Made by a program: the position numbers and the translations under genes. DNA of 64,000 nt from Anthoceros angustus (lineage: Eukaryota; Plantae; Anthocerotophyta), in contig MU008182.1 in assembly GCA_010909165.1 (NCBI GenBank), positions 868,001 to 932,000 of the forward strand. Reading direction: 5' to 3'. Positions 1-64,000 of this stretch are shown one piece after another. The first letter of the stretch is position 1; each line of letters begins with the position of its first letter. Under the pieces are notes generated by a model, which had not been told where the DNA came from, searched no databases, and saw nothing but the letters and a program-made list of their open reading frames with translations.

Positions 1-178
1 AATTCTGCAAATAAAGGCTGGTAGTTAGAGGCCTATTTGCTATTTGCCAGCCGTTAATGGTCTGTAATTACAGCCTTTAATGGCAGGCCAGATTTATTAT
101 TACAGAATTACAGGCCTTAATTACAGAATAAATTCTGCCATTAAAGGCTGGTAGTTATAGGCCTATTTGCTATTTGCC
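1..178. repeat. Imperfect ~48-bp direct repeat (1-48, 131-178) with an internal 16-bp inverted repeat
   Basis: aattctgc..taaaggctggtagtta.aggcctatttgctatttgcc occurs at 1 and 131. cagcctttaatggcag (71-86) is the exact reverse complement of 135-150. Confidence 0.8.
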
Positions 179-380
179 TTTTGCTTTTGATGCTGTTGTT
201 GCTGCTTGCAGTGCTACACACCCCATCACACCCCATCTAGGTCTAGGTAGCGATATAAGGACAGGATGCTTAAAAGCCAAGTTCTTATAAAGGCGTGTCC
301 ATTTAGCCTAAGCACAAGATGCTTACTTGCCAAGTTCTTATAGCGTGTGTGTTCATTTGACCTAATCCATTTTGACCGTC

Positions 381-510
381 AATTGAATGCCAATATGTAT
401 TTCATTTAGCTTGTTAACATGAATAATTGAATGCCAATATGTATTTCATTTAGCTTGTTAATATGAACAATTGAATGCCAATATGTATTTCATTTAGGTC
501 GTTAATATGA
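381..510. repeat. 44-bp tandem repeat, about 3 copies
   Basis: Unit aattgaatgccaatatgtatttcatttagcttgttaa(c/t)atgaa starts at 381, 425 and 469 with no spacers. Confidence 0.9.
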
Positions 511-1049
511 TCGTACCAAAACCTGAATTAAGAAGTTTGAGCAAAATAAATTTGAACCACAAGAAAAACATTTTATTATAAAACCAGGGCTAGAGAATGA
601 AAGCATTAAATAGTTACATCGTAACATGTTTTACTATCAGTGTGTGTGAGTTGAACATATATACTTGGCTTGTATTTGTATTTCGTACATACAAGAGGTG
701 TGCTACACATTCTATAAAACTGCTTTTCTATATTTATTCATCGAAATGAATTGGCTAGCTAAAAGTTTTAGGACCTATCTAGAAAGCCCTTACGAACGTA
801 GGCACTTGCATTTTCAACCACTCATAAATAGGTGGGTAGGTATCGAAGTCATATAGGAAGTAAAGCTAACAAATGTCGCGAATTTTCTCAGGGCACGGAT
901 CTGTGCGGCCCGCGAAACACCCAGATCAGCACCCGTAGTCGAAGAGTACGCCCGAAGTCCACGCGCCTGGCCCTCTCGTCCGGAGGATCTCGTCAAGGTG
1001 GTACCCTATCTGCATACATACTGCCCTATGACTTAACGACCTATCCTCA

Positions 1050-2016
1050 TTGCCATACCCAGAATGAAAATATCCACCGCTGGATTCAACTGGAATCCGA
1101 ACCTCATGAAACCGTGACACATTCCCTCCCGCCCCAGCTCAGGAAAGAGCGACCAGTCCCCTTTGCAGTCAAGCACCCTCGGTGCGTCCATACAGTCCAT
1201 AAGCGAATCTGGCTGTGGTGGACAGCACCAGCGCACTCGGCTGCATTCGCCACCTGACCATTCGTACCTGCGATGGAGAGAAACATTGGACTCGTGCCAT
1301 AATTCCTGGCTCTGGACCTGTTCCTGGTCTCTGACTCCCAGTGCGAGAGAGATGCCGCTTGTCGAAAACCGTGCCCCTTACACCAGCTTCAGCCTGAATT
1401 TTCATCAGAGACATGCCAATGCTCAGGTACGCTGGTCCTCACAAACGGATGCCTAACGAAGTACCCGAAAACCTTCCTCTTGAAGCTCAGCTTCTGTTTC
1501 CTGGTAGCTCGAAAGAAGTAGTCCACCAATCCATTAGCCACGACGTCGGCGGCCCTCTCCGCTCTGCAGCAGGCCATGATAAACCTCGCCACCACCCCTG
1601 CTGCAACATAGCGTGCACGCCTGTCAGCGACCTCGAGAGAAGGATCCCCCTCTGCACCCCCGGCAGTGCCAGCTACCTGAGGCCCGGACATGGCCGGCTC
1701 GTTTTCCAGCGCCTGCAATGCCCGGCCCTGGAGCGTCGACAGAGCCGCAGCCCTCTCCAGCATCGACACATTCAATGCCTCAGCTTCCGCCACTGCTACC
1801 GCTGTTTCTAGAGGCCTCCTGGCCCGGCTGGATCGCTTCTGCACGCCGTGCCCCTGCCTCCGGATTTGTAGAGACGACGGTGTGGATCGGCCTGCCCTCC
1901 GCAGCCTCCCTGAAATCCTTCTGTGCTCCATCTGTGACGGCAAAGGGAGTCCCGTGGGAGACCGGATCGTGAAGCGCTGCTCGTGCCGCAGGCGCCCTGA
2001 CTGCCCCATGCTCCAT
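1050..2016 (-). CDS. Possible spliced gene of unknown function
   Basis: GC-rich 206-aa ORF 1389-2009 lies downstream of a telo-box, with a polypyrimidine acceptor (tttctctccatcgcag) near 1268 and a further open frame. No domain recognised and boundaries are uncertain. Confidence 0.3.
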
Positions 2017-2056
2017 CAGGAGCCCAGGCTTTGGACGCCTCCCGCCGCAATCTCTC

Positions 2057-2064
2057 AAACCCTA
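2057..2064. promoter_or_regulatory. Telo-box AAACCCTA
   Basis: Exact motif at 2057-2064, at the GC-rich 5' end of the putative minus-strand gene. Confidence 0.45.
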
Positions 2065-2233
2065 GTAGGGTAGGGCAGGCAGGCCATTCGAATGCACAGA
2101 ACGAACGATCGGCGGCTCCCGCGATTATCCGATTCTCTGCTGCATATCTTGGGATGGATATAGGTTCTTACTGGGTCCCTCTTGCACGCGTGGAGAGATC
2201 ATCCACATCATAAAGTGACATTCTGCATAGAGT

Positions 2234-2855
2234 ATGTACATGTTGTGCGTTGGGCAGGCCATCGCCAAGGAAGCTTTGAGGAAACATTGCCCTGAACTTC
2301 TCGGCCTGCCACGTGCTCTGCATCCTGTACTGAATGGAAGTTCAATTGGCACCCAAGAAAGAGAAAGGGCTGGCTGCATATTGAACAATCTGAAGCCATT
2401 GGAAGATCCACATAGATGCAGGCTGACAGGTTTCTCAAGGGTTCTGGAAGCAAATCACAATTATTACTGGGTAACAAAGTTTGCTTTTATTCCGTTAGGG
2501 GTTGGACGGGTCACGATGCTTTTTGTGTGAATATTTGTTACACACAACTCATCTGACCCTTGCCGATCTGGTGTTAGAAGTTGGATGGGTTGAGAAGTCT
2601 GTTGGCCATATGGGACTTGAAGAGCACTTCAGTTTGCAATTAGAAGAATCGCTTAATAGTGCTTACCAAGGCCTAGAAATTCGGAGTAACGCCAAACTAT
2701 ACCAAGTACCTGCCTGTCCAGACGAGGGGAACGCCAGATGTAGCCTCGGGAAACATTATAACATTAGGAACGTTAACAATTCCCTCTACTCTTCTCACGT
2801 TCGGGTGCTTGCGATGCACACTAGACTTCTCAGAGGTCGAACTAGTAAAATCTAG
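2234..2855 (+). CDS. Possible small spliced gene of unknown function
   Basis: Two successive ORFs (2234-2530, 2502-2855) with a donor-like TGG|GTAAC. No recognisable domain. Confidence 0.2.
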
Positions 2856-3085
2856 GTTGTCTTCAATCTCGCACCCCCCGCCCGTTCAGTTCACTGCCTG
2901 TGTATCACAAGCTCCAGCTGCCGCAAGCCCGGACGAGAAACCACATCGAAAAGACGCAGCTGCCCGCAGATCCCTTCAATCCGTGCAGTTCTGCAAGCCC
3001 ACCAGGTGGAAAAAGGTGGTACAACCAACAAGGTGGCACCCGAAGGTGCCAAGGCTGGGTGAAGACTCGAATTCGGACAGGTTGT

Positions 3086-5129
3086 TCAAGATGCAGACAA
3101 TACTGCTTCACTGGCGGATTCCTGAGCATCCTTGGTCTTCTGACTTGATTCCTTCAATAACCCTACCTTTACAAGCAAAGCTTCAGTCTCTTCATTCGGT
3201 TTCACAGAATCCGCTTCCATCCGTTCTACGAATCCAGCAGGACGCTCTCCTGCATTAGCATAAGCTTGCAAAACTGCGTTGTAAACCCTTGGACTGCCAC
3301 GCTTATAGGTTCTCTTGATCTCCGCAAAGAGCTTCTCAGCGTTCTTATAGTCCCCTTTCTCCCCATGGCTCTCAAGGAGGACAGCCAGTGTTTGATACCA
3401 AGGTACGGTCTTCGACCGCATCGAACTTGTAGCAGTATGGTCCAGAACCTTCAGGGCTTTGTCTGTGTGCCCGCCTCGCAAATAGCTGGTCACAAGTATG
3501 TGGTTTGTCAGAGAGTTTCGGTTGATTTGTTTTTCAGCATCCAACTTCGCCACTAACTCCTCGGCCTTCTGCATATCATCCGATTTCTCCTTGTAAACAG
3601 ACAGTAGAGCATTGTATGCATGAATTGAGACCCCTCCCGGCTTGTTCTTCAGCTCCTCAAACAACTCCTCTGCTTTGCTCTCCAAGTTCAACTTCCCGTA
3701 GCACTGAATCATAGTACAAAAGCTTCGTGGTGGTACCCTGGGCCCTTTCTTCACCATCTCCCACACCCTCTCCACGAACTCCACACTTCCTAAGTTGGCA
3801 AAAGACCTCATGAGAATGTCATAAGCCACCAGCTTCCCTCGAGCAGGCATCTTGTCAAACGCATCCAACAATTCTCCAACTGTGTCCCATCTTTCCGCTC
3901 TAGCATAGGCTACCATTATGACAGCAGAAGTTGAAGCATCAGGAGATACACCGGCTTCAGCCTTCATTTCTTTATGGAGCTCCTCTACTTTATCGATGTT
4001 CCCTGCCTTGCTCTCCATATCAATGAGGATATTGTATGTGAACATGTCATAATTGACGCCTCGTTGTTTCATCTCTTCCAACACTTTCGGAACTTTCTCT
4101 GGCGATCCCTCATTCTTGTACATGATCACCATCTGATTGAACGGAAAGGCTGCCTTGGCGACGTCAGCCTCTTTCATTTCCTGGAAAAAGGCCTCTGCCT
4201 TTTTGGTACTACTAGCAGAGACATAGGCGGCCAGAAGGGCATTGTAAGCACCGGGGGTCTTCAAGGCCGCTTCACTTTTCCTGAAGGTCATTTCCGCCAC
4301 ACCTGTGTTGCGTAACTTGGAGTAGGTGTCTATCTGAACAGTAAGGAACGAGCCATCCTTCTCTTTCGGGTTCTTCTTCACATACCAATCAACCAGCTGC
4401 AGGAACAGGCAGCAGTAACGTTACAAACCAGCTGTGCAAACGCTACTTGAACCCTCACAAGCTACAAACTCCGCTAACAGCAAACTACAAGAAAAACGGA
4501 TGAGCGCCCAGCTTTCTAACCTCCAAGATCTGCGTGTACCGCTCTTGCTTCTTCATTGCCCGCACCACCGCGATCAGCTTAGGTTTATTGAGTTTGTTCT
4601 TCTTGCTTGACGCCTCCCATTTCTCCACGGTGCGCGAAACGAGACCATTGTCGCGCCTGGGAAGCTTACTCACCATGGAAATAAGTGCCCAACTGGAGGG
4701 ATTCGCTGCTTTGGTAGTCTTCCCGTCAGCATCCTCAGCGTCGTCATCATCCTCACCGTCTAAATCCTGAGCAGCGTCGCCGTCATTGTCCACCTCGTCA
4801 CTGCTCTTCTCGGCCTCCGACGAGAAGGCTCTCAGCCTCTGACCCGGCGCAGGCACATGAGAGAAGCCACATTTGGCTGAAGGCTTCCCAAAAATGCTGC
4901 CTGCACGAAACTTCCGCACCAAAGCTTCTTCGCAGCTTCTATTAGTAGGAGCAGCTGGCACCCCACCTTGGTCCGACGGGACGGCCCCGCCGCCGCAAGT
5001 GAACATCCTACCATTCAAATGGTCAGGAACAGGAGGAGGTCCACCGAGAGAATTGCCTTGGACGCTGCCCCTCCATTCCTGAGCCGGCCTGATGTTCCAA
5101 AACACAATCAGAAAGCAATGCCTAAGCAC
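3086..5129 (-). CDS. P-class pentatricopeptide repeat protein, probably organellar. Exons about 5129..4521 and 4396..3086; true start uncertain.
   Basis: Consecutive 35-aa P motifs (e.g. YNALLAAYVSASS, FTYNILIDMESKAG, YNALLSVYKEK). GT..AG intron 4520-4397 joins ILE|LVDWYVKK in frame. The ORF-track start at 5129 is GTG. Confidence 0.88.
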
Positions 5130-5570
5130 GAGGACAGGAAGGGCCAGCCCACTGATGCACGCAGAGGCTCAATTGCAATGCATTGACGGAGAGGACTAAC
5201 CTTCGAACGCAAGCAATACGTGCTGCTCTCCACACCCTCCACATACCTGCTGCCCTGCCAAGAAAATTCCACTCTGTCAAGACCCAGCTGCTGAGGCTCG
5301 CCGAGGCCAAGGCAACTGAGAATTGGAAAGATCACAACATACACCAACTTCCGTCCTTAAACCCTGCTAAACCCCTAGGGCAACCCCAGCACATCTCTCT
5401 CACAGTTCAAGTACAGCAAGACCGCCGGCGGCAAGTAGGGACAGGAGGCAGCTTACCCCAGCTGCTGGAAAGGCAATTCCGTCCGCGATGCGGATTAGCA
5501 AGCCTTACGAGCCGTCGCGGTGATGGCAACAACGGAAGCAGTCTCTGAGCACACAAAGGGAGGGGATCTT

Positions 5571-5584
5571 AAACCCTAACCCTA
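5571..5584. promoter_or_regulatory. Telo-box AAACCCTAACCCTA in a divergent promoter
   Basis: Lies between the 5' ends of the P-class PPR (-) and the DnaJ-like gene (+). Confidence 0.55.
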
Positions 5585-5643
5585 TTGTCGGGCAAGGTTT
5601 ACAGGAGCCTGTCCCTCGCGCGCCTCCAGCCAAATGTGGTGAA

Positions 5644-6056
5644 ATGGAGCCCATCACATCAAGCGAGGCGGCGGGCTTCGGGGTAGGAGCTTTTCTGTTG
5701 GCGGCTGCATTTGCAGCCCCGAAGGTTGATCTGTTCATAGCCCGGTCGCAGCGCAGGTTGAACCACCCTCTCTATTCTGTGGGATTACTGCCTTGGAGAT
5801 TGATGAATCGCAATGTGTGCCAATGTTGCTTGCATGCGTGAATGGTCACAGGGCGCTGAAACTGTGTGAAGAATGTGGGGGAGTGGCAATGCTGCCGTGC
5901 AAGGATTGTAAGGGGCTGGGCGAGCTCAGGCCTCCCTTTGCCTTTTTTCGCAAGGAGGTGCAGCCCAGCGCAGGGCGACCGGCTTCCTGTTCTTCGTGCC
6001 GGGGAACAGGCCAGTTGAGATGTACTTCCTGTGCGGGGGTCTCCAAGGGGGCCTAA
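5644..6056 (+). CDS. DnaJ-like CXXCXGXG zinc-finger protein (no J domain), 105 aa, join(5644..5756,5852..6056)
   Basis: 95-bp GT-AG intron gives RSQR|RALKLCEECGG. Motifs CEECGG, CKDCKGLG, CSSCRGTG, CTSCAG follow an N-terminal hydrophobic segment. Confidence 0.9.
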
Positions 6057-6121
6057 TGCATCCTGGGAATAAACACAGTGCATCGGAGACATAACCTGGT
6101 TCTGTGTCCCTAATTGTTGCA

Positions 6122-7879
6122 TCAGACATCATCGCTGTCCCGTCCTCGTTTCCTTGTTCCAGCAGGGTTCCCAAGCCCAAGCTTGTCGAGAAAGGCTGGC
6201 ATTTTCTTTGCGATGGTGCTTGGCGACGGTGCAGGAGACCATGGCACGGATCCGGTGGGGATCTCTTCTTCTTCTCCAGGAGGGGTGGCTGGTACGTGGA
6301 TCACAAGAGGTTGGTCGGCGCAGCAGCTACTTCTGGTGCAAAAGGAATCCCCGCATGGCCTATGTGCCGGTGTACCTCTTGGTGAGCCATTGAGTGAAGC
6401 ACTTGCTTCATCGACTGCATTTGGGCGCACATTCTGAATGTGTCCGCCTTGCAATGACGGCTCACGTCGGAGCACTCCACAATTTTCACACCATTCCACC
6501 CACTGCGACGACAGGTTGGCTGCACTGCATCGTAGCCGGTGTTGCGGTTGTGCAATGTGAAGTGTCAAGGAAAAATGATCACAGAAGCTCACGGAGCAGA
6601 CCCTGCATTCGAAGATGTGAGCCACCCTCTGCTGTGAATTTAGTGCCGGGACCTGGGAAGTGCAGTCGGACTCACACAGGGGGACAGTTCTGCCTCTCTG
6701 CCCGGTGAGATGACTTGCAAGATGAAGTTCCACCTGATGCGGTTTGCCCAGAATGGTTCCACATAAATGGCACCAGCCACTATAAGTCATCAGCTGCTGC
6801 GTCCATCGCTTCCAGTCACCGGCCGCTTGCGAAGCACAGCCCGGCCTGACTTCACGGCCCAGCAGAACTTTCTTGGAGGATGTCATTCTTGGATCAAACG
6901 ATGTCCGAGAACCATTGGGAGACGAAACTGTCCAGTCCCGAGGAGTGTTATCCCCATGGACGCTGTCTAGTACATGGCGAGCGAAAGCAAGCCAGCTCCT
7001 GCAAGCAATCAGACAGCAAGTGCACGTCCACCAACCTCGGGACTTGTGTTGTGAAGATGCAGGCCCCTGACCTCCTGGCAGCCCCCCGAGCACATCCTGA
7101 TGCCCTGCCGCGGACTCCACGTTGCCTGGTGCAGTTCTGGACGCGAGCATCTGCTCATGCCCTAGCGATCGCAAGTGAGCCTCTAGCTCCCAGACGAGAA
7201 GATACTTTCCGCAGGCTTGGCAAAAACACTGCCTCAGACGCTGCACATGTTCCGCGGACAGCAGATGGCCAACGAAATCATCCACCCCGTCACAGGCCTC
7301 CTCACACATGCTGCAGACTGGCTCAAACTCTGGATCCGAAGGTCTACTAGGAATCGCCGAAAACTCGACAACAAGGGCCTCAACCCGGGCCAGCGTATCA
7401 ACAGCAACTTCTGCCATGTGCGAAGGGCTGGCAAGATGCACTTCATACCCGAGCAACTTCGGGAACAACAGGGCACATGAATAACAGATCCATCCATGGG
7501 CCTCGACTTCCATCCCCGGCAAGATACAACTGCGTTTCATCCTTTTGGAGTGGCTCGGATTCTCCCTATGCAGTTTCACGGCCCGTGGCGTGTACAGGTC
7601 CACAGAGCAAGCGATGCAAACACCACGAAGACCGAAGAGCGCTTGTTTTACATGTTCCTTCCCAAGACAATGCAGTTCACAACCGAAAGGCACAGATGTC
7701 TCGCAGGTGGGGCATTCCTGCATGCCTTCTACACTTCCAGCTGCAACTGTGTCATCCATCTCCATCACATGACAAGGTCCTGACAAATACACACAATGAC
7801 TAGCTCCAGCCTGTGGAAATTGAGAGTTAGCAAAGCCTGATGTTGCATAATCGTCATCGTGTAAATACGGCAGAGACAA
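6122..7879 (-). CDS. Multi-zinc-finger protein with eight C2H2 U1/matrin-like fingers
   Basis: 585-aa ORF with 8 C-x2-C-x10-12-H-x3/5-H units, 7 with H-x5-H. The ORF-track start is TTG; first in-frame ATG is at 7765 (MEMDD). Confidence 0.75.
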   Translation of the reverse strand: MSLPYLHDDDYATSGFANSQFPQAGASHCVYLSGPCHVMEMDDTVAAGSVEGMQECPTCETSVPFGCELHCLGKEHVKQALFGLRGVCIACSVDLYTPRAVKLHRENPSHSKRMKRSCILPGMEVEAHGWICYSCALLFPKLLGYEVHLASPSHMAEVAVDTLARVEALVVEFSAIPSRPSDPEFEPVCSMCEEACDGVDDFVGHLLSAEHVQRLRQCFCQACGKYLLVWELEAHLRSLGHEQMLASRTAPGNVESAAGHQDVLGGLPGGQGPASSQHKSRGWWTCTCCLIACRSWLAFARHVLDSVHGDNTPRDWTVSSPNGSRTSFDPRMTSSKKVLLGREVRPGCASQAAGDWKRWTQQLMTYSGWCHLCGTILGKPHQVELHLASHLTGQRGRTVPLCESDCTSQVPALNSQQRVAHIFECRVCSVSFCDHFSLTLHIAQPQHRLRCSAANLSSQWVEWCENCGVLRREPSLQGGHIQNVRPNAVDEASASLNGSPRGTPAHRPCGDSFCTRSSCCADQPLVIHVPATPPGEEEEIPTGSVPWSPAPSPSTIAKKMPAFLDKLGLGNPAGTRKRGRDSDDV

Positions 7880-8044
7880 TCAAGAATCCAGCCACACACC
7901 AAGTCGGTCTCGGAAGCGACCACATATAGCGGGCAAGCCGTAGAGTAGTAGGTCGACTTGAGCCTACCTTTTGGGTCGCTGAACCCGCCAACTACTGTTG
8001 CTCATCCCCCCGACGGTTCGTTGCCCACCTCCCAAGAAACCACC

Positions 8045-8052
8045 TAGGGTTT
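8045..8052. promoter_or_regulatory. Telo-box (TAGGGTTT) upstream of the zinc-finger gene
   Basis: Exact motif about 170 bp upstream of the ORF. Confidence 0.35.
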
Positions 8053-8533
8053 CAGGGTAGTGTCTTGTGTAGGATATGAAGGTGTGATGTCTGATCCAAG
8101 GTGGAAAGATATGACATGTCTCATTCACGCTGGACGTGTTTACCTGCCTCTAGCACATCGTTGCAAAGAAGCATTGCTCCACAGCTCACTACATTCCCCA
8201 GCAGCCGGATCTAGCGACTTGTGATGTAAAAAGCTGTCCTCAACACAAGAGCCGTGTGCGAGCGTCTGCAGCCTTTCTGGTTGGCCTGCCAGAGTAATTT
8301 GTGCATTTGTGCATGTTTAGGACGTATCCTTCGGTCTAGAGTCTCAGAAAGTCTGTTCATCATCTCCTATACATGCAAAGAAAGCAGATTTTCCTCAGTT
8401 CCGCAGTGCATTGGCTCCGAAGTCCTCAACTCTACTGTCTGCGCCGTTATCAAATTCAGCACGCGAGCTTGACATGACAGGGTAATCTTAGCTCGTTGTG
8501 CAGGCCTACGTCCACCCTCTAAACAGCTGCAAG

Positions 8534-8591
8534 TCCTCATGCACTGTTCTCAATTCGACCCTTCCTCATGCACTGTTCTCAATTCGACCCT
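8534..8591. repeat. Perfect 29-bp tandem duplication just downstream of the aminoacylase stop
   Basis: tcctcatgcactgttctcaattcgaccct occurs twice in tandem. Confidence 0.9.
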
Positions 8592-8605
8592 TTCTATGAT
8601 GTCGC

Positions 8606-10321
8606 TCAGAATTCCTGATGTGGCTCCTCGGGAGAGAAGGATGTGAAAAGTGAAATAATTTCCTCGTATACCTTAATGCCTTTGAGGTACTCCTTGACGT
8701 TCAGAAACTGTCATTCAACAAGACCATGGATGAGATGAAGGTAAGGCTTCGACAGCAAGCACACTGTTGGGTGAATTGCAGGGCAAACCTCATTATGGTC
8801 GTGGAGCAAAATAGGTGTGTTAGCCATGGGAGAGAAACCAACAGCGGGAATCCCCTCGTCCCTCACGTAGCGAGAATCTGTTGCAGCTGGGAAAATTTCT
8901 GGCTTGCCAAGCTTGCCGCCAGCTTTCGTCACTGCTTCCTGAAACAAGAGCCACCATGGATTCGAATTGTCCAGGACTGTTATTGGAATCTCTCCACGTC
9001 TGTCTCGCACAGGTGTCTTCTGCTGGAACTGCCAGGGCAAAATCATGGTTAAGGAATCAACAACACTAGTAGGAAGATGGATGAGCTTCAGAGCAAAGTA
9101 GGCTGATGGCTGTGAAGATGCTGTGCGGGTAAACTTGCCTCAAACGTAAGATTCCTCGAGGCAGGTGCCCACTCCTCTGATATGATTCTCTCGAGCTCTT
9201 CAGGGTTAGCATAAGGTGGCACTCTTATATCAAATCCTGCTTCTGCTTCAGACGGCTGCAGGTTCATCACAAACCCCTGAAAAACCCCAGTCATGTCACA
9301 GCACGTTACCACTGAAAAGAGGACAATTGCAGGGCATCTTTGCAGAACATGACTAACTGGGATTGCATACCGTAGGAGACGGCGTGCCAGACTTCAGGAA
9401 CACTGGATTCACTGAAACAACGTCACCCTCTGCAGCTTTCCCTGCCTTGACGAGGTTGAACTGTTCAGCTCTGTACTTGACGATGAGCTCCAGGCTCTTC
9501 TCTAAGTTTTCGATCGCAGAGTTGTCATACAGTTTTGACCCATGCCCTGGTGCCCCCACCGCTTTGATCATGAGCCACCATGGAGACCGCTCACCATTAA
9601 ACACACGGTAGTTTTCGGTCGGAGATGCGAGGCCCTCATCCAGAGCGAAGCCCACATTCAGCCTCTTGAACTCGGGTGAAGACACAAACTTCTCAGCACC
9701 ATCATGTCCACCGATCTCTTCATCCGGGACAAACGAAAGATGAACAGAACGTAGAGGCTTGAACCCTCTCTGTTTCAGATTCCGAACTGCTTCCAAGTAC
9801 TGCATGCCCACGCACTTCATGTCCTGAGATCCCCGTGCGAAAACATCCCCCTGCTCTGTTCGAGCAGCAGAGAAGGGATGGTGCACCCATTTCTGCTTCT
9901 CGGAAGGTACCACATCAACATGTGAGTTCAGAAGAATGGACGGCAAGGATGGATACTTGCCCTTCCAAGTCACCAGCACCACAGGCTTGCCCTTCACAAA
10001 CTCGATCGTTGTTGCCTCTAACCCACCAACCGACTCCGCTTGAGCCAACAGGAAGGCAGCTGATTTCGAGTAGTCAGGATTCGGATGAGCTGTGTCTATT
10101 TGCAGATATGACCTGAACCTCTCGATAGCCTCTTCCTCCTGCTCACCGTGCCTCAAGGCATCAGTATGGTGCAGCTGCAAGGCAACTAAGCAGAGGACGA
10201 GCACGGACACAACACAAGCCGGGCGGTCATAGCCACCCCTCTTCACAAGAATTCCCTTCATCTTTTCACCCCCTTCCGAGGACAACAGCACAGTGTGTCC
10301 TCCCAGGAGGACACGTTTCAT
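8606..10321 (-). CDS. ACY1: Aminoacylase-1 (peptidase M20A), exons 10321(or 10261)..9371, 9276..9139, 9028..8789, 8707..8606
   Basis: Motifs LLNSHVDVVP, ARGSQDMKCVG, FVPDEEIGG, LDEGLASP, GHGSKLY, PAATDSRY, LLHDHNE|FL. All junctions are in frame; intron 2 is GC-AG. Signal-peptide-like N-terminus. Confidence 0.95.
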
Positions 10322-10678
10322 ACTGCACCGCCCGCGCACAGGATGCGCTGATGGTTTATAGAAAATAATGTTGTGCTCCGCTTGATGTATGAGGTGTGGA
10401 TCACATCATCTGACAAAGATGCAGCTATAGCTGAATTGCAGCAAGCCCCACTTGTTTTTGCTTTTGCTCTGCTATTCTCGCTCTGTTGATTTGAAGATTT
10501 TTCTTTTTCAAGTCTTGTGTTGTGCAATGGTGTGCTTGTGTGGCAGTGGTCGAGGTGGATTCCAGGGACGGAAGGATGAAGGAACTTGGGGCACTAGCTA
10601 CAGACACAGGTGTCACGTCAGCTCTGATTGTGCAATGGGACTGGGCAAAGTGATGTCATCAGTTCGCTTCTGGAACAG

Positions 10679-13600
10679 TTAGTGCAGGTGACTGGCCTCA
10701 ACCATAGCACAAAGCAGCATTCGGATTTTCGAGATGTAGGCCGTGGCAGTGTTACAATCTACGCAAACACGCAGATTTTTCACCATAAGTCTCGAGGTGC
10801 ATTCGGGTGTATTGTAGAGGGCATGGGCAATAGCAAGCTTCTTGATCTGCCCAGACAGCGAGCAGTGCACATTTGATACAAATTCTTCTTTGTTCATTCT
10901 GGAAAGGAGATGTTGCAGTCTTGCTTCACTCCTGGGATGCTTCTTTTCTCCAACCGAAAACGTATGCACCAGTCCGTACATGTCAGTCCACCAAGTCTGG
11001 CCTGGCTGCTTCCATGCCCTGATCCTCATTCTCCTCGCCTGCATCTCTTGTGCCTGCTCCCACATCTGGGCACCTCTATATATGTTCGACATCAACACAT
11101 ATGCTGCAGGATCTTGACAGTCTATGGTGACTGCTCCATGAAAAGCATGGCGGCCCACCTCCACATTGCTCCACTTTTGACAAGCACCCAATAGAGTGTG
11201 CCAAACTGCAGCATCTGGCAGAGAAGGCATTGTCCTTACCAACGCAAGTGCCTCATCCAGTAGGCCTGCACGGCCCAGGAGATCGACCATGCATGTGTAG
11301 TGCTCGACAGTAGGACTGATGCCATAGTCTCTGCGCATAACCTCAAAGTACTCTTGCCCCTTGGTCACTAGACCAGTATGACTGCAAACTGTTAGAACAC
11401 TAAGGAATGTGGCACCGGTTGGCTGAACGCCATCCTCTCTCATTCTGTCAAACAAGTGAAAGACCACATCACTCCCTCCTTGTCGCATGTAGCCTGCTAT
11501 CAGTGCATTCCAGGAGACCACGTCTCGTTCCAACAGGGTCTCAAATACCTGCTGTGCATCAACCATGCTACCGCATTTTCCGTACATGTTTATCAAACTA
11601 CCAGCTATAAGCACATCGGCTTGAAGTCCTTGATCTTTAATCTGGGCATGAAGCTGCCTTCCAAGATGCAAGGCTGCCAAATCTGCACATGGCTGCAGGA
11701 GACACAAAAATGTCACAGAATCGGGTGCAGCAAAGCCTTCTTGCTCCATAGCCCTGTAAAGACCAAGGGCTTCCTGCCCCATGGCCTGCTGGCAGTATCC
11801 TGCAATCATGGCATTCCATGTCACCACGTTTTTCTGACTAAGCCCGTCAAACACACCCCGGGCATCCTCTAGGCTGCCACACTTTGCATACATGTTTACC
11901 AAGCTGCTGGCTAAAACCACGTCAGCTTGAAGTCCTCGTTCTCTAATCTGTGCATCAAGCTGCCTCCCCTTCTCCAAAGCCTCTGTGCCCACAGCTGCAC
12001 AAGCCTGCAGGAGGCACACGAACGTCAGAGAATCAAGTACAACACTTCCCTCGTCGTGCATAGCCACGTAGAGACTAAGGGCTTGCTGCCCCATCCCCTG
12101 CTGGGTATACCCTGCTATCATGGCATTCCATGTCACAACGTTCTTTTGATCAAGTTTATCAAAAACAAAATATGCATCCCCTAAGCTTCCGCACTTTGCA
12201 TACATGTTCACCAAGCTGTTGGCTACAACCACATCAGCTTCAAGACCTCGTTCTCTTATCTCTGCATGAAGCTGCTTCCCCTTCTCCAAAGCTGGGGTGC
12301 CCACACTTGCACATGCCTGCAGGAGAGACACAAAGGTCACAGAAGTAGGCGCAGCCATGCCTTCTTGTTGCATGATACTGAACAGATGAAGGGTCTCCAG
12401 CCCCATGCCCTTCTGAGAATATCCTGCCATCATGGCATTCCACGTCACCACATCTTTCTGAGGAAGTCCGTCAAACAGCCTCTGAGCATCTTCCAAGCTG
12501 CCACACTTTGCATACATGTTAACCAGACTGTTGGCTACAAACACGTTGTCTTCAAGTCCCCGTTCCCTAATTTGTGCGTGAAGCTCCTCCCCATTCACCA
12601 AACCCAGGGTTCCCTCACTGGCACATGCTTGGAGGACACCCACAAATGTCACAGAATTGGGTACAACAACACCTTCCTCTTCCATATCCCTGTAAAGGCC
12701 AAGGGCTTCTTGACCCATGCCCTGCTGGGAGTATCCTGCTATCATGGCACTCCACGTCACAACATCTTTCTGAGGGAGCCCGTCAAACACTCTTAGAGCG
12801 TCTTCTAAGCGCCCACACTTTGCATACAGATCCACCAAGCAACTAGAGACAAACTTATCCCCTTCAAGCCCACTAGCCAACACATCAGCATGCACTTGTT
12901 GCCCAGATTTGAAGTCAGCTCCACTTGCACACGCCTGCAGGGCTGCTACAAACACGTGACCATCTGGCTTCACACCTGACCCTTGCATCCGATCGTACAG
13001 CCTTATGGCTTCCTTGCCTTCTCCAAGCTTAACATGCGCAGAAATTATGGAAGACCACATGAAGGCATCTGGCTCTGGAACCACGGTAAACACATCCTTG
13101 GCTTCCTGCAACCTGCCATGAGAAGCATACATTCGCAAGATGTGATTGCACAGGAACGTGTCCAGCTCGAACTCCTTTTTCACCGAGAGAGCATGGACGC
13201 GGCGGCCCAGAGCGAGATCCCTCTTCACTACACATGTCTTCAGGACAGTATAAAATACATTGTTGGAAATACAACTATCCGTCTGCACCAGAATTCCCAG
13301 AGCCTCGACAGCCTCGCTAACCCGGCCCTGTTCACATAGCTTGCTTACCTGTTCAGCCGTTAATCCCATTTCGTATCCTGCAGGCATGCACGGGCGACCA
13401 TCACCCATGAAGCGCCAGTCAGGATGACGACCCATCTGCATATCCAGAGCACCCAGATGCGCATCCTGAGCTGGGTTGTCACACTGGTCTAGCCAGAGGA
13501 CCTCCCGGCACTTCCAAAGTGGGGGGTCCTGGATGCGCTCGCTGGGAGATACGTCCCCAGCCACTTGCCCGCTTGGATTGGCTGCCTGTCTTGCGAAGGG

Positions 13601-13690
13601 GCTATCAGATCCCAACCGTTGATTCCAGGAAGTCAGGTGAACGGGATCTCTTCCCAGAACACCTCCAGACAGCCATAGCTCGAAGAGCAC
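10679..13690 (-). CDS. PLS-class PPR protein (PLS1) with E domains and a degenerate DYW:WW domain
   Basis: Six S-P-L triplets, then P2-L2-S2, E1/E2 and WKQPGQTWWTD. HSEKLA is replaced by QIKKLA, KNLRVCVDC is retained and there is no DYW end. First in-frame ATG is 13441. Confidence 0.9.
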   Translation of the reverse strand: MLFELWLSGGVLGRDPVHLTSWNQRLGSDSPFARQAANPSGQVAGDVSPSERIQDPPLWKCREVLWLDQCDNPAQDAHLGALDMQMGRHPDWRFMGDGRPCMPAGYEMGLTAEQVSKLCEQGRVSEAVEALGILVQTDSCISNNVFYTVLKTCVVKRDLALGRRVHALSVKKEFELDTFLCNHILRMYASHGRLQEAKDVFTVVPEPDAFMWSSIISAHVKLGEGKEAIRLYDRMQGSGVKPDGHVFVAALQACASGADFKSGQQVHADVLASGLEGDKFVSSCLVDLYAKCGRLEDALRVFDGLPQKDVVTWSAMIAGYSQQGMGQEALGLYRDMEEEGVVVPNSVTFVGVLQACASEGTLGLVNGEELHAQIRERGLEDNVFVANSLVNMYAKCGSLEDAQRLFDGLPQKDVVTWNAMMAGYSQKGMGLETLHLFSIMQQEGMAAPTSVTFVSLLQACASVGTPALEKGKQLHAEIRERGLEADVVVANSLVNMYAKCGSLGDAYFVFDKLDQKNVVTWNAMIAGYTQQGMGQQALSLYVAMHDEGSVVLDSLTFVCLLQACAAVGTEALEKGRQLDAQIRERGLQADVVLASSLVNMYAKCGSLEDARGVFDGLSQKNVVTWNAMIAGYCQQAMGQEALGLYRAMEQEGFAAPDSVTFLCLLQPCADLAALHLGRQLHAQIKDQGLQADVLIAGSLINMYGKCGSMVDAQQVFETLLERDVVSWNALIAGYMRQGGSDVVFHLFDRMREDGVQPTGATFLSVLTVCSHTGLVTKGQEYFEVMRRDYGISPTVEHYTCMVDLLGRAGLLDEALALVRTMPSLPDAAVWHTLLGACQKWSNVEVGRHAFHGAVTIDCQDPAAYVLMSNIYRGAQMWEQAQEMQARRMRIRAWKQPGQTWWTDMYGLVHTFSVGEKKHPRSEARLQHLLSRMNKEEFVSNVHCSLSGQIKKLAIAHALYNTPECTSRLMVKNLRVCVDCNTATAYISKIRMLLCAMVEASHLH

Positions 13691-13849
13691 AGCTGAATCT
13701 TGTGGTGGATGTACGAGCCCAAAATATCTGAGGCTTTTTTTGCATCGTCTTCAGACATTTGAAAATGTGTGTGAGCTCAATTTTCTCTTCGATGAGGAAA
13801 GACGTAGTGCTTTCTATGCGGATCAAAGGAGTGTCGCGAGATTGGATCG

Positions 13850-16288
13850 ATGGAAGGTTCTCTATTTTGTGTGAGTCATTCCTGCGTGTTGTTCAGGGCA
13901 CCCGATCAGCAATGCGTCTCCAAATCCGCATGCAGAGCGCCCGCAACAGATTCCGCTCAAACATCTCTCTGGGTGGCCTGCCATGCTCACTTCTCGCAAC
14001 TTGATGGATTAGACGCCGCTCGGGAGATGGAAGTTCCAATGTCAATGTCGGACGCGAGCTTCCGCACCTCGGAGGATGTGTTTGGGAAGGTAGGAGCGTC
14101 TTGAGTGGATCGTTCAGTTTATGGTTGTTGTGTAGTTGGCAGTGCTCAGTTGTGCACGGGTGCTGCTTCTGCAGAGGAAGCCGAAGTCTCTTAAGTTCGG
14201 AGAAAGAGACGGTCTAGGAAGGGCAAGTGGCCTATCCAAGGTACCGTCTGTGGAGCTAGGTGAGAAACTGGCAATGTTTGACAGCGAGCCTCTGTTCTGT
14301 TGCGCTTGTGTTGCCTTCTTAGGCGACGGATTGTTTTCTTGCAGATATAGGAGGACTCGTGAAGAGGGAACGGCAGAAGTTGCTGTGGCAGGAGTTCTTT
14401 CATGACCCTGAACAATGGCTGGACAACAGACGGATTAAGGTATTCCTGACCGGCATTTGCATGCATTTCAGCGATTTGACCAATGTATGGAGAGCATAAG
14501 GTGGCTCATGATTCCAAGTTCATGTGCTGGGTGTTGAAAACCTGTACTGGTAGTTTTGCAGAAGAGTCCTCAGCATCCTGACTTCAAGCACAAGATCAAG
14601 CCTGAGGCCCTATGGATAGACAACAAGTTCAATCCCCGTTGGATAAAAACAAAGCTAGCCGTTCTGGCTAAAGAGGATGATGACGTTGTGCCCAGTCCAG
14701 GCCTCGTTTGTATGGTGCCAAGCAGGGTGATGATGAGGTGCGAACGCTGTGTGTCCTTAAGCTATTGCTGTGTGGAAAGACGGGCAAGCTGTGAACAATT
14801 GGAATCTGTGAGAACAAACTCTCAGGCCTCACCTGTGCTTTTCAAAGCTGATCACTTCGCACCTCCTGCAGAACCGAGTTCAATTTGGAGGATGCTGAAG
14901 AAGTTAGGCGACTCTGTGAAGAGGGGAGACTACAGGAGGCTCTGCATGATATACAGGTTATTAATCTGCAAGGAAACATCAATGCTGCTATGGAGAGCTA
15001 CTGGCACCTTCTACAGGGTTGCACCAAAATGAAGAGTCTAGTTCATGTGTCAAATGTGCATTCTTCGATAGAAGACGCAGGGTTTGGCTCGTCCCGGTAT
15101 CTGGGTAATGCTCTGGTAAATAGCTATGCTCAATGTGGATGCCTGGCTGAGGCACTTTTGGTGTTCAACAAGCTCTCGCAACGAACTGTCATATCCTGGA
15201 CCGCACTTATCTCAGGTCATGCAAAGAGTGGAGAAGGTCTTCGAGCCGTGGAACTTTACCGAAAGATGCAACGGGAAGGTGTGAAGCCAAACTCCTACAC
15301 CTTTGTTGCTATATTACAAGCTTGTGCCAGCACAGGAGACCTGGAGCACGGCAAGCAGGTCCATGCTGAAGTCGTCTGCGATGGGCTTGAATCCGATCTG
15401 TTTGTCGGCACTGCATTGGTGGATATGTATGTCAAGTGTGGAAGCATGGTAGATGCACAGGGAATTTTTGACAGAATGTCACGGCATGATGTGGTCTCCT
15501 GGACGACCATGATAGCAGGCTACTCCCAGGAAGAACAGGGTGACAAGGCTTTGCAACTCTATGTCCAGATGCAAGAGGAAGGCACGATCCCGGACGATTT
15601 TGTCTTTGCCAGTGTTCTCAAAGCCTGCAGCAGCCTCGCAGTGAGGGAGGAAGCAACATGTGTAGAGGGCAAGTTACTGAAACTCAGATCCCTACAAAAA
15701 GGTAGGGACATTCACGCCGAGATTGTCCGGAGGGGCTATGAATTCGATCTTATTGTAGGCACCAGCATAATTGACATGTACTCAAAGTGTGGGAGCATGG
15801 TGGAAGCACAAAGAGTGTTCGATGCATCATCCAAGACCCACGTGGGGGTTTGGAATGCTCTCATCAGGGGGTATGCTGAACAGGACCAGTGCCTCATCGT
15901 TTTGCAGCTCTACTCTCAGATGCAATCGGCAGGGGTGAAGCCAGACTGTTGGACGTTTCCCAGCTTACTCCAAGCATGTATTAGCCTGTTAGAAAGTGAA
16001 GAGGCTCTTGTTCATGGATCGCTGACACCAGATCCCCGGCAGGCAGGCAAGGAAATCCATGCCGAAATTATCAAGGAGGGCTATGAGTCAGACATCGTGG
16101 TTGGCAACGCTCTAGTGCAAATGTATGCGAAATGTGGGAACATGGTAGATGCTCAAGTGGTTTTCGATTCGTTGTCCCAGCGTGATGCGCTGTCATGGAA
16201 AGCAATGGCAGCAGGGTATGCCCAGCAAGGGCAGATCGAAAAGGCTCAGCTCTTCAATACTGGACCGGAAGCTGAAGGGACCAGCTAG
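13850..16288 (+). CDS. PDF-motif (OSB-type) + PLS PPR fusion protein, 671 aa, join(13850..14089,14175..14240,14323..14439,14562..14737,14872..16288)
   Basis: Four GT-AG introns (85, 82, 122, 134 bp) give one open frame of 2016 nt. Exons 3-4 encode LWQEFFHDPEQWLDNRRIK|KSPQHPDFKHKIKPEALWID. Exon 5 encodes PLS repeats with no E/DYW domain. Confidence 0.75.
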
Positions 16289-17008
16289 GGCTTGGTAGAT
16301 ACATATCTGTACTGTAAGTAGACATCCCTCGCTGCCAGCATCTGTACATAGATATGTATGTGCAATCAAACGAGATGCGTAACTTGATGCCTGAGCGCGG
16401 GATGCCACAATCCTTCTGCACCCTCCCATTTTCGGACAGAAAAACAGCCATCGCCCTCGCAGAACTAACCGGTGGCTAGTTTCGGAGGGTTTGCCTCTAG
16501 TAGCAGGGCTCGTGGGTGTGTGAAATGCAGCAAGGTGGTTGCGTGGGAAGAGCTCTCGCAACTCCGATTGCTTTGCCTAGTACATAGCGTGTGGCCTCTT
16601 TGGAGGGATATGCTACTCTCTGCTGCTGTGGCTTCTCAACCAGTGCATCCACTGCTTCTACGCTGACCTGGTGCTCCACATGGTCACGCATGCACGCTCC
16701 CCACGCTAGGATCCTGGTTGTTCTGGGCCTTCCCTCTCCTTAGTTGATGGAAAGCTGAAAGCACGTGAAAAGAACCACTCGTTTCGTGAAGCTTATATAA
16801 GGATCTGTTAGCCTGCCTAGAATGCCTGCTTGCCACATAAAGAGCAGGACCAGGGGAATAGCTGTGCCTAGGACTACTGCACTCCTGCAGAGCACTCAGA
16901 GAGTGAGAAGCTTCAATCACGGGCCACCATCACAGACCTAGTAGCTGACACCACGCTCAAGAGGGAGAAACCACCACTTTGCCCACCTTATTCTAGGAAG
17001 ATTCCCTT

Positions 17009-17397
17009 GCCTTGCATCTCCGACCGAAAACTACCGTGTATTTCATGGTGAGCGGTCTCCACAGTAGCTCACTCAAAGCGGTGTGGGCACCAGGGCATGG
17101 GTCAAAACTGTATGACAACTCTGCAATCGAAAACTTAGAGAAGAGCCTGGAGCTCATCGTCAAGTACAGAGCTGAACAGTTCAACCTCGTCAGGACAGGG
17201 AAAGCTGCAGAGGGTGACGTTGTTTCAATGAAACCAGTGTTCCTGAAGTCTGGTACGCCATGTCCTACGGTATGTAATCCCAGTTAGTCATTGTGATGCA
17301 CCTGCAGCCTTCTGAAGCAGAAACAGGATTCGATATAAGAGTGCCACCTTATGCTAACCCAGAAGAGCTCGAGAGAATCATCGATCGAACTTTGAGG
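17009..17397 (+). pseudogene. Inverted partial duplicate of the aminoacylase gene
   Basis: Near-identical to the reverse complement of about 9635-9140 (PGHGSKLYDNSAIENLEKSLELIVKYRAEQF...). Most of intron 1, including its acceptor, is deleted, and both gene ends are missing. Confidence 0.9.
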
Positions 17398-18581
17398 TTG
17401 TTCCTCACAGTGATCATTGTATTATCCTTTGCATATCAAAAAGACTAATGAATTCCTAGCTGGTCCCTTTTGCAATCAAAAGAGAGGCCAGCTGCTCTCA
17501 CAGTTGGCAGACCTAGTACGAATACTGTGGGCTAAGTAAAATACTACCCTCTCGTACCGCTCGAGCAATGACTGGTCTGTAAAGCAGATTATATACCGTA
17601 TGGGGCTATGGATTTGGGCGCCGTTTGAGGAATAGTTAATTTTTTTTAAAGGATGAAATTTTAACACGGTATAAAATATTTTCCCTAATTTCAATAGCAA
17701 CGTAGTATATTTTTCTTCAAATCGGCTCTTTGTAAATAATAATATACTAAACCAGCGCCGCCTTGCGGCGGATAGCCCAAGCCGAAACCAGAGAAGAAGT
17801 TTTCTATTCTACCGTGCTAAGCTTATTGGTTGCTATCAATGTCTTCATGTCGAACATCCATTTAGAAGAATGCGCACTGGACTGCAATTGCGGTCGAGTT
17901 GCGCAATCAGTTACAATGATCCAGCAAGGTCGGCAAGCAAGACTTCAGGCCCGTCTTCAAGCAGTGCCTGCGGCGCATGAGCAGGCGGTAATCACCGATT
18001 CTGGCGGACAAGAGGAGGATGACCCCGATGTGACACCCTGTGAGGACGAACACCTTACAAGCGCGCGGACACCTCCAGAAATCCACGTTGCTGATGGGGG
18101 GGCCATTCCGCATGTGGCTCATGAGGGTTGAGTCTCAAGTTATACTGTGATGGTAGACCACCCATGTGTGGTACCATACGCATTTGCGTCGCATGTAATC
18201 GCACAACTTCACTGGTCTCTACATGTATCTATGTTTTTCAATCTATCTGAGAGCGAGCGTTGTGACATAGCACGAAACCCTGCGAGCAATGGTGACAAAA
18301 TTCTGTTATATTTCTGACAATCTCCGCAAGTTCCGCAACACTAGTCATCTATGGACTCAAAAAGTGTGTCACCTGGACTTGGATCTAATTTCTTCAGATC
18401 CAATCAAAAACCTAAGAACTACCCGAACATCCACTTAGAAGAAATTCGCCGCCTTTGTCCTATGACAACAGCTGGCCTCTTCTTTTTAAGTCTTTCAGAG
18501 ACTAACGGGCGGGCTCCCTAAATTCACTTTTTATCAATGTAAGCTTTTGACGCTCTAATTGGCTTATCTATGGAATACCGA

Positions 18582-18879
18582 TCTGGTCACGCGGCATCCA
18601 CATTTTTTTAGGGTTGTGGACAGAAAGAAATAGTCCCGCCGCCGCATACGGCGGAACTATTTCGGTATGTCACGCATGACCACATCGGTCGGGGCTGCGG
18701 CCCCCCGGTGTCCCGATGTCGTCAACCTACCCCATGATGCGCGAAAAGATTTCACAATACACAGAAACTTTTCTTCTCTTGGGTTTAGGATTGCGTTTAG
18801 GTCATTTGCATTGCCGCGCCATTGCGGCATGCAATATTCCATCTCTGGTCACGCGGCATCCACATTTCTTTAGGGTTGT
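18582..18879. repeat. 37-bp direct repeat pair, 262 bp apart
   Basis: tctggtcacgcggcatccacattt(t/c)tttagggttgt at 18582 and 18844. Confidence 0.8.
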
Positions 18880-19875
18880 CAGCGGTTGCGTTAGCAATCC
18901 GCCTCATATTCCGTCTCCTAAGAGACTCAGGGTCACTCTGAGCGGGCACAGATGCAGCATGAGGAGCAGGTGTTGGATGTCTGGGCGGTGGTAAGCGGTG
19001 GATGCCAAATTCAAATGACTATCATCTTCTGGTCTCAAGCTGTCCCATACATCCAACTGCAAGCATAACAGAAGCATCTTAGTAGTCAACCACACTGAAA
19101 CGTAGGGATTGCACCCCTAGCCTCTCCTTACTGCACATACAGTGAAGGCAACACGTCTAAGCGGAGGATTTACGTTCAGTTTCTCGGCCAACGTGGGCCA
19201 TACTTGCAAACAAAAATTTGTGTATGTGTGTCTTGCCCACCTGTTTAACATGTATGTGTGGTGATTGGATTGAAACCTTAAAACCCTAAACAAGAAAACA
19301 TGTGCATGACACAATCGGAACACCATGCCTATGATCGTGTCATACAAAGTTTTTGCCCCGCGTACGAACCTACAGAAGCTGATGTGGCACGTATTATTCG
19401 TGTATTGTATGGAAGTATCTGAAAGATGTCGTGGCATATTTCTGTAGCGCACACCCAAAAAAAAGAAAGTCACACACACGCTCCCGTATGACCTGATCGG
19501 TATTCCATACTTATTATACATGCACTGGACCAGGAAGTCCACCCGAGCCATGGCAACCCACAAACAATCGGTCAAGCTTTTTCGATTTAGCGGCCTTGGT
19601 TCGCTTCCTTCATGGGGTGCTAGGAAGTGTTAACCCCTTAACGACCGGCCCGTCCGGGCATTTTCTAAGGAAAATAGTGAGAAAGTAATTATTACCTTTT
19701 TTAGCGAATTATTCCATTTTAAATTCGAAAAAATATGGCTCATGATCCTCCAAGGATGCTCTTTCCAACGAAGTATGCCTTGGCATATTCCATGAAAAAA
19801 CGGAAGAGCTATGACGTGAGGAACGGCTATGGCGATTCTCGAAAGGGCACCTCTCTCTGCAGTTTGTGCAATTGG

Positions 19876-20065
19876 CTAAACCAGACGAAGTACATGTAGG
19901 GTCATTCGAAAGCCACCTTCCAAGGTAGTGTCCCATGCGAAAACCAAACACAACAAACCAAACCTCCACGCTAAACCAGACGAAGTGCATGTAGGCTCAT
20001 TCGAAAGCCAGCTTCCAAGATAGTGTCCCATGCGAAAACCAAACACAACAAACCAAACCTCCACG
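19876..20065. repeat. 95-bp tandem duplication
   Basis: ctaaaccagacgaagt...aaacctccacg at 19876 and 19971 with a few substitutions. Confidence 0.9.
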
Positions 20066-20282
20066 CTCGTCACACTTGTGATTGTGCTAGCGAGGTCAAT
20101 TGATGCGGAAAGCTGGACTCCTTGGCTCACACCAATCGCCTCGGTACCGCTTTGCACATCACGGCACCATGTCAGTGTTCCTCCATCCTGCGCACCTCTA
20201 CGAATAGCGCCAGCGTTAGCGTGCCCGGTTGGAAAACGTACAGCAGTTCCCTCGGCACCAGCAAGCCCATAGGACATCCAGC

Positions 20283-22285
20283 TGTGAAGTAAACCTTCAT
20301 GATCAAAGAAACTAATTCAAAGAAGATATTATAATAAATTAATTGATTGATTACATATTAAGTGAGTGTTCTTTTTTTATTTAAGAGAATGCCTTTTCTA
20401 TAAGACGTCACGGTTCACCATAGGGTGTGAACCCTAACTATGATTAATTAATGGTTAAATTAACTCTATTCACACACCCCCTTGATCTAGGAAGGGTGAC
20501 CACTGAAGGTATTGGAGCTAAGCCCAACATCTTGCAATGTTAACAATGCTCAAGGGTAGTGCGTGCCACAGGCTTCGTAAGCCTATCTACACCTTGTTCT
20601 GACGTCGGGACTTATGATAGGAGTAGCTGTTGAGATTCCACCTTCTCCGGCGAATAATGGTAGCGCAATTCAATATTCTCTTAGCGATCATGAAATTGCA
20701 TATCATGAGAAAGTGAGATAGCAGCTTGATTATCACATTTTATCTCAAAAGGCTCGGAGTGAGGGTAACCAAGATCTTGTAGAAGCTGAACAATCCAAGC
20801 GGCTTCTTTGGCATCAACAGTAGCAGCAGTATACTCGGCTTCTGCTGAGCTTAAAGCAAAACAAGCTTGCTTCTTGCTCTTCCAACTATCAGGACCGCCA
20901 GCAAGAGTGAAGACATGCCATGATGTCGATTTTCTGGAGTCCGGATCATCAGCCCAATCTGAGTCTATCCATCCTAAGAGCTTGTCTTGAACACCCTCAC
21001 CACCAGTGTATGTAATTCCTGTAGTCTTTGTCTTTTGAAGATATTGAAGGATGCGCTTTGCAGCCACCCAATGTGGCTTCGTAGGTGAGGCTTGAAATTG
21101 AGCAGTATGATTGCATGCACATGCAACATCATGTTTGGTATTTTGAACTAGATGTTGTATACTTCCTACAATGCCTTTATAGGGCATATCTTTCATTTCT
21201 TCTATTTTCTACAAGAGTGCTTGGGGCACATAGAGGAACGTAGCCTCTCGCCAGTTTGCATGGGGGTGTCGACAGGTTTGCAATTCTGGATCTAATATTT
21301 ATCTAGCATGTCTATAGTATACCTTTCTTGATGAAGACTAATGTTATTTGTATTGATAATAACTTGTACGCAAAGTAGAAACTTGATAATGCCATTGTCA
21401 ATCATGAGGAACTCCTTGCTGAGTTCACTTTTGATCAAATTGAGAAAGCTCATATCGTTGGAACATAGGTCCATATTAGGTCTCTAGAGACCTAGTATGA
21501 GATGAGAGTTTCCCTGTCTTCTTATGAAGACGCTAGAATCTGCATTAGACTTGATGAAACCCTTGCTTAAGAGAAAGATTTGCAATCTCTCATACCATCC
21601 ATGAGGTGACCGTTTTAACCCATATAAGGTCTTGTGGAGTTTGCATACTTTCTGGGCTTCACCAGGTTTGATATAGCCTTTCGGTTGTTGTAGAAAGATT
21701 TCTTCTCAAAGAATGCCATTCAGAAAGGCAGTTTGCACATCCATTTGATGCACATGTAGGTTGTGGATGGCAGAGATAGCAAGCATGATCCGCAAAGAAG
21801 TCAGCTTGACAACGGGGCTGTAAGTGCTTTCCTTTTGATAATCTAAGCCATCCTTTTGGGCAAAACCACGTGCGACAAGTCTGACTTTATACTTGGAAAG
21901 GCTACCATCAGCGTTTTATTTCTTCTTTAGTGGGTACCCATTTGCTGGTCACAATGCTTCTCCCAGGAGGAGGGTCTACGAGAGTTGAAGTTTCATTAGC
22001 AATAAGAGATTTGAGCTCTCGATCCATAGCTACTCGCCACTCCGTGCCTTCTTCATCGTTAAGGGGCTCTCGAATAGCACGAGGATCACTGATGATGGAG
22101 ACCGAGTTGGCTACTAGTCCACATGAGAATTCAAGGTCATCAAAACGTGTACCTGGTACTCCTCTAGTTGCTCTTGTTGATCGTCTCAAACATGGACCAT
22201 TTTGTGCTGCAAGTGGAGGTGTTAGAGGCAAGTCCTCAAGAGTTTGTGCAGCTAGATATCTCAGGATGATAGCTGAACATGACTA
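20283..22285 (-). mobile_element. 5'-truncated Ty1/copia element (copia C): 3' LTR 20283-20474, PPT, RNase H and RT remnants
   Basis: 192-bp segment bounded by TGTGAA..TTCACA, with adjacent purine tract (cacccccttg on +). RNase H DSDWADD..RKSTS..W.SKKQ..ALSSAEAEY; RT start LVDPPPGRSIVTSKWV. Confidence 0.85.
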
Positions 22286-22289
22286 GGTA

Positions 22290-23160
22290 GTGCGTGTACC
22301 CCTAAAAGGGTTGTACAAAACACATGCTTATCATGAGGTAGGCCCATGGTCAGGATATCCACTCCCATGTGCTCGGTGGGGCAGTAATGAAGTCGGATCT
22401 TCCCCTCTACGCTTTTCTCACAAACATAGTGGTATTGGAGATCGATATGCTTGGATCAGGAACTAAACTTCGGGTTGCCGGCAAGAGTGAGAGCGGATTG
22501 GTTATCAATCTTGATAATCACAGGCTTCTGCTGCATCATACCAAGTTCATCAAGGAGTCTGATGCGATCCACTACGCGCTTAGTGGCAAGCATTGCAGCC
22601 ATGTACTCGAATTCGGTAGAAGAGAGTGCGATGGCGGTCTGCCACTTGGATCCCCAATCGATAGCGGTATCGCAAAGCATCAAGGCAAATCCTAACGTGG
22701 ATTTCTTGGAGTCCACATCTCCCCCACAATCAGCATCTGTGTAGGCTGAAAGTTGGAGAAAGGAGGCAGAAGCAACATTACCGGCGGATGGGCCATTGTG
22801 CTGGAGCCCGTATGCCATAGTGCCCTTGAGGTAGCCCAAAGTGCGCTTAGGGCCAACCAATGTGCGGGCCCGGGGTTAGCCATCTGTTGAGCAAGCACAT
22901 GAATGGCATGTCCGATATCAGGACGCATGGTTGTGCAGATCCAGTTGATCCGCCCAACTGCTTCTTGATAGGGAATTGTCCCCATATACTTACGCTCCTC
23001 ATCGGTCTGCTTGTCGGTTGATCCGCCCAACTGCTTCTTGATAGGGAATTGTCCCCATATACTTGCGCTCCTCAGCCAGTGCACTTGTCGGTTGATCCAG
23101 CTTCTTGATAGGGAATTGTCCCCATATACTTGCGCTCCTCATCGGTCTGTTTGTCGAGCC
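22290..23160 (-). mobile_element. Ty1/copia RT-RNase H fragment (copia D) with a ~73-bp internal triplication
   Basis: YTDADCGGDVDSKKSTLG, ALSSTEFEY, IPYQEAVG..TMRPDI. The unit repeats at about 22944, 23017 and 23091. Confidence 0.8.
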
Positions 23161-23540
23161 ATATCTCCTCCCAAAGAATCCGATTGACTTCATTGCTGAA
23201 GCCATTTGGATGCCCTTCATCCTTCCTCTCGGCCCAGCCTAGCAACAAGGCCACCTGCACTACGCCATCGATGCTTGAAAGTTTTTGAACCGGAACGAGC
23301 CGGCCAGGTCATGCGGGCGGGGACTAGATGCATCTACATCCACCCCTCATCAATGAACCCAAGGATCTGCAAGATAGCAAGTGGATTGGCATCCTACTGG
23401 ACAGCCCAAAACGAGATGATAGCAGCTGCACCTTCGGCTTATTATAGATTTTTTATTTCACGGAAAATAATGATCACCAATAAAAAAATTAGAAAAAATT
23501 AAAAATATCTTTATTTATGTCAAAAAGTGTAGGCCCCTAC

Positions 23541-24140
23541 AATAACGGCACTGGTAAAATAAGGTAGAAAGGTGAAAAGTTGAAAAAAGTAAAAAGCTAA
23601 GTTAGTAGCTGCCCTGTTAAGAAGATGCATGTGTTGCATGCTTCATGCAATCTCTTGTTAGAGAGGAATTGCTACAGCCACAAATGAAGAGCTGCCTAGA
23701 GAGGACTCTTAGTGATTAGTGGTCCGTAAGAATCCCTAGATTTAATGCCTAGTTAAGGTCATGCGGGATATATAAGGGCTAGAGCAAGGGCTTTGAGGAA
23801 CAAGTTACAAGTGGGACTCACTCTTTGAGAGAGCGAGGCAAGTGTCTTGCAAGCCTGTGTTGAGAGGCTGTGGAGAGCTAGCTAGTGAGCTTGTCATGGA
23901 ATCAAGGGCGTGTGAGTTGGGCGTAGATAGCCGATTCCATCGTTGTATTCTTGCAATAAAGAGCAAGACCTCGAGGAGGTGGCTGCGTCGTCGATGGACG
24001 GGCTACTTGGAGCCTAGTCGTGTTGTGAGGTTGAGGCGTTGAGAATCGTGCAAGTCTCTTGTGGAGTGAATTGGCGAGGTCCTAGACTGGGAAGCCAAGA
24101 CTTGTCGCTTCCTTCTTGGGCTGCGGTGAGGGGTGTTACT
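23541..24140 (+). repeat. Gypsy 5' LTR (600 bp), ends AATAAC..GTTACT
   Basis: Matches 45534-46145 and the reverse complement of 46339-46934. Confidence 0.9.
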
Positions 24141-26923
24141 TGAGTGGTATCGGGCGTAGTCCATTCCTCCGAGTGACTAGAGAGTGCACAAGATGGTCAA
24201 TGAGAAGCGTAAGGAGAGGTCAAGAAGCGCAGCCTCCGCCGATCATCCGCCTCAACCGCAAGATTCATCATCGTCGAACAAGAGGAAGTGAGAGCGCAGC
24301 CCATCTGAGAGAAGTCGAGGACTGAAGAACGGATGGTGGAAGTACTTTATCAAGTTCTTCCGTGTGTCTTGGACGATGTAATGACTTCAAGGAAGAAGAC
24401 AAAGCGAGAATCCAGGCCCACACTCAACAAGGCGAAGATCGGAAGAACAACAAGAAATCTTCCGAATTGAGCATCTTCAAAGTGGCTCCAAAATCGAGCA
24501 TGAAGCTAGCCCTACCAGATAAGTATGAGGGAGAAAGAGATGCAAGTCATTGATTCTTGGATCTATTCTATTGAGACTTATCTCGCCTCATCGTGTTGAG
24601 CCGAGTACTACTTTAGTCTTGTTGGCAATTTCTTAAAGGGCTATGCTTTGTCCGGTGGCGGTTATGGTGCTAATGTTGCCCGTGTAGAGCACATACCATC
24701 ACAGACTGGGCATCCTTCAAAGAAGCCCTCAAGAAGCAGTTCCAACCTGCGAATGCTTCGCGTCTAAGTAGACAGCAGCTTGACAATATCAAGCAAACAG
24801 TACTGTACGAGATTATGTAAGTACCTTCAGTGAAGCTGTCATGCACTGCACTACCATGAGTGAAGATGACAAACTGCATCGCTTCATGGCTGGTTTGAAG
24901 GATTGGGCTGTAATTGAGTTGCATAGTCCAACTACATTGGCGAGAGGCCATTACAGCAGATGCCATCCGGATACTTTCCATTCTAGTACATCCAACTCCT
25001 CCAAGATTTCGAGGCGCTGGTGGTGGTATGCCCGGACTAGAGGAAGCTCTAGTAGTGCCGAGGAGGCTAAGGACATCGGCGGAAATGGAATTGCAAGAGG
25101 CAATTCAAGAGGAAATTTCATGAAGAAATCGAGGAGCGCAGAGGTCATGGAGCTCGAGAACAACAGTATGGGTTCTCGAAAAGGAGTATGCTACTCATGT
25201 GGAGAGCCGGGACATTATGCAAATGAATGCCCGAATGCTGAACAAACTCTCAACGTAGCAGAAGGAGATCCACACCAAGACTCGGGATTACGAGTGGCGG
25301 ATCCGAGGATCCCCAAATGACGGATCGGCCACATGTTGCGGCATGTGGTGAGTCTCAGTCTTGAGGGCACTATTCGGAGGCGGGTGGAGAGCTCATGTAC
25401 ATACATGGATGTATAAATGGAGCAGAAGCGAGGATGTTGCTTGACTTAGCAGCAACACATAATTTCATTTCTCCTAGCAAGGCAAGCAAGCTTGGTTTGA
25501 CATGGGCTAGTACATCTGAGCCATGTAGAGTGAAACAAGCTAAAGGAATGCTGCAACACAAAGGTGAATTGCAAGAAGTGCCGTTGCAGATAGGGAATTG
25601 GAATGGAGCAGTGAGCTTCACAGTTGTAGATATGGATGATCATGAAATCATCTTGGGCTTAGAATGGATGAAGGCCAACAAGGTATGTGTGAACGTGGAC
25701 TCACGCACCATACAGATCTTAGGAGATGAAGAGCACAAAGTGAGTTGTGCAGTTCTCAAGCAGAGGCTTGGAGACAACATTGATGATATCATCTCTAAGA
25801 AAAAGCTCAAACGTTGTGTAAAGGATGGAGAGGAACTCTTTTACTTGTCTTGCAAGGACTAGAAGATGGTCTTGAGATGGAGTCTCGAGCGACCAAAGAT
25901 TCCAAGGGAAGTCGTCTTGAATGAGTTCAAGGACTTGATGCCTGATGAGTTGCCTCCTTTACCTCCTAGAAGAATTGTAGATCATGAGATTGATCTCAAG
26001 CCAGGAAGTACACCGCCTTCAAGAGCGCCATATAGATTATCGCAGGATGAGCTACAAGAGCTGAAGAGACAGATGTCTAACCTGCTAGCCAAGGGCTATG
26101 TGAGAATCTCAAAGTCCCCATTTGGTGCGCCAGTGTTGTTCACGCGCAAGAAGAATGGAGGATTGAGATTATGCTTGGATTACAGAGCACTCAATCAGAT
26201 AACAATGAAGAATTCTTATCCTTTGCCAAGGATGGATGACTTGTTTGACAGATTGAGAGGTGCTAAGTATTTCACCAAAATTTGGATCTAATGGCGAGCT
26301 ATTACAGTTCGCATCGCAGAAGGACATGAATACAAGACTGCTTGTCGAACAAGGTATGGATCTTTTGAGTTCCTGGTCATGCCATTTGGACTCACTAATG
26401 CACCAGCCACGTTGCAGACTCTCATGAATACTATATTCAGAGTTCTGTTGGACGAGTGTGTTGTGATCTACTTCGATGACATTTACAGAGTTGGCTGCCG
26501 CCAACGAATGTGCACAAGGTGCGTATGTTTTTGGGATTGGCAGTTTGAGGTGCTTTGCGGAAGCGTTTGATCAAAGTTTAGTGCTTTACTAATTGATACA
26601 ATTGATTACAAGAGGTGGGCTTTTATAGCCTGTGTCTGAAGAGTTGTACCTCTTCGGTACTAGATACCAAAGGGTATGACCACGCTGGGTTTAGCTAAGG
26701 TAACCATAACCAACGCGGTCTATACTTCTAACTCTCTCTCTCAGACTAGTTGGGTTATCTAAATCAAAGAACTAATAATTACTTGCCGTTGGAGTATTGT
26801 ATAAGTACTACGGTCTTCAACTAAACTCAACTCACCGATCGTCACCGGTCGCAAGTAAGATTGAAGCAAGCGGTCAACAATAGCTGTCAACTTCAAGTAA
26901 CTGAACGTTCTGAGATAAGATAC

Positions 26924-29900
26924 TGTAAACGTTCTGGATAGAACGGAGACGGCGAGAGCATAAACAAAAATGATTGAATTGATTAATAACAAAAGGGTCT
27001 CGGTGTTTTTATATCTAAACCTAATTTACGAACAGTCACTTATATCAAACGGACACTACCATTAATTAACTTAAGCGAGTATAGATTAACTAATATATAT
27101 CCATATATCCTAACACTCCCTCTTAAGCATAACGAGCTTAAGATCGAGCTCTCTCACATCCTACCTGTCCACTGATTCTCTTATGTCTGTGGGTCGTACA
27201 GAAAGTGAAGGCTTGGCGGCGATGGAGGCTGGCGAGCACTTCATCTATCAATGAGAACATAACTCACCTATAAGAGAGCACAGGCTCCCACCCCCTCCCC
27301 ACCACCAGATACGTATTATGCAGTCTGCTACTTGTTGTTGAACATGTAACCTGTCAGGTCACATAAGCCAAGCCCTTCCATGTGCTGATAGTGTTTTGTC
27401 TTGACAGGGCCTTGGTGAGCACGTCAGCTGTGTTTTCGTCGGTGTGGACATAATCAACCTTCACAACAGCACGCTCCACCACATCTCGGATGTAGTGATG
27501 CTGTATCTCTATGTGTTTTGTTCGGGCGTGAAACCTGGGGTTAGCAACGAGAGCCAGAGCAGACATATTGTCGCATAACAATGGTGTTGGTTTCAGCTGC
27601 TGCTGGCCCAAGTCTGTAAGGAAAGTCCTTTCCCACTCTGCCTCTTTGGATGCATCTGTCAAACTCTTGTACTCGGCTTCTGTAGATGATAGGGCAATGG
27701 AGGACTGCTTTTTGCAGCTCCAATTGATGGCTGCGTTGGCTAGAAGAAAACAGTATGTGGAGAGGCTTTTCCTACTATCACTGTCAGACGCCCAATCGGC
27801 ATCTGTAAACCCCCTTAAGGTAAGCTGATTTTGTCCACTGCCTTTATAGCAAAGTCCGTAACATTGAGTGCCTTTGAGATAGCGAAAAACTCGTTTGGCA
27901 GTACCCAGTGTGCACGGCCAGGGTTCTCTAAGAACTGTGAGAGTGTGCTCACAGAATACTGTATGTCGGGACGTGTCCAGTTTCCTACAAACAAGAGGCT
28001 GCCAATCGCATGTCGATATGGTACGGTAACCATCTCTCGTTTGTCTGCTTCTGACTGAGGGCATTGTAAACTTGTGAGCTTTACTCCTATGGCTGCGGGC
28101 GTAGTTGCAGGTCGTGCTTGGTCCAGCTTGAACTTTATCAAGATGTCCTGGATGTATTGGTATTGATGTATCATCAAGAGCCCTTCAGACCTCACTCGCA
28201 GCAGTTGGATGCCTAAACAGAATTTAAGTTCTCCGATATCCTTCATGTCATACTTGCTGCTTAACATTTGTTTCACTTCTTCTAATAGCCGATTCTGCGA
28301 CGGATGACATCATCAACATAGAGGCGAGCACAACATAATCTACGCCTCGTGAGCTCAGAACGTTGGCTGTCACCGCACTTTGCTTAAAGGACCGCTAAGG
28401 AGGTAGACATGAATATTCGTACCACACTCGGCCACTTTGCTTGGACCATAGATGGTCTTCAGCAACTTGCACACTTTTGTGGGTGCTTTGTCTTCGTATC
28501 CTTGGGTTGCGTCATATATAGGTCTTCGCCTAAGGCTCCATAAAGGTAAGCCGTGCTTACATCCATCCGATATAATTCAGTTATGCTCTGCCTAAGGCTA
28601 AGATCATTCTAATTGATTGTGATTTCACCACAGGGAGAAGGTCTCTTGATAGTCAAGTCCCTCAACTTGTGTGAAACCCCTAGCTACAAGTCTTGCCTTG
28701 TATCTGGCTATCTCTCCTTTATCATTGAGCTTTAGCTTGAATACCCATTTGCACGAAATGGGTTTCCTGTCAGGTGGCAAGTCTACCAATTTCCAGGTAT
28801 GATTCTTGACAAGGCTGTTGAACTCGTCATCAACTGCAAATTTCCATTTATCCTTTTCATGACTAGAGAAAGCTTCTTTCAAGGACTTGGGTTCTAAGTC
28901 AATCGTGGTTGATGCAGCATGGACAGCCTCTGCTATTGATGTTCGAAAATCGATGGATTGGTATCTGGGTTCTTTCCACTCTTCAGGAGGTGGCCTGTGA
29001 CTGCTGGAACGTCTGGGAGCTGGATCATCCTGTGGCAGTGGGTCTGCTGCGGCTTCCGGTTCGTTTTCCACATCCAGGACGTTTAGCATGTCAGGTAGAT
29101 CTCCTTGTGCATCAGCTGCAAGTGCTGCATCATCTTGAGGAAATTGGTCTTGTAAATTATGATCCGGAAGGTTGGCTTCTTCATCAGGATCATGCAAAGT
29201 GCATTAACTGCATCACCGGTGCCTGGTCAGCAGGGTTCTGTATAGGGGCTTGTGGACCAGGTTGTGGATTCACTGGAGCAGGTGCTGGAGTCGGGCCAGC
29301 ATCATCATCCGGGAAGTCAAAGTCAGATGTTTCATGTTCCAAATCACCTCCCTCAGCAGCTGAATTGGCTCCCTCGGATTCCATGTGAGACTGAAAACCC
29401 GGGGTGACAGGCCGTGTTGACTCAATGAAGGTAACGGACCTGGCCAAAACAGCTGTTTGGGAAATAGGATTATATAATTTATAAGCCTTGGATGTTTCAC
29501 TATCGCCCAGGAAAACAAGAGCTTGTGCACGTGGACCTAACTTGCGCCGTTTCTCTTCAGGTATAAGGGCAAAGGCACGGGATCCAAAAACTCGTAAGTG
29601 CAGTAAGCTCGGTTTCCTGTTCCACATAGCTTCGAATGGCGTCTTCAAAGGGACTGAACTAGTGAAGAGGCGGTTGAGCACATAGGTAGCAGCTACAATT
29701 GCCTCTGCCCAGAACTTCTGGGGCAGGCCAGCCCAAAGGAGCATGCTGCGTGTCATGGAGAGAAGAGTCTGATTCTTGCGTTCAGCCACCCCATTCTGTT
29801 GTGGCGTGTAAGGGATGGTCAACTGCCTCTGGACGCCATGCTCATCAAGAAAGGCATCAAAGGCAGCATTCATGAACTCTGTTCCATTGTCAGTCCTTAG

Positions 29901-32900
29901 GCATTTAACAGACTGTCCTGTCTGCTTCTGTATAGTCACAAACCAGTCCTGGAACATATCCAGGGTGTCACTCTTCAACCGTAGTGGGTAGGTCCATGTA
30001 TACCTGGAAAAATCGTCTGTGATGCATAGATAGTATTGGGCACCACCCAGGGATGGCACCTGTATCTTTCCCGATATATCTGCGTGTACTAGTTCCAGGA
30101 TAGACTTTGCCCTATACGTGGCCAGATTAGGAAAAGGGTGCTGTTTCTGTTTTGCAATGATACATGCTTCACAGGGAGGAAGAGACTTAAAACAGCGAGG
30201 TAAGGGTTCCTTGTGACAGTCTGTAAGGACATATCAACCAATTTATGTTGATTTACATGACATAAGCGGGCATGCCACAGGACTGCTAATTTACTGCATC
30301 TGTGGATGTTAAGCCCGCAACATCTTGATGTGTATTAATGTCCAACCTGTACAGATCATTTTCTAGGACACCTCTGAAGACGTACAAGGACGGGTCAGAA
30401 TGTCTGAAGAACAAACAGGTGTCTTCTGCAGCTGTCATGCGGTAAATCCTCTGTTGCATTAGCTTACTAAGGGACATGAGATTCTTGGCCATTGACGGTA
30501 CATACAAAACGTCCTGCAAGGTTAAGATGGACCCATCATGAAGACTGAACTTGCAGGTACCTATCCCATGTATCTGCAAACTTGTTTTGTTCTGTTCATC
30601 ACCAAGAAGCACCTTTTCAACAGATTGATGTGTATCAAAACTGAAGAACTGGCTCTTTTCATTGCAGATGTGAGAGGTCGCGCCGGAATCCAAATACCAG
30701 CTCCCCTCCTTGTGCAGAGAACGAGCAAGGCATACAGTCAGTATCTTCACAGGTGGTCTAGTGTCACCTGACTGTTTATCCTTTGTGGTGACGTTCGCAG
30801 CGCTCTTAGTAGCACGTTGTGGTTCACCAGCCTTTTTCTTCTTGCACTCTCGAGCCCAATGACCGGCAATTCCGCACCAGTTACAATTGCCTGGTCTCTT
30901 GGAAGATGACGAGCCGCTGTAAGGTTTGACATGTACTGACAGTCGTGTTTGTTTGGGCTTGTTTTTATGCGGTCGAAAGCCTGCAGCTAACACCTTTTCT
31001 GCTTTGTTCCTAGGCACACCAGCAGAATTCAAGCGAGACTGCTCCTCTTGGTACAAAGCACCAATCACATCTTCGCATGTGATTGTACTTGCAGAACCTC
31101 CAGCAGCTCCACTTGGTTTGACAGGTCCATTCTGAGTTGTAACAAAAGCTTGGTACGACGGAGGCAGACTTGAGAGTAACCTTGCCACAGCCTGTGACTC
31201 AGGTATTTTCTCGCCAGTTAGTGAGGTAATCTGGGCCCGTAACTGACGAAATCGGCTTGTATGTGCCGAAATCTTCTCTCCCTCCTTCATCTTTAATGTA
31301 TACAACTCAGTTTGTATAGCACAAAGACTCATCATGTTTTGGCTTTTGTAAGTTCTTTCTAACTGGTCCCATATCTCATAAGCATATGTCGTGACTCCAC
31401 ATCCGCACGAGATCCACATCCGGGCCATTGATGAGGAGGCGGCGCTATGCCATTGTGTTTGTCCCATTTGGCGATGTCGTCGGTGATGGCTTGTTTGCAC
31501 TGTTGCATCGGTTGGGCTTTGGGTATGTTTTATCCACGATATTCCATACACCTCGAGCCACTAGGATAGTCTTGATGCGAACTCGCCAAAGCGGGATATC
31601 GATTCCGTTAAAGCGATCCTTTTCCTTGAGCTCAGCGGTAAAGCTTGGGTCAGTCATGATTGTATGTTTGGGATTCAGCTGTGGATTGGGTCTGATATTA
31701 AACTGACCAAACTGTTGAGCTAGTGCATCGATTTGTGCCGTGGACATGCGGATGTAATAACACCGAAAGCTACGGCTTCAAGATGATTCTGGTATACCTA
31801 AACGTCCTGCAACATTCATGTTAGCTCATGCATCACGTTTTGACATCAAACTGACCAAGAGTGCAGGGATGATTTGCTGGGGGGGATAGCAGGAGGAGGA
31901 AAGGATAGAGACTTATCCTAGCCTTCTCTTGCTAACCTCCTCATCAAAGTCTTCCTGGTTTACTCTAACACTTGGCCAAACGTTATGCAGGTTAGTTTAG
32001 AGAGAGGAAAGTAATGACGTTTCATTTCTTGACCTAACTGTCATGTCCCGGTCTGCTGGACAGGTGCAACTCTTCTAAAGAACCTATCAGCGTGCAAGGG
32101 ACACAATCGTGAAGGGCACCAATGTTGCGGCGATTGAGATCTGATGGCCTCCGGTCTTTGGTGCGGCGCTCCCTTTGTGTTGTGCGTGAAATTTCAGTTT
32201 GCGAGCCATCACCGAGGATGTAATTGGTAGGCTGAATTCTACCTCATCTTGGGTTTGCACAATGTTCCCTCGTGTTGCAATGTGCGGATCACAATTGTTG
32301 TGTGATAGAGGCCACAAGATTCTTGATTATCTGTAGCTTCGCTTCGAAAACCCAAGGGATTTGCTCGGTTTGTTCGTGGTTACATCTTGGATCGTCAACT
32401 CGATCTTCAGCACTTCTGGTTTGACAGTCCATTCGAGTTGTAACAAAAGCTTGGTAATGCATGAGGCGGAACTTGAGAGTAACCTTGCCACGTGACTCGG
32501 TATTTTCGCCATTAGTGAGGTAATCTGCGTACAACGAAATCGGCTTGTATGTGCGAAATCTTCTCTCCTCCTTCATCTTTAATGTATACAACTCAGTTTG
32601 TATAGCACAAAGACTCATCATGTTTTGGCTTTTGTAAGTTCTTTCTAACTGGTCCCATATCTCATAAGCATATGTCAGGGACTCCACATCTGGCACGAGA
32701 TCCACATCCAGGCCATTGATGAGGAGAGCGACAGCTATGCCATTGTGTTTGTCCCATTTGGCGATGTCGTCAGCTGATGGCTTGTTTGCACCTGTTGCAT
32801 CAGGGTTGGGCTTTGGGTATGTTTTATCCACGATATTCCATACACCTCGAGCCACTAGGATAGTCTTGATGCGAACTCGCCAAACGGGATATCGATTCCC

Positions 32901-34384
32901 GTTAAAACGATCCTTTTCCTTGAGCTCAGCGGTAAAGCTTGGGTCAGTCATGATTGTATGTTTGGGATTCGTGGATTGGGTCTGATATTAAACTGACCAA
33001 ACTGTTGAGCTAGTGCATCGATTTGTGCCGTGGACATGCAGATGTAACAGAACACCTGAAAGCTACGGCTTCAAGATGATTCTGGTATACCTAAACGTCC
33101 TGCAACATTCATGTTAGCTCATGCATCACGTTTTGACATCAACCGACCAAGAGTGCGGGGATGATTTGGGGGATAGCGGAGGAGGAAAGGATAGAGACTT
33201 ATCCTAGCCTTCTCTTGCTAACCTCCTCATCAAAGTCTTCTGGTTTACTCTAACACTTGGCCAAACGTTATGCGAGTTAGTTTAGAGAGGAAAGTAATGA
33301 CGTTTCATTTCTTGACCTAAGCTGTCATGTCACCGGATGTGCAACTCTTCTAAAGAACCTATCAACGTGCAAGGGACACAATGCGTGAAGGGCACCAACT
33401 GCAAATGATCTGTGATCCTCGATGGCCTCCGGTCTTTGGTGCGGCGCTCCTACTGTTGTGCTGAAATTTCAGGTTTGCGAGCCATCAGCCGAGGACAGAA
33501 TTGGTAGGCTGAATTCTACCTCATCTTGGGTTTGCACAATGTTCCCTCGTGTTGCAATGTGCAGATCACACAATTGTTGTGTGATAGAGGCCACAAGATT
33601 CTTGATTATCTGTAGCTTCGCTTCGAAAACCCAAGGGATTTGCTCAGCTGTTCGTGGTTCTGTCTTCAGATCGTCAACTCTGATCTTCAGCACTTCCTGG
33701 TTTGACAGCAAACGTGACAGAGTCCTCTCCACACGAGTCACAGTGGCCAAGGTCCTGTCAGCAGTGCCTTGGCTAGTTTGTGGAATTGAATTTCTGTCTA
33801 TTTGCTGATCACGCCGTGTTCCTGTGGTTCTAGTTTGGAAGAGAGACTCGACGGGGGGCAATTCACGTGCTTCGTAGCGTAGATTGTGATTCTGTCCCCT
33901 TTGTTGACAACGTGCTTTATATAATCTATCCGTGATTGGATTTTTATGTGCACTTTGAGCTCTTAATCTCCCACTAGAATGGGTTTCTGCAAAACGTCTA
34001 AGGCAAATTTCTGGGTAGTTCTGCTCGTATAGGTCTAGCACGGTATCTGATGGTACAAAGAAATTGGAGACTTGTCGTCCACGACGATCTCTCCTGTTTG
34101 TGCCTTGATTACGTGCATTCTTAGCAGACGCTCCCTGCCTAGGCATTTTGCATGGAAGTTGCTGGGATGCAGAGCATGGGCTCTGATACCATGTAAACGT
34201 TCTGGATAGAACGGAGACGGCGAGAGCATAAACAAAAATGATTGAATTGATTAATAACAAAAGGGTCTCAGGTGTTTTTATATCTAAACCTAATTTACGA
34301 ACAGTCACTTATATCAAACGGACACTACCATTAATTAACTTAAGCGAGTATAGATTAACTAATATATATCCATATATCCTAACA
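26924..34384 (-). mobile_element. Ty1/copia element B nested at the 3' end of copia A pol
   Basis: TG..CA LTRs 26924-27115 and 34192-34384 (near-identical), TSD GATAC (26919-23, 34385-89), PBS 34180-91, PPT 27116-28. Gag, CCHC, protease (WYLDSGAT), integrase 29190-30059, RT and RNase H 27354-28064. Confidence 0.93.
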
Positions 34385-37194
34385 GATACGCCTCACCAAA
34401 TGTGTGAGTGGTCCAGCTTCAAAAAGCACATACAGTCAACCAATCCAAGCCCTTCTCTGTGGAAGCATTGTTTGAACTTCGGCAAGGATTTTGTCAGTAT
34501 ATCTGCATGTTGTAAATGCGTGGGTACATCTTGTACTTAACAATTCCTCTCTCGGCGTCACGAATATAATGGTGTTGAATCTCAATATGCTTCGCGCATG
34601 AAAGATGGATTAGCGACAAGAGCAATGGTCATATATTGTCACAATTAAGCAACTGGCCCTTCCCGCTTCATATCCAAATCTTCACATAGCTTTCTTTCCC
34701 ATTCAGCCTCTTTTGTGGCTTGGTGAGTGCTTTGTACTCGATTACATTGATGAAAGTGATATTGCGACTTGTTTTTTACAAGACCAATTAACAACAAAGT
34801 GGAGCCAAGAAGAAAGCAATATCTTTGAGATACTTTTTCGGTGTCGTCAAGCCCAATGCATCGACAAAGCATGTCGATGCAAATGCTTCTTTCCGCTAGG
34901 CTTGAAGCGAGGCCATAATTTGGAGTACCCTTGAGGTCGCATGATGCGCTTGAGAGCAACCCGGTGATCCTTTCACGGATTCTCACGAGGCGAGCAATAG
35001 CATTCTGATGTTGAGATATCAGTGCAGTCGATTACTCAAGAACATGAGAGTACCAACTCCCATACGATAAGGAATATTTTCCATCTCTTTCTTTTCTGTT
35101 ACGATTGTGGACATGAAGCGGATGAAAGCTTAACACCTCTGGCGCCGGTGTGCCATCGTACGTCTCCAAGTTGAGCGTTTTAACATACCGACTACATATC
35201 TTCCTTGATGGAGATAGATAGCACGATGGTATCTCTATGTACATGCATACCAAGAATATATTTGACTTTGCCGAGATCCTTCATCTCGAATTCTTTACTA
35301 AGGTCGACTTTAATCTTGTTAACTAGTTCAATATTGTTGCGGGAATAACTAAGTCATCAACATATAGTGCAACCAAGACAAGGGAGGCATCCTTGAGTAC
35401 ATAGATATTGGTGTCTGCTTCACTTTGGATAAAACCTACCTTCTTGAGGTAAGAGTCCATTCTCTCATACCATAAACATGGGCTTTGCTTAAGTCCGTAA
35501 ATGGAACGAATAAGTTTACACACCTTGTTAGGAAAATGCTCATCTTCATAGTCTTCTGGTTGATCCATATAGATCTTTTCTTGTAGATGACCATAAAGGA
35601 AAGCAGTACAAACGTCAAGCTGATAAATTCTAGATTAAGCTCGGTACATAAAGCCAGGAGCATTCTGACAGAAGCAGCCTTGACTACAGGTGAATAAACC
35701 TTATCGCCCTGATAGTCCACTCCCTCTTTCTGACTATAACCCTTAGCCACTAGTCTCGCCTTATAGCGAATACGAGGTTCAACCTCATGGAATTTAGTTT
35801 TGAGAAGAAGGTGGCGGCAGTTACTAGGTCTTGTGGATTAAGAGCACCAAAGTCTTCTCTTGTTTCTACAAGACCAATTAACAACAAAGTGGAGCCAAGA
35901 AGAAAGCAATATGTCGAGATACTTTTTCGTGTCGTCAAGCCCAATCTGCATCGACAAAGCATGTCAGGAGCAAATGCTTCTTTCCGCTAGGCTTGAAGCA
36001 GAGGCCATAATTTGAGTACCCTTGAGGTACCGCATGATGCGCTTGAGAGCAACCCTGATCCTTTCCTCGGATTCTCCGAGAACCGAGCAATAGCATTTAT
36101 GATTTGAGATATCGTCCGTCTGATTACTCAAGAACATGAGAGTACCAACTCCCATACGATAAGGAATATTTTCCATCTCTTTCTTTTCCTGCTCGATTGT
36201 GGACATGAGCGATGAAAGCTTAACACCCACGGCCAGTGTGACGCATGTACATGCTCCAAGTTGAAGCGTTTTAACATACCAGCTACATATCGTCCTTGAT
36301 GGAGATAGATAGCACCAGTGGTATCTCTATGTACATGCATACCAAGAATATATTTAACTTTGCCGAGATCCTTCATCTCGAATTCTTTACTAAGGTCGAC
36401 TTTAATCTTGTTAACTAGTTCAATATTGTTGCTGAATAACTAAGTCATCAACATATAGTGCAACCAAGACAAGGAGCTGTCCTTGAGTACATAGATATTG
36501 GTGTCTGCTTCACTTTGGATAAAACCTATCTTCTTGAGATAAGAGTCCATTCTCTCATACCATAAACGTGGGCTTTGCTTTAGTCCGTAATTAGAACGAA
36601 TAAGTTTACACACCTTGTTTGGGTATTGTTTATCTTCATAGTCTTCTGGTTGATCCATATAGATCTCTTCTTGCAGATGACCATAAAGGAAAGCAGTACA
36701 AACATCAAGCTGATAAATTTCTAGATTAAGCTCGGCACATAAAGCCAAGAGCATTCTCACAGAAGCAGCCTTGACTACAGGTGAATAAACCTTATCGCCC
36801 TGATAGTCCACTCCCTCTTTCTGACTATAACCCTTAGCCACTAGTCTCGCCTTATAGCGAATACGAGGTTCAACCTCCTGGAATTTAGTTTTGAGAAGAA
36901 GGTGGAGCAGGAACAGTCTCTGGGTCTTGTGGATTAAGAGCACCAAAGTCTTCTGCTTTCATAAGGATCAACAATGGCTCGCTCATCTTCCCCTGGGCGG
37001 GAACAATAGGGATAGGTGCCGCTTGAGGTGAAGAGGCCGTGGATGGAGCGAAGTTGCGGGACAGTCAAGGAAAGCGAGAGGGCGAGTCAAAACTGCATAA
37101 GGTCACAGGTCGGAAGAAGCGTGTCGTCAAGGAGCCAAGGTAATCCATGGACTCGAGCAGTAGATGCTAACCGAGCCTCATCAAAAGTGACAGG

Positions 37195-38930
37195 CGAGCA
37201 TAAACAAAAATGATTGAATTGATTAATAACAAAAGGGTCTCGTGTGTTTTATATCTAAACCTAATTTACGAGCGTCACTTATATCAAACGGACACTACCA
37301 TTAATTAACTTAGCGGTATAGATTAACTAATATATATCCATATATCCTAACAGATCGCCTCACCAAATGTGTGGTGGTCCGACTTCAAAAGCTCTGATCA
37401 ACCAATCCAAGCCCTTCTCGTGGAAGCATTGTTTGAACTTGCAAGGATTTTGTCGATTATGTCTGGCATATTAAATGCAGTGGGTACATCTTGTACAATT
37501 CCTCTCTCGTCACGAATATAATGGTGTTGAATCTCAATATGCTTAAATGCGCGCATGAAAGATGGATTAGCGACAAGAGCAATGGTGACATATTGTCACA
37601 ATTAAGCCTTATTGGCCCTTCCCGCTTCATATCCAAATCTTCACATAGCTTTCTTTCCCATTCGGCCTCTTTTGTGGCTTGGTGAGTGCTTTGTACTCGA
37701 TTACATTGATGAAAGTGATATTGCAGCTTGTTTTCTACAAGACCAATTAACAGCGATGGAGCCGCAATATCTTTGAGATACTTTTTCGTGTCGTCAAGCC
37801 CAATGCGCATCGACAAAGCATGTCGATAGCAAATGCTTCTTTCCGCTAGGCTTGAAGCAGAGGCCATAATTTGAGTACCCTTGAGGTACCGCATGATGCG
37901 CTTGAGAGCAACCCGTGATCCTTTCACTGGATTCTCACGAGAAGCAATAGCATTCTGATGTTGAGATATCAGTGCAGTGCGATTACTCAAGAACATGAGA
38001 GTACCAACTCCCATACGATAAGGAATATTTTCCATCTCTTTCTTTTCTGTTACGATTGTGGACATGAAGCGGATGAAAGCTTAACACCTACGCCGGTGTG
38101 GTGTGCGTGCATTCTCCAAATTGAGCGTTTTAACATACCGACTACATATCTTGATGGAGATAGATAGCACGATGGTATCTCTATGTACATGCATACCAAG
38201 AATATATTTAACTTTGCGAGATCCTTCATCTCGAATTCTTTACTAAGGTCGACTTTAATCTTGTTAACTAGTTCAATATTGTTGCCGGGAATAACTAAGT
38301 CATCAACATATAGTGCAACCAAGACAAGGAGCTGTCCTTGAGTACATAGATATTGGTGTCGCTTCACTTTGGATAAAACCTATCTTCTTGAGGTAAGAGT
38401 CCATTCTCTCATACCATAAGCGTGGGCTTTGCTTTAGTCCAGTAAATAGAGCGAATAAGTTTACACACCTTGTTTGGGTATTGCTCATCTTCATAGTCTT
38501 GGTTGATCCATATAGATCTCTTCTTGCGGATGACCATAAAGCGGTACAAACATCAAGGCGATAAATTTCAGTTAAGCTCGGCACATAAAGCCGAGCATTC
38601 TCACGCGACCTTGACTACGGTGAATAAACCTTATCGCCACGATAGTCCACTCCCTCTTTCTGACTATAACCCTTAGCCACTAGTCTCGCCTTATAGCGAA
38701 TACGAGGTTCAACCTCCTGGAATTTAGTTTTGAGAAGAAGGTGGAGCAGGAACAGTCTCTGGGTCTTGTGGATTAAGAGCACCAAAGTCTTCTCTGTTTT
38801 CATAAGGATCAACAATGGCTCGCTCATCTTCCCCTGGGCGGGAACAATAGGGATAGATCTTGAGGTGAAGAGGCCGTGGATGGAGCGAAGTTGCGGGAAT
38901 AACTAAGTCATCAACATATAGTGCAACCAA
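37195..38930 (-). repeat. Indel-rich extra copy of the copia B LTR end plus copia A RNase H/RT
   Basis: Repeats roughly 34215-35860 and parts of 36440-37190 with many 1-3 bp indels. Confidence 0.75.
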
Positions 38931-41900
38931 GAGTCGAGGGCGAGTCAAAACTGCATAAGGTCACAGGTCGGAAGAAGCGTGTCGTTTGAAGGAGCCAAGG
39001 TAATCCATGGACTCGAGCAGTAGATGCTAACCGAGCCTCATCAAAAGTGACAGTGCGAGCATATACAATAGCATGGGTATCCAAGTCAACCAGTTATAAG
39101 CCTTACGGTCCTCGCCATAGCCAAGAGCATTCTCGAGAAGGAGCCGGCGAAAGCTTGTCGCGAGAAGGAATATTAGCATAGGCGGGCACCAAAATCCAAG
39201 ATGAGTAATAAGAGGCTTATATCCATGCCAGGACTCAAAGGGTGTCGGCGAGGCCGACTTGGAAAGAACCCCATTGCGAGATCGCCGATATTAACCGCCC
39301 GTAAGGGTTTGGGAGCCGAGCGGCTAGCATGGCGGGCCATGGCGGCGGATCGCCGTTGGCCTTTTCAAGAACCCCATTCTCGAGAAGTATAGGAACCGTG
39401 CGGCGGATAATCCCCTCTCAAGGCAGAAGTCCTTAAATTGCCGGTTATTTAATTCTCCTGCATTGTCAGATCTAATGCACCGAAGCTTGCAACCGGTTTG
39501 CAGCTCAGCCATAGTGACAAAAGGAGTAAAGGAGCCGAAGGAATCACTCTTCAACTTGAGCGGAATAGCAAAGGTATAGCGACTATAGTCATCAACAATA
39601 GTCATAAAGTGCAGTGCGCCGCCAAGTGAAGGGACTGGGAGTGGACCACAAAGATCAACATGGACCAACTCCAAGGGCTGAGTAGCCCGACGGGCAGGTA
39701 GAGTAGGATAGGGGAAGCTACGTTGTTTAGCATATATACAAGGTTCACATAACGGAGGAGTCTGTGAAAAGTGTGGTAGCTTATCCCTAAATAAATCCTG
39801 CCTAGACATCTCTAAAAGCTTATCATGATTAATATGTCCAAGCCGAGAATGCCATAATAGGGAGTCACCTTTGCGAGAACTCCTCCGAGATGGCCATTGC
39901 GGAGGCGTGGTCGAGGAAGGCATGATCCTGATGGCGGAGAAGACATAGAGGTCATGCGCGACGACCTCTAGCAACCACGCCGGGAGCAACAGATCTTGTG
40001 AGGAGGCAATCGCCTCGCAACTCTAGCTCGAAAGTACCGTCCTTCACCAAGTGTCGGACGGAGATAAGATTCTTCGCCATTTGCGGAACATGCACATCAC
40101 TTAAAAGAAGGAGAACCATCTTCAAGAGTAAAAGTAGATGCAGTGCCGCAATAGTAAGGTCGAGTCATCGCCGAGAAGAACAAAAGCGTTGATCTTGAGG
40201 AGATAATCGAGAACATATGGTGATGGCAAATATATGCGAGGCGGTGAGTCCAATAGCCAAGAGGTCTTGTATTCGAAAGCTACCAAGCAGACTGTGAGGG
40301 CAATGTCGGCCTGTTTCTGCTTGGAGGTCGAGGCCATATTGGCAGACTTGGAAGGGCGTCGAGGCTCACCGGCTTTCTTCTTGCGGCAGTCAGGCTCCCA
40401 GTGGCCTGGAATCTGGCACCAGTTGCAAGTACCAGGCTTGCGGCTGGAACCACCAGGCTTGGAGAAGGAAGGGCCGCGAGAAGGAGCCGGAGAAGGCGCA
40501 GTGAAGGGCCGTCTCTCAGGTGGAGGAGGACGTCGGCTCTGACGTTGACGGCCTTTGCTAACGAACATAACTCGTTCACCACCATGCTTCGAAGTGCCGG
40601 CGTTGAATCTGGAAGCCTCCTCTTGAAGGAGAGCGCCGGCAATTTCGGAGATGGAAATGTTGGGTGTGCGGCCAGCCTTTACCGCCTGATGAGCCTCTCG
40701 AACAGTGCCATTCTGAGAGGACACAAATGCTTGAAAGCTGGCGGGAAGGGAGGCCAGCAGTTGGACACAAGCTTCAAATTCCGATAAGGGAGTGCCTAAA
40801 GCAGCAAGCTGGGCCGAAGATATCGAAACTTCCCAACATAAGTACCAATGCTCTCATTATTATGCATGCGTAAGGAATAAAATTCGTTACGCACTGTTAC
40901 TAATGTCATAACATTGGTAGATTGAAAAATATCTACTAGCTGCCGCCAAGCCTCTGCAGCAGTAGTAGCCCCATCAATATGATGAAGAGTGACTTCATCG
41001 AGGCCCGAGATAAGGATATGCATAGCAAGCTTGTCTTGTTTCAACCAAGAGTCGAGGGCCGGCGAGGGCCCGATGGGCTTGAGGACAGTTCCATCAACTA
41101 TGCCAATTAGATCTTTGGTATTTAAGACATAACGCATACGTTTGGACCATATTTCGAACTTAGTGCCGTCGAAACGGTCCTTCTCCTTAAAATCAGATGT
41201 CACATTCATATAATTGATGATGGGAATGGGTGGCACATTTGGAGAGGTGGCCATCGTGATAAGATCAAGCAATAGTGGTTAAATAGAAGTAGATAGATAT
41301 ATATAGAAGAACTGCCAACTCCAAGTTATGACAAGAAGCTAAGAAGTCTTCAAATATATATAGCAACGCTTGAATATGAGCAAATCAAATGTTACTTTGC
41401 TAAAGATCCCGAAGGCCAATGATGGTTATGAAAAATCAAACAGCCCAGTGAACGATGCCGCGGTCACTAGGAGCATAAACGATTAACAAGTTGAAGCTTG
41501 GGCGTGGCGCACCGACTCGGAGGCGATGAAGATGATCCCAAAGGTGATGACACTCCAAATGGAATAGCTCTTGAGCAGTAGCACCAGCTTGCTCATAAAA
41601 ATAATGCTGAGAAGCAATGTCGTCAGATGGAAGGCGCGGCGACAAGGGCTCTTGTTTGATTGCTGAAGCTGGAATAGCTGAAAACTCAACCGATAGAGGC
41701 TGCTTATAAGGGGGCGACGAGCTCCGAATAGTTGCGAGGGCTGAACAGGTATGCTAGGAGATCCAGAAGAAGACGCCAGGTGGGCCCCACCAACAACCCC
41801 AAGAGCCAATCTTGAAGGCGAAGCGTTTGAACCATTTCGTTAAAGCGCCCATGAACTTTGTGACGGGTGCAAAATAATATTTTAGGGCACCGTGCAGGTG

Positions 41901-44900
41901 CGAGGTTAGCGGCGCCGCGGGCCAGCAACCGCGGCCCGATCGAATCTCCATCGATCCGGGGCCCTCTTCACCATTTCCGCCAGATGCAGGGCGCCGGAGA
42001 AGGGCGCCTCACTGCCCAAAGATTCAGCGCGATGGCGATCGAATTAGCTCGAAAACATGAAGAGTACCGCCTCGATCTCGATTCGAGATTGGAACCGCCG
42101 TCTGGATGGGATCGATCGCGGTGATGGGTGCACCATATGGAGTAAGATTGCAGCAGAATTGAGGAGATTCAAGACGGAGATTTGCAGAAGAATGGCTGTT
42201 AGGATTTGCAAATGATTTCTTTTGAATTTCAGTGGTTGGACCCCCTGATATCAGCTGATCTGAAGAGACGATGGCAGATATGGGGGCATTTGCACTAGGC
42301 GCTGAAGCTGGTGAGATCTCCTGAGATAAACCATGCTGATTTCTTCGGAATCGAGAAAGAAAATCTGCAGCAGCAGAAATCTCAACTTGAACTTGTTGAT
42401 AGGTTGTTTCATGGTTTGCAGGCTGTAGGAGATGGCCGAGTGAGTCGTCAAGTTGGAGCTTATTTTGAAAACATTGCTGCCCATACGTACGCTCAGAACC
42501 ATATGTACAATCAGGATTAGTTGAATTTGCATTATGAAGTACTTTGTGAGTAACTTGTTGAGTGTTTGCTGAGGGTGTTGCCGTCCGTCCATCAGCATAA
42601 TAGAGTTTCTTAGCATAAACCGTGGAATGATGCTGACCTGATCGATTAGAATGATGTGACGAAGAATTACTCTATACTGGTGTGGTTGGAGAATAAAATG
42701 GTGAGTTGGTCTCCTTGTTGTGTGAATGATAGGAGGAGGAATTCTGATTCTCATCACTCGAGATATCTCCACAAGATCGCATCGGGATCATCACTGTGGA
42801 CCAAGGCCTTGCTGATGTTTGTTTGCTAAAAGCTCCTGTTGTTTATGATGACACCAAATTGTTTTCTAGGAAGAAGCAGGATAGCATGTAGGCTATCTTG
42901 CTCCCTAAGTTATTGAAAAGAGAAGAATTAAATCGACTATGTTTGTAGAATCGACGAGAGTGCACAATTCTTCTACTTTCCCTCTCTAATTCTCTAGTTC
43001 TCTTAGCATGAATACTCTTGTGATTGTTTCTTCTTGCCATGTTGTAACTTTATGTAAAACAATAAGGAACAATGTCTTGTACAAGGAAGAATGAGTAGAA
43101 TGCTAGAAAGAATAAGATGAAGAATGAGAGAGTGGCAATGAGCCATGAAACTTTAATGAATATAAAGGTTAATCATAGAAGAAGCCAAACTATTTTATTA
43201 GTAAAATATGTTTGGTTGAATGTGAAAGAAACTATGAATAAGTATAAAATAGCTTCAAATTACAAATACCAAAAGCATTGGAAAGATGTTGCATATTAGA
43301 AGAACATCTAGATTCACATCATAATGTATGGTGGACTTAGTAATCAAACTATGCTCTGATACCAAGTTTGAGGTGCTTTATGAGCGTTTGATCAAAGATA
43401 GTGCTTTACTAATTGATACAATTGATTACAAGAGGTGGGCTTTTATAGCCTGTGTCTGAAGAGTTGTACCTCTTCGGTACTAGATACCAAAGGGTATGAC
43501 CACGCTGGGTTTAGCTAAGGTAACCATAGCCAACGCGGTCTGTACTTCTAACTTTGGCTAGCGTGTACAGAAGATTTGTACCGATGTTTGCCAAGATTGC
43601 TGCCCCATAAACTGATCTCTTGAAGAAGGCGAAGGCTTGGAAGTGGGATGATGAATGTCAGAGGGCATTCGAGTTTCTGAAGTTAAAACTCAGCACTGCC
43701 CCAGTATTGGCAATCTATGATCCAAAGAAGGATATAAAAGTATATACTGATGCGTCAGATATTGCAATTGGAGGAGTGCTCATGCAAGAAAGTAGGCCAG
43801 TGGCTTACAAGTCAAGGAAGCTGCATGAACATGAAAGGAAGTACGCCACTTATGAAAAGGAGATGACTGCTGTCATCAATTGTCTCAAGATATGGAGACA
43901 TTATCTTCTAGGAAGATCTTTTGTGCCGACATGCATAATGTAAGCACGAGCTTCTTTACAAATCAGCTGCGACTAAGCGCAAGACAGGCTAGATGACAAG
44001 ATTTCCTAGCAATGTATGATGTGTCTATCAAGTACAAGCCAGGGAAGGAGAATCTCATGGCAGATGCTTTGAGTCGCAAGCAAAGTTTAAGTTTGATAAC
44101 TGCTTTTACGCCAAAGAGGCCTAAGCTAGCTGCAACACAGATGGTGATTGAGCCAAGGGACACTCACACGCAGATCAAGGAAGCTTATCTGCGAGATCCA
44201 TTAGTACAGGATTGGATCAATGAAGTGGAGCAACCGGGATCTAAGTTTAAGCTTAGAAATGGCTTGTTGATGTTCAAGCAAAACAGGATTGTGATTCCTG
44301 ATTCTCATGTGTTGAGAAGGAAGTTGCTTGCAGAGTGTCATGATGTGCCAAGTGCAGGTCATAGAGGAATTGACCCAACTTATGAGAAGTTGAGAAAGGC
44401 TTTTCTTGGCTGGAATGTACAAGCATACCGTTGAGTATGTTAAGTCTTGTGTAGGTATCGTAGGATAAGGTGGAGCGGACAAATCCATGAGGTTTGTTGC
44501 AACCCCGCCTATTCCAAGTGGGCCTTGGAAAAGTATATCAATGGATTTCATTATGCCATTGCCACCAAGAATGGACACACTATCATGATGTGGTTGATAG
44601 ATTCAAGAAGCAAGCACACTTCATCCCTACGAAGAAGCGAGTGAAAGCTCGAGAAGCATGTATATGTGTTACATGGACGCCTATGCATTGTGAGTGATGA
44701 GATCCCAGTTCTGCGAGTTTTGGCAACTTATGAAGAGCTTAGGAGTGCAATTATGTATGAGCGTACCACCACGATACGGATGGATCAGAGAGGGTGAACA
44801 GAATCCAAGAAGAATACTTACGACACTATGTACAAATGGACCAGCGAGATTGGAGTAATCATCTTGAGGATGCAGAATTTTGTTATAATAACATACATAG

Positions 44901-45533
44901 CTCCACGGGCTACACACCTTTTCGGATGATGTAACGAAGCAATGGACGTAGTTTCCATGTTGAATGCTAGCGTGTTGAGACAGCAAGAGAACCACGTGAA
45001 TTCATTGAGCGATTAAGGGCGCATGAAGTTGCTAAGAAGATATTGGCCAAGGCTCGTGAAAGGCAAAAGAAGTTTCTTGAGCGCAAAGAGGCGAGTTTCA
45101 AGTAGGAGACAAGGTGTGGGTGAAATTGAAGAATTTCCCACGCCACAAGGTGACCTCAAAGTTAAGGCCTAAGTATGGAGGACCTTTCGTAGTTCAAGCG
45201 CATTGGAAATGTGGCTTACAAACTACACTTGCCTGAATGGATCTTCTCTCATAATGTGTTTCATGTCTCTTTGCTGAAACCATTTGTGATTTCGAAGAGA
45301 ATGAAGATATGAGCAGGAAGGATTATGTCATCACAGTTCAACACAATCATAGTGCGGAGATTGTTGAATTCTGGCGAGAGAGAAGCTTTCTCGTGGTAAT
45401 GTACCGAGTATCCGTAAGGCTTCGTGGTTATGCGATCATGCAGGTTTCACTTGAAGATGTGCAACAAGGATCATGGATGATCTCGCGTTACCGGAGGTCA
45501 TTGAGGACAATGACATCTTCCAGTGGGGAGAGA

Positions 45534-46145
45534 AATGCGGCTGGTGAAAATAAGGTAGAAAGGTGAAAAGTTGAAAAGGGTAAAAAAACTAAGTTAGTAG
45601 CTGCCTTGTTAAGAAGATGCATGTGTTGCATGCTTCATGCAATCTCTTGTTAGAGAGGAATTGCTACGACCACAAATGAAGAGCTGCCTAGAGAGGACTC
45701 TTAGTGATTAGTGGTGCATAAGAATCCCTAGATTTAATGCCTAGTTAAGGTCAGTGCGGGATATATAAGGGCTAGAGCAAGGGCTTTGAGGAACAAGTTA
45801 CAAGTTACTCACTCTTTGAGAGAGCAGTGAAAGCTGCAAGCCTTGTGTTGAGAGAGCCGTGGAGAGCTAGCTAGTGAGCTTGTCATGGAATCAAGGGCAG
45901 TAGCTAGTTGGGCGTAGATAGCCAGATTCCATCGTTGTATTCTTGCAATAAAGAGCAGTACCTCGAGGAGGTGGCCTGCGAGTCGTCAGTGGATTGCGGG
46001 CTACTTGGAGCCTAGTGCTGTGTTGTGAGGTTGAGAGCGTTGAGAATTGTGCAAGTCTCTCGTGGAGTGAATTGGCGAGGTCTTAGACCGTTGGGAAGCC
46101 AGCACTTGTCGCTTCCTTACTGGCTGCGCAGTGAGGGCTGTTACT
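45534..46145 (+). repeat. Gypsy 3' LTR
   Basis: Follows PPT agtggggagagaa and ends GTTACT followed by TSD CCTAC. The 5' end is degraded. Confidence 0.88.
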
Positions 46146-46338
46146 CCTACGGTATTATAGTTAAATAAAATAAACGAAAATAAACTACTTTATGTATACA
46201 ATTGGGTGGCAAGTCCGGGAGCATTCTTGATGCTCAAGAGGTATTAAATGCGTTGCCTAAACGAGTTGTTGTCCTCTCAAGAAGAGGGTGACGAAGTCTT
46301 GGATCTGAGCAAAGGATGAGAGAGGAAACCGTCAAAAT

Positions 46339-46934
46339 AGTAACACCGCTCACTGCGCAGCTAGTAAGGAAGCGACAAGTGCTGGCTTCCCAGCGGCCTA
46401 AGACCTCGCCAATTCACTCCACGAGAGACTTGCACAATTCTCAACGCTCTCAACCTCACAACACAGCACTAGGCTCGACGTCCATCGACGATCAGGCCAC
46501 CGAGGTGCCGCTTTATTGCAAGAATACAACCATGGAATCTAGCTATCTACTCAACCTAAGCACGCCTCTTGATTCCATGACAAGCTCACTAGCTAGCTCT
46601 CCACAGCCTCTCTCAACACAGGCTTGCCAAGACACTTGCTCGCTTCTCTCAAAGAGTGAGTAACTTGTAACTTGTTCCTCAAAGCCCGGTCAGAGTTCTT
46701 ATATATCCCGCAATGACCTTAACTAGGCAGCTGTTAAATCTAGGGATTCTTAGCACCACTAATCACTAAGAGTCCTCTCTAGCAGCTCTTCATTTGTGGT
46801 TGTAGCAATTCCTCTAACAAGAGATTGCATGAAGCATGCAACACATGCATCTTCTTAACAGGGCAGCTACTAACTTAACTTTTTACTTTTTTCAATTTTT
46901 CACCTTTCTATCTTATTTCATCAGTGCCGTTACT
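46339..46934 (-). mobile_element. Solo LTR of the same gypsy family, inverted
   Basis: 596 bp, termini AGTAAC..GTTACT, TSD AAAAT (46334-38, 46935-39). Confidence 0.92.
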
Positions 46935-47686
46935 AAAATTGCTTATGCTCATAAAGGAAAAAAAAGTGTTGGTCGTACGTCTATGGCTTCGCCCGGACTT
47001 CAGCACTTCAACCGGAGACCTTCAGTGTGTTAGACTGACGTGATAGCCAACTACACCACGAAACCGGTGGCTGATGACTTCGTTCGTTTTCAGTAGTGTA
47101 CTCTTTTCAATTGTGGGGCGACGTCTCTGCCCAGGATGCTGTGTAAGAAGAGCGATGATCTCGTGGGACTCGCCCGACACCATCGCCGGGCAGCTGGAAT
47201 ACGACGCACTTTTCTCGACCGCGCACCGACCGAACTGCCCAGTTATGGCAGAAGCATGCATCACCACGCAAGCAGAGTCAAGCAGGCTATTTCACCTTGG
47301 GCGTGGGTGCCCGTGTATGGCATTTCTTTGGCCATATTGTACGTCAGAGCGAGGGAAAACAATCCCAGATGCTCTGAAATGCTATGCAGCTCGTTGAAAC
47401 CCCTTAAGTGCACTGGTCTCGACCGGATCAGAAGACTCCTTGTAGATGAAGGCAAAGTGAGGGCGATGCGCTGGCTGAGGACAACCCTCAAATTCTCATC
47501 TCCGCATGCAATATCAGCAGGGTAAGCAGAAGGTTACGTACCTAGACTGCGTTCAAGGGGCTTCATAAACAAGGAGTTTGGTGTTCGCTGTGTGCTGAAA
47601 GGCGGTGCTGGGACTAAAAGGTCGCATGCATGCTTTCGTAGAGGGGAGCCTGCAACGTGTGGTTCATGGGATCATAGTATTTTGCC

Positions 47687-50466
47687 TTATGTCGAACGTG
47701 CCATGGTATCCCCAACCAGAAAGCTGTGCACCAGTCCGTCCATGTCGGTCCACCAGCTCTGGCCTGGCTGCTTCCTTGCCCCATTTCCTTGTCTCCACGA
47801 ATGCATCTCCTGTGCCTGCTCCCACATTTGAGAACTGGTGTATATGTTCGACATCAACACATAAGCTGAGGGATCATGCTTGTCGATGGAGACTGCTCCG
47901 TGAAAAGCATGCCGTCCCACCTCCACGTTGCTCCACTTTTGACAAGCACCCAAAAGAGTGCGCCAAACTGCAGCATCCGGCAGTGCAGGCATCGTCTTTA
48001 TCAAGGTTAGCGCCTCATCCAGTTGACCTGCACGGCCCAGGAGATCCACCATGCACGTGTAGTGCTCTACTGTGGGACTGATGCCGTAGGTTTTGCTCAT
48101 AGTGTCAAAGTATTCTCGCCCCTCGTTCACTAGACCCGTATGACTGCAAACGGTTAGGACATGGAGGAATGTGACGCCAGCTGGCTGTATGCCATCCTCT
48201 CTCATTCTGTGAAACAAGTCAAATACAGCTTCACAGTCGCCTTCCCGAGCGTAGCCTGCAATCAGAGCATTCCAGGCAACATCATCTCTATGGGACAAAG
48301 CCTCAAACACCTGCTGTGCATGAACCATGCTACCACATTTTCCATACATGCTTATCAAACTGTCAGCTACAAGCACATCATCTTGGAGCCCTCGCTCTTT
48401 AATCTGCTTGTGAAGCTCTTGTCCCAGATGCAAAGCTGCGACATGCGCACATGCCTGTAGCAGGCACACAAACGTCACGCAATCAGGTGCAGCCACACCT
48501 TCTTCTTGCATAGCCCTGTAAAGGCCAAGGGCTTCCTGCCCCATGCCCTGCTGGGAATAGCCCGCTATCAAAGCATTCCAGGTCACCACATCTTTCTCAG
48601 CAAGTCCATCAAACACACCCTGGGCATCCCCTAGGCTGCCGCACTTTGCATACATGTTTACCAAGCTGTTGGCCACAAAGGCATCAGCCTCAAGTCCTCC
48701 TTCTCTAATTTGTGTATGCACCTGCCTCCCGTTCTCCAAAGACTGGGTGCCCAAACTCGCACATGCCTGCAGAAGGCAAACAAAAGTCACCGAATCGGGA
48801 ACAGCCACACCCTCTCCTTGCATAGCACTGTAAAGATAAAGGGCTTCCTGGCCCATCCCCTCCTGGCAATACCCTGCTATCAGACAAGTCCATGTCACCA
48901 CATCTTTCTGACCAAGTCCATCAAACACTCTCTGAGCGTCTTCCATGCTGCCACACTTTGCATACATGTTAACCAAACTGCTTCCTACCAACAAATCGCT
49001 GTGAAGCCCTTGTTCCCTGATCTGTGCATGAAGCTGCCTTCCGGTCTCCAAAGCTGATGTACCCACGATTGAACATGCCTGCAGAAGGCACACAAACGTC
49101 ACAGCATTTGGTGCAGCCATGCCTTCTTCTTGCATAGCCCTATAAAGATGAAGGGCTTCCAGTCCCATGCTCTGCTGGGTGTATCCTGCTATCATGGCAC
49201 TCCATGTCACCACAGTTTTCTGACCTAGTCCATCAAACAAGGCCCGAGCATCCTCCACACTGCCACACTTTGCATACATGTCTACCAAACTGCTAGCTAC
49301 AAACACATCAACCTGCAGTCCTCGTTCTCTAATTTCTGCATGAAGCTGCTTCCCCTTCTCCAAAGCTGACGGGCCCACACTCGCACATGCCTGCAGGACA
49401 GACAAAAATGTAACAGAGTTGGGTACGACCATACCTTCTGCTTCCATAGCCTTGTAGAGATTCAGTGCTTGCTGCCCCATGCCGCGCTGAGAATATGCTG
49501 CTATCATGGCACTCCATGTCACCACATCCTTCCTAGGGAGCCTATCAAACACTCTTCGAGCGTCCTCCAAGCTGCCACACTTGGCATACATGTCCACCAA
49601 GCAACTAGTGACAAACAAATCCGGCTCAACTTCAATGGCCAACATATCAGCATGCACCTGCTGACCAGATTTCAAGTCTCCTCCCCTTGCACACGCCTGA
49701 AGTGCTGCTACAACCACATGCCCGTCTGGCTTCACACTTGACCTCCGCATCTGCTGATACAACTGTATTGCCTGCTTTTCTTGTCCGTGTTTAACATGCG
49801 CTGAAATTATGGCAGACCACGTGAACGCATCAGGTTTGGCCACCAGAGAGAACGCATCAACAGCTTCTTGCAATATGCCATAAGACGAATACATTCGCAG
49901 GATGTGGTTGCACAAGAACGTGTCCGACTCATAGCCCTTCTTCAATGTAAGGGCATGAACACGGCGACCCAGGGGCAGATCCCTCTTAGCCACACATTCT
50001 CTTAACACCGTACAAAAGAGATGTTTCGACACATGAAAGTCTGTACGCACTAGGACTCCCAAACACTCAACGGCCTCACCAAGCTCCCCTTGCTGACATA
50101 GCCTTCTCACGGTTTCAGCAGTGACGTCCCCCGGGTGGTCACAATCGGCCCGGGCCCGCACGGTCCAGCTGAATGTCCGGGAACCACGACCCATCTCCAT
50201 ATCAAGAGCAGCCAGCTGCGGATCCACTGAAGCTGGCTCATAGACCCCTTGGAACTCCCCGTTCCGCAAAGCATGGCATTGCAGAAGACTTCTGTGCGAC
50301 CACCCTCGCTGGACGATCCTCCTCCAGCAAACCATCCTCTTTCACAAGCTACTTTCCTTACAACGGTGCTGCCCCTCGGGGCTCCCTTGTTCACCGACGG
50401 TTCGTACCTTGAATTCAGGTGAGCAGAAGCTCTCCCTAGAGTAGCTGTTGACCTGCACACAGCCAT
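47687..50466 (-). CDS. PLS-class PPR protein (PLS2), E domains, truncated just after the WW box
   Basis: 882-aa ORF 47687-50335 has six triplets and ends KQPGQSWWTDMDGLVHSFLVGDTMARST*. The conserved MAV.R..LGRASAHL start at 50466 is out of frame unless spliced. Confidence 0.88.
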
Positions 50467-50899
50467 GGCTCACACGAACATGCCCTGAACCTACGAACAG
50501 GAACACGATTTAGCTTCTATCGCACAAGAACGACCTGTAGGACATCAGCCAGACCAGTGGTTGGACAAAGCTAGCACCGCAGGCTTGATTCAAAGGAGGA
50601 TGCCACGGGCTAACAATCCACGTACATATGCACCCAACAAGTTCTCCGGAACTTGTTGGGTTCACCATGACAGGCTTGCTTTGTTCCAAGTTTAAGAACT
50701 TAGCATTGTCATAATCTCTCGCACGGGAATAACCCAAGTTGACAATCAAGATCCTCGTCCAAGCCTTCTCTTCGAGCGGCTAGGTAGTTCTCGGGGCTGA
50801 TAATCGTATCTACCAATATTCCATATCCGTAGCTGCGACAGAAATGGAAAAACGAAGCCTCTAACACTGCCCCAAAGGTTCTGGTGTTATTGAACGGAG

Positions 50900-52287
50900 A
50901 TGGAGATGGGCTCGAGACAGCGATGTGGGAAATGGCTGCCTTCCAAGCGAAGATCGTGTGCCAGTTGGGCACTACCTTCCCAGCAGTTTTGCGGTAATCA
51001 CCAAGAGTCAGATACACACTTGAGGGTGGCCTGCCCGCTGGATCCATCTCAGTAAGTCAGCTTCCGTCCAGTCAGTGGTTTGTCAAGGTTGCCATGCTTG
51101 GCTTGACGCGGACTGATGTCTGGCTATCTGTTTGCAGCACAATTTTGCAAGCCGAGGTGGAGGCCCACGCAAAGAAATGTAACGTGGCCAAGCAGCAGCA
51201 ACGTTTTGATGATCTAGAGTATTTTCGCAAGGCGGTTAATGCCGGGAGTGATGATGAGGGACAGCTTGTGACAGCGGGAGGGAAGAGGGCAGCTGTGGCC
51301 GAATTGAGTGAGGATGCATTTGGGGAGTTGGTGAGGAGAATCAAGGCTGCTTCTGACACGCAGTGCCAGGAGTCCCTGGAGGAGAGTATTTCGGCACCGG
51401 AAGTGTGCAACAGATGGGCTGAGCGAGACAGAAGGTTACCATTCCAGGAGAAACATGTGGTGCAACAGGCTTCCATTTTAGGGAACCTGGAGGAGTTTGG
51501 GCTTCTGGAAACATCTGGAAGGACGTGTTACGTGGAGTTCGGCGCTGGGAGAGGGTATTTGTCGCACATGTTGTGTGACTGCTATGGGGTTGGTAAGGTT
51601 GTGATGATAGAGCGGAGGTCATACAAGTTCAAGGCGGATAGGACGTTGCGGCAGCAGGCAGGGGTGTCGTTGGACCGTTTGAGAATTGATATTGAGGACC
51701 TTAAGTTGGGAGCTGTTCCAGCCTTGCAGGGCCTGCGTTATGTAGCTGTGAGCAAACACTTGTGTGGGGCAGCCACGGACCTGACTCTCAGGTGCTGCCT
51801 TTCGAAGGATGCCGACACCTTTGGCGAAGAAGTGAGCGATGATGTGAAGAAGGTTTCTGTTCCAGTTCTAATTGGTGTTGGAATTGCCACTTGTTGCCAT
51901 CATTTGTGCAGCTGGAAGTCGTTTGTGAACAAGAGCTTCTTCCTGGAATTGGGTTTCACGAAGGACGAGTTTAGTATGATCACATGGCTCAGCAGCTGGG
52001 CAGCGAGCGGTGATGCTGAGCATGGAGAAGGGGGTTTGCGGCAAGATGTTCCTCTTTCAAATGCTGAACCTTCGGTGCATTCGGCTAATGGGAAGCATAA
52101 GCTCTCTGAGACCATTACGTGCCTCAGTGCAGATCAAAAGAAGGAGTTAGGAATGAAATGCAAGCGGCTGATTGACACCGGAAGACTGAGGTGGCTGAAC
52201 CAGCAGGGAATGCGTTCAAAGCTGGTAAAATACGTGCCAGAGACAATATCCCCGGAAAACACGTTGTTACTGGCGAGAAGGGTGTAA
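50900..52287 (+). CDS. TRM13: tRNA:m4X methyltransferase TRM13, join(50900..51051,51138..52287)
   Basis: Exon 1 has a CCCH finger (CGKWLPSKRRSC..FCGNH) and VACPLDPS(H). An 86-bp GT-AG intron restores the CHHC finger (H|TILQAEVEAHAKKC). Motifs EFGAGRGYLS, KHLCGAATDL, ATCCHH, SPENTLL. Confidence 0.93.
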
Positions 52288-52831
52288 GCCCTTGAAGGTG
52301 GCAAGCAGGAGGGTCGTTGGGAGTATGGTGGAAACGTAGCTCCAACTCTCTAGACTTTTCCAGGTTCCTTAAAGTACCAGCAACTCCATCAGGGTGGATT
52401 TGGCAAGTAGCCGTTGTGCAGATCTTTGGAGACGAAGAATCTCTTGCACCTGCACCAGTCCAGTTCTCTATCGTTGATCCGTGCACCCCAGAATTTGGAG
52501 AGACTTGGAAATTGGAAGGAAGCTGTTGAGAAAGTACCTTTCCTTAGGTCTGACAGGGAATAGGTGCAACCGCTCTCCTGCCAGCTCAAGTTGCCAAGTC
52601 TGAAAGTGCCGGACGACAATCAAGTTCCCCAGAAGGAGACAATGTTTTGGCTGAAAATGTACGGGAAATGCAGGAAAATCCGGCTTTTCTTGAGGTTATG
52701 TTGCTGTTCGAGCTCTTGAAGGCGGTATCCAGCTCCTTTCCCCTGAAATGCCTGAGCAAGTCCATTTACAGCGGTTGTCATAGTAGTTCTCAACGGAGCA
52801 TTTTCGGTTCTCAAAATGGCAATGGGATTAT

Positions 52832-55132
52832 CTAAGAGAACCAGCTTCTTGCTGCGCCCACACGACAGATCTTGCTTTCCATCTTCAAATATATGCTCGG
52901 GTGCAGAGCCTGGATATTACGTGCTTCAATCCCTGGAAACCTATCCCCAACCGAAAAAGTATGCACCACTCCGTCCAGGTCGGTCCACCAACTCCGGCCT
53001 GGCTGCTTCCATGCCCCGATTCTCAGTCTCCTTGCCTGTATCTCATGTGCCTTCTCCCACATCTGGGCACCCCTGTATATGTTCGACATCAGCGTATATG
53101 CGGCGGGATCATCCTTATCTAACTTCACTGCTTCATCGAAAGCATGGACTCCTACATCCACGCTGCCCCACTTTCGACAGGCACCCAATAGAGTGTGCCA
53201 AACTGCAGCATCAGGCTGTACAGGCATTGTCTCTATCACCTCAAGTGCCTGATCTAGTAGACCTGCCCGGCCCAGAAGATCCACCATACATGTGTAGTGC
53301 TCCACAGTGGGACTGATACCATAGTGTCTGCGCATAATCTCAAAGTACTCTCGCCCTTCTTTCACTAGACCTGTATGACTGCATGCTGTTAGTACACTAA
53401 GGAATGTGATGCCAGCTGGCTGTAAGCCATAGTCTCGCATTCTGTGAAACAATTCAAGCACCACTTCAGTGTCTCCTTGCTGGGTGTACCCTGCGATTAG
53501 TGAACTCCAGGCGAAGACGTCTCGTTCAGGCAATTCCTCAAACACCTGTTGTGCATCAACCATGCTACCGCACTTTGAGTACATGTTAATCAAACTGCCA
53601 GATACAAGCACGTCAGCTTGAAGTCCTTGTTCTCTTATCTGTGCATGAAGCTGCCTTCCCACATGCAAAGCTGCCACATTTGCACAGGCCTGCAGCAGAC
53701 ACGCAAATGTTACAGAATCGGGTTCAGCCATGCCTTCTTCTTCCATAGCCTTGTAAAGTTGAAAGGCTGCCTGCACTACGCCCTGCTGGGAATACGCTGC
53801 TATCATGGCATTCCAGGTCACCACGTCTTTCACAGGAAGTTCTTCAAACACGATTTCGGCATTCTCTAAGCTGCCACATTTTGCATACATGTTTACCAAA
53901 GCGTTGCCTACAAATCCATCCGTGTGAAGTCCTCTTCCTCTGATTTCTGCGTGAAGCTCCTTTCCCTTTTCCAAAGCCAGGATGCCCAAACTTGCACATG
54001 CCTGAAGGAGACATATAAATGTCACGGAATTGGGTGAGGTCCCTTCTTCCCGCATAGCTCTGTATAGACCGAAGGCGTCCTCCACCAGTCCCTGCTGAGA
54101 ATATCCAGCTATCATAGCGCTCCATGTTACCACATTCTTCTGACCAAGCCCATCAAACACACCCCGCGCATCCTCTAAACTGCCACACTTCACATACATG
54201 TTTACTAAACTGCTGGCCACAAAGAGGTCACTTTGAAATCCTCGTTCTGTGATTTGCGAATGAAACTGCCTCCCCTTCTCCAGAGCTGAGATGCCCACAT
54301 TAGCACATGCCTGCAGGAGACACACAAATGTTACACCGTCGAGCACAAGGGTGCCTTCCTCTTGCATGGCACTGTGGAGACGAAGGGCTTCCTGCCCCAT
54401 GCCCTGCTGGGAATACCCAGCTATCAGAGCACTCCAGGTGACCAAATCCTTATGCGGCAGCCCGTCAAAGACTCTCTGGGCGTCTTCCAACCTTCCACAC
54501 TTAGCATACATATCCACCAAGGAACTACAGACAAATAGACCAGGCTCAATGCCAGCAGCCAATACATCAGCATGCACCTGCTGTCCAGATTTCAAGTCTC
54601 GTCCTTTTGCACAAGCCTGAAGTACTGCCACAAAAACACGTTCATCTGGCCTCACAGTCGACCTGCAGCTCCGTTGATACAGCTCTATAGCCTGCTTGTC
54701 ATTCCCCTGTTTAACATGAGCTGAGATTATGACAGACCACGTAAACCTATCTGGATTGGCAACTAAAGCGAACGAATCCATAGCCTCCTGCAACCTGCCA
54801 TGAGCACTATATAGGCGCAGGATGTGGTTGCACAGAAACGTGTTCGACTCAGATCCCTTCTTCACTGTAAAAGCATGAACACGGCGACCCAGAGGCAGAT
54901 TCTTCTTAGCCGCACACTCTTTTAGCACCGTGTAGAAGACAGAGTTGGAGACTGGCAAGTTTGTCTGTACCAGAACTCCCAGAGCCTCAACAGCTTCACT
55001 GAGATGCCCCTGCTGACAAAGCTTCGTCACGGCATCAGCCGTTATGTGCTTTTCGTATACCAAAGGCCTGTGAGGGAAACACTCATGTGACACGCTCCAG
55101 TTGGATGCAGGGACAGGATGACCCATCTGCAT
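52832..55132 (-). CDS. PLS-class PPR protein (PLS3), E domains, WW box, decayed DYW
   Basis: Five triplets and WKQPGRSWWTD. An out-of-frame remnant LSCGRSKKLV lies at 52839-52868. First ATG is 55132 (MQMGHP). Confidence 0.88.
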   Translation of the reverse strand: MQMGHPVPASNWSVSHECFPHRPLVYEKHITADAVTKLCQQGHLSEAVEALGVLVQTNLPVSNSVFYTVLKECAAKKNLPLGRRVHAFTVKKGSESNTFLCNHILRLYSAHGRLQEAMDSFALVANPDRFTWSVIISAHVKQGNDKQAIELYQRSCRSTVRPDERVFVAVLQACAKGRDLKSGQQVHADVLAAGIEPGLFVCSSLVDMYAKCGRLEDAQRVFDGLPHKDLVTWSALIAGYSQQGMGQEALRLHSAMQEEGTLVLDGVTFVCLLQACANVGISALEKGRQFHSQITERGFQSDLFVASSLVNMYVKCGSLEDARGVFDGLGQKNVVTWSAMIAGYSQQGLVEDAFGLYRAMREEGTSPNSVTFICLLQACASLGILALEKGKELHAEIRGRGLHTDGFVGNALVNMYAKCGSLENAEIVFEELPVKDVVTWNAMIAAYSQQGVVQAAFQLYKAMEEEGMAEPDSVTFACLLQACANVAALHVGRQLHAQIREQGLQADVLVSGSLINMYSKCGSMVDAQQVFEELPERDVFAWSSLIAGYTQQGDTEVVLELFHRMRDYGLQPAGITFLSVLTACSHTGLVKEGREYFEIMRRHYGISPTVEHYTCMVDLLGRAGLLDQALEVIETMPVQPDAAVWHTLLGACRKWGSVDVGVHAFDEAVKLDKDDPAAYTLMSNIYRGAQMWEKAHEIQARRLRIGAWKQPGRSWWTDLDGVVHTFSVGDRFPGIEARNIQALHPSIYLKMESKICRVGAARSWFS

Positions 55133-55435
55133 ATGTAGAGACAGCAAGTAAAGAGAACGTTGTGTTGCCTGTTATCAGTCGTCGTCAAAGGAGCTCTGGC
55201 CATTGGAAGATCCACGTCCAGCCCTCTCTTGCCAGAGTAAAGAGATCGAAGGTTTCATTATTTCCGAACACTCGAGGGTTGTGTACAACGTGGATCATTT
55301 TCAATAATGTGTTGTTCTTCAAGAGCAACATGGACGGGCATTTCCATGTCTTATGTACATCTACTTGCCTGGACAAAACCTACGGTAGCTATAGACGTAC
55401 AGGTGGTTTTCCACATTTTTTCCATTCTGCACAAC

Positions 55436-57739
55436 CTAGGGATGACTTTTCTCACCAGCTAAGAAACCATGCACGAGTCCGTCCATGTCTGTCCACCAGC
55501 TCTGGCCTGGCTGCTTCCATGCCCCGATTTTCTTTCTCGTCGCCTGTATCTCCTGTGCCTCCTCCCACATCTGGGCATCGGTGTATATGTTCGACATCAT
55601 CACATATGCTGCAGCATCTTTCTTGTCTAGCTTCACAGCTTGATTGAAAGCATGCCGCCCGACCTCCATGTTGCTCCACTTTCGACAAGCACCCAAAAGA
55701 GTATGCCAAACTGCAGCATCAGGGACTGCCGGCATTGTCCTTGCAACAGCTAGTGCCTTGTCCAGTTGTCCTGAACGACCCAGGAGATCCACGACGCTTG
55801 TGTAGTGGTCCACCGTGGGACTGATGCCATAGTCTCGGCTCATAGCATCGAAGTACTCTCGCCCTTGGCTCACTAGACCCGTGTGACTGCATACTGTTAG
55901 TATACTGAGGAATGTGACGCCGTCTGGTTTTATGCCATCCTCTCTCATTTTGAGAACTAATTCAAAGACCAATTCACTGTCTCCTTGACAGGCGTATCCT
56001 GCAATTAGTGCACTCCAGGTGACAACAGTTTTTTCGGGCAATGTGTCAAACACTGCCTGTGCTTCAACCATGCTGCCCGACTTCGCATACATGTTTATCA
56101 AACTGTTACCCACAGTAGCATCAGTTTGAAGCCCTTGATCTTTTACCCGCGCATGAATCTCCCGTCCTATATGCAGCGCTGCCAAACTTGCACATGCCTG
56201 AAGGAGGCACACAAACGTTACTGAATTGGGTGCAACAAGACCCTCTTCATGCATAGCCCTGTAAAGACGGAGAGCCTTGGAGCCCATGCCTTTGTGAGAA
56301 TATCCTGCAATAATGGCATTCCATGTCACCACATCTTTTTGAGGAAGTGTGTCAAACATGCCATGAGCATCCTCTAGGCTCCCACACTTGGCGTACATGT
56401 TTACCAAACTGTTGCCTACAATCAGATGAGAATCAAGTCCTCCTCTTCTAATTTTAGCATGAAGCTGCTTCCCCTTCTCCAAAGCCGGAGTGCCTAGACT
56501 TGCACAGGCCTGCAGGAGGCACGCGAATGTCACAGAATCAAGTGCGACGATGCCTTCTTCTTGCATAGCCCCGTAGAGATCAAGGGCTTCTTGACCCATA
56601 CCCTGCTGGGAATACCCTGCTATCATGGCACCCCATGTCACATCATTTTTCTGAGCAAGTCCGTCAAATATGCATCGAGCCTCGTCTATGCTGCCACATT
56701 TTGCGTACATGTTGACCAGACTGCTGGCTACAAACTCATCAGCTTGAAGCCGTAGTTCTCTAATTTTTGCATGAAGCTGCCTCCCTTCCTCCAAAGCCGG
56801 GGTGCCTATTGTCGCACATGCCTGCAGGAGGCACACAAAAGTCACAGAATTGGGCCTCACCGCGCCTTCATGTTCCATAGCCCTGTGCAGCTGAAGGGCT
56901 TCCTGGCCCATGCCCTGCTGGGCATATCCTGCGATCATTGCACTCCAAATCACCACATTTTTTACAGGAAGGCCGTCAAACACTCTTTGAGCATCTGCCA
57001 AACTGCCACACTTTGCATACATGTCCACCAAGCAACTACAAACAAACAAATCGTGCTCAACTCCACTAGCCAACAAATCAGCATGCACCTGCTGCCCAGA
57101 TTGCAAGTCTCCTCCCCTTGCACAAGCCTGAAGGGCTGCTACAAACACATGCCCATCTGGCTTCACGCTTGATATGCGCATCCTATGATACAGTTGTATG
57201 GCTTGCTGATCATGTCCTTGTTTAACGTGCCCAGAAATTATGGCAGACCATGTGAAGGCATCTGGGTGGGTTATCACATTGAACACATCCATAGCTTCTT
57301 GCAACCTGGCATGAGAAGCATACATTCGCAGAATGTGATTGCACAGGAACGTGTCCGATTCATACCCCTTCTTCACCGTGAGAGCATGAACGCGGCGACC
57401 AAGCAGCAGATCTTTCTCAGCCACAAGTTCCTTAAGAACCGTGTAGAAGAGGGATTGGAAGATCTCGCAGCCGGTATGCACCAGAACTCCCAGAGCATCA
57501 ACAGCCTCAGCGAGCTTTCCCTGCCGGCATAGTTTCCTCACGGTTTTAGCCGTCACGTCGGTTTCGTATCCTGCAGGCCCGCGTATCTGGTGACGACCCT
57601 CGCTGGAACATCGAAGTTCAGACATCGAACGTGCTTGCTTGCTGCGGCTCGCGGCTTCGTTGTTTGCCACAAGTTGGTTCCTTGGAGTCAGATGAGCGGA
57701 AGCTCTTCCTAAACGAGCTGTTACCCTCCAGACAGCCAT
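55436..57739 (-). CDS. PLS-class PPR protein (PLS4), E domains, truncated after the WW box
   Basis: Starts MAVWRVTARLGRASAHL in frame, has five triplets and ends WKQPGQSWWTDMDGLVHGFLAGEKSHP*. Confidence 0.9.
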   Translation of the reverse strand: MAVWRVTARLGRASAHLTPRNQLVANNEAASRSKQARSMSELRCSSEGRHQIRGPAGYETDVTAKTVRKLCRQGKLAEAVDALGVLVHTGCEIFQSLFYTVLKELVAEKDLLLGRRVHALTVKKGYESDTFLCNHILRMYASHARLQEAMDVFNVITHPDAFTWSAIISGHVKQGHDQQAIQLYHRMRISSVKPDGHVFVAALQACARGGDLQSGQQVHADLLASGVEHDLFVCSCLVDMYAKCGSLADAQRVFDGLPVKNVVIWSAMIAGYAQQGMGQEALQLHRAMEHEGAVRPNSVTFVCLLQACATIGTPALEEGRQLHAKIRELRLQADEFVASSLVNMYAKCGSIDEARCIFDGLAQKNDVTWGAMIAGYSQQGMGQEALDLYGAMQEEGIVALDSVTFACLLQACASLGTPALEKGKQLHAKIRRGGLDSHLIVGNSLVNMYAKCGSLEDAHGMFDTLPQKDVVTWNAIIAGYSHKGMGSKALRLYRAMHEEGLVAPNSVTFVCLLQACASLAALHIGREIHARVKDQGLQTDATVGNSLINMYAKSGSMVEAQAVFDTLPEKTVVTWSALIAGYACQGDSELVFELVLKMREDGIKPDGVTFLSILTVCSHTGLVSQGREYFDAMSRDYGISPTVDHYTSVVDLLGRSGQLDKALAVARTMPAVPDAAVWHTLLGACRKWSNMEVGRHAFNQAVKLDKKDAAAYVMMSNIYTDAQMWEEAQEIQATRKKIGAWKQPGQSWWTDMDGLVHGFLAGEKSHP

Positions 57740-57904
57740 GGCTCGCACAAGCGATCCACAGGAGGACGAACCGGTAGGTCATCAGGAAGACTTCGGCTCG
57801 CAGCAGTCTTGATTGACAGGATCACGACATCGGCAAGCACGCGGTGTAGAAGAACTCGGATCAGTGACGGAATGTTGGAACAAGCTGTTCCGGCCTTGCT
57901 GGTC

Positions 57905-58200
57905 ATCCCCAGCTGAAAAAGCTATGCACCAATCCGTCCATGTCTGTCCACCAGCTCTGGCCCGGCGGCTCCTTCCCCTACCCTTCCACTACTCTTCTTG
58001 CCTGCATCTGCTCTGCCTGCTCCCACATTTCAGCACCAGTGTATACATTCGACATTAAGATATATCCTGAGGCATCATGCTTATCTAGCTTCACTGCTGC
58101 ATCAAAAGCATGACGTCCCACCTCCACATTGCTCCACTTTCTACAAGAATCCAGGAGAGTGTGCCACAATACAGCATCAGGCCTTACAGGCCTTCTTACA
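57905..58200 (-). pseudogene. PPR E1/E2 + WW-box fragment (PLS5)
   Basis: PDAVLWHTLLDSCRKWSNVEVGRHAF.., then frameshifted PPGQSWWTDMDGLVHSF. No upstream PLS repeats. Confidence 0.85.
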
Positions 58201-59379
58201 GCTCGATGCATATTTGAAGGACTTGCTCAGAAAAATGATGTGACTTGCTGGCGAAGAGGGGGTGAGCGGGAAAGGGGGGGAAAGGAAGCGGCAGATTGCA
58301 CCTGCAATCTACAGCGCGCCCCCCTCCCCTCGGCCTCCCTCCCCACCTGCCCTCGCGTTCCTGCAAATTCCGCCAAAGAGCTGTCACATTGTGGTTCTCG
58401 CCTTGCCGCGCAGGTCGACAAGAGGTGGGTGCCATCGAGACGAAGGTGGATGGCAACACGCGCGAGCTCGGCGGCAAGTTGAAGGCGCCGGCAGTCGGCT
58501 TGCTTGCGAGGTAGTCGACGAGGCTCAGAATTATTCCAATTCTCGGCGTGGCTTGTTAGCCCGTACAGAACGTGAACCTACGTACTTTGAGTGGTTTCCG
58601 GTGCGTTATGGGATGTGGGATTTTTTCTATATCGATTCTTCGTCTCGCACCTATCAGCATATGTGCCCGGCAATGTTGGGAACAGGTAAACTGTTTAGAG
58701 CAGAAAAAATAGACAGATCTCATGCCCAACGATGGACACTGAAGGCGAGATTCCTGAAACTAGACCAGACTATATCCAACGGATGGCTTCTGTCGCCACA
58801 ACGGCCTCTCCAACGTCCTTCCTGCCCCGGTTACCATCCTCCACTATAGTGCCCGGGGCGGGGCGGACAAGCACTGACCTCCAGAGGCCGGGAGGCAGGT
58901 CGGGGTGTGAACACACCTAGAATTGTGTTATATATAGAATTCTGTATTAAAGAACGTTGAAAATCAAAGAGCTGTGTAAATCAAACCCAATCTATTGAGA
59001 AGCATTGTCCTCGACTGGGGATTCCTTTATCATGATTTGTCAACCTATAAATTGATATTTTGGAGGTGCCAGTGACAGAGATGGCACGAGAGACAGCGAT
59101 CGACTGGTACGGCTGATACTCTGTATTTTGCACATGATCTGATCAACCGTTGCTTCTAGGTATTCTTGTCTTTTCACAATGTCATCAATTTTGTTTTCCA
59201 AAGCTTCACATACCTTCAAAGTTTCTATGGATTTTCATAAAACAATTGTGAAGCACAGCCCGGGCCGGACAAGTTTTAGGGCTTCATGTGCCTTATCGCC
59301 ATGCCATCGGCTCCCTCAACTATATTAGCTGTTGAACTCGTCTGTATATTCAGTATGCTTTCAGCTCGGTTTCTCAATT

Positions 59380-59950
59380 TCTCAATAATCTTGGGCAGGA
59401 GCATTGGAGCACTGTTCAACATTTCGCTATCTGGAATGTATTATGCATTATAGGCTCTGCTTCAAGGAGGAGACAAGAGTACCATATGGGGCTTTGCAGA
59501 CGTTGATTGGGCCATTAACCCCGACACATGACGAAGCATCTCCGCGTACTGCTTTACCTTGTCTCATGCTGCCATCAACTGGAGTTCGAAAAAACAAGTC
59601 TTTGTGGCTCTTAGGTCGATAGAGGCTGAATACAAGGCTTTGACGGATGCCGCAAATGAAGCGATTTGGGAATGCAGTTTTCTTCATGGTTTAGGGTTCA
59701 CGCAGTTTGCCCCTACTCCAATTGTTTGCAACAACATGTCCACCATCGCCATGACTGCCAACCCTCGCTTCCACGCTCGCACCAAACACATAGAGGTGCA
59801 TCACCATTATATCAGGCACTACGTAGAATAGACGAATGTCAAAGTAGAGTACATTCACATAGATCAAAACACGGCTGATATGCTCACAAACATCTACCTA
59901 CGTACTTTGTACATCTTGCACATGGAGTCGCTAGGACTTAGGACTTATCC
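59380..59950 (+). mobile_element. Ty1/copia RNase H remnant resembling copia B
   Basis: AAINWSSKKQ..ALRSIEAEYKALTDAANEAIW, CNNMS..ANPRFHARTKHIEVHHHYIR. Confidence 0.85.
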
Positions 59951-60249
59951 CCCATTCTTGTAGTAAGGATTGCAATAGCTTCCTCATTTGAGATCCAGTC
60001 ATCCTTCTCAGTCTCCGGCTCACAACGCATATAGGATTCCGTCAGGGTGACCCTTTTCCATCATTGCAAGCTATAGCGGATGAAGCTTTAGTTCATACCT
60101 AATCTTGTACTCTTGCAGCTCAGCTCCAAGACCGGTTCTTATGTTTTTTGTGGCAACGGCGTAATGGCGGCATACTTGAGCACCTCCATAAGCGCAGCCT
60201 CCCTTGCCCTCAGCTCTGTCACACGAGGTAAGTACTTGCATTCATATCC

Positions 60250-60950
60250 TCAACAGACAACCAAGCAAAACAAATCTAATACGCTGGTATTGGGGCAAAC
60301 CAATATTGGTTGAGTGGATGAGTGCAAGGCTGAGTGGGATTGCCTTGCACTCACCCACTCAACCAAGCGTTCAGCAAGTCCATCGGCTTGAGGATGATCT
60401 CTCGGCGTCCGTCGATGATGAATCAAGCTCATGTCAAGCAAGTCTTGAAATCCTCAACGGAATTCTTTGCCCTGGTCAGTGAGAACCTTTGTACATGCTC
60501 CATGCCGACTAAGGACAAAAGCCAAGAACGCCTTACTAGTAAGTTGAGAGTCCCACTTAGGTAAGATGGCAACCTCGTACCACTTGCTAAAATGCTCCAC
60601 CATTAGCATGACATGCTTGTTTCCAGTTTAGGCAATCTTTGCCCCAGAACGCCGTTTTCTTTTTGTCTTCTTCGGCGATCTCCACTTGGTGAACCCTTAC
60701 ATCAAGTCCAATGTTGAGAAGAACTTGGCAGACCTAATGGTATCGAAGATCTCTTCGACCGTCGACATGGGATAGTGGTTATGTGGGATTCGCTCATTTA
60801 ACGGGCGATACTCACCACACAATCTCCTCTTTGCCCACAGTCCATTCTCATCCTTCTTTTTTGGAAGCATTGTCGCAGCTGTATACTGCTAGTTAGATCG
60901 TCGAATCATCTCTAGCTTGAGGTGCTCTTGGCATCGATTCTCAACCAAAT
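60250..60950 (-). mobile_element. Ty3/gypsy integrase and RT remnants inside a fold-back structure
   Basis: HPQADGLAERLV (integrase) and EYRPLNERIPHNHYPMSTVEEIFDTIRSAKFFSTLDL (RT) on the - strand. Confidence 0.75.
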
Positions 60951-61420
60951 CCCACTCAACCTTGCATATTACGTGTAATAATGGTTGCCACTTATATTTG
61001 CATATTTGACTATTTGCTTGGTTGTCTGTCGTGGAAGTGCTCATATGAATGCAAGTACTTACCTCGTGCAACAGCTGTCCTACCGTGTGAAACTAATCTC
61101 TACACTTGGGTTTAGTGTTTGATTATTAGCATTAATTAATCTAAAATGCTTATCGTTAAGTAAGTAATTAGCATTAATTATCATAAAATCCTTATGTTTA
61201 TTAAGTATTGATTAAGGTTAATTAAAAATGGTTAGCAATAGCTAAGTGGATAAACACAAGTAATATGCTTTAGTATATTCCTTGCATATTATAGTGTATT
61301 TTTAGGATATTTCCGGCATATGCTGATGCCAATAGGATATCTTAGGAATATGCCGATGCCAAGGGCTAGTATATATAGACCCTTTCACAGAAGACAAGTT
61401 CAGATCATAGCTTGACCTTT

Positions 61421-61705
61421 AGATATGCAATGCAAGAGTGTTGTGAGGAGTCCTCTAAATATGCAATGCAAGAGTGTTGTGAGGAGTCCTCTAGATATGC
61501 AAAGCAAGAGTGTTGTGAGGAGGCTCTCTAGAGATGCAATGTGAGAGTGTTGTGAGGAGTCCTCTAGACATGCAATGTAAAAGTGTTGTAGGAGGCCATC
61601 TATAAATGCAATGCAAGAGTGTTGTAAGGAGACCCTCTATAGATGCAATGCAAGAGTGTTGTGAGGAGGCCCTCTAGATATGCAATGCAAGAGTGTTGTA
61701 AGAGT
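61421..61705. repeat. 36-37-bp minisatellite, about 7.5 copies, possibly inside a solo LTR (61086-61963)
   Basis: Unit agatatgcaatgcaagagtgttgtgaggagtcctct is contiguous. The enclosing segment begins TGTGAAAC and ends GTTTCAACA, but no TSD was found. Confidence 0.85.
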
Positions 61706-62052
61706 GTTGCAAGAGTATTATAACCTCACAATTGAACTAGATGTGAGATTTTGCATGGGCTGCAGAGTGGTATGTGTCAACGCGAATCGGCGCATCGCGA
61801 AGTTGGCGGCATCGTGGGGGCCCAACACACCATATAGTCATATCACTACCCAAGGTTATATTGAAGAATACAAAACACTCAACGAGTCATTGTCACTCTT
61901 ATTAAGAGTCAAATCTCAAGAATGCGTGATAGTATATATGTAATAAAGCAGAATGTTTCAACAACGCCCTCGCATCCAAACTGTGCACCACTAGCCTGAA
62001 CCCGTCCCCAACAAGGCCTCCAATATGCAAGCATTTTTTAAAAAGGAGCTCC

Positions 62053-63255
62053 TCAGTTAGCCTTTCCTGCACCATGCTCACCTTCATACCCAGCTACGGT
62101 CTCGGCCGAAGCCGTGCAAAATGCCGGAAAAACTCGGGGTCCCCAGCAATGATGAGGGCAACCGCCTCCTTGATTGCCACATGTTGACGGTTTGCACTTG
62201 CCCACAATGCCTTCTTCAGCAGCAGATAAGACCATCAACTCTGGGTTGCAGGCTTTCATGTCCGCCTTGAAGGCTTTTTTCATGAAAGTTGATCCCGGCG
62301 CATCTTGCCACACCTTGTGCACTCCGTCCACCTAGCTCCCAAGGGCGTGTGCGATAGTGGCTATGGTCATCGGGCATGACACTTGCACGGTCGCGAGCAC
62401 CATGTACACGAGGTAGCCAAAGAAGCGTGCATGGCACTCAAGGCCTGCGGGTTAGAATGAAAGGCCTGCAGTTAGCATCAGCATTTCACACGCACGCGCC
62501 TCACCACAGATTCACTCATCCGCGAGATCGACTTGCCCTTCTTGATGTGGTACTATGTCCCCGAGCCCCCAGGATTGTCCCTCACCTCGAACACGCAGTT
62601 GAGGAACATAGGGTTCTGCTAGAATTGCCGCCATGCCTCGCCGATGCAGCATCGAGTTGGCCCCCGGCGTCCACCGTCTCCGCCTCCGGCAGAGAACCCC
62701 TCCATGCCTCGTTGCGTACTGCACAGTGAACTGTGGAAACACACCCTTTCCCTCGCCATGTTCCTGGAAGAGTTCATACAAGGCGCCGCACTCACATCCA
62801 GCCTCTACCTGCGAGCTCCACCAAGTCAGGAAAGTAGCCGTGTCCGGCGAAGATTCTCGCCGGTCATATGGAGCAACGCAGGAGGAGTGTCATATCTTAC
62901 CTTCACCACAGTCCGCCTCTTACAGAGTCGATGCTGCGAAGACGTAGACCCGGCCTTGGATCTGGGGGCGATAGAGCCCGAGGACTTGCTGGAGACGTGG
63001 TCCACAACCAACTTGCGCCACTCCCTTGAGGAGGAGTTGCTACGCCTGCACGACCGTCACCGCCACTGGATGAGAGAGTGCGCCATGGCAGAAAGGAGCG
63101 TCTCTACTTGTGCGCAAGCGTTCGCAGCTCTCAGCCTAGAAGTGGCGCAAGTCACGCTTGCTAGCACCTCATGGCTGAAGCCAAAGATTAAGCTTTGGGC
63201 TTGCCACTCCTATCACCGGAGCCCAGGTAAGGACGAGGATGAGACCCAATGCTAG
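62053..63255. other. GC-rich coding-like segment with unassigned ORFs on both strands
   Basis: ORFs 62053-62331(-), 62512-62781(-) and 62644-63255(+). No domain confidently recognised. Confidence 0.2.
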
Positions 63256-64000
63256 AGATAGTGTACCCATCTACAAAGAACGTTGTGAAGCATTATCCTT
63301 GCATTTGCACATCTAGATTTTGCAAAATAGGCGAGGTGGGCGTTTGCTATCCCGAAGCGATCCTTACGGGTCACACAAGTGAGTGGCTGTATATTAATAT
63401 TACGTAAATAGAAATAGATTTTAACTCACATCCTTGGTCACTTTTATGTTCTTCAATCTCTTGATTCGCGCGTGCGAAGTGCGAAGTAAGGTCTTCGCGG
63501 CATCTCATGTTCATAAAAGCTCCATGCCGGACTAGATGCACATGCCATGGATCCGTGGCATCTCATGGTCACAAAAGCCCTCATGCCCGAATGGTGGGCA
63601 TCTGCGAAGGGCACCACTACGTTGCGAGCGGTGCGCGAGAGAGAACTTTTTACAAGCGTGGAAAGCAAAATCGGTTTGGGGTGGTAAGCAGAAGAGCACC
63701 CCATCTGAGGTCTTATCCACTGTGATACGAGCGATGAGGTTCTTAGATCCGCTGAGCTACCTCAACACGAAGGATTTCGAATGCTGTGTGGAGGGAGAAA
63801 CTGTTCACATCCAAAAGAAGACGAACCTGTAGGTCAGCAGGTAGACATTTGGATTGTTAATGCTTACGCAGCAGCCTTGGTGGGCTGGATCATGCCATGG
63901 CAAGCAAGGGGTGCGCAAGAACTGGAAATCAGTGATGGAATCAAACTGAAGCTTGAAGACAGCCTGAAATGCATGGAATACTAGGCACTGTAAGTAGCCA

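What the first reader, a model, noticed from the sequence alone, without database searches (positions are those of the whole stretch)
13850..16288. Spliced fusion of an OSB-type ssDNA-binding PDF motif to PLS-class PPR repeats
Seen: five exons joined by four canonical GT-AG introns of 82-134 bp, the size of other introns here, give one 671-aa frame. Exons 3-4 encode KLLWQEFFHDPEQWLDNRRIKKSPQHPDFKHKIKPEALWIDNKFNPRWI. Exon 5 is a PLS array whose own ORF has no ATG start (TTG, with a stop at 14849), so it needs upstream exons. Known: the PDF motif (W.D.R..K..P..PDFKHK...EALW) is the ssDNA-binding module of plant organellar OSB proteins, where it normally accompanies an SSB-like OB fold; PLS repeats are sequence-specific organellar RNA binders. 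Inference: a protein coupling ssDNA binding to specific RNA recognition, for example at R-loops, nucleoids or co-transcriptional editing. I am not aware of this architecture being characterised.
Basis: partly seen in the sequence, partly recalled or inferred. Interest (0 to 1): 0.85.

Follow-up and report, generated by a model that had tools for sequence, protein, structure and literature searches.

The report
PDF-domain PPR gene, transcribed, truncated
[quoted passage not shown] I found no paper on this pairing, although it is old and common in seedless plants, and this copy lacks the editing enzyme part.

Summary
Five exons (13850-14089, 14175-14259, 14345-14439, 14562-14737, 14872-16288) joined by GT-AG introns of 85, 85, 122 and 134 nt give one 670-codon frame. 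A spliced RNA contig of the same organism, with no mismatches, joins all five exons.

Exons 3 and 4 encode a true PDF domain:
- It keeps all 12 conserved columns.
- It matches named OSB1, OSB2 and OSB3 proteins.
- Its predicted fold matches only the PDF regions of Arabidopsis OSB1-4.

Exon 5 encodes four P-L-S triplets plus a cut P motif. There is no E or DYW domain and no OB fold.

The fusion is not a one-off. N-terminal PDF plus PLS-PPR, often with E or DYW, occurs in lycophytes (at least 30 genes in Diphasiastrum), ferns, Sphagnum and Riccia. These genes share a phase-0 intron at the same place inside the PDF. I found no paper describing the pairing. Earlier notes of this scan reached the same family-level reading on other pieces of this genome.

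Caveats:
- The own-species contig uses an acceptor 8 nt upstream (14553), which breaks the frame inside the PDF. Two related species use the in-frame site.
- Function is untested.
- A decaying copy is not excluded.

The parts
13769..13849 (+). 5' leader, from the start of the RNA contig. It holds an upstream ATG at 13792 that opens a 70-codon ORF overlapping the main ATG.
   Evidence: X1 contig piece starts at 13769; ORF scan of the spliced transcript
13850..14089 (+). Exon 1 coding part, aa 1-80. It is Ser/Ala/Cys-rich with no family match, so it is a possible organelle-targeting region (inferred).
   Evidence: splice 14089/14175 in the X1 contig
14175..14259 (+). Exon 2, aa 81-108 plus one base. 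It is basic and diverged in relatives, where it is 9 nt longer and still in frame.
   Evidence: X1 pieces, and the X2/X6 joint with 92 letters between
14345..14439 (+). Exon 3. It carries the first half of the PDF domain (14371-14439) and ends with the conserved Lys, phase 0.
   Evidence: same intron position in Sphagnum and Diphasiastrum genes
14440..14561 (+). Intron 3 (GT..AG, 122 nt). An alternative acceptor AG at 14552-14553 adds 8 nt and shifts the frame.
   Evidence: X2 and X6 joint 14439/14562; X1 contig 14439/14554; consequences computed
14562..14737 (+). Exon 4. It carries the second half of the PDF domain (14562-14657) and then a linker, ending in phase 2.
14738..14871 (+). Intron 4 (GT..AG, 134 nt), between the PDF linker and the PPR array. 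A homologous phase-2 intron is present in L001.
   Evidence: joint 14737/14872 in X1 and X6; L001 intron 898-972
14872..16288 (+). Exon 5 coding part. Four P-L-S triplets (aa 209-642, from about 14900) are followed by a cut P motif (aa 643-670) and the stop at 16286-16288. There is no E or DYW domain.
   Evidence: Pfam PPR_2 8e-52 and PPR 4e-49; motif map; no E/DYW remnant downstream
16289..16629 (+). 3' untranslated region, unspliced in the RNA contig
   Evidence: X1 contig runs to 16629

Best explanation
The locus is a transcribed member of an old subfamily of PLS-class pentatricopeptide-repeat proteins, for which I found no published description, that carry an OSB-type PDF domain at the N-terminus. 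The in-frame mRNA would encode a leader of about 116 aa, then one PDF domain (aa 117-171), a linker of about 35 aa, and 12 PPR motifs (four P-L-S triplets) ending in a cut P motif. Shown here: the gene structure, the splicing, the identity of both domains, the absence of an OB fold and of E/DYW, and the wide distribution of the same design with a shared intron. Inferred: the protein is sent to an organelle. The PPR tract reads a short RNA sequence, because six of seven P/S motifs keep canonical code pairs at positions 5 and last. The PDF domain adds sequence-independent binding to single-stranded nucleic acid on the 5' side of the PPR footprint, or tethers the protein to the nucleoid. Lacking a deaminase, this copy would act as an RNA binder or accessory specificity factor, not as an editing enzyme.
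For: Gene model and frame. RNA contig of the same organism joining all exons with 0 mismatches. Related species B and C splice 14439/14562 and join exon 4 to exon 5, with in-frame differences only (exon 2 is 9 nt longer; 7 letters are replaced at the end of exon 4). A genomic-type contig of species B keeps introns 3 and 4 (X21). PDF identity: the exhaustive search gave 579 proteins at E<=1e-3, among them named OSB1 of Populus, OSB3 of Euphorbia and Chenopodium, and OSB1/OSB2 proteins carrying PF00436. All 12 invariant or nearly invariant columns are kept. The AF2 model has pLDDT 94.9 and matches only the PDF regions of AtOSB1-4, TM 0.81-0.83. Family: 16 of the best 150 representatives are N-terminal PDF plus PPR. 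At least 30 Diphasiastrum genes, and Sphagnum genes with DYW, share the design. Other named members come from Selaginella, Ceratopteris, Adiantum, Pteridium and Riccia. The phase-0 intron lies at the same codon in the window, in Sphagnum L002 and in Diphasiastrum L003. L001 is colinear at 47% identity and has a homologous phase-2 intron.
Against: The single assembled transcript of the window's own species uses acceptor 14553. That gives a 161-aa product stopping inside the PDF, with a separate 480-aa PPR ORF downstream. An upstream ATG at 13792 precedes the main start. The PPR array is short and ends abruptly, with no E/DYW and no remnant downstream, unlike full-length relatives. No protein identical or near-identical to this model turned up in the protein collection. 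Targeting, nucleic-acid binding and any RNA target are untested. OSB PDF domains are reported to prefer ssDNA over RNA (PMC4166229).
Confidence: 0.65

Rival explanations
1. This is a decaying, still-transcribed copy. A once full-length PDF-PLS-E-DYW gene lost its 3' part, and in this species it is mostly spliced out of frame, so no functional fusion protein is made here.
For: The own-species contig uses the frameshifting acceptor. The array is cut inside a P motif with no E/DYW. There is an upstream ATG in the leader. Earlier notes of this scan report many broken PDF-PPR copies elsewhere in this genome (not tested here).
Against: The five-exon frame is fully open over 670 codons. All 12 conserved PDF columns are intact. 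Canonical PPR code residues are kept in six of seven P/S motifs. The truncated structure, the in-frame splice and the in-frame indels are shared with two related species. Logan contigs keep only one variant, so an in-frame isoform in this species is not excluded.
Confidence: 0.27
2. Alternative splicing at 14553/14561 is regulatory and makes two products: a PPR-only protein started at the internal Met (aa 191) from the +8 isoform, and the PDF-PPR fusion from the in-frame isoform.
For: Both acceptors are AG sites 8 nt apart, and each is seen in some run. The +8 transcript holds a 480-aa ORF covering the whole PPR array.
Against: The internal ATG lies about 660 nt into the transcript behind several ATGs and a 161-codon ORF, so it would be reached poorly. 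The Met pair near it is replaced in species B, where 7 letters differ at 14729-14735. No read counts are available.
Confidence: 0.06
3. The gene model is an artefact: unrelated ORFs are linked by chance GT-AG pairs, or the PDF exons belong to another transcript.
For: Many alternative GT/AG combinations keep the frame open upstream of exon 3.
Against: Spliced contigs from three species join the exons exactly at the predicted sites. The PDF profile is split colinearly at the intron. The same architecture and intron recur in distant plants.
Confidence: 0.02

Closest known systems
[quoted passage not shown] 2006 as cited in PMC6963530 and PMC4166229)
   Same: They share the roughly 50-aa PDF domain: 37-53% identity to AtOSB1-4, the same predicted fold (TM 0.81-0.83, rmsd 1.2-1.4 A), and all conserved Trp, Asp, Arg, Lys and Pro-Asp-Phe positions.
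   Different: Here there is no SSB-like OB fold (no PF00436 hit, no match to the poplar OSB1 OB region). The PDF is N-terminal rather than C-terminal and is followed by PPR repeats. It is split by a phase-0 intron, whereas both PDFs of poplar OSB1 lie in one exon.
PLS-class PPR RNA-editing factors (PLS-E-DYW)
   Same: It has alternating P, L and S motifs with canonical code residues. Close relatives in the same subfamily carry E, E+ and a complete DYW deaminase, for example Sphagnum P0267.
   Different: This copy stops inside a P motif after four triplets and has no E or DYW domain. It carries an N-terminal PDF domain, which is not among the accessory domains listed for PPR proteins in the Physcomitrium review (RRM, LAGLIDADG, SMR, NYN, CBS, SAP; PMC9459714).
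Unannotated PDF-PPR proteins of seedless plants (e.g. Diphasiastrum KAJ7231026.1 = P0217, Selaginella XP_024517303.1 = P0243, Sphagnum CAM6033764.1 = P0267, Riccia KAL3675360.1 = P0268)
   Same: Same order of parts: leader, one to three PDF domains, a short linker, then a PLS array. Same phase-0 intron inside the PDF. Identity within the PDF is 47-62%.
   Different: Most relatives are longer (640-1370 aa) and end in an E motif or DYW. The window's protein is among the shortest and has no C-terminal domain, like the Riccia protein.

Membership tests
OSB family | One or more PDF motifs (about 50 aa with a Pro-Asp-Phe signature) | tested here: met
   E 1e-17 to 1e-44 to named OSB proteins; all 12 conserved columns kept; fold match to AtOSB1-4 only
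OSB family | Central SSB-like OB-fold domain (PF00436-type) | tested here: not met
   No Pfam hit in exons 1, 3 or 4 at E<=1. phmmer with the poplar OSB1 OB region gives nothing. Only 116 aa precede the PDF.
OSB family | Preferential binding of ssDNA; mitochondrial or plastid location | not testable with these tools
   Needs EMSA and localisation experiments
PLS-class PPR proteins | Tandem P (35 aa), L (35-36 aa) and S (31 aa) motifs | tested here: met
   PF13041 8e-52 and PF01535 4e-49. Motif map of four P-L-S triplets at aa 209-642; two L motifs carry 14-16 aa inserts.
PPR-E/DYW editing factors | C-terminal E1/E2 motifs and DYW cytidine deaminase domain | tested here: not met
   No PF20431 or PF14432 hit. 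The ORF stops at 16288 inside a P motif. There is no remnant in 16000-20000, and the transcript runs unspliced to 16629.
PDF-PPR subfamily (defined here and in earlier scan notes; no paper describing it was found) | PDF domain(s) N-terminal to a PLS array in one reading frame | tested here: met
   same layout in 16 of 150 representatives
PDF-PPR subfamily (defined here and in earlier scan notes; no paper describing it was found) | Phase-0 intron after the conserved Lys in the middle of the PDF | tested here: met
   Window AAG|gt..ag|AAG, Diphasiastrum L003 AAG|gt..ag|AAG, Sphagnum L002 AAG|gt..ag|GCA

The most novel reading that the evidence does not exclude
The PDF domain is a general organellar module for single-stranded nucleic acid. 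On PPR proteins it either binds RNA just 5' of the PPR footprint or anchors editing and processing factors to ssDNA of the transcribing nucleoid. RNA recognition in seedless plants would then be physically coupled to the DNA template. This mechanism was lost or replaced in seed plants, and truncated PDF-PLS proteins such as this one act as deaminase-free specificity or tethering factors.
Probability: 0.2. Interest if true: 0.8.

Novelty: new variant of a known kind. Interest (0 to 1): 0.55.

Why it matters
PPR editing factors are among the largest gene families in seedless plants, and their accessory domains are taken to be well catalogued. Many of them, across hornworts, mosses, liverworts, lycophytes and ferns, turn out to carry a conserved, well-folded N-terminal domain otherwise tied to ssDNA binding and mitochondrial genome stability. 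That opens a testable question: is organellar RNA recognition helped by, or coupled to, single-stranded DNA or RNA binding through PDF? It also means that OSB surveys requiring an OB fold miss much of the PDF domain's history. This locus adds direct transcript evidence for the junction, conservation in three related species, and an example without a deaminase.

Tried and rejected
- Searching the protein collection with the PPR exon was swamped by generic PPR proteins. It returned no self or orthologue protein.
- A word-based search with the exon-4 ORF and a region limit found no candidate.
- Pfam and PDB sequence searches with the joined 55-aa motif gave nothing. There is therefore no curated model for PDF.
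- Foldseek against PDB and VIA-align wide (best Z 2.7) found no solved structural relative.
- I looked for other PDF copies in the window, including upstream of the four other PPR genes. None was significant. A weak look-alike at 13472-13504 in the neighbouring PPR gene is not significant (E 16).
- I looked for an E/DYW remnant downstream of the stop and found none.
- I tried to read Zaegel et al. 2006 by DOI, a guessed PMC id and a PubMed id. It is not held, so I could not check whether that paper mentions PDF outside OSBs.
- The tree of 55-aa PDF motifs is poorly resolved. It shows clustering of PPR-linked PDFs (8 changes against 19.4 when shuffled). It neither proves nor excludes a single origin; the shared intron is the better argument.
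- dN/dS between the three species could not be computed, because contig sequences are not returned and read laying is capped at one call.

Full report
**Observation**

The region was read directly. I enumerated GT donors and AG acceptors. One model with strong sites keeps the frame open from ATG 13850 to TAG 16286-16288. Its exons are 13850-14089, 14175-14259, 14345-14439, 14562-14737 and 14872-16288. Its introns are 85, 85, 122 and 134 nt, and it encodes 670 aa.

The PPR ORF alone begins at a TTG (14885) and has an in-frame TGA at 14849, so it does need upstream exons. Pfam finds PPR_2 (8e-52) and PPR (4e-49) on exon 5 and nothing on the other exons.

**Transcript evidence**

- Run X1 comes from the same organism (0 mismatches). 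It holds a single 2443-nt contig made of 13769-14089, 14175-14259, 14345-14439, 14554-14737 and 14872-16629. All four introns are removed and the PDF exons are joined to the PPR exon.
- Runs X2 and X6 come from two related species that are a few percent diverged. They show joints 14439/14562 and exon 4 to 14872.
- Their differences keep the frame. Exon 2 is 94 nt instead of 85 nt. Seven letters are replaced at 14729-14735.
- A contig of run X21 (species B) covers 14405-15015 with both introns in place. The genomic structure is therefore shared.

There is one complication. The X1 contig enters exon 4 at 14554, using the AG at 14552-14553, which is 8 nt upstream of the predicted acceptor. That isoform stops after 161 codons inside the PDF domain. 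It leaves a separate 480-codon PPR ORF starting at an internal Met. Logan contigs keep one variant only, so the share of the in-frame isoform in this species is unknown. The leader also holds an upstream ATG at 13792.

**Identity of the N-terminal motif**

No Pfam family and no PDB sequence matches the joined 55-aa motif.

An exhaustive phmmer search of 1.84 billion representatives found 579 proteins at E<=1e-3 and 122 at E<=1e-10. Many of them carry 2-13 copies. Named hits include:
- OSB1 of Populus;
- OSB3 of Euphorbia and Chenopodium;
- OSB1 and OSB2 proteins carrying the SSB domain PF00436.

In a 79-sequence alignment the window's motif keeps every invariant column (D18, F31, W50). It also keeps every nearly invariant column: W6, W16, R20, K23, P29, D30, L40, W41 and P48.

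AlphaFold2 on that alignment gives a confident small alpha/beta module, with pLDDT 94.9. Its only Swiss-Prot AFDB matches are the PDF regions of Arabidopsis OSB1-4, at TM 0.81-0.83. No solved structure resembles it.

The literature describes PDF as a 50-aa module that is responsible for ssDNA binding in OSBs, and sufficient for it in OSB1. It is reported to prefer ssDNA over dsDNA or RNA (PMC6963530; PMC4166229). So the motif is a true PDF domain. The protein is not an OSB, because no OB fold is present.

**The PPR part**

Residues 209-642 form four P-L-S triplets. Two of the L motifs carry inserts of 14-16 aa. A thirteenth motif, a P, is cut after 28 residues by the stop.

Reading the positions of the established PPR code directly, six of seven P/S motifs have canonical pairs: T/N, T/D, T/D, N/D, N/D and N/T.

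There is no E or DYW domain, and no remnant of one within 3.7 kb downstream. The transcript continues unspliced into a 3' UTR of about 340 nt.

**The architecture elsewhere**

Of the best 150 representatives, 16 have one to three N-terminal PDF domains followed by PPR repeats. Named members come from:
- Diphasiastrum, Selaginella, Ceratopteris, Sphagnum and Riccia;
- Adiantum;
- Pteridium.

A region-limited search from one Diphasiastrum member returned about 30 further Diphasiastrum genes on different chromosomes with PPR plus E motif. One of them also has DYW. The search also returned Sphagnum genes with PPR-E-DYW. Sphagnum P0267 is a complete PDF-PLS-E-DYW protein.

All named members are seedless plants. 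Seed-plant hits in my sample are OSBs or other proteins.

L001 is a transcript contig from another run. It has in-frame PDF exons and a retained 75-nt phase-2 intron at the position of the window's intron 4. With that intron removed, it gives an open frame of more than 1141 aa. That frame is 47% identical and colinear to the window's protein, and it runs on into an E domain.

The intron inside the PDF lies after the same conserved Lys, in phase 0, in three genes:
- the window;
- Sphagnum (L002);
- Diphasiastrum (L003).

Poplar OSB1 has both of its PDFs in one exon.

A tree of the short motifs is weak. It does show the PPR-linked PDFs clustered, and it does not exclude one origin. The shared intron argues for an old, common origin of the fusion. 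It also shows that 14561/14562 is the ancestral acceptor.

**Literature**

No paper in the library joins the PDF motif with PPR or DYW. A 2026 survey of 182 OSB genes does not mention PPR. The Physcomitrium PPR review does not list PDF among accessory domains. The founding OSB paper could not be read, so a passing mention there cannot be excluded.

Earlier notes of this scan, on other pieces of the same genome, reached the same family-level conclusion. I consulted them after my own searches, and they agree with my results.

**Interpretation**

Shown:
- a transcribed five-exon gene whose in-frame mRNA encodes a leader, a PDF domain, a linker and a PLS array;
- membership in an old PDF-PPR subfamily;
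- no OB fold and no deaminase.

Inferred:
- organellar targeting;
- sequence-specific RNA binding by the PPR tract;
- added non-specific binding of single-stranded nucleic acid by the PDF domain.

PPR tracts bind RNA in parallel orientation, which is established knowledge. An N-terminal PDF would therefore lie 5' of the recognised sequence.

Without E or DYW this copy cannot edit by itself. It may be an RNA binder or accessory factor, or a truncated copy on its way out.

I put about 0.65 on an expressed, functional fusion protein and about 0.27 on a decaying copy. An artefact is excluded.

**Verdict**

The fusion is common in seedless plants rather than unique. No publication describing it was found.

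Noticed in passing
window 10679-13690 (- strand): A 1003-codon PLS-PPR ORF lies head to head with this gene; its 5' end is about 80 nt from the start of the RNA contig at 13769. Its C-terminus looks like a degenerate DYW domain: Cys-Val-Asp-Cys-Asn where CxDCH is usual, and the ending is not DYW. It has no significant PDF piece.
   Followed up: partly
window 47687-50335, 52832-55147, 55436-57748 (- strand): Three more long PLS-PPR ORFs, each about 45-52% identical per triplet to this gene's repeats. None has a PDF piece nearby.
   Followed up: partly
window 13792-14004: An upstream ATG in the transcript leader opens a 70-codon ORF in another frame that overlaps the main start codon. It could lower translation of the main ORF.
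   Followed up: no
L003 164-310, 858-1004, 1384-1515 and 4280-4900: In the Diphasiastrum locus, further PDF-like pieces lie upstream of the annotated start. A separately annotated 206-aa E+DYW product lies just downstream. The public gene model may therefore split one longer PDF(n)-PPR-E-DYW gene.
   Followed up: no
P0174 (Coptis chinensis, 1526 aa) and P0194 (1063 aa): PDF motifs also occur in front of a kinesin motor domain (three copies at about residue 190 onward), and in a 1063-aa protein whose other domains were not examined. Either PDF has been shuffled onto other partners as well, or these are merged gene models.
   Followed up: no
P0268 (Riccia sorocarpa, 458 aa): A marchantiid liverwort has a PDF plus PLS protein without E or DYW. 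From my own knowledge this group lacks organellar RNA editing, which hints at a role of PDF-PLS proteins outside editing.
   Followed up: no
window 15631-15690 and 15988-16035 (aa 446-496 and 563-611): Two of the four L motifs carry inserts of 14-16 residues between helix A and helix B. The neighbouring PPR genes show similar inserts.
   Followed up: no
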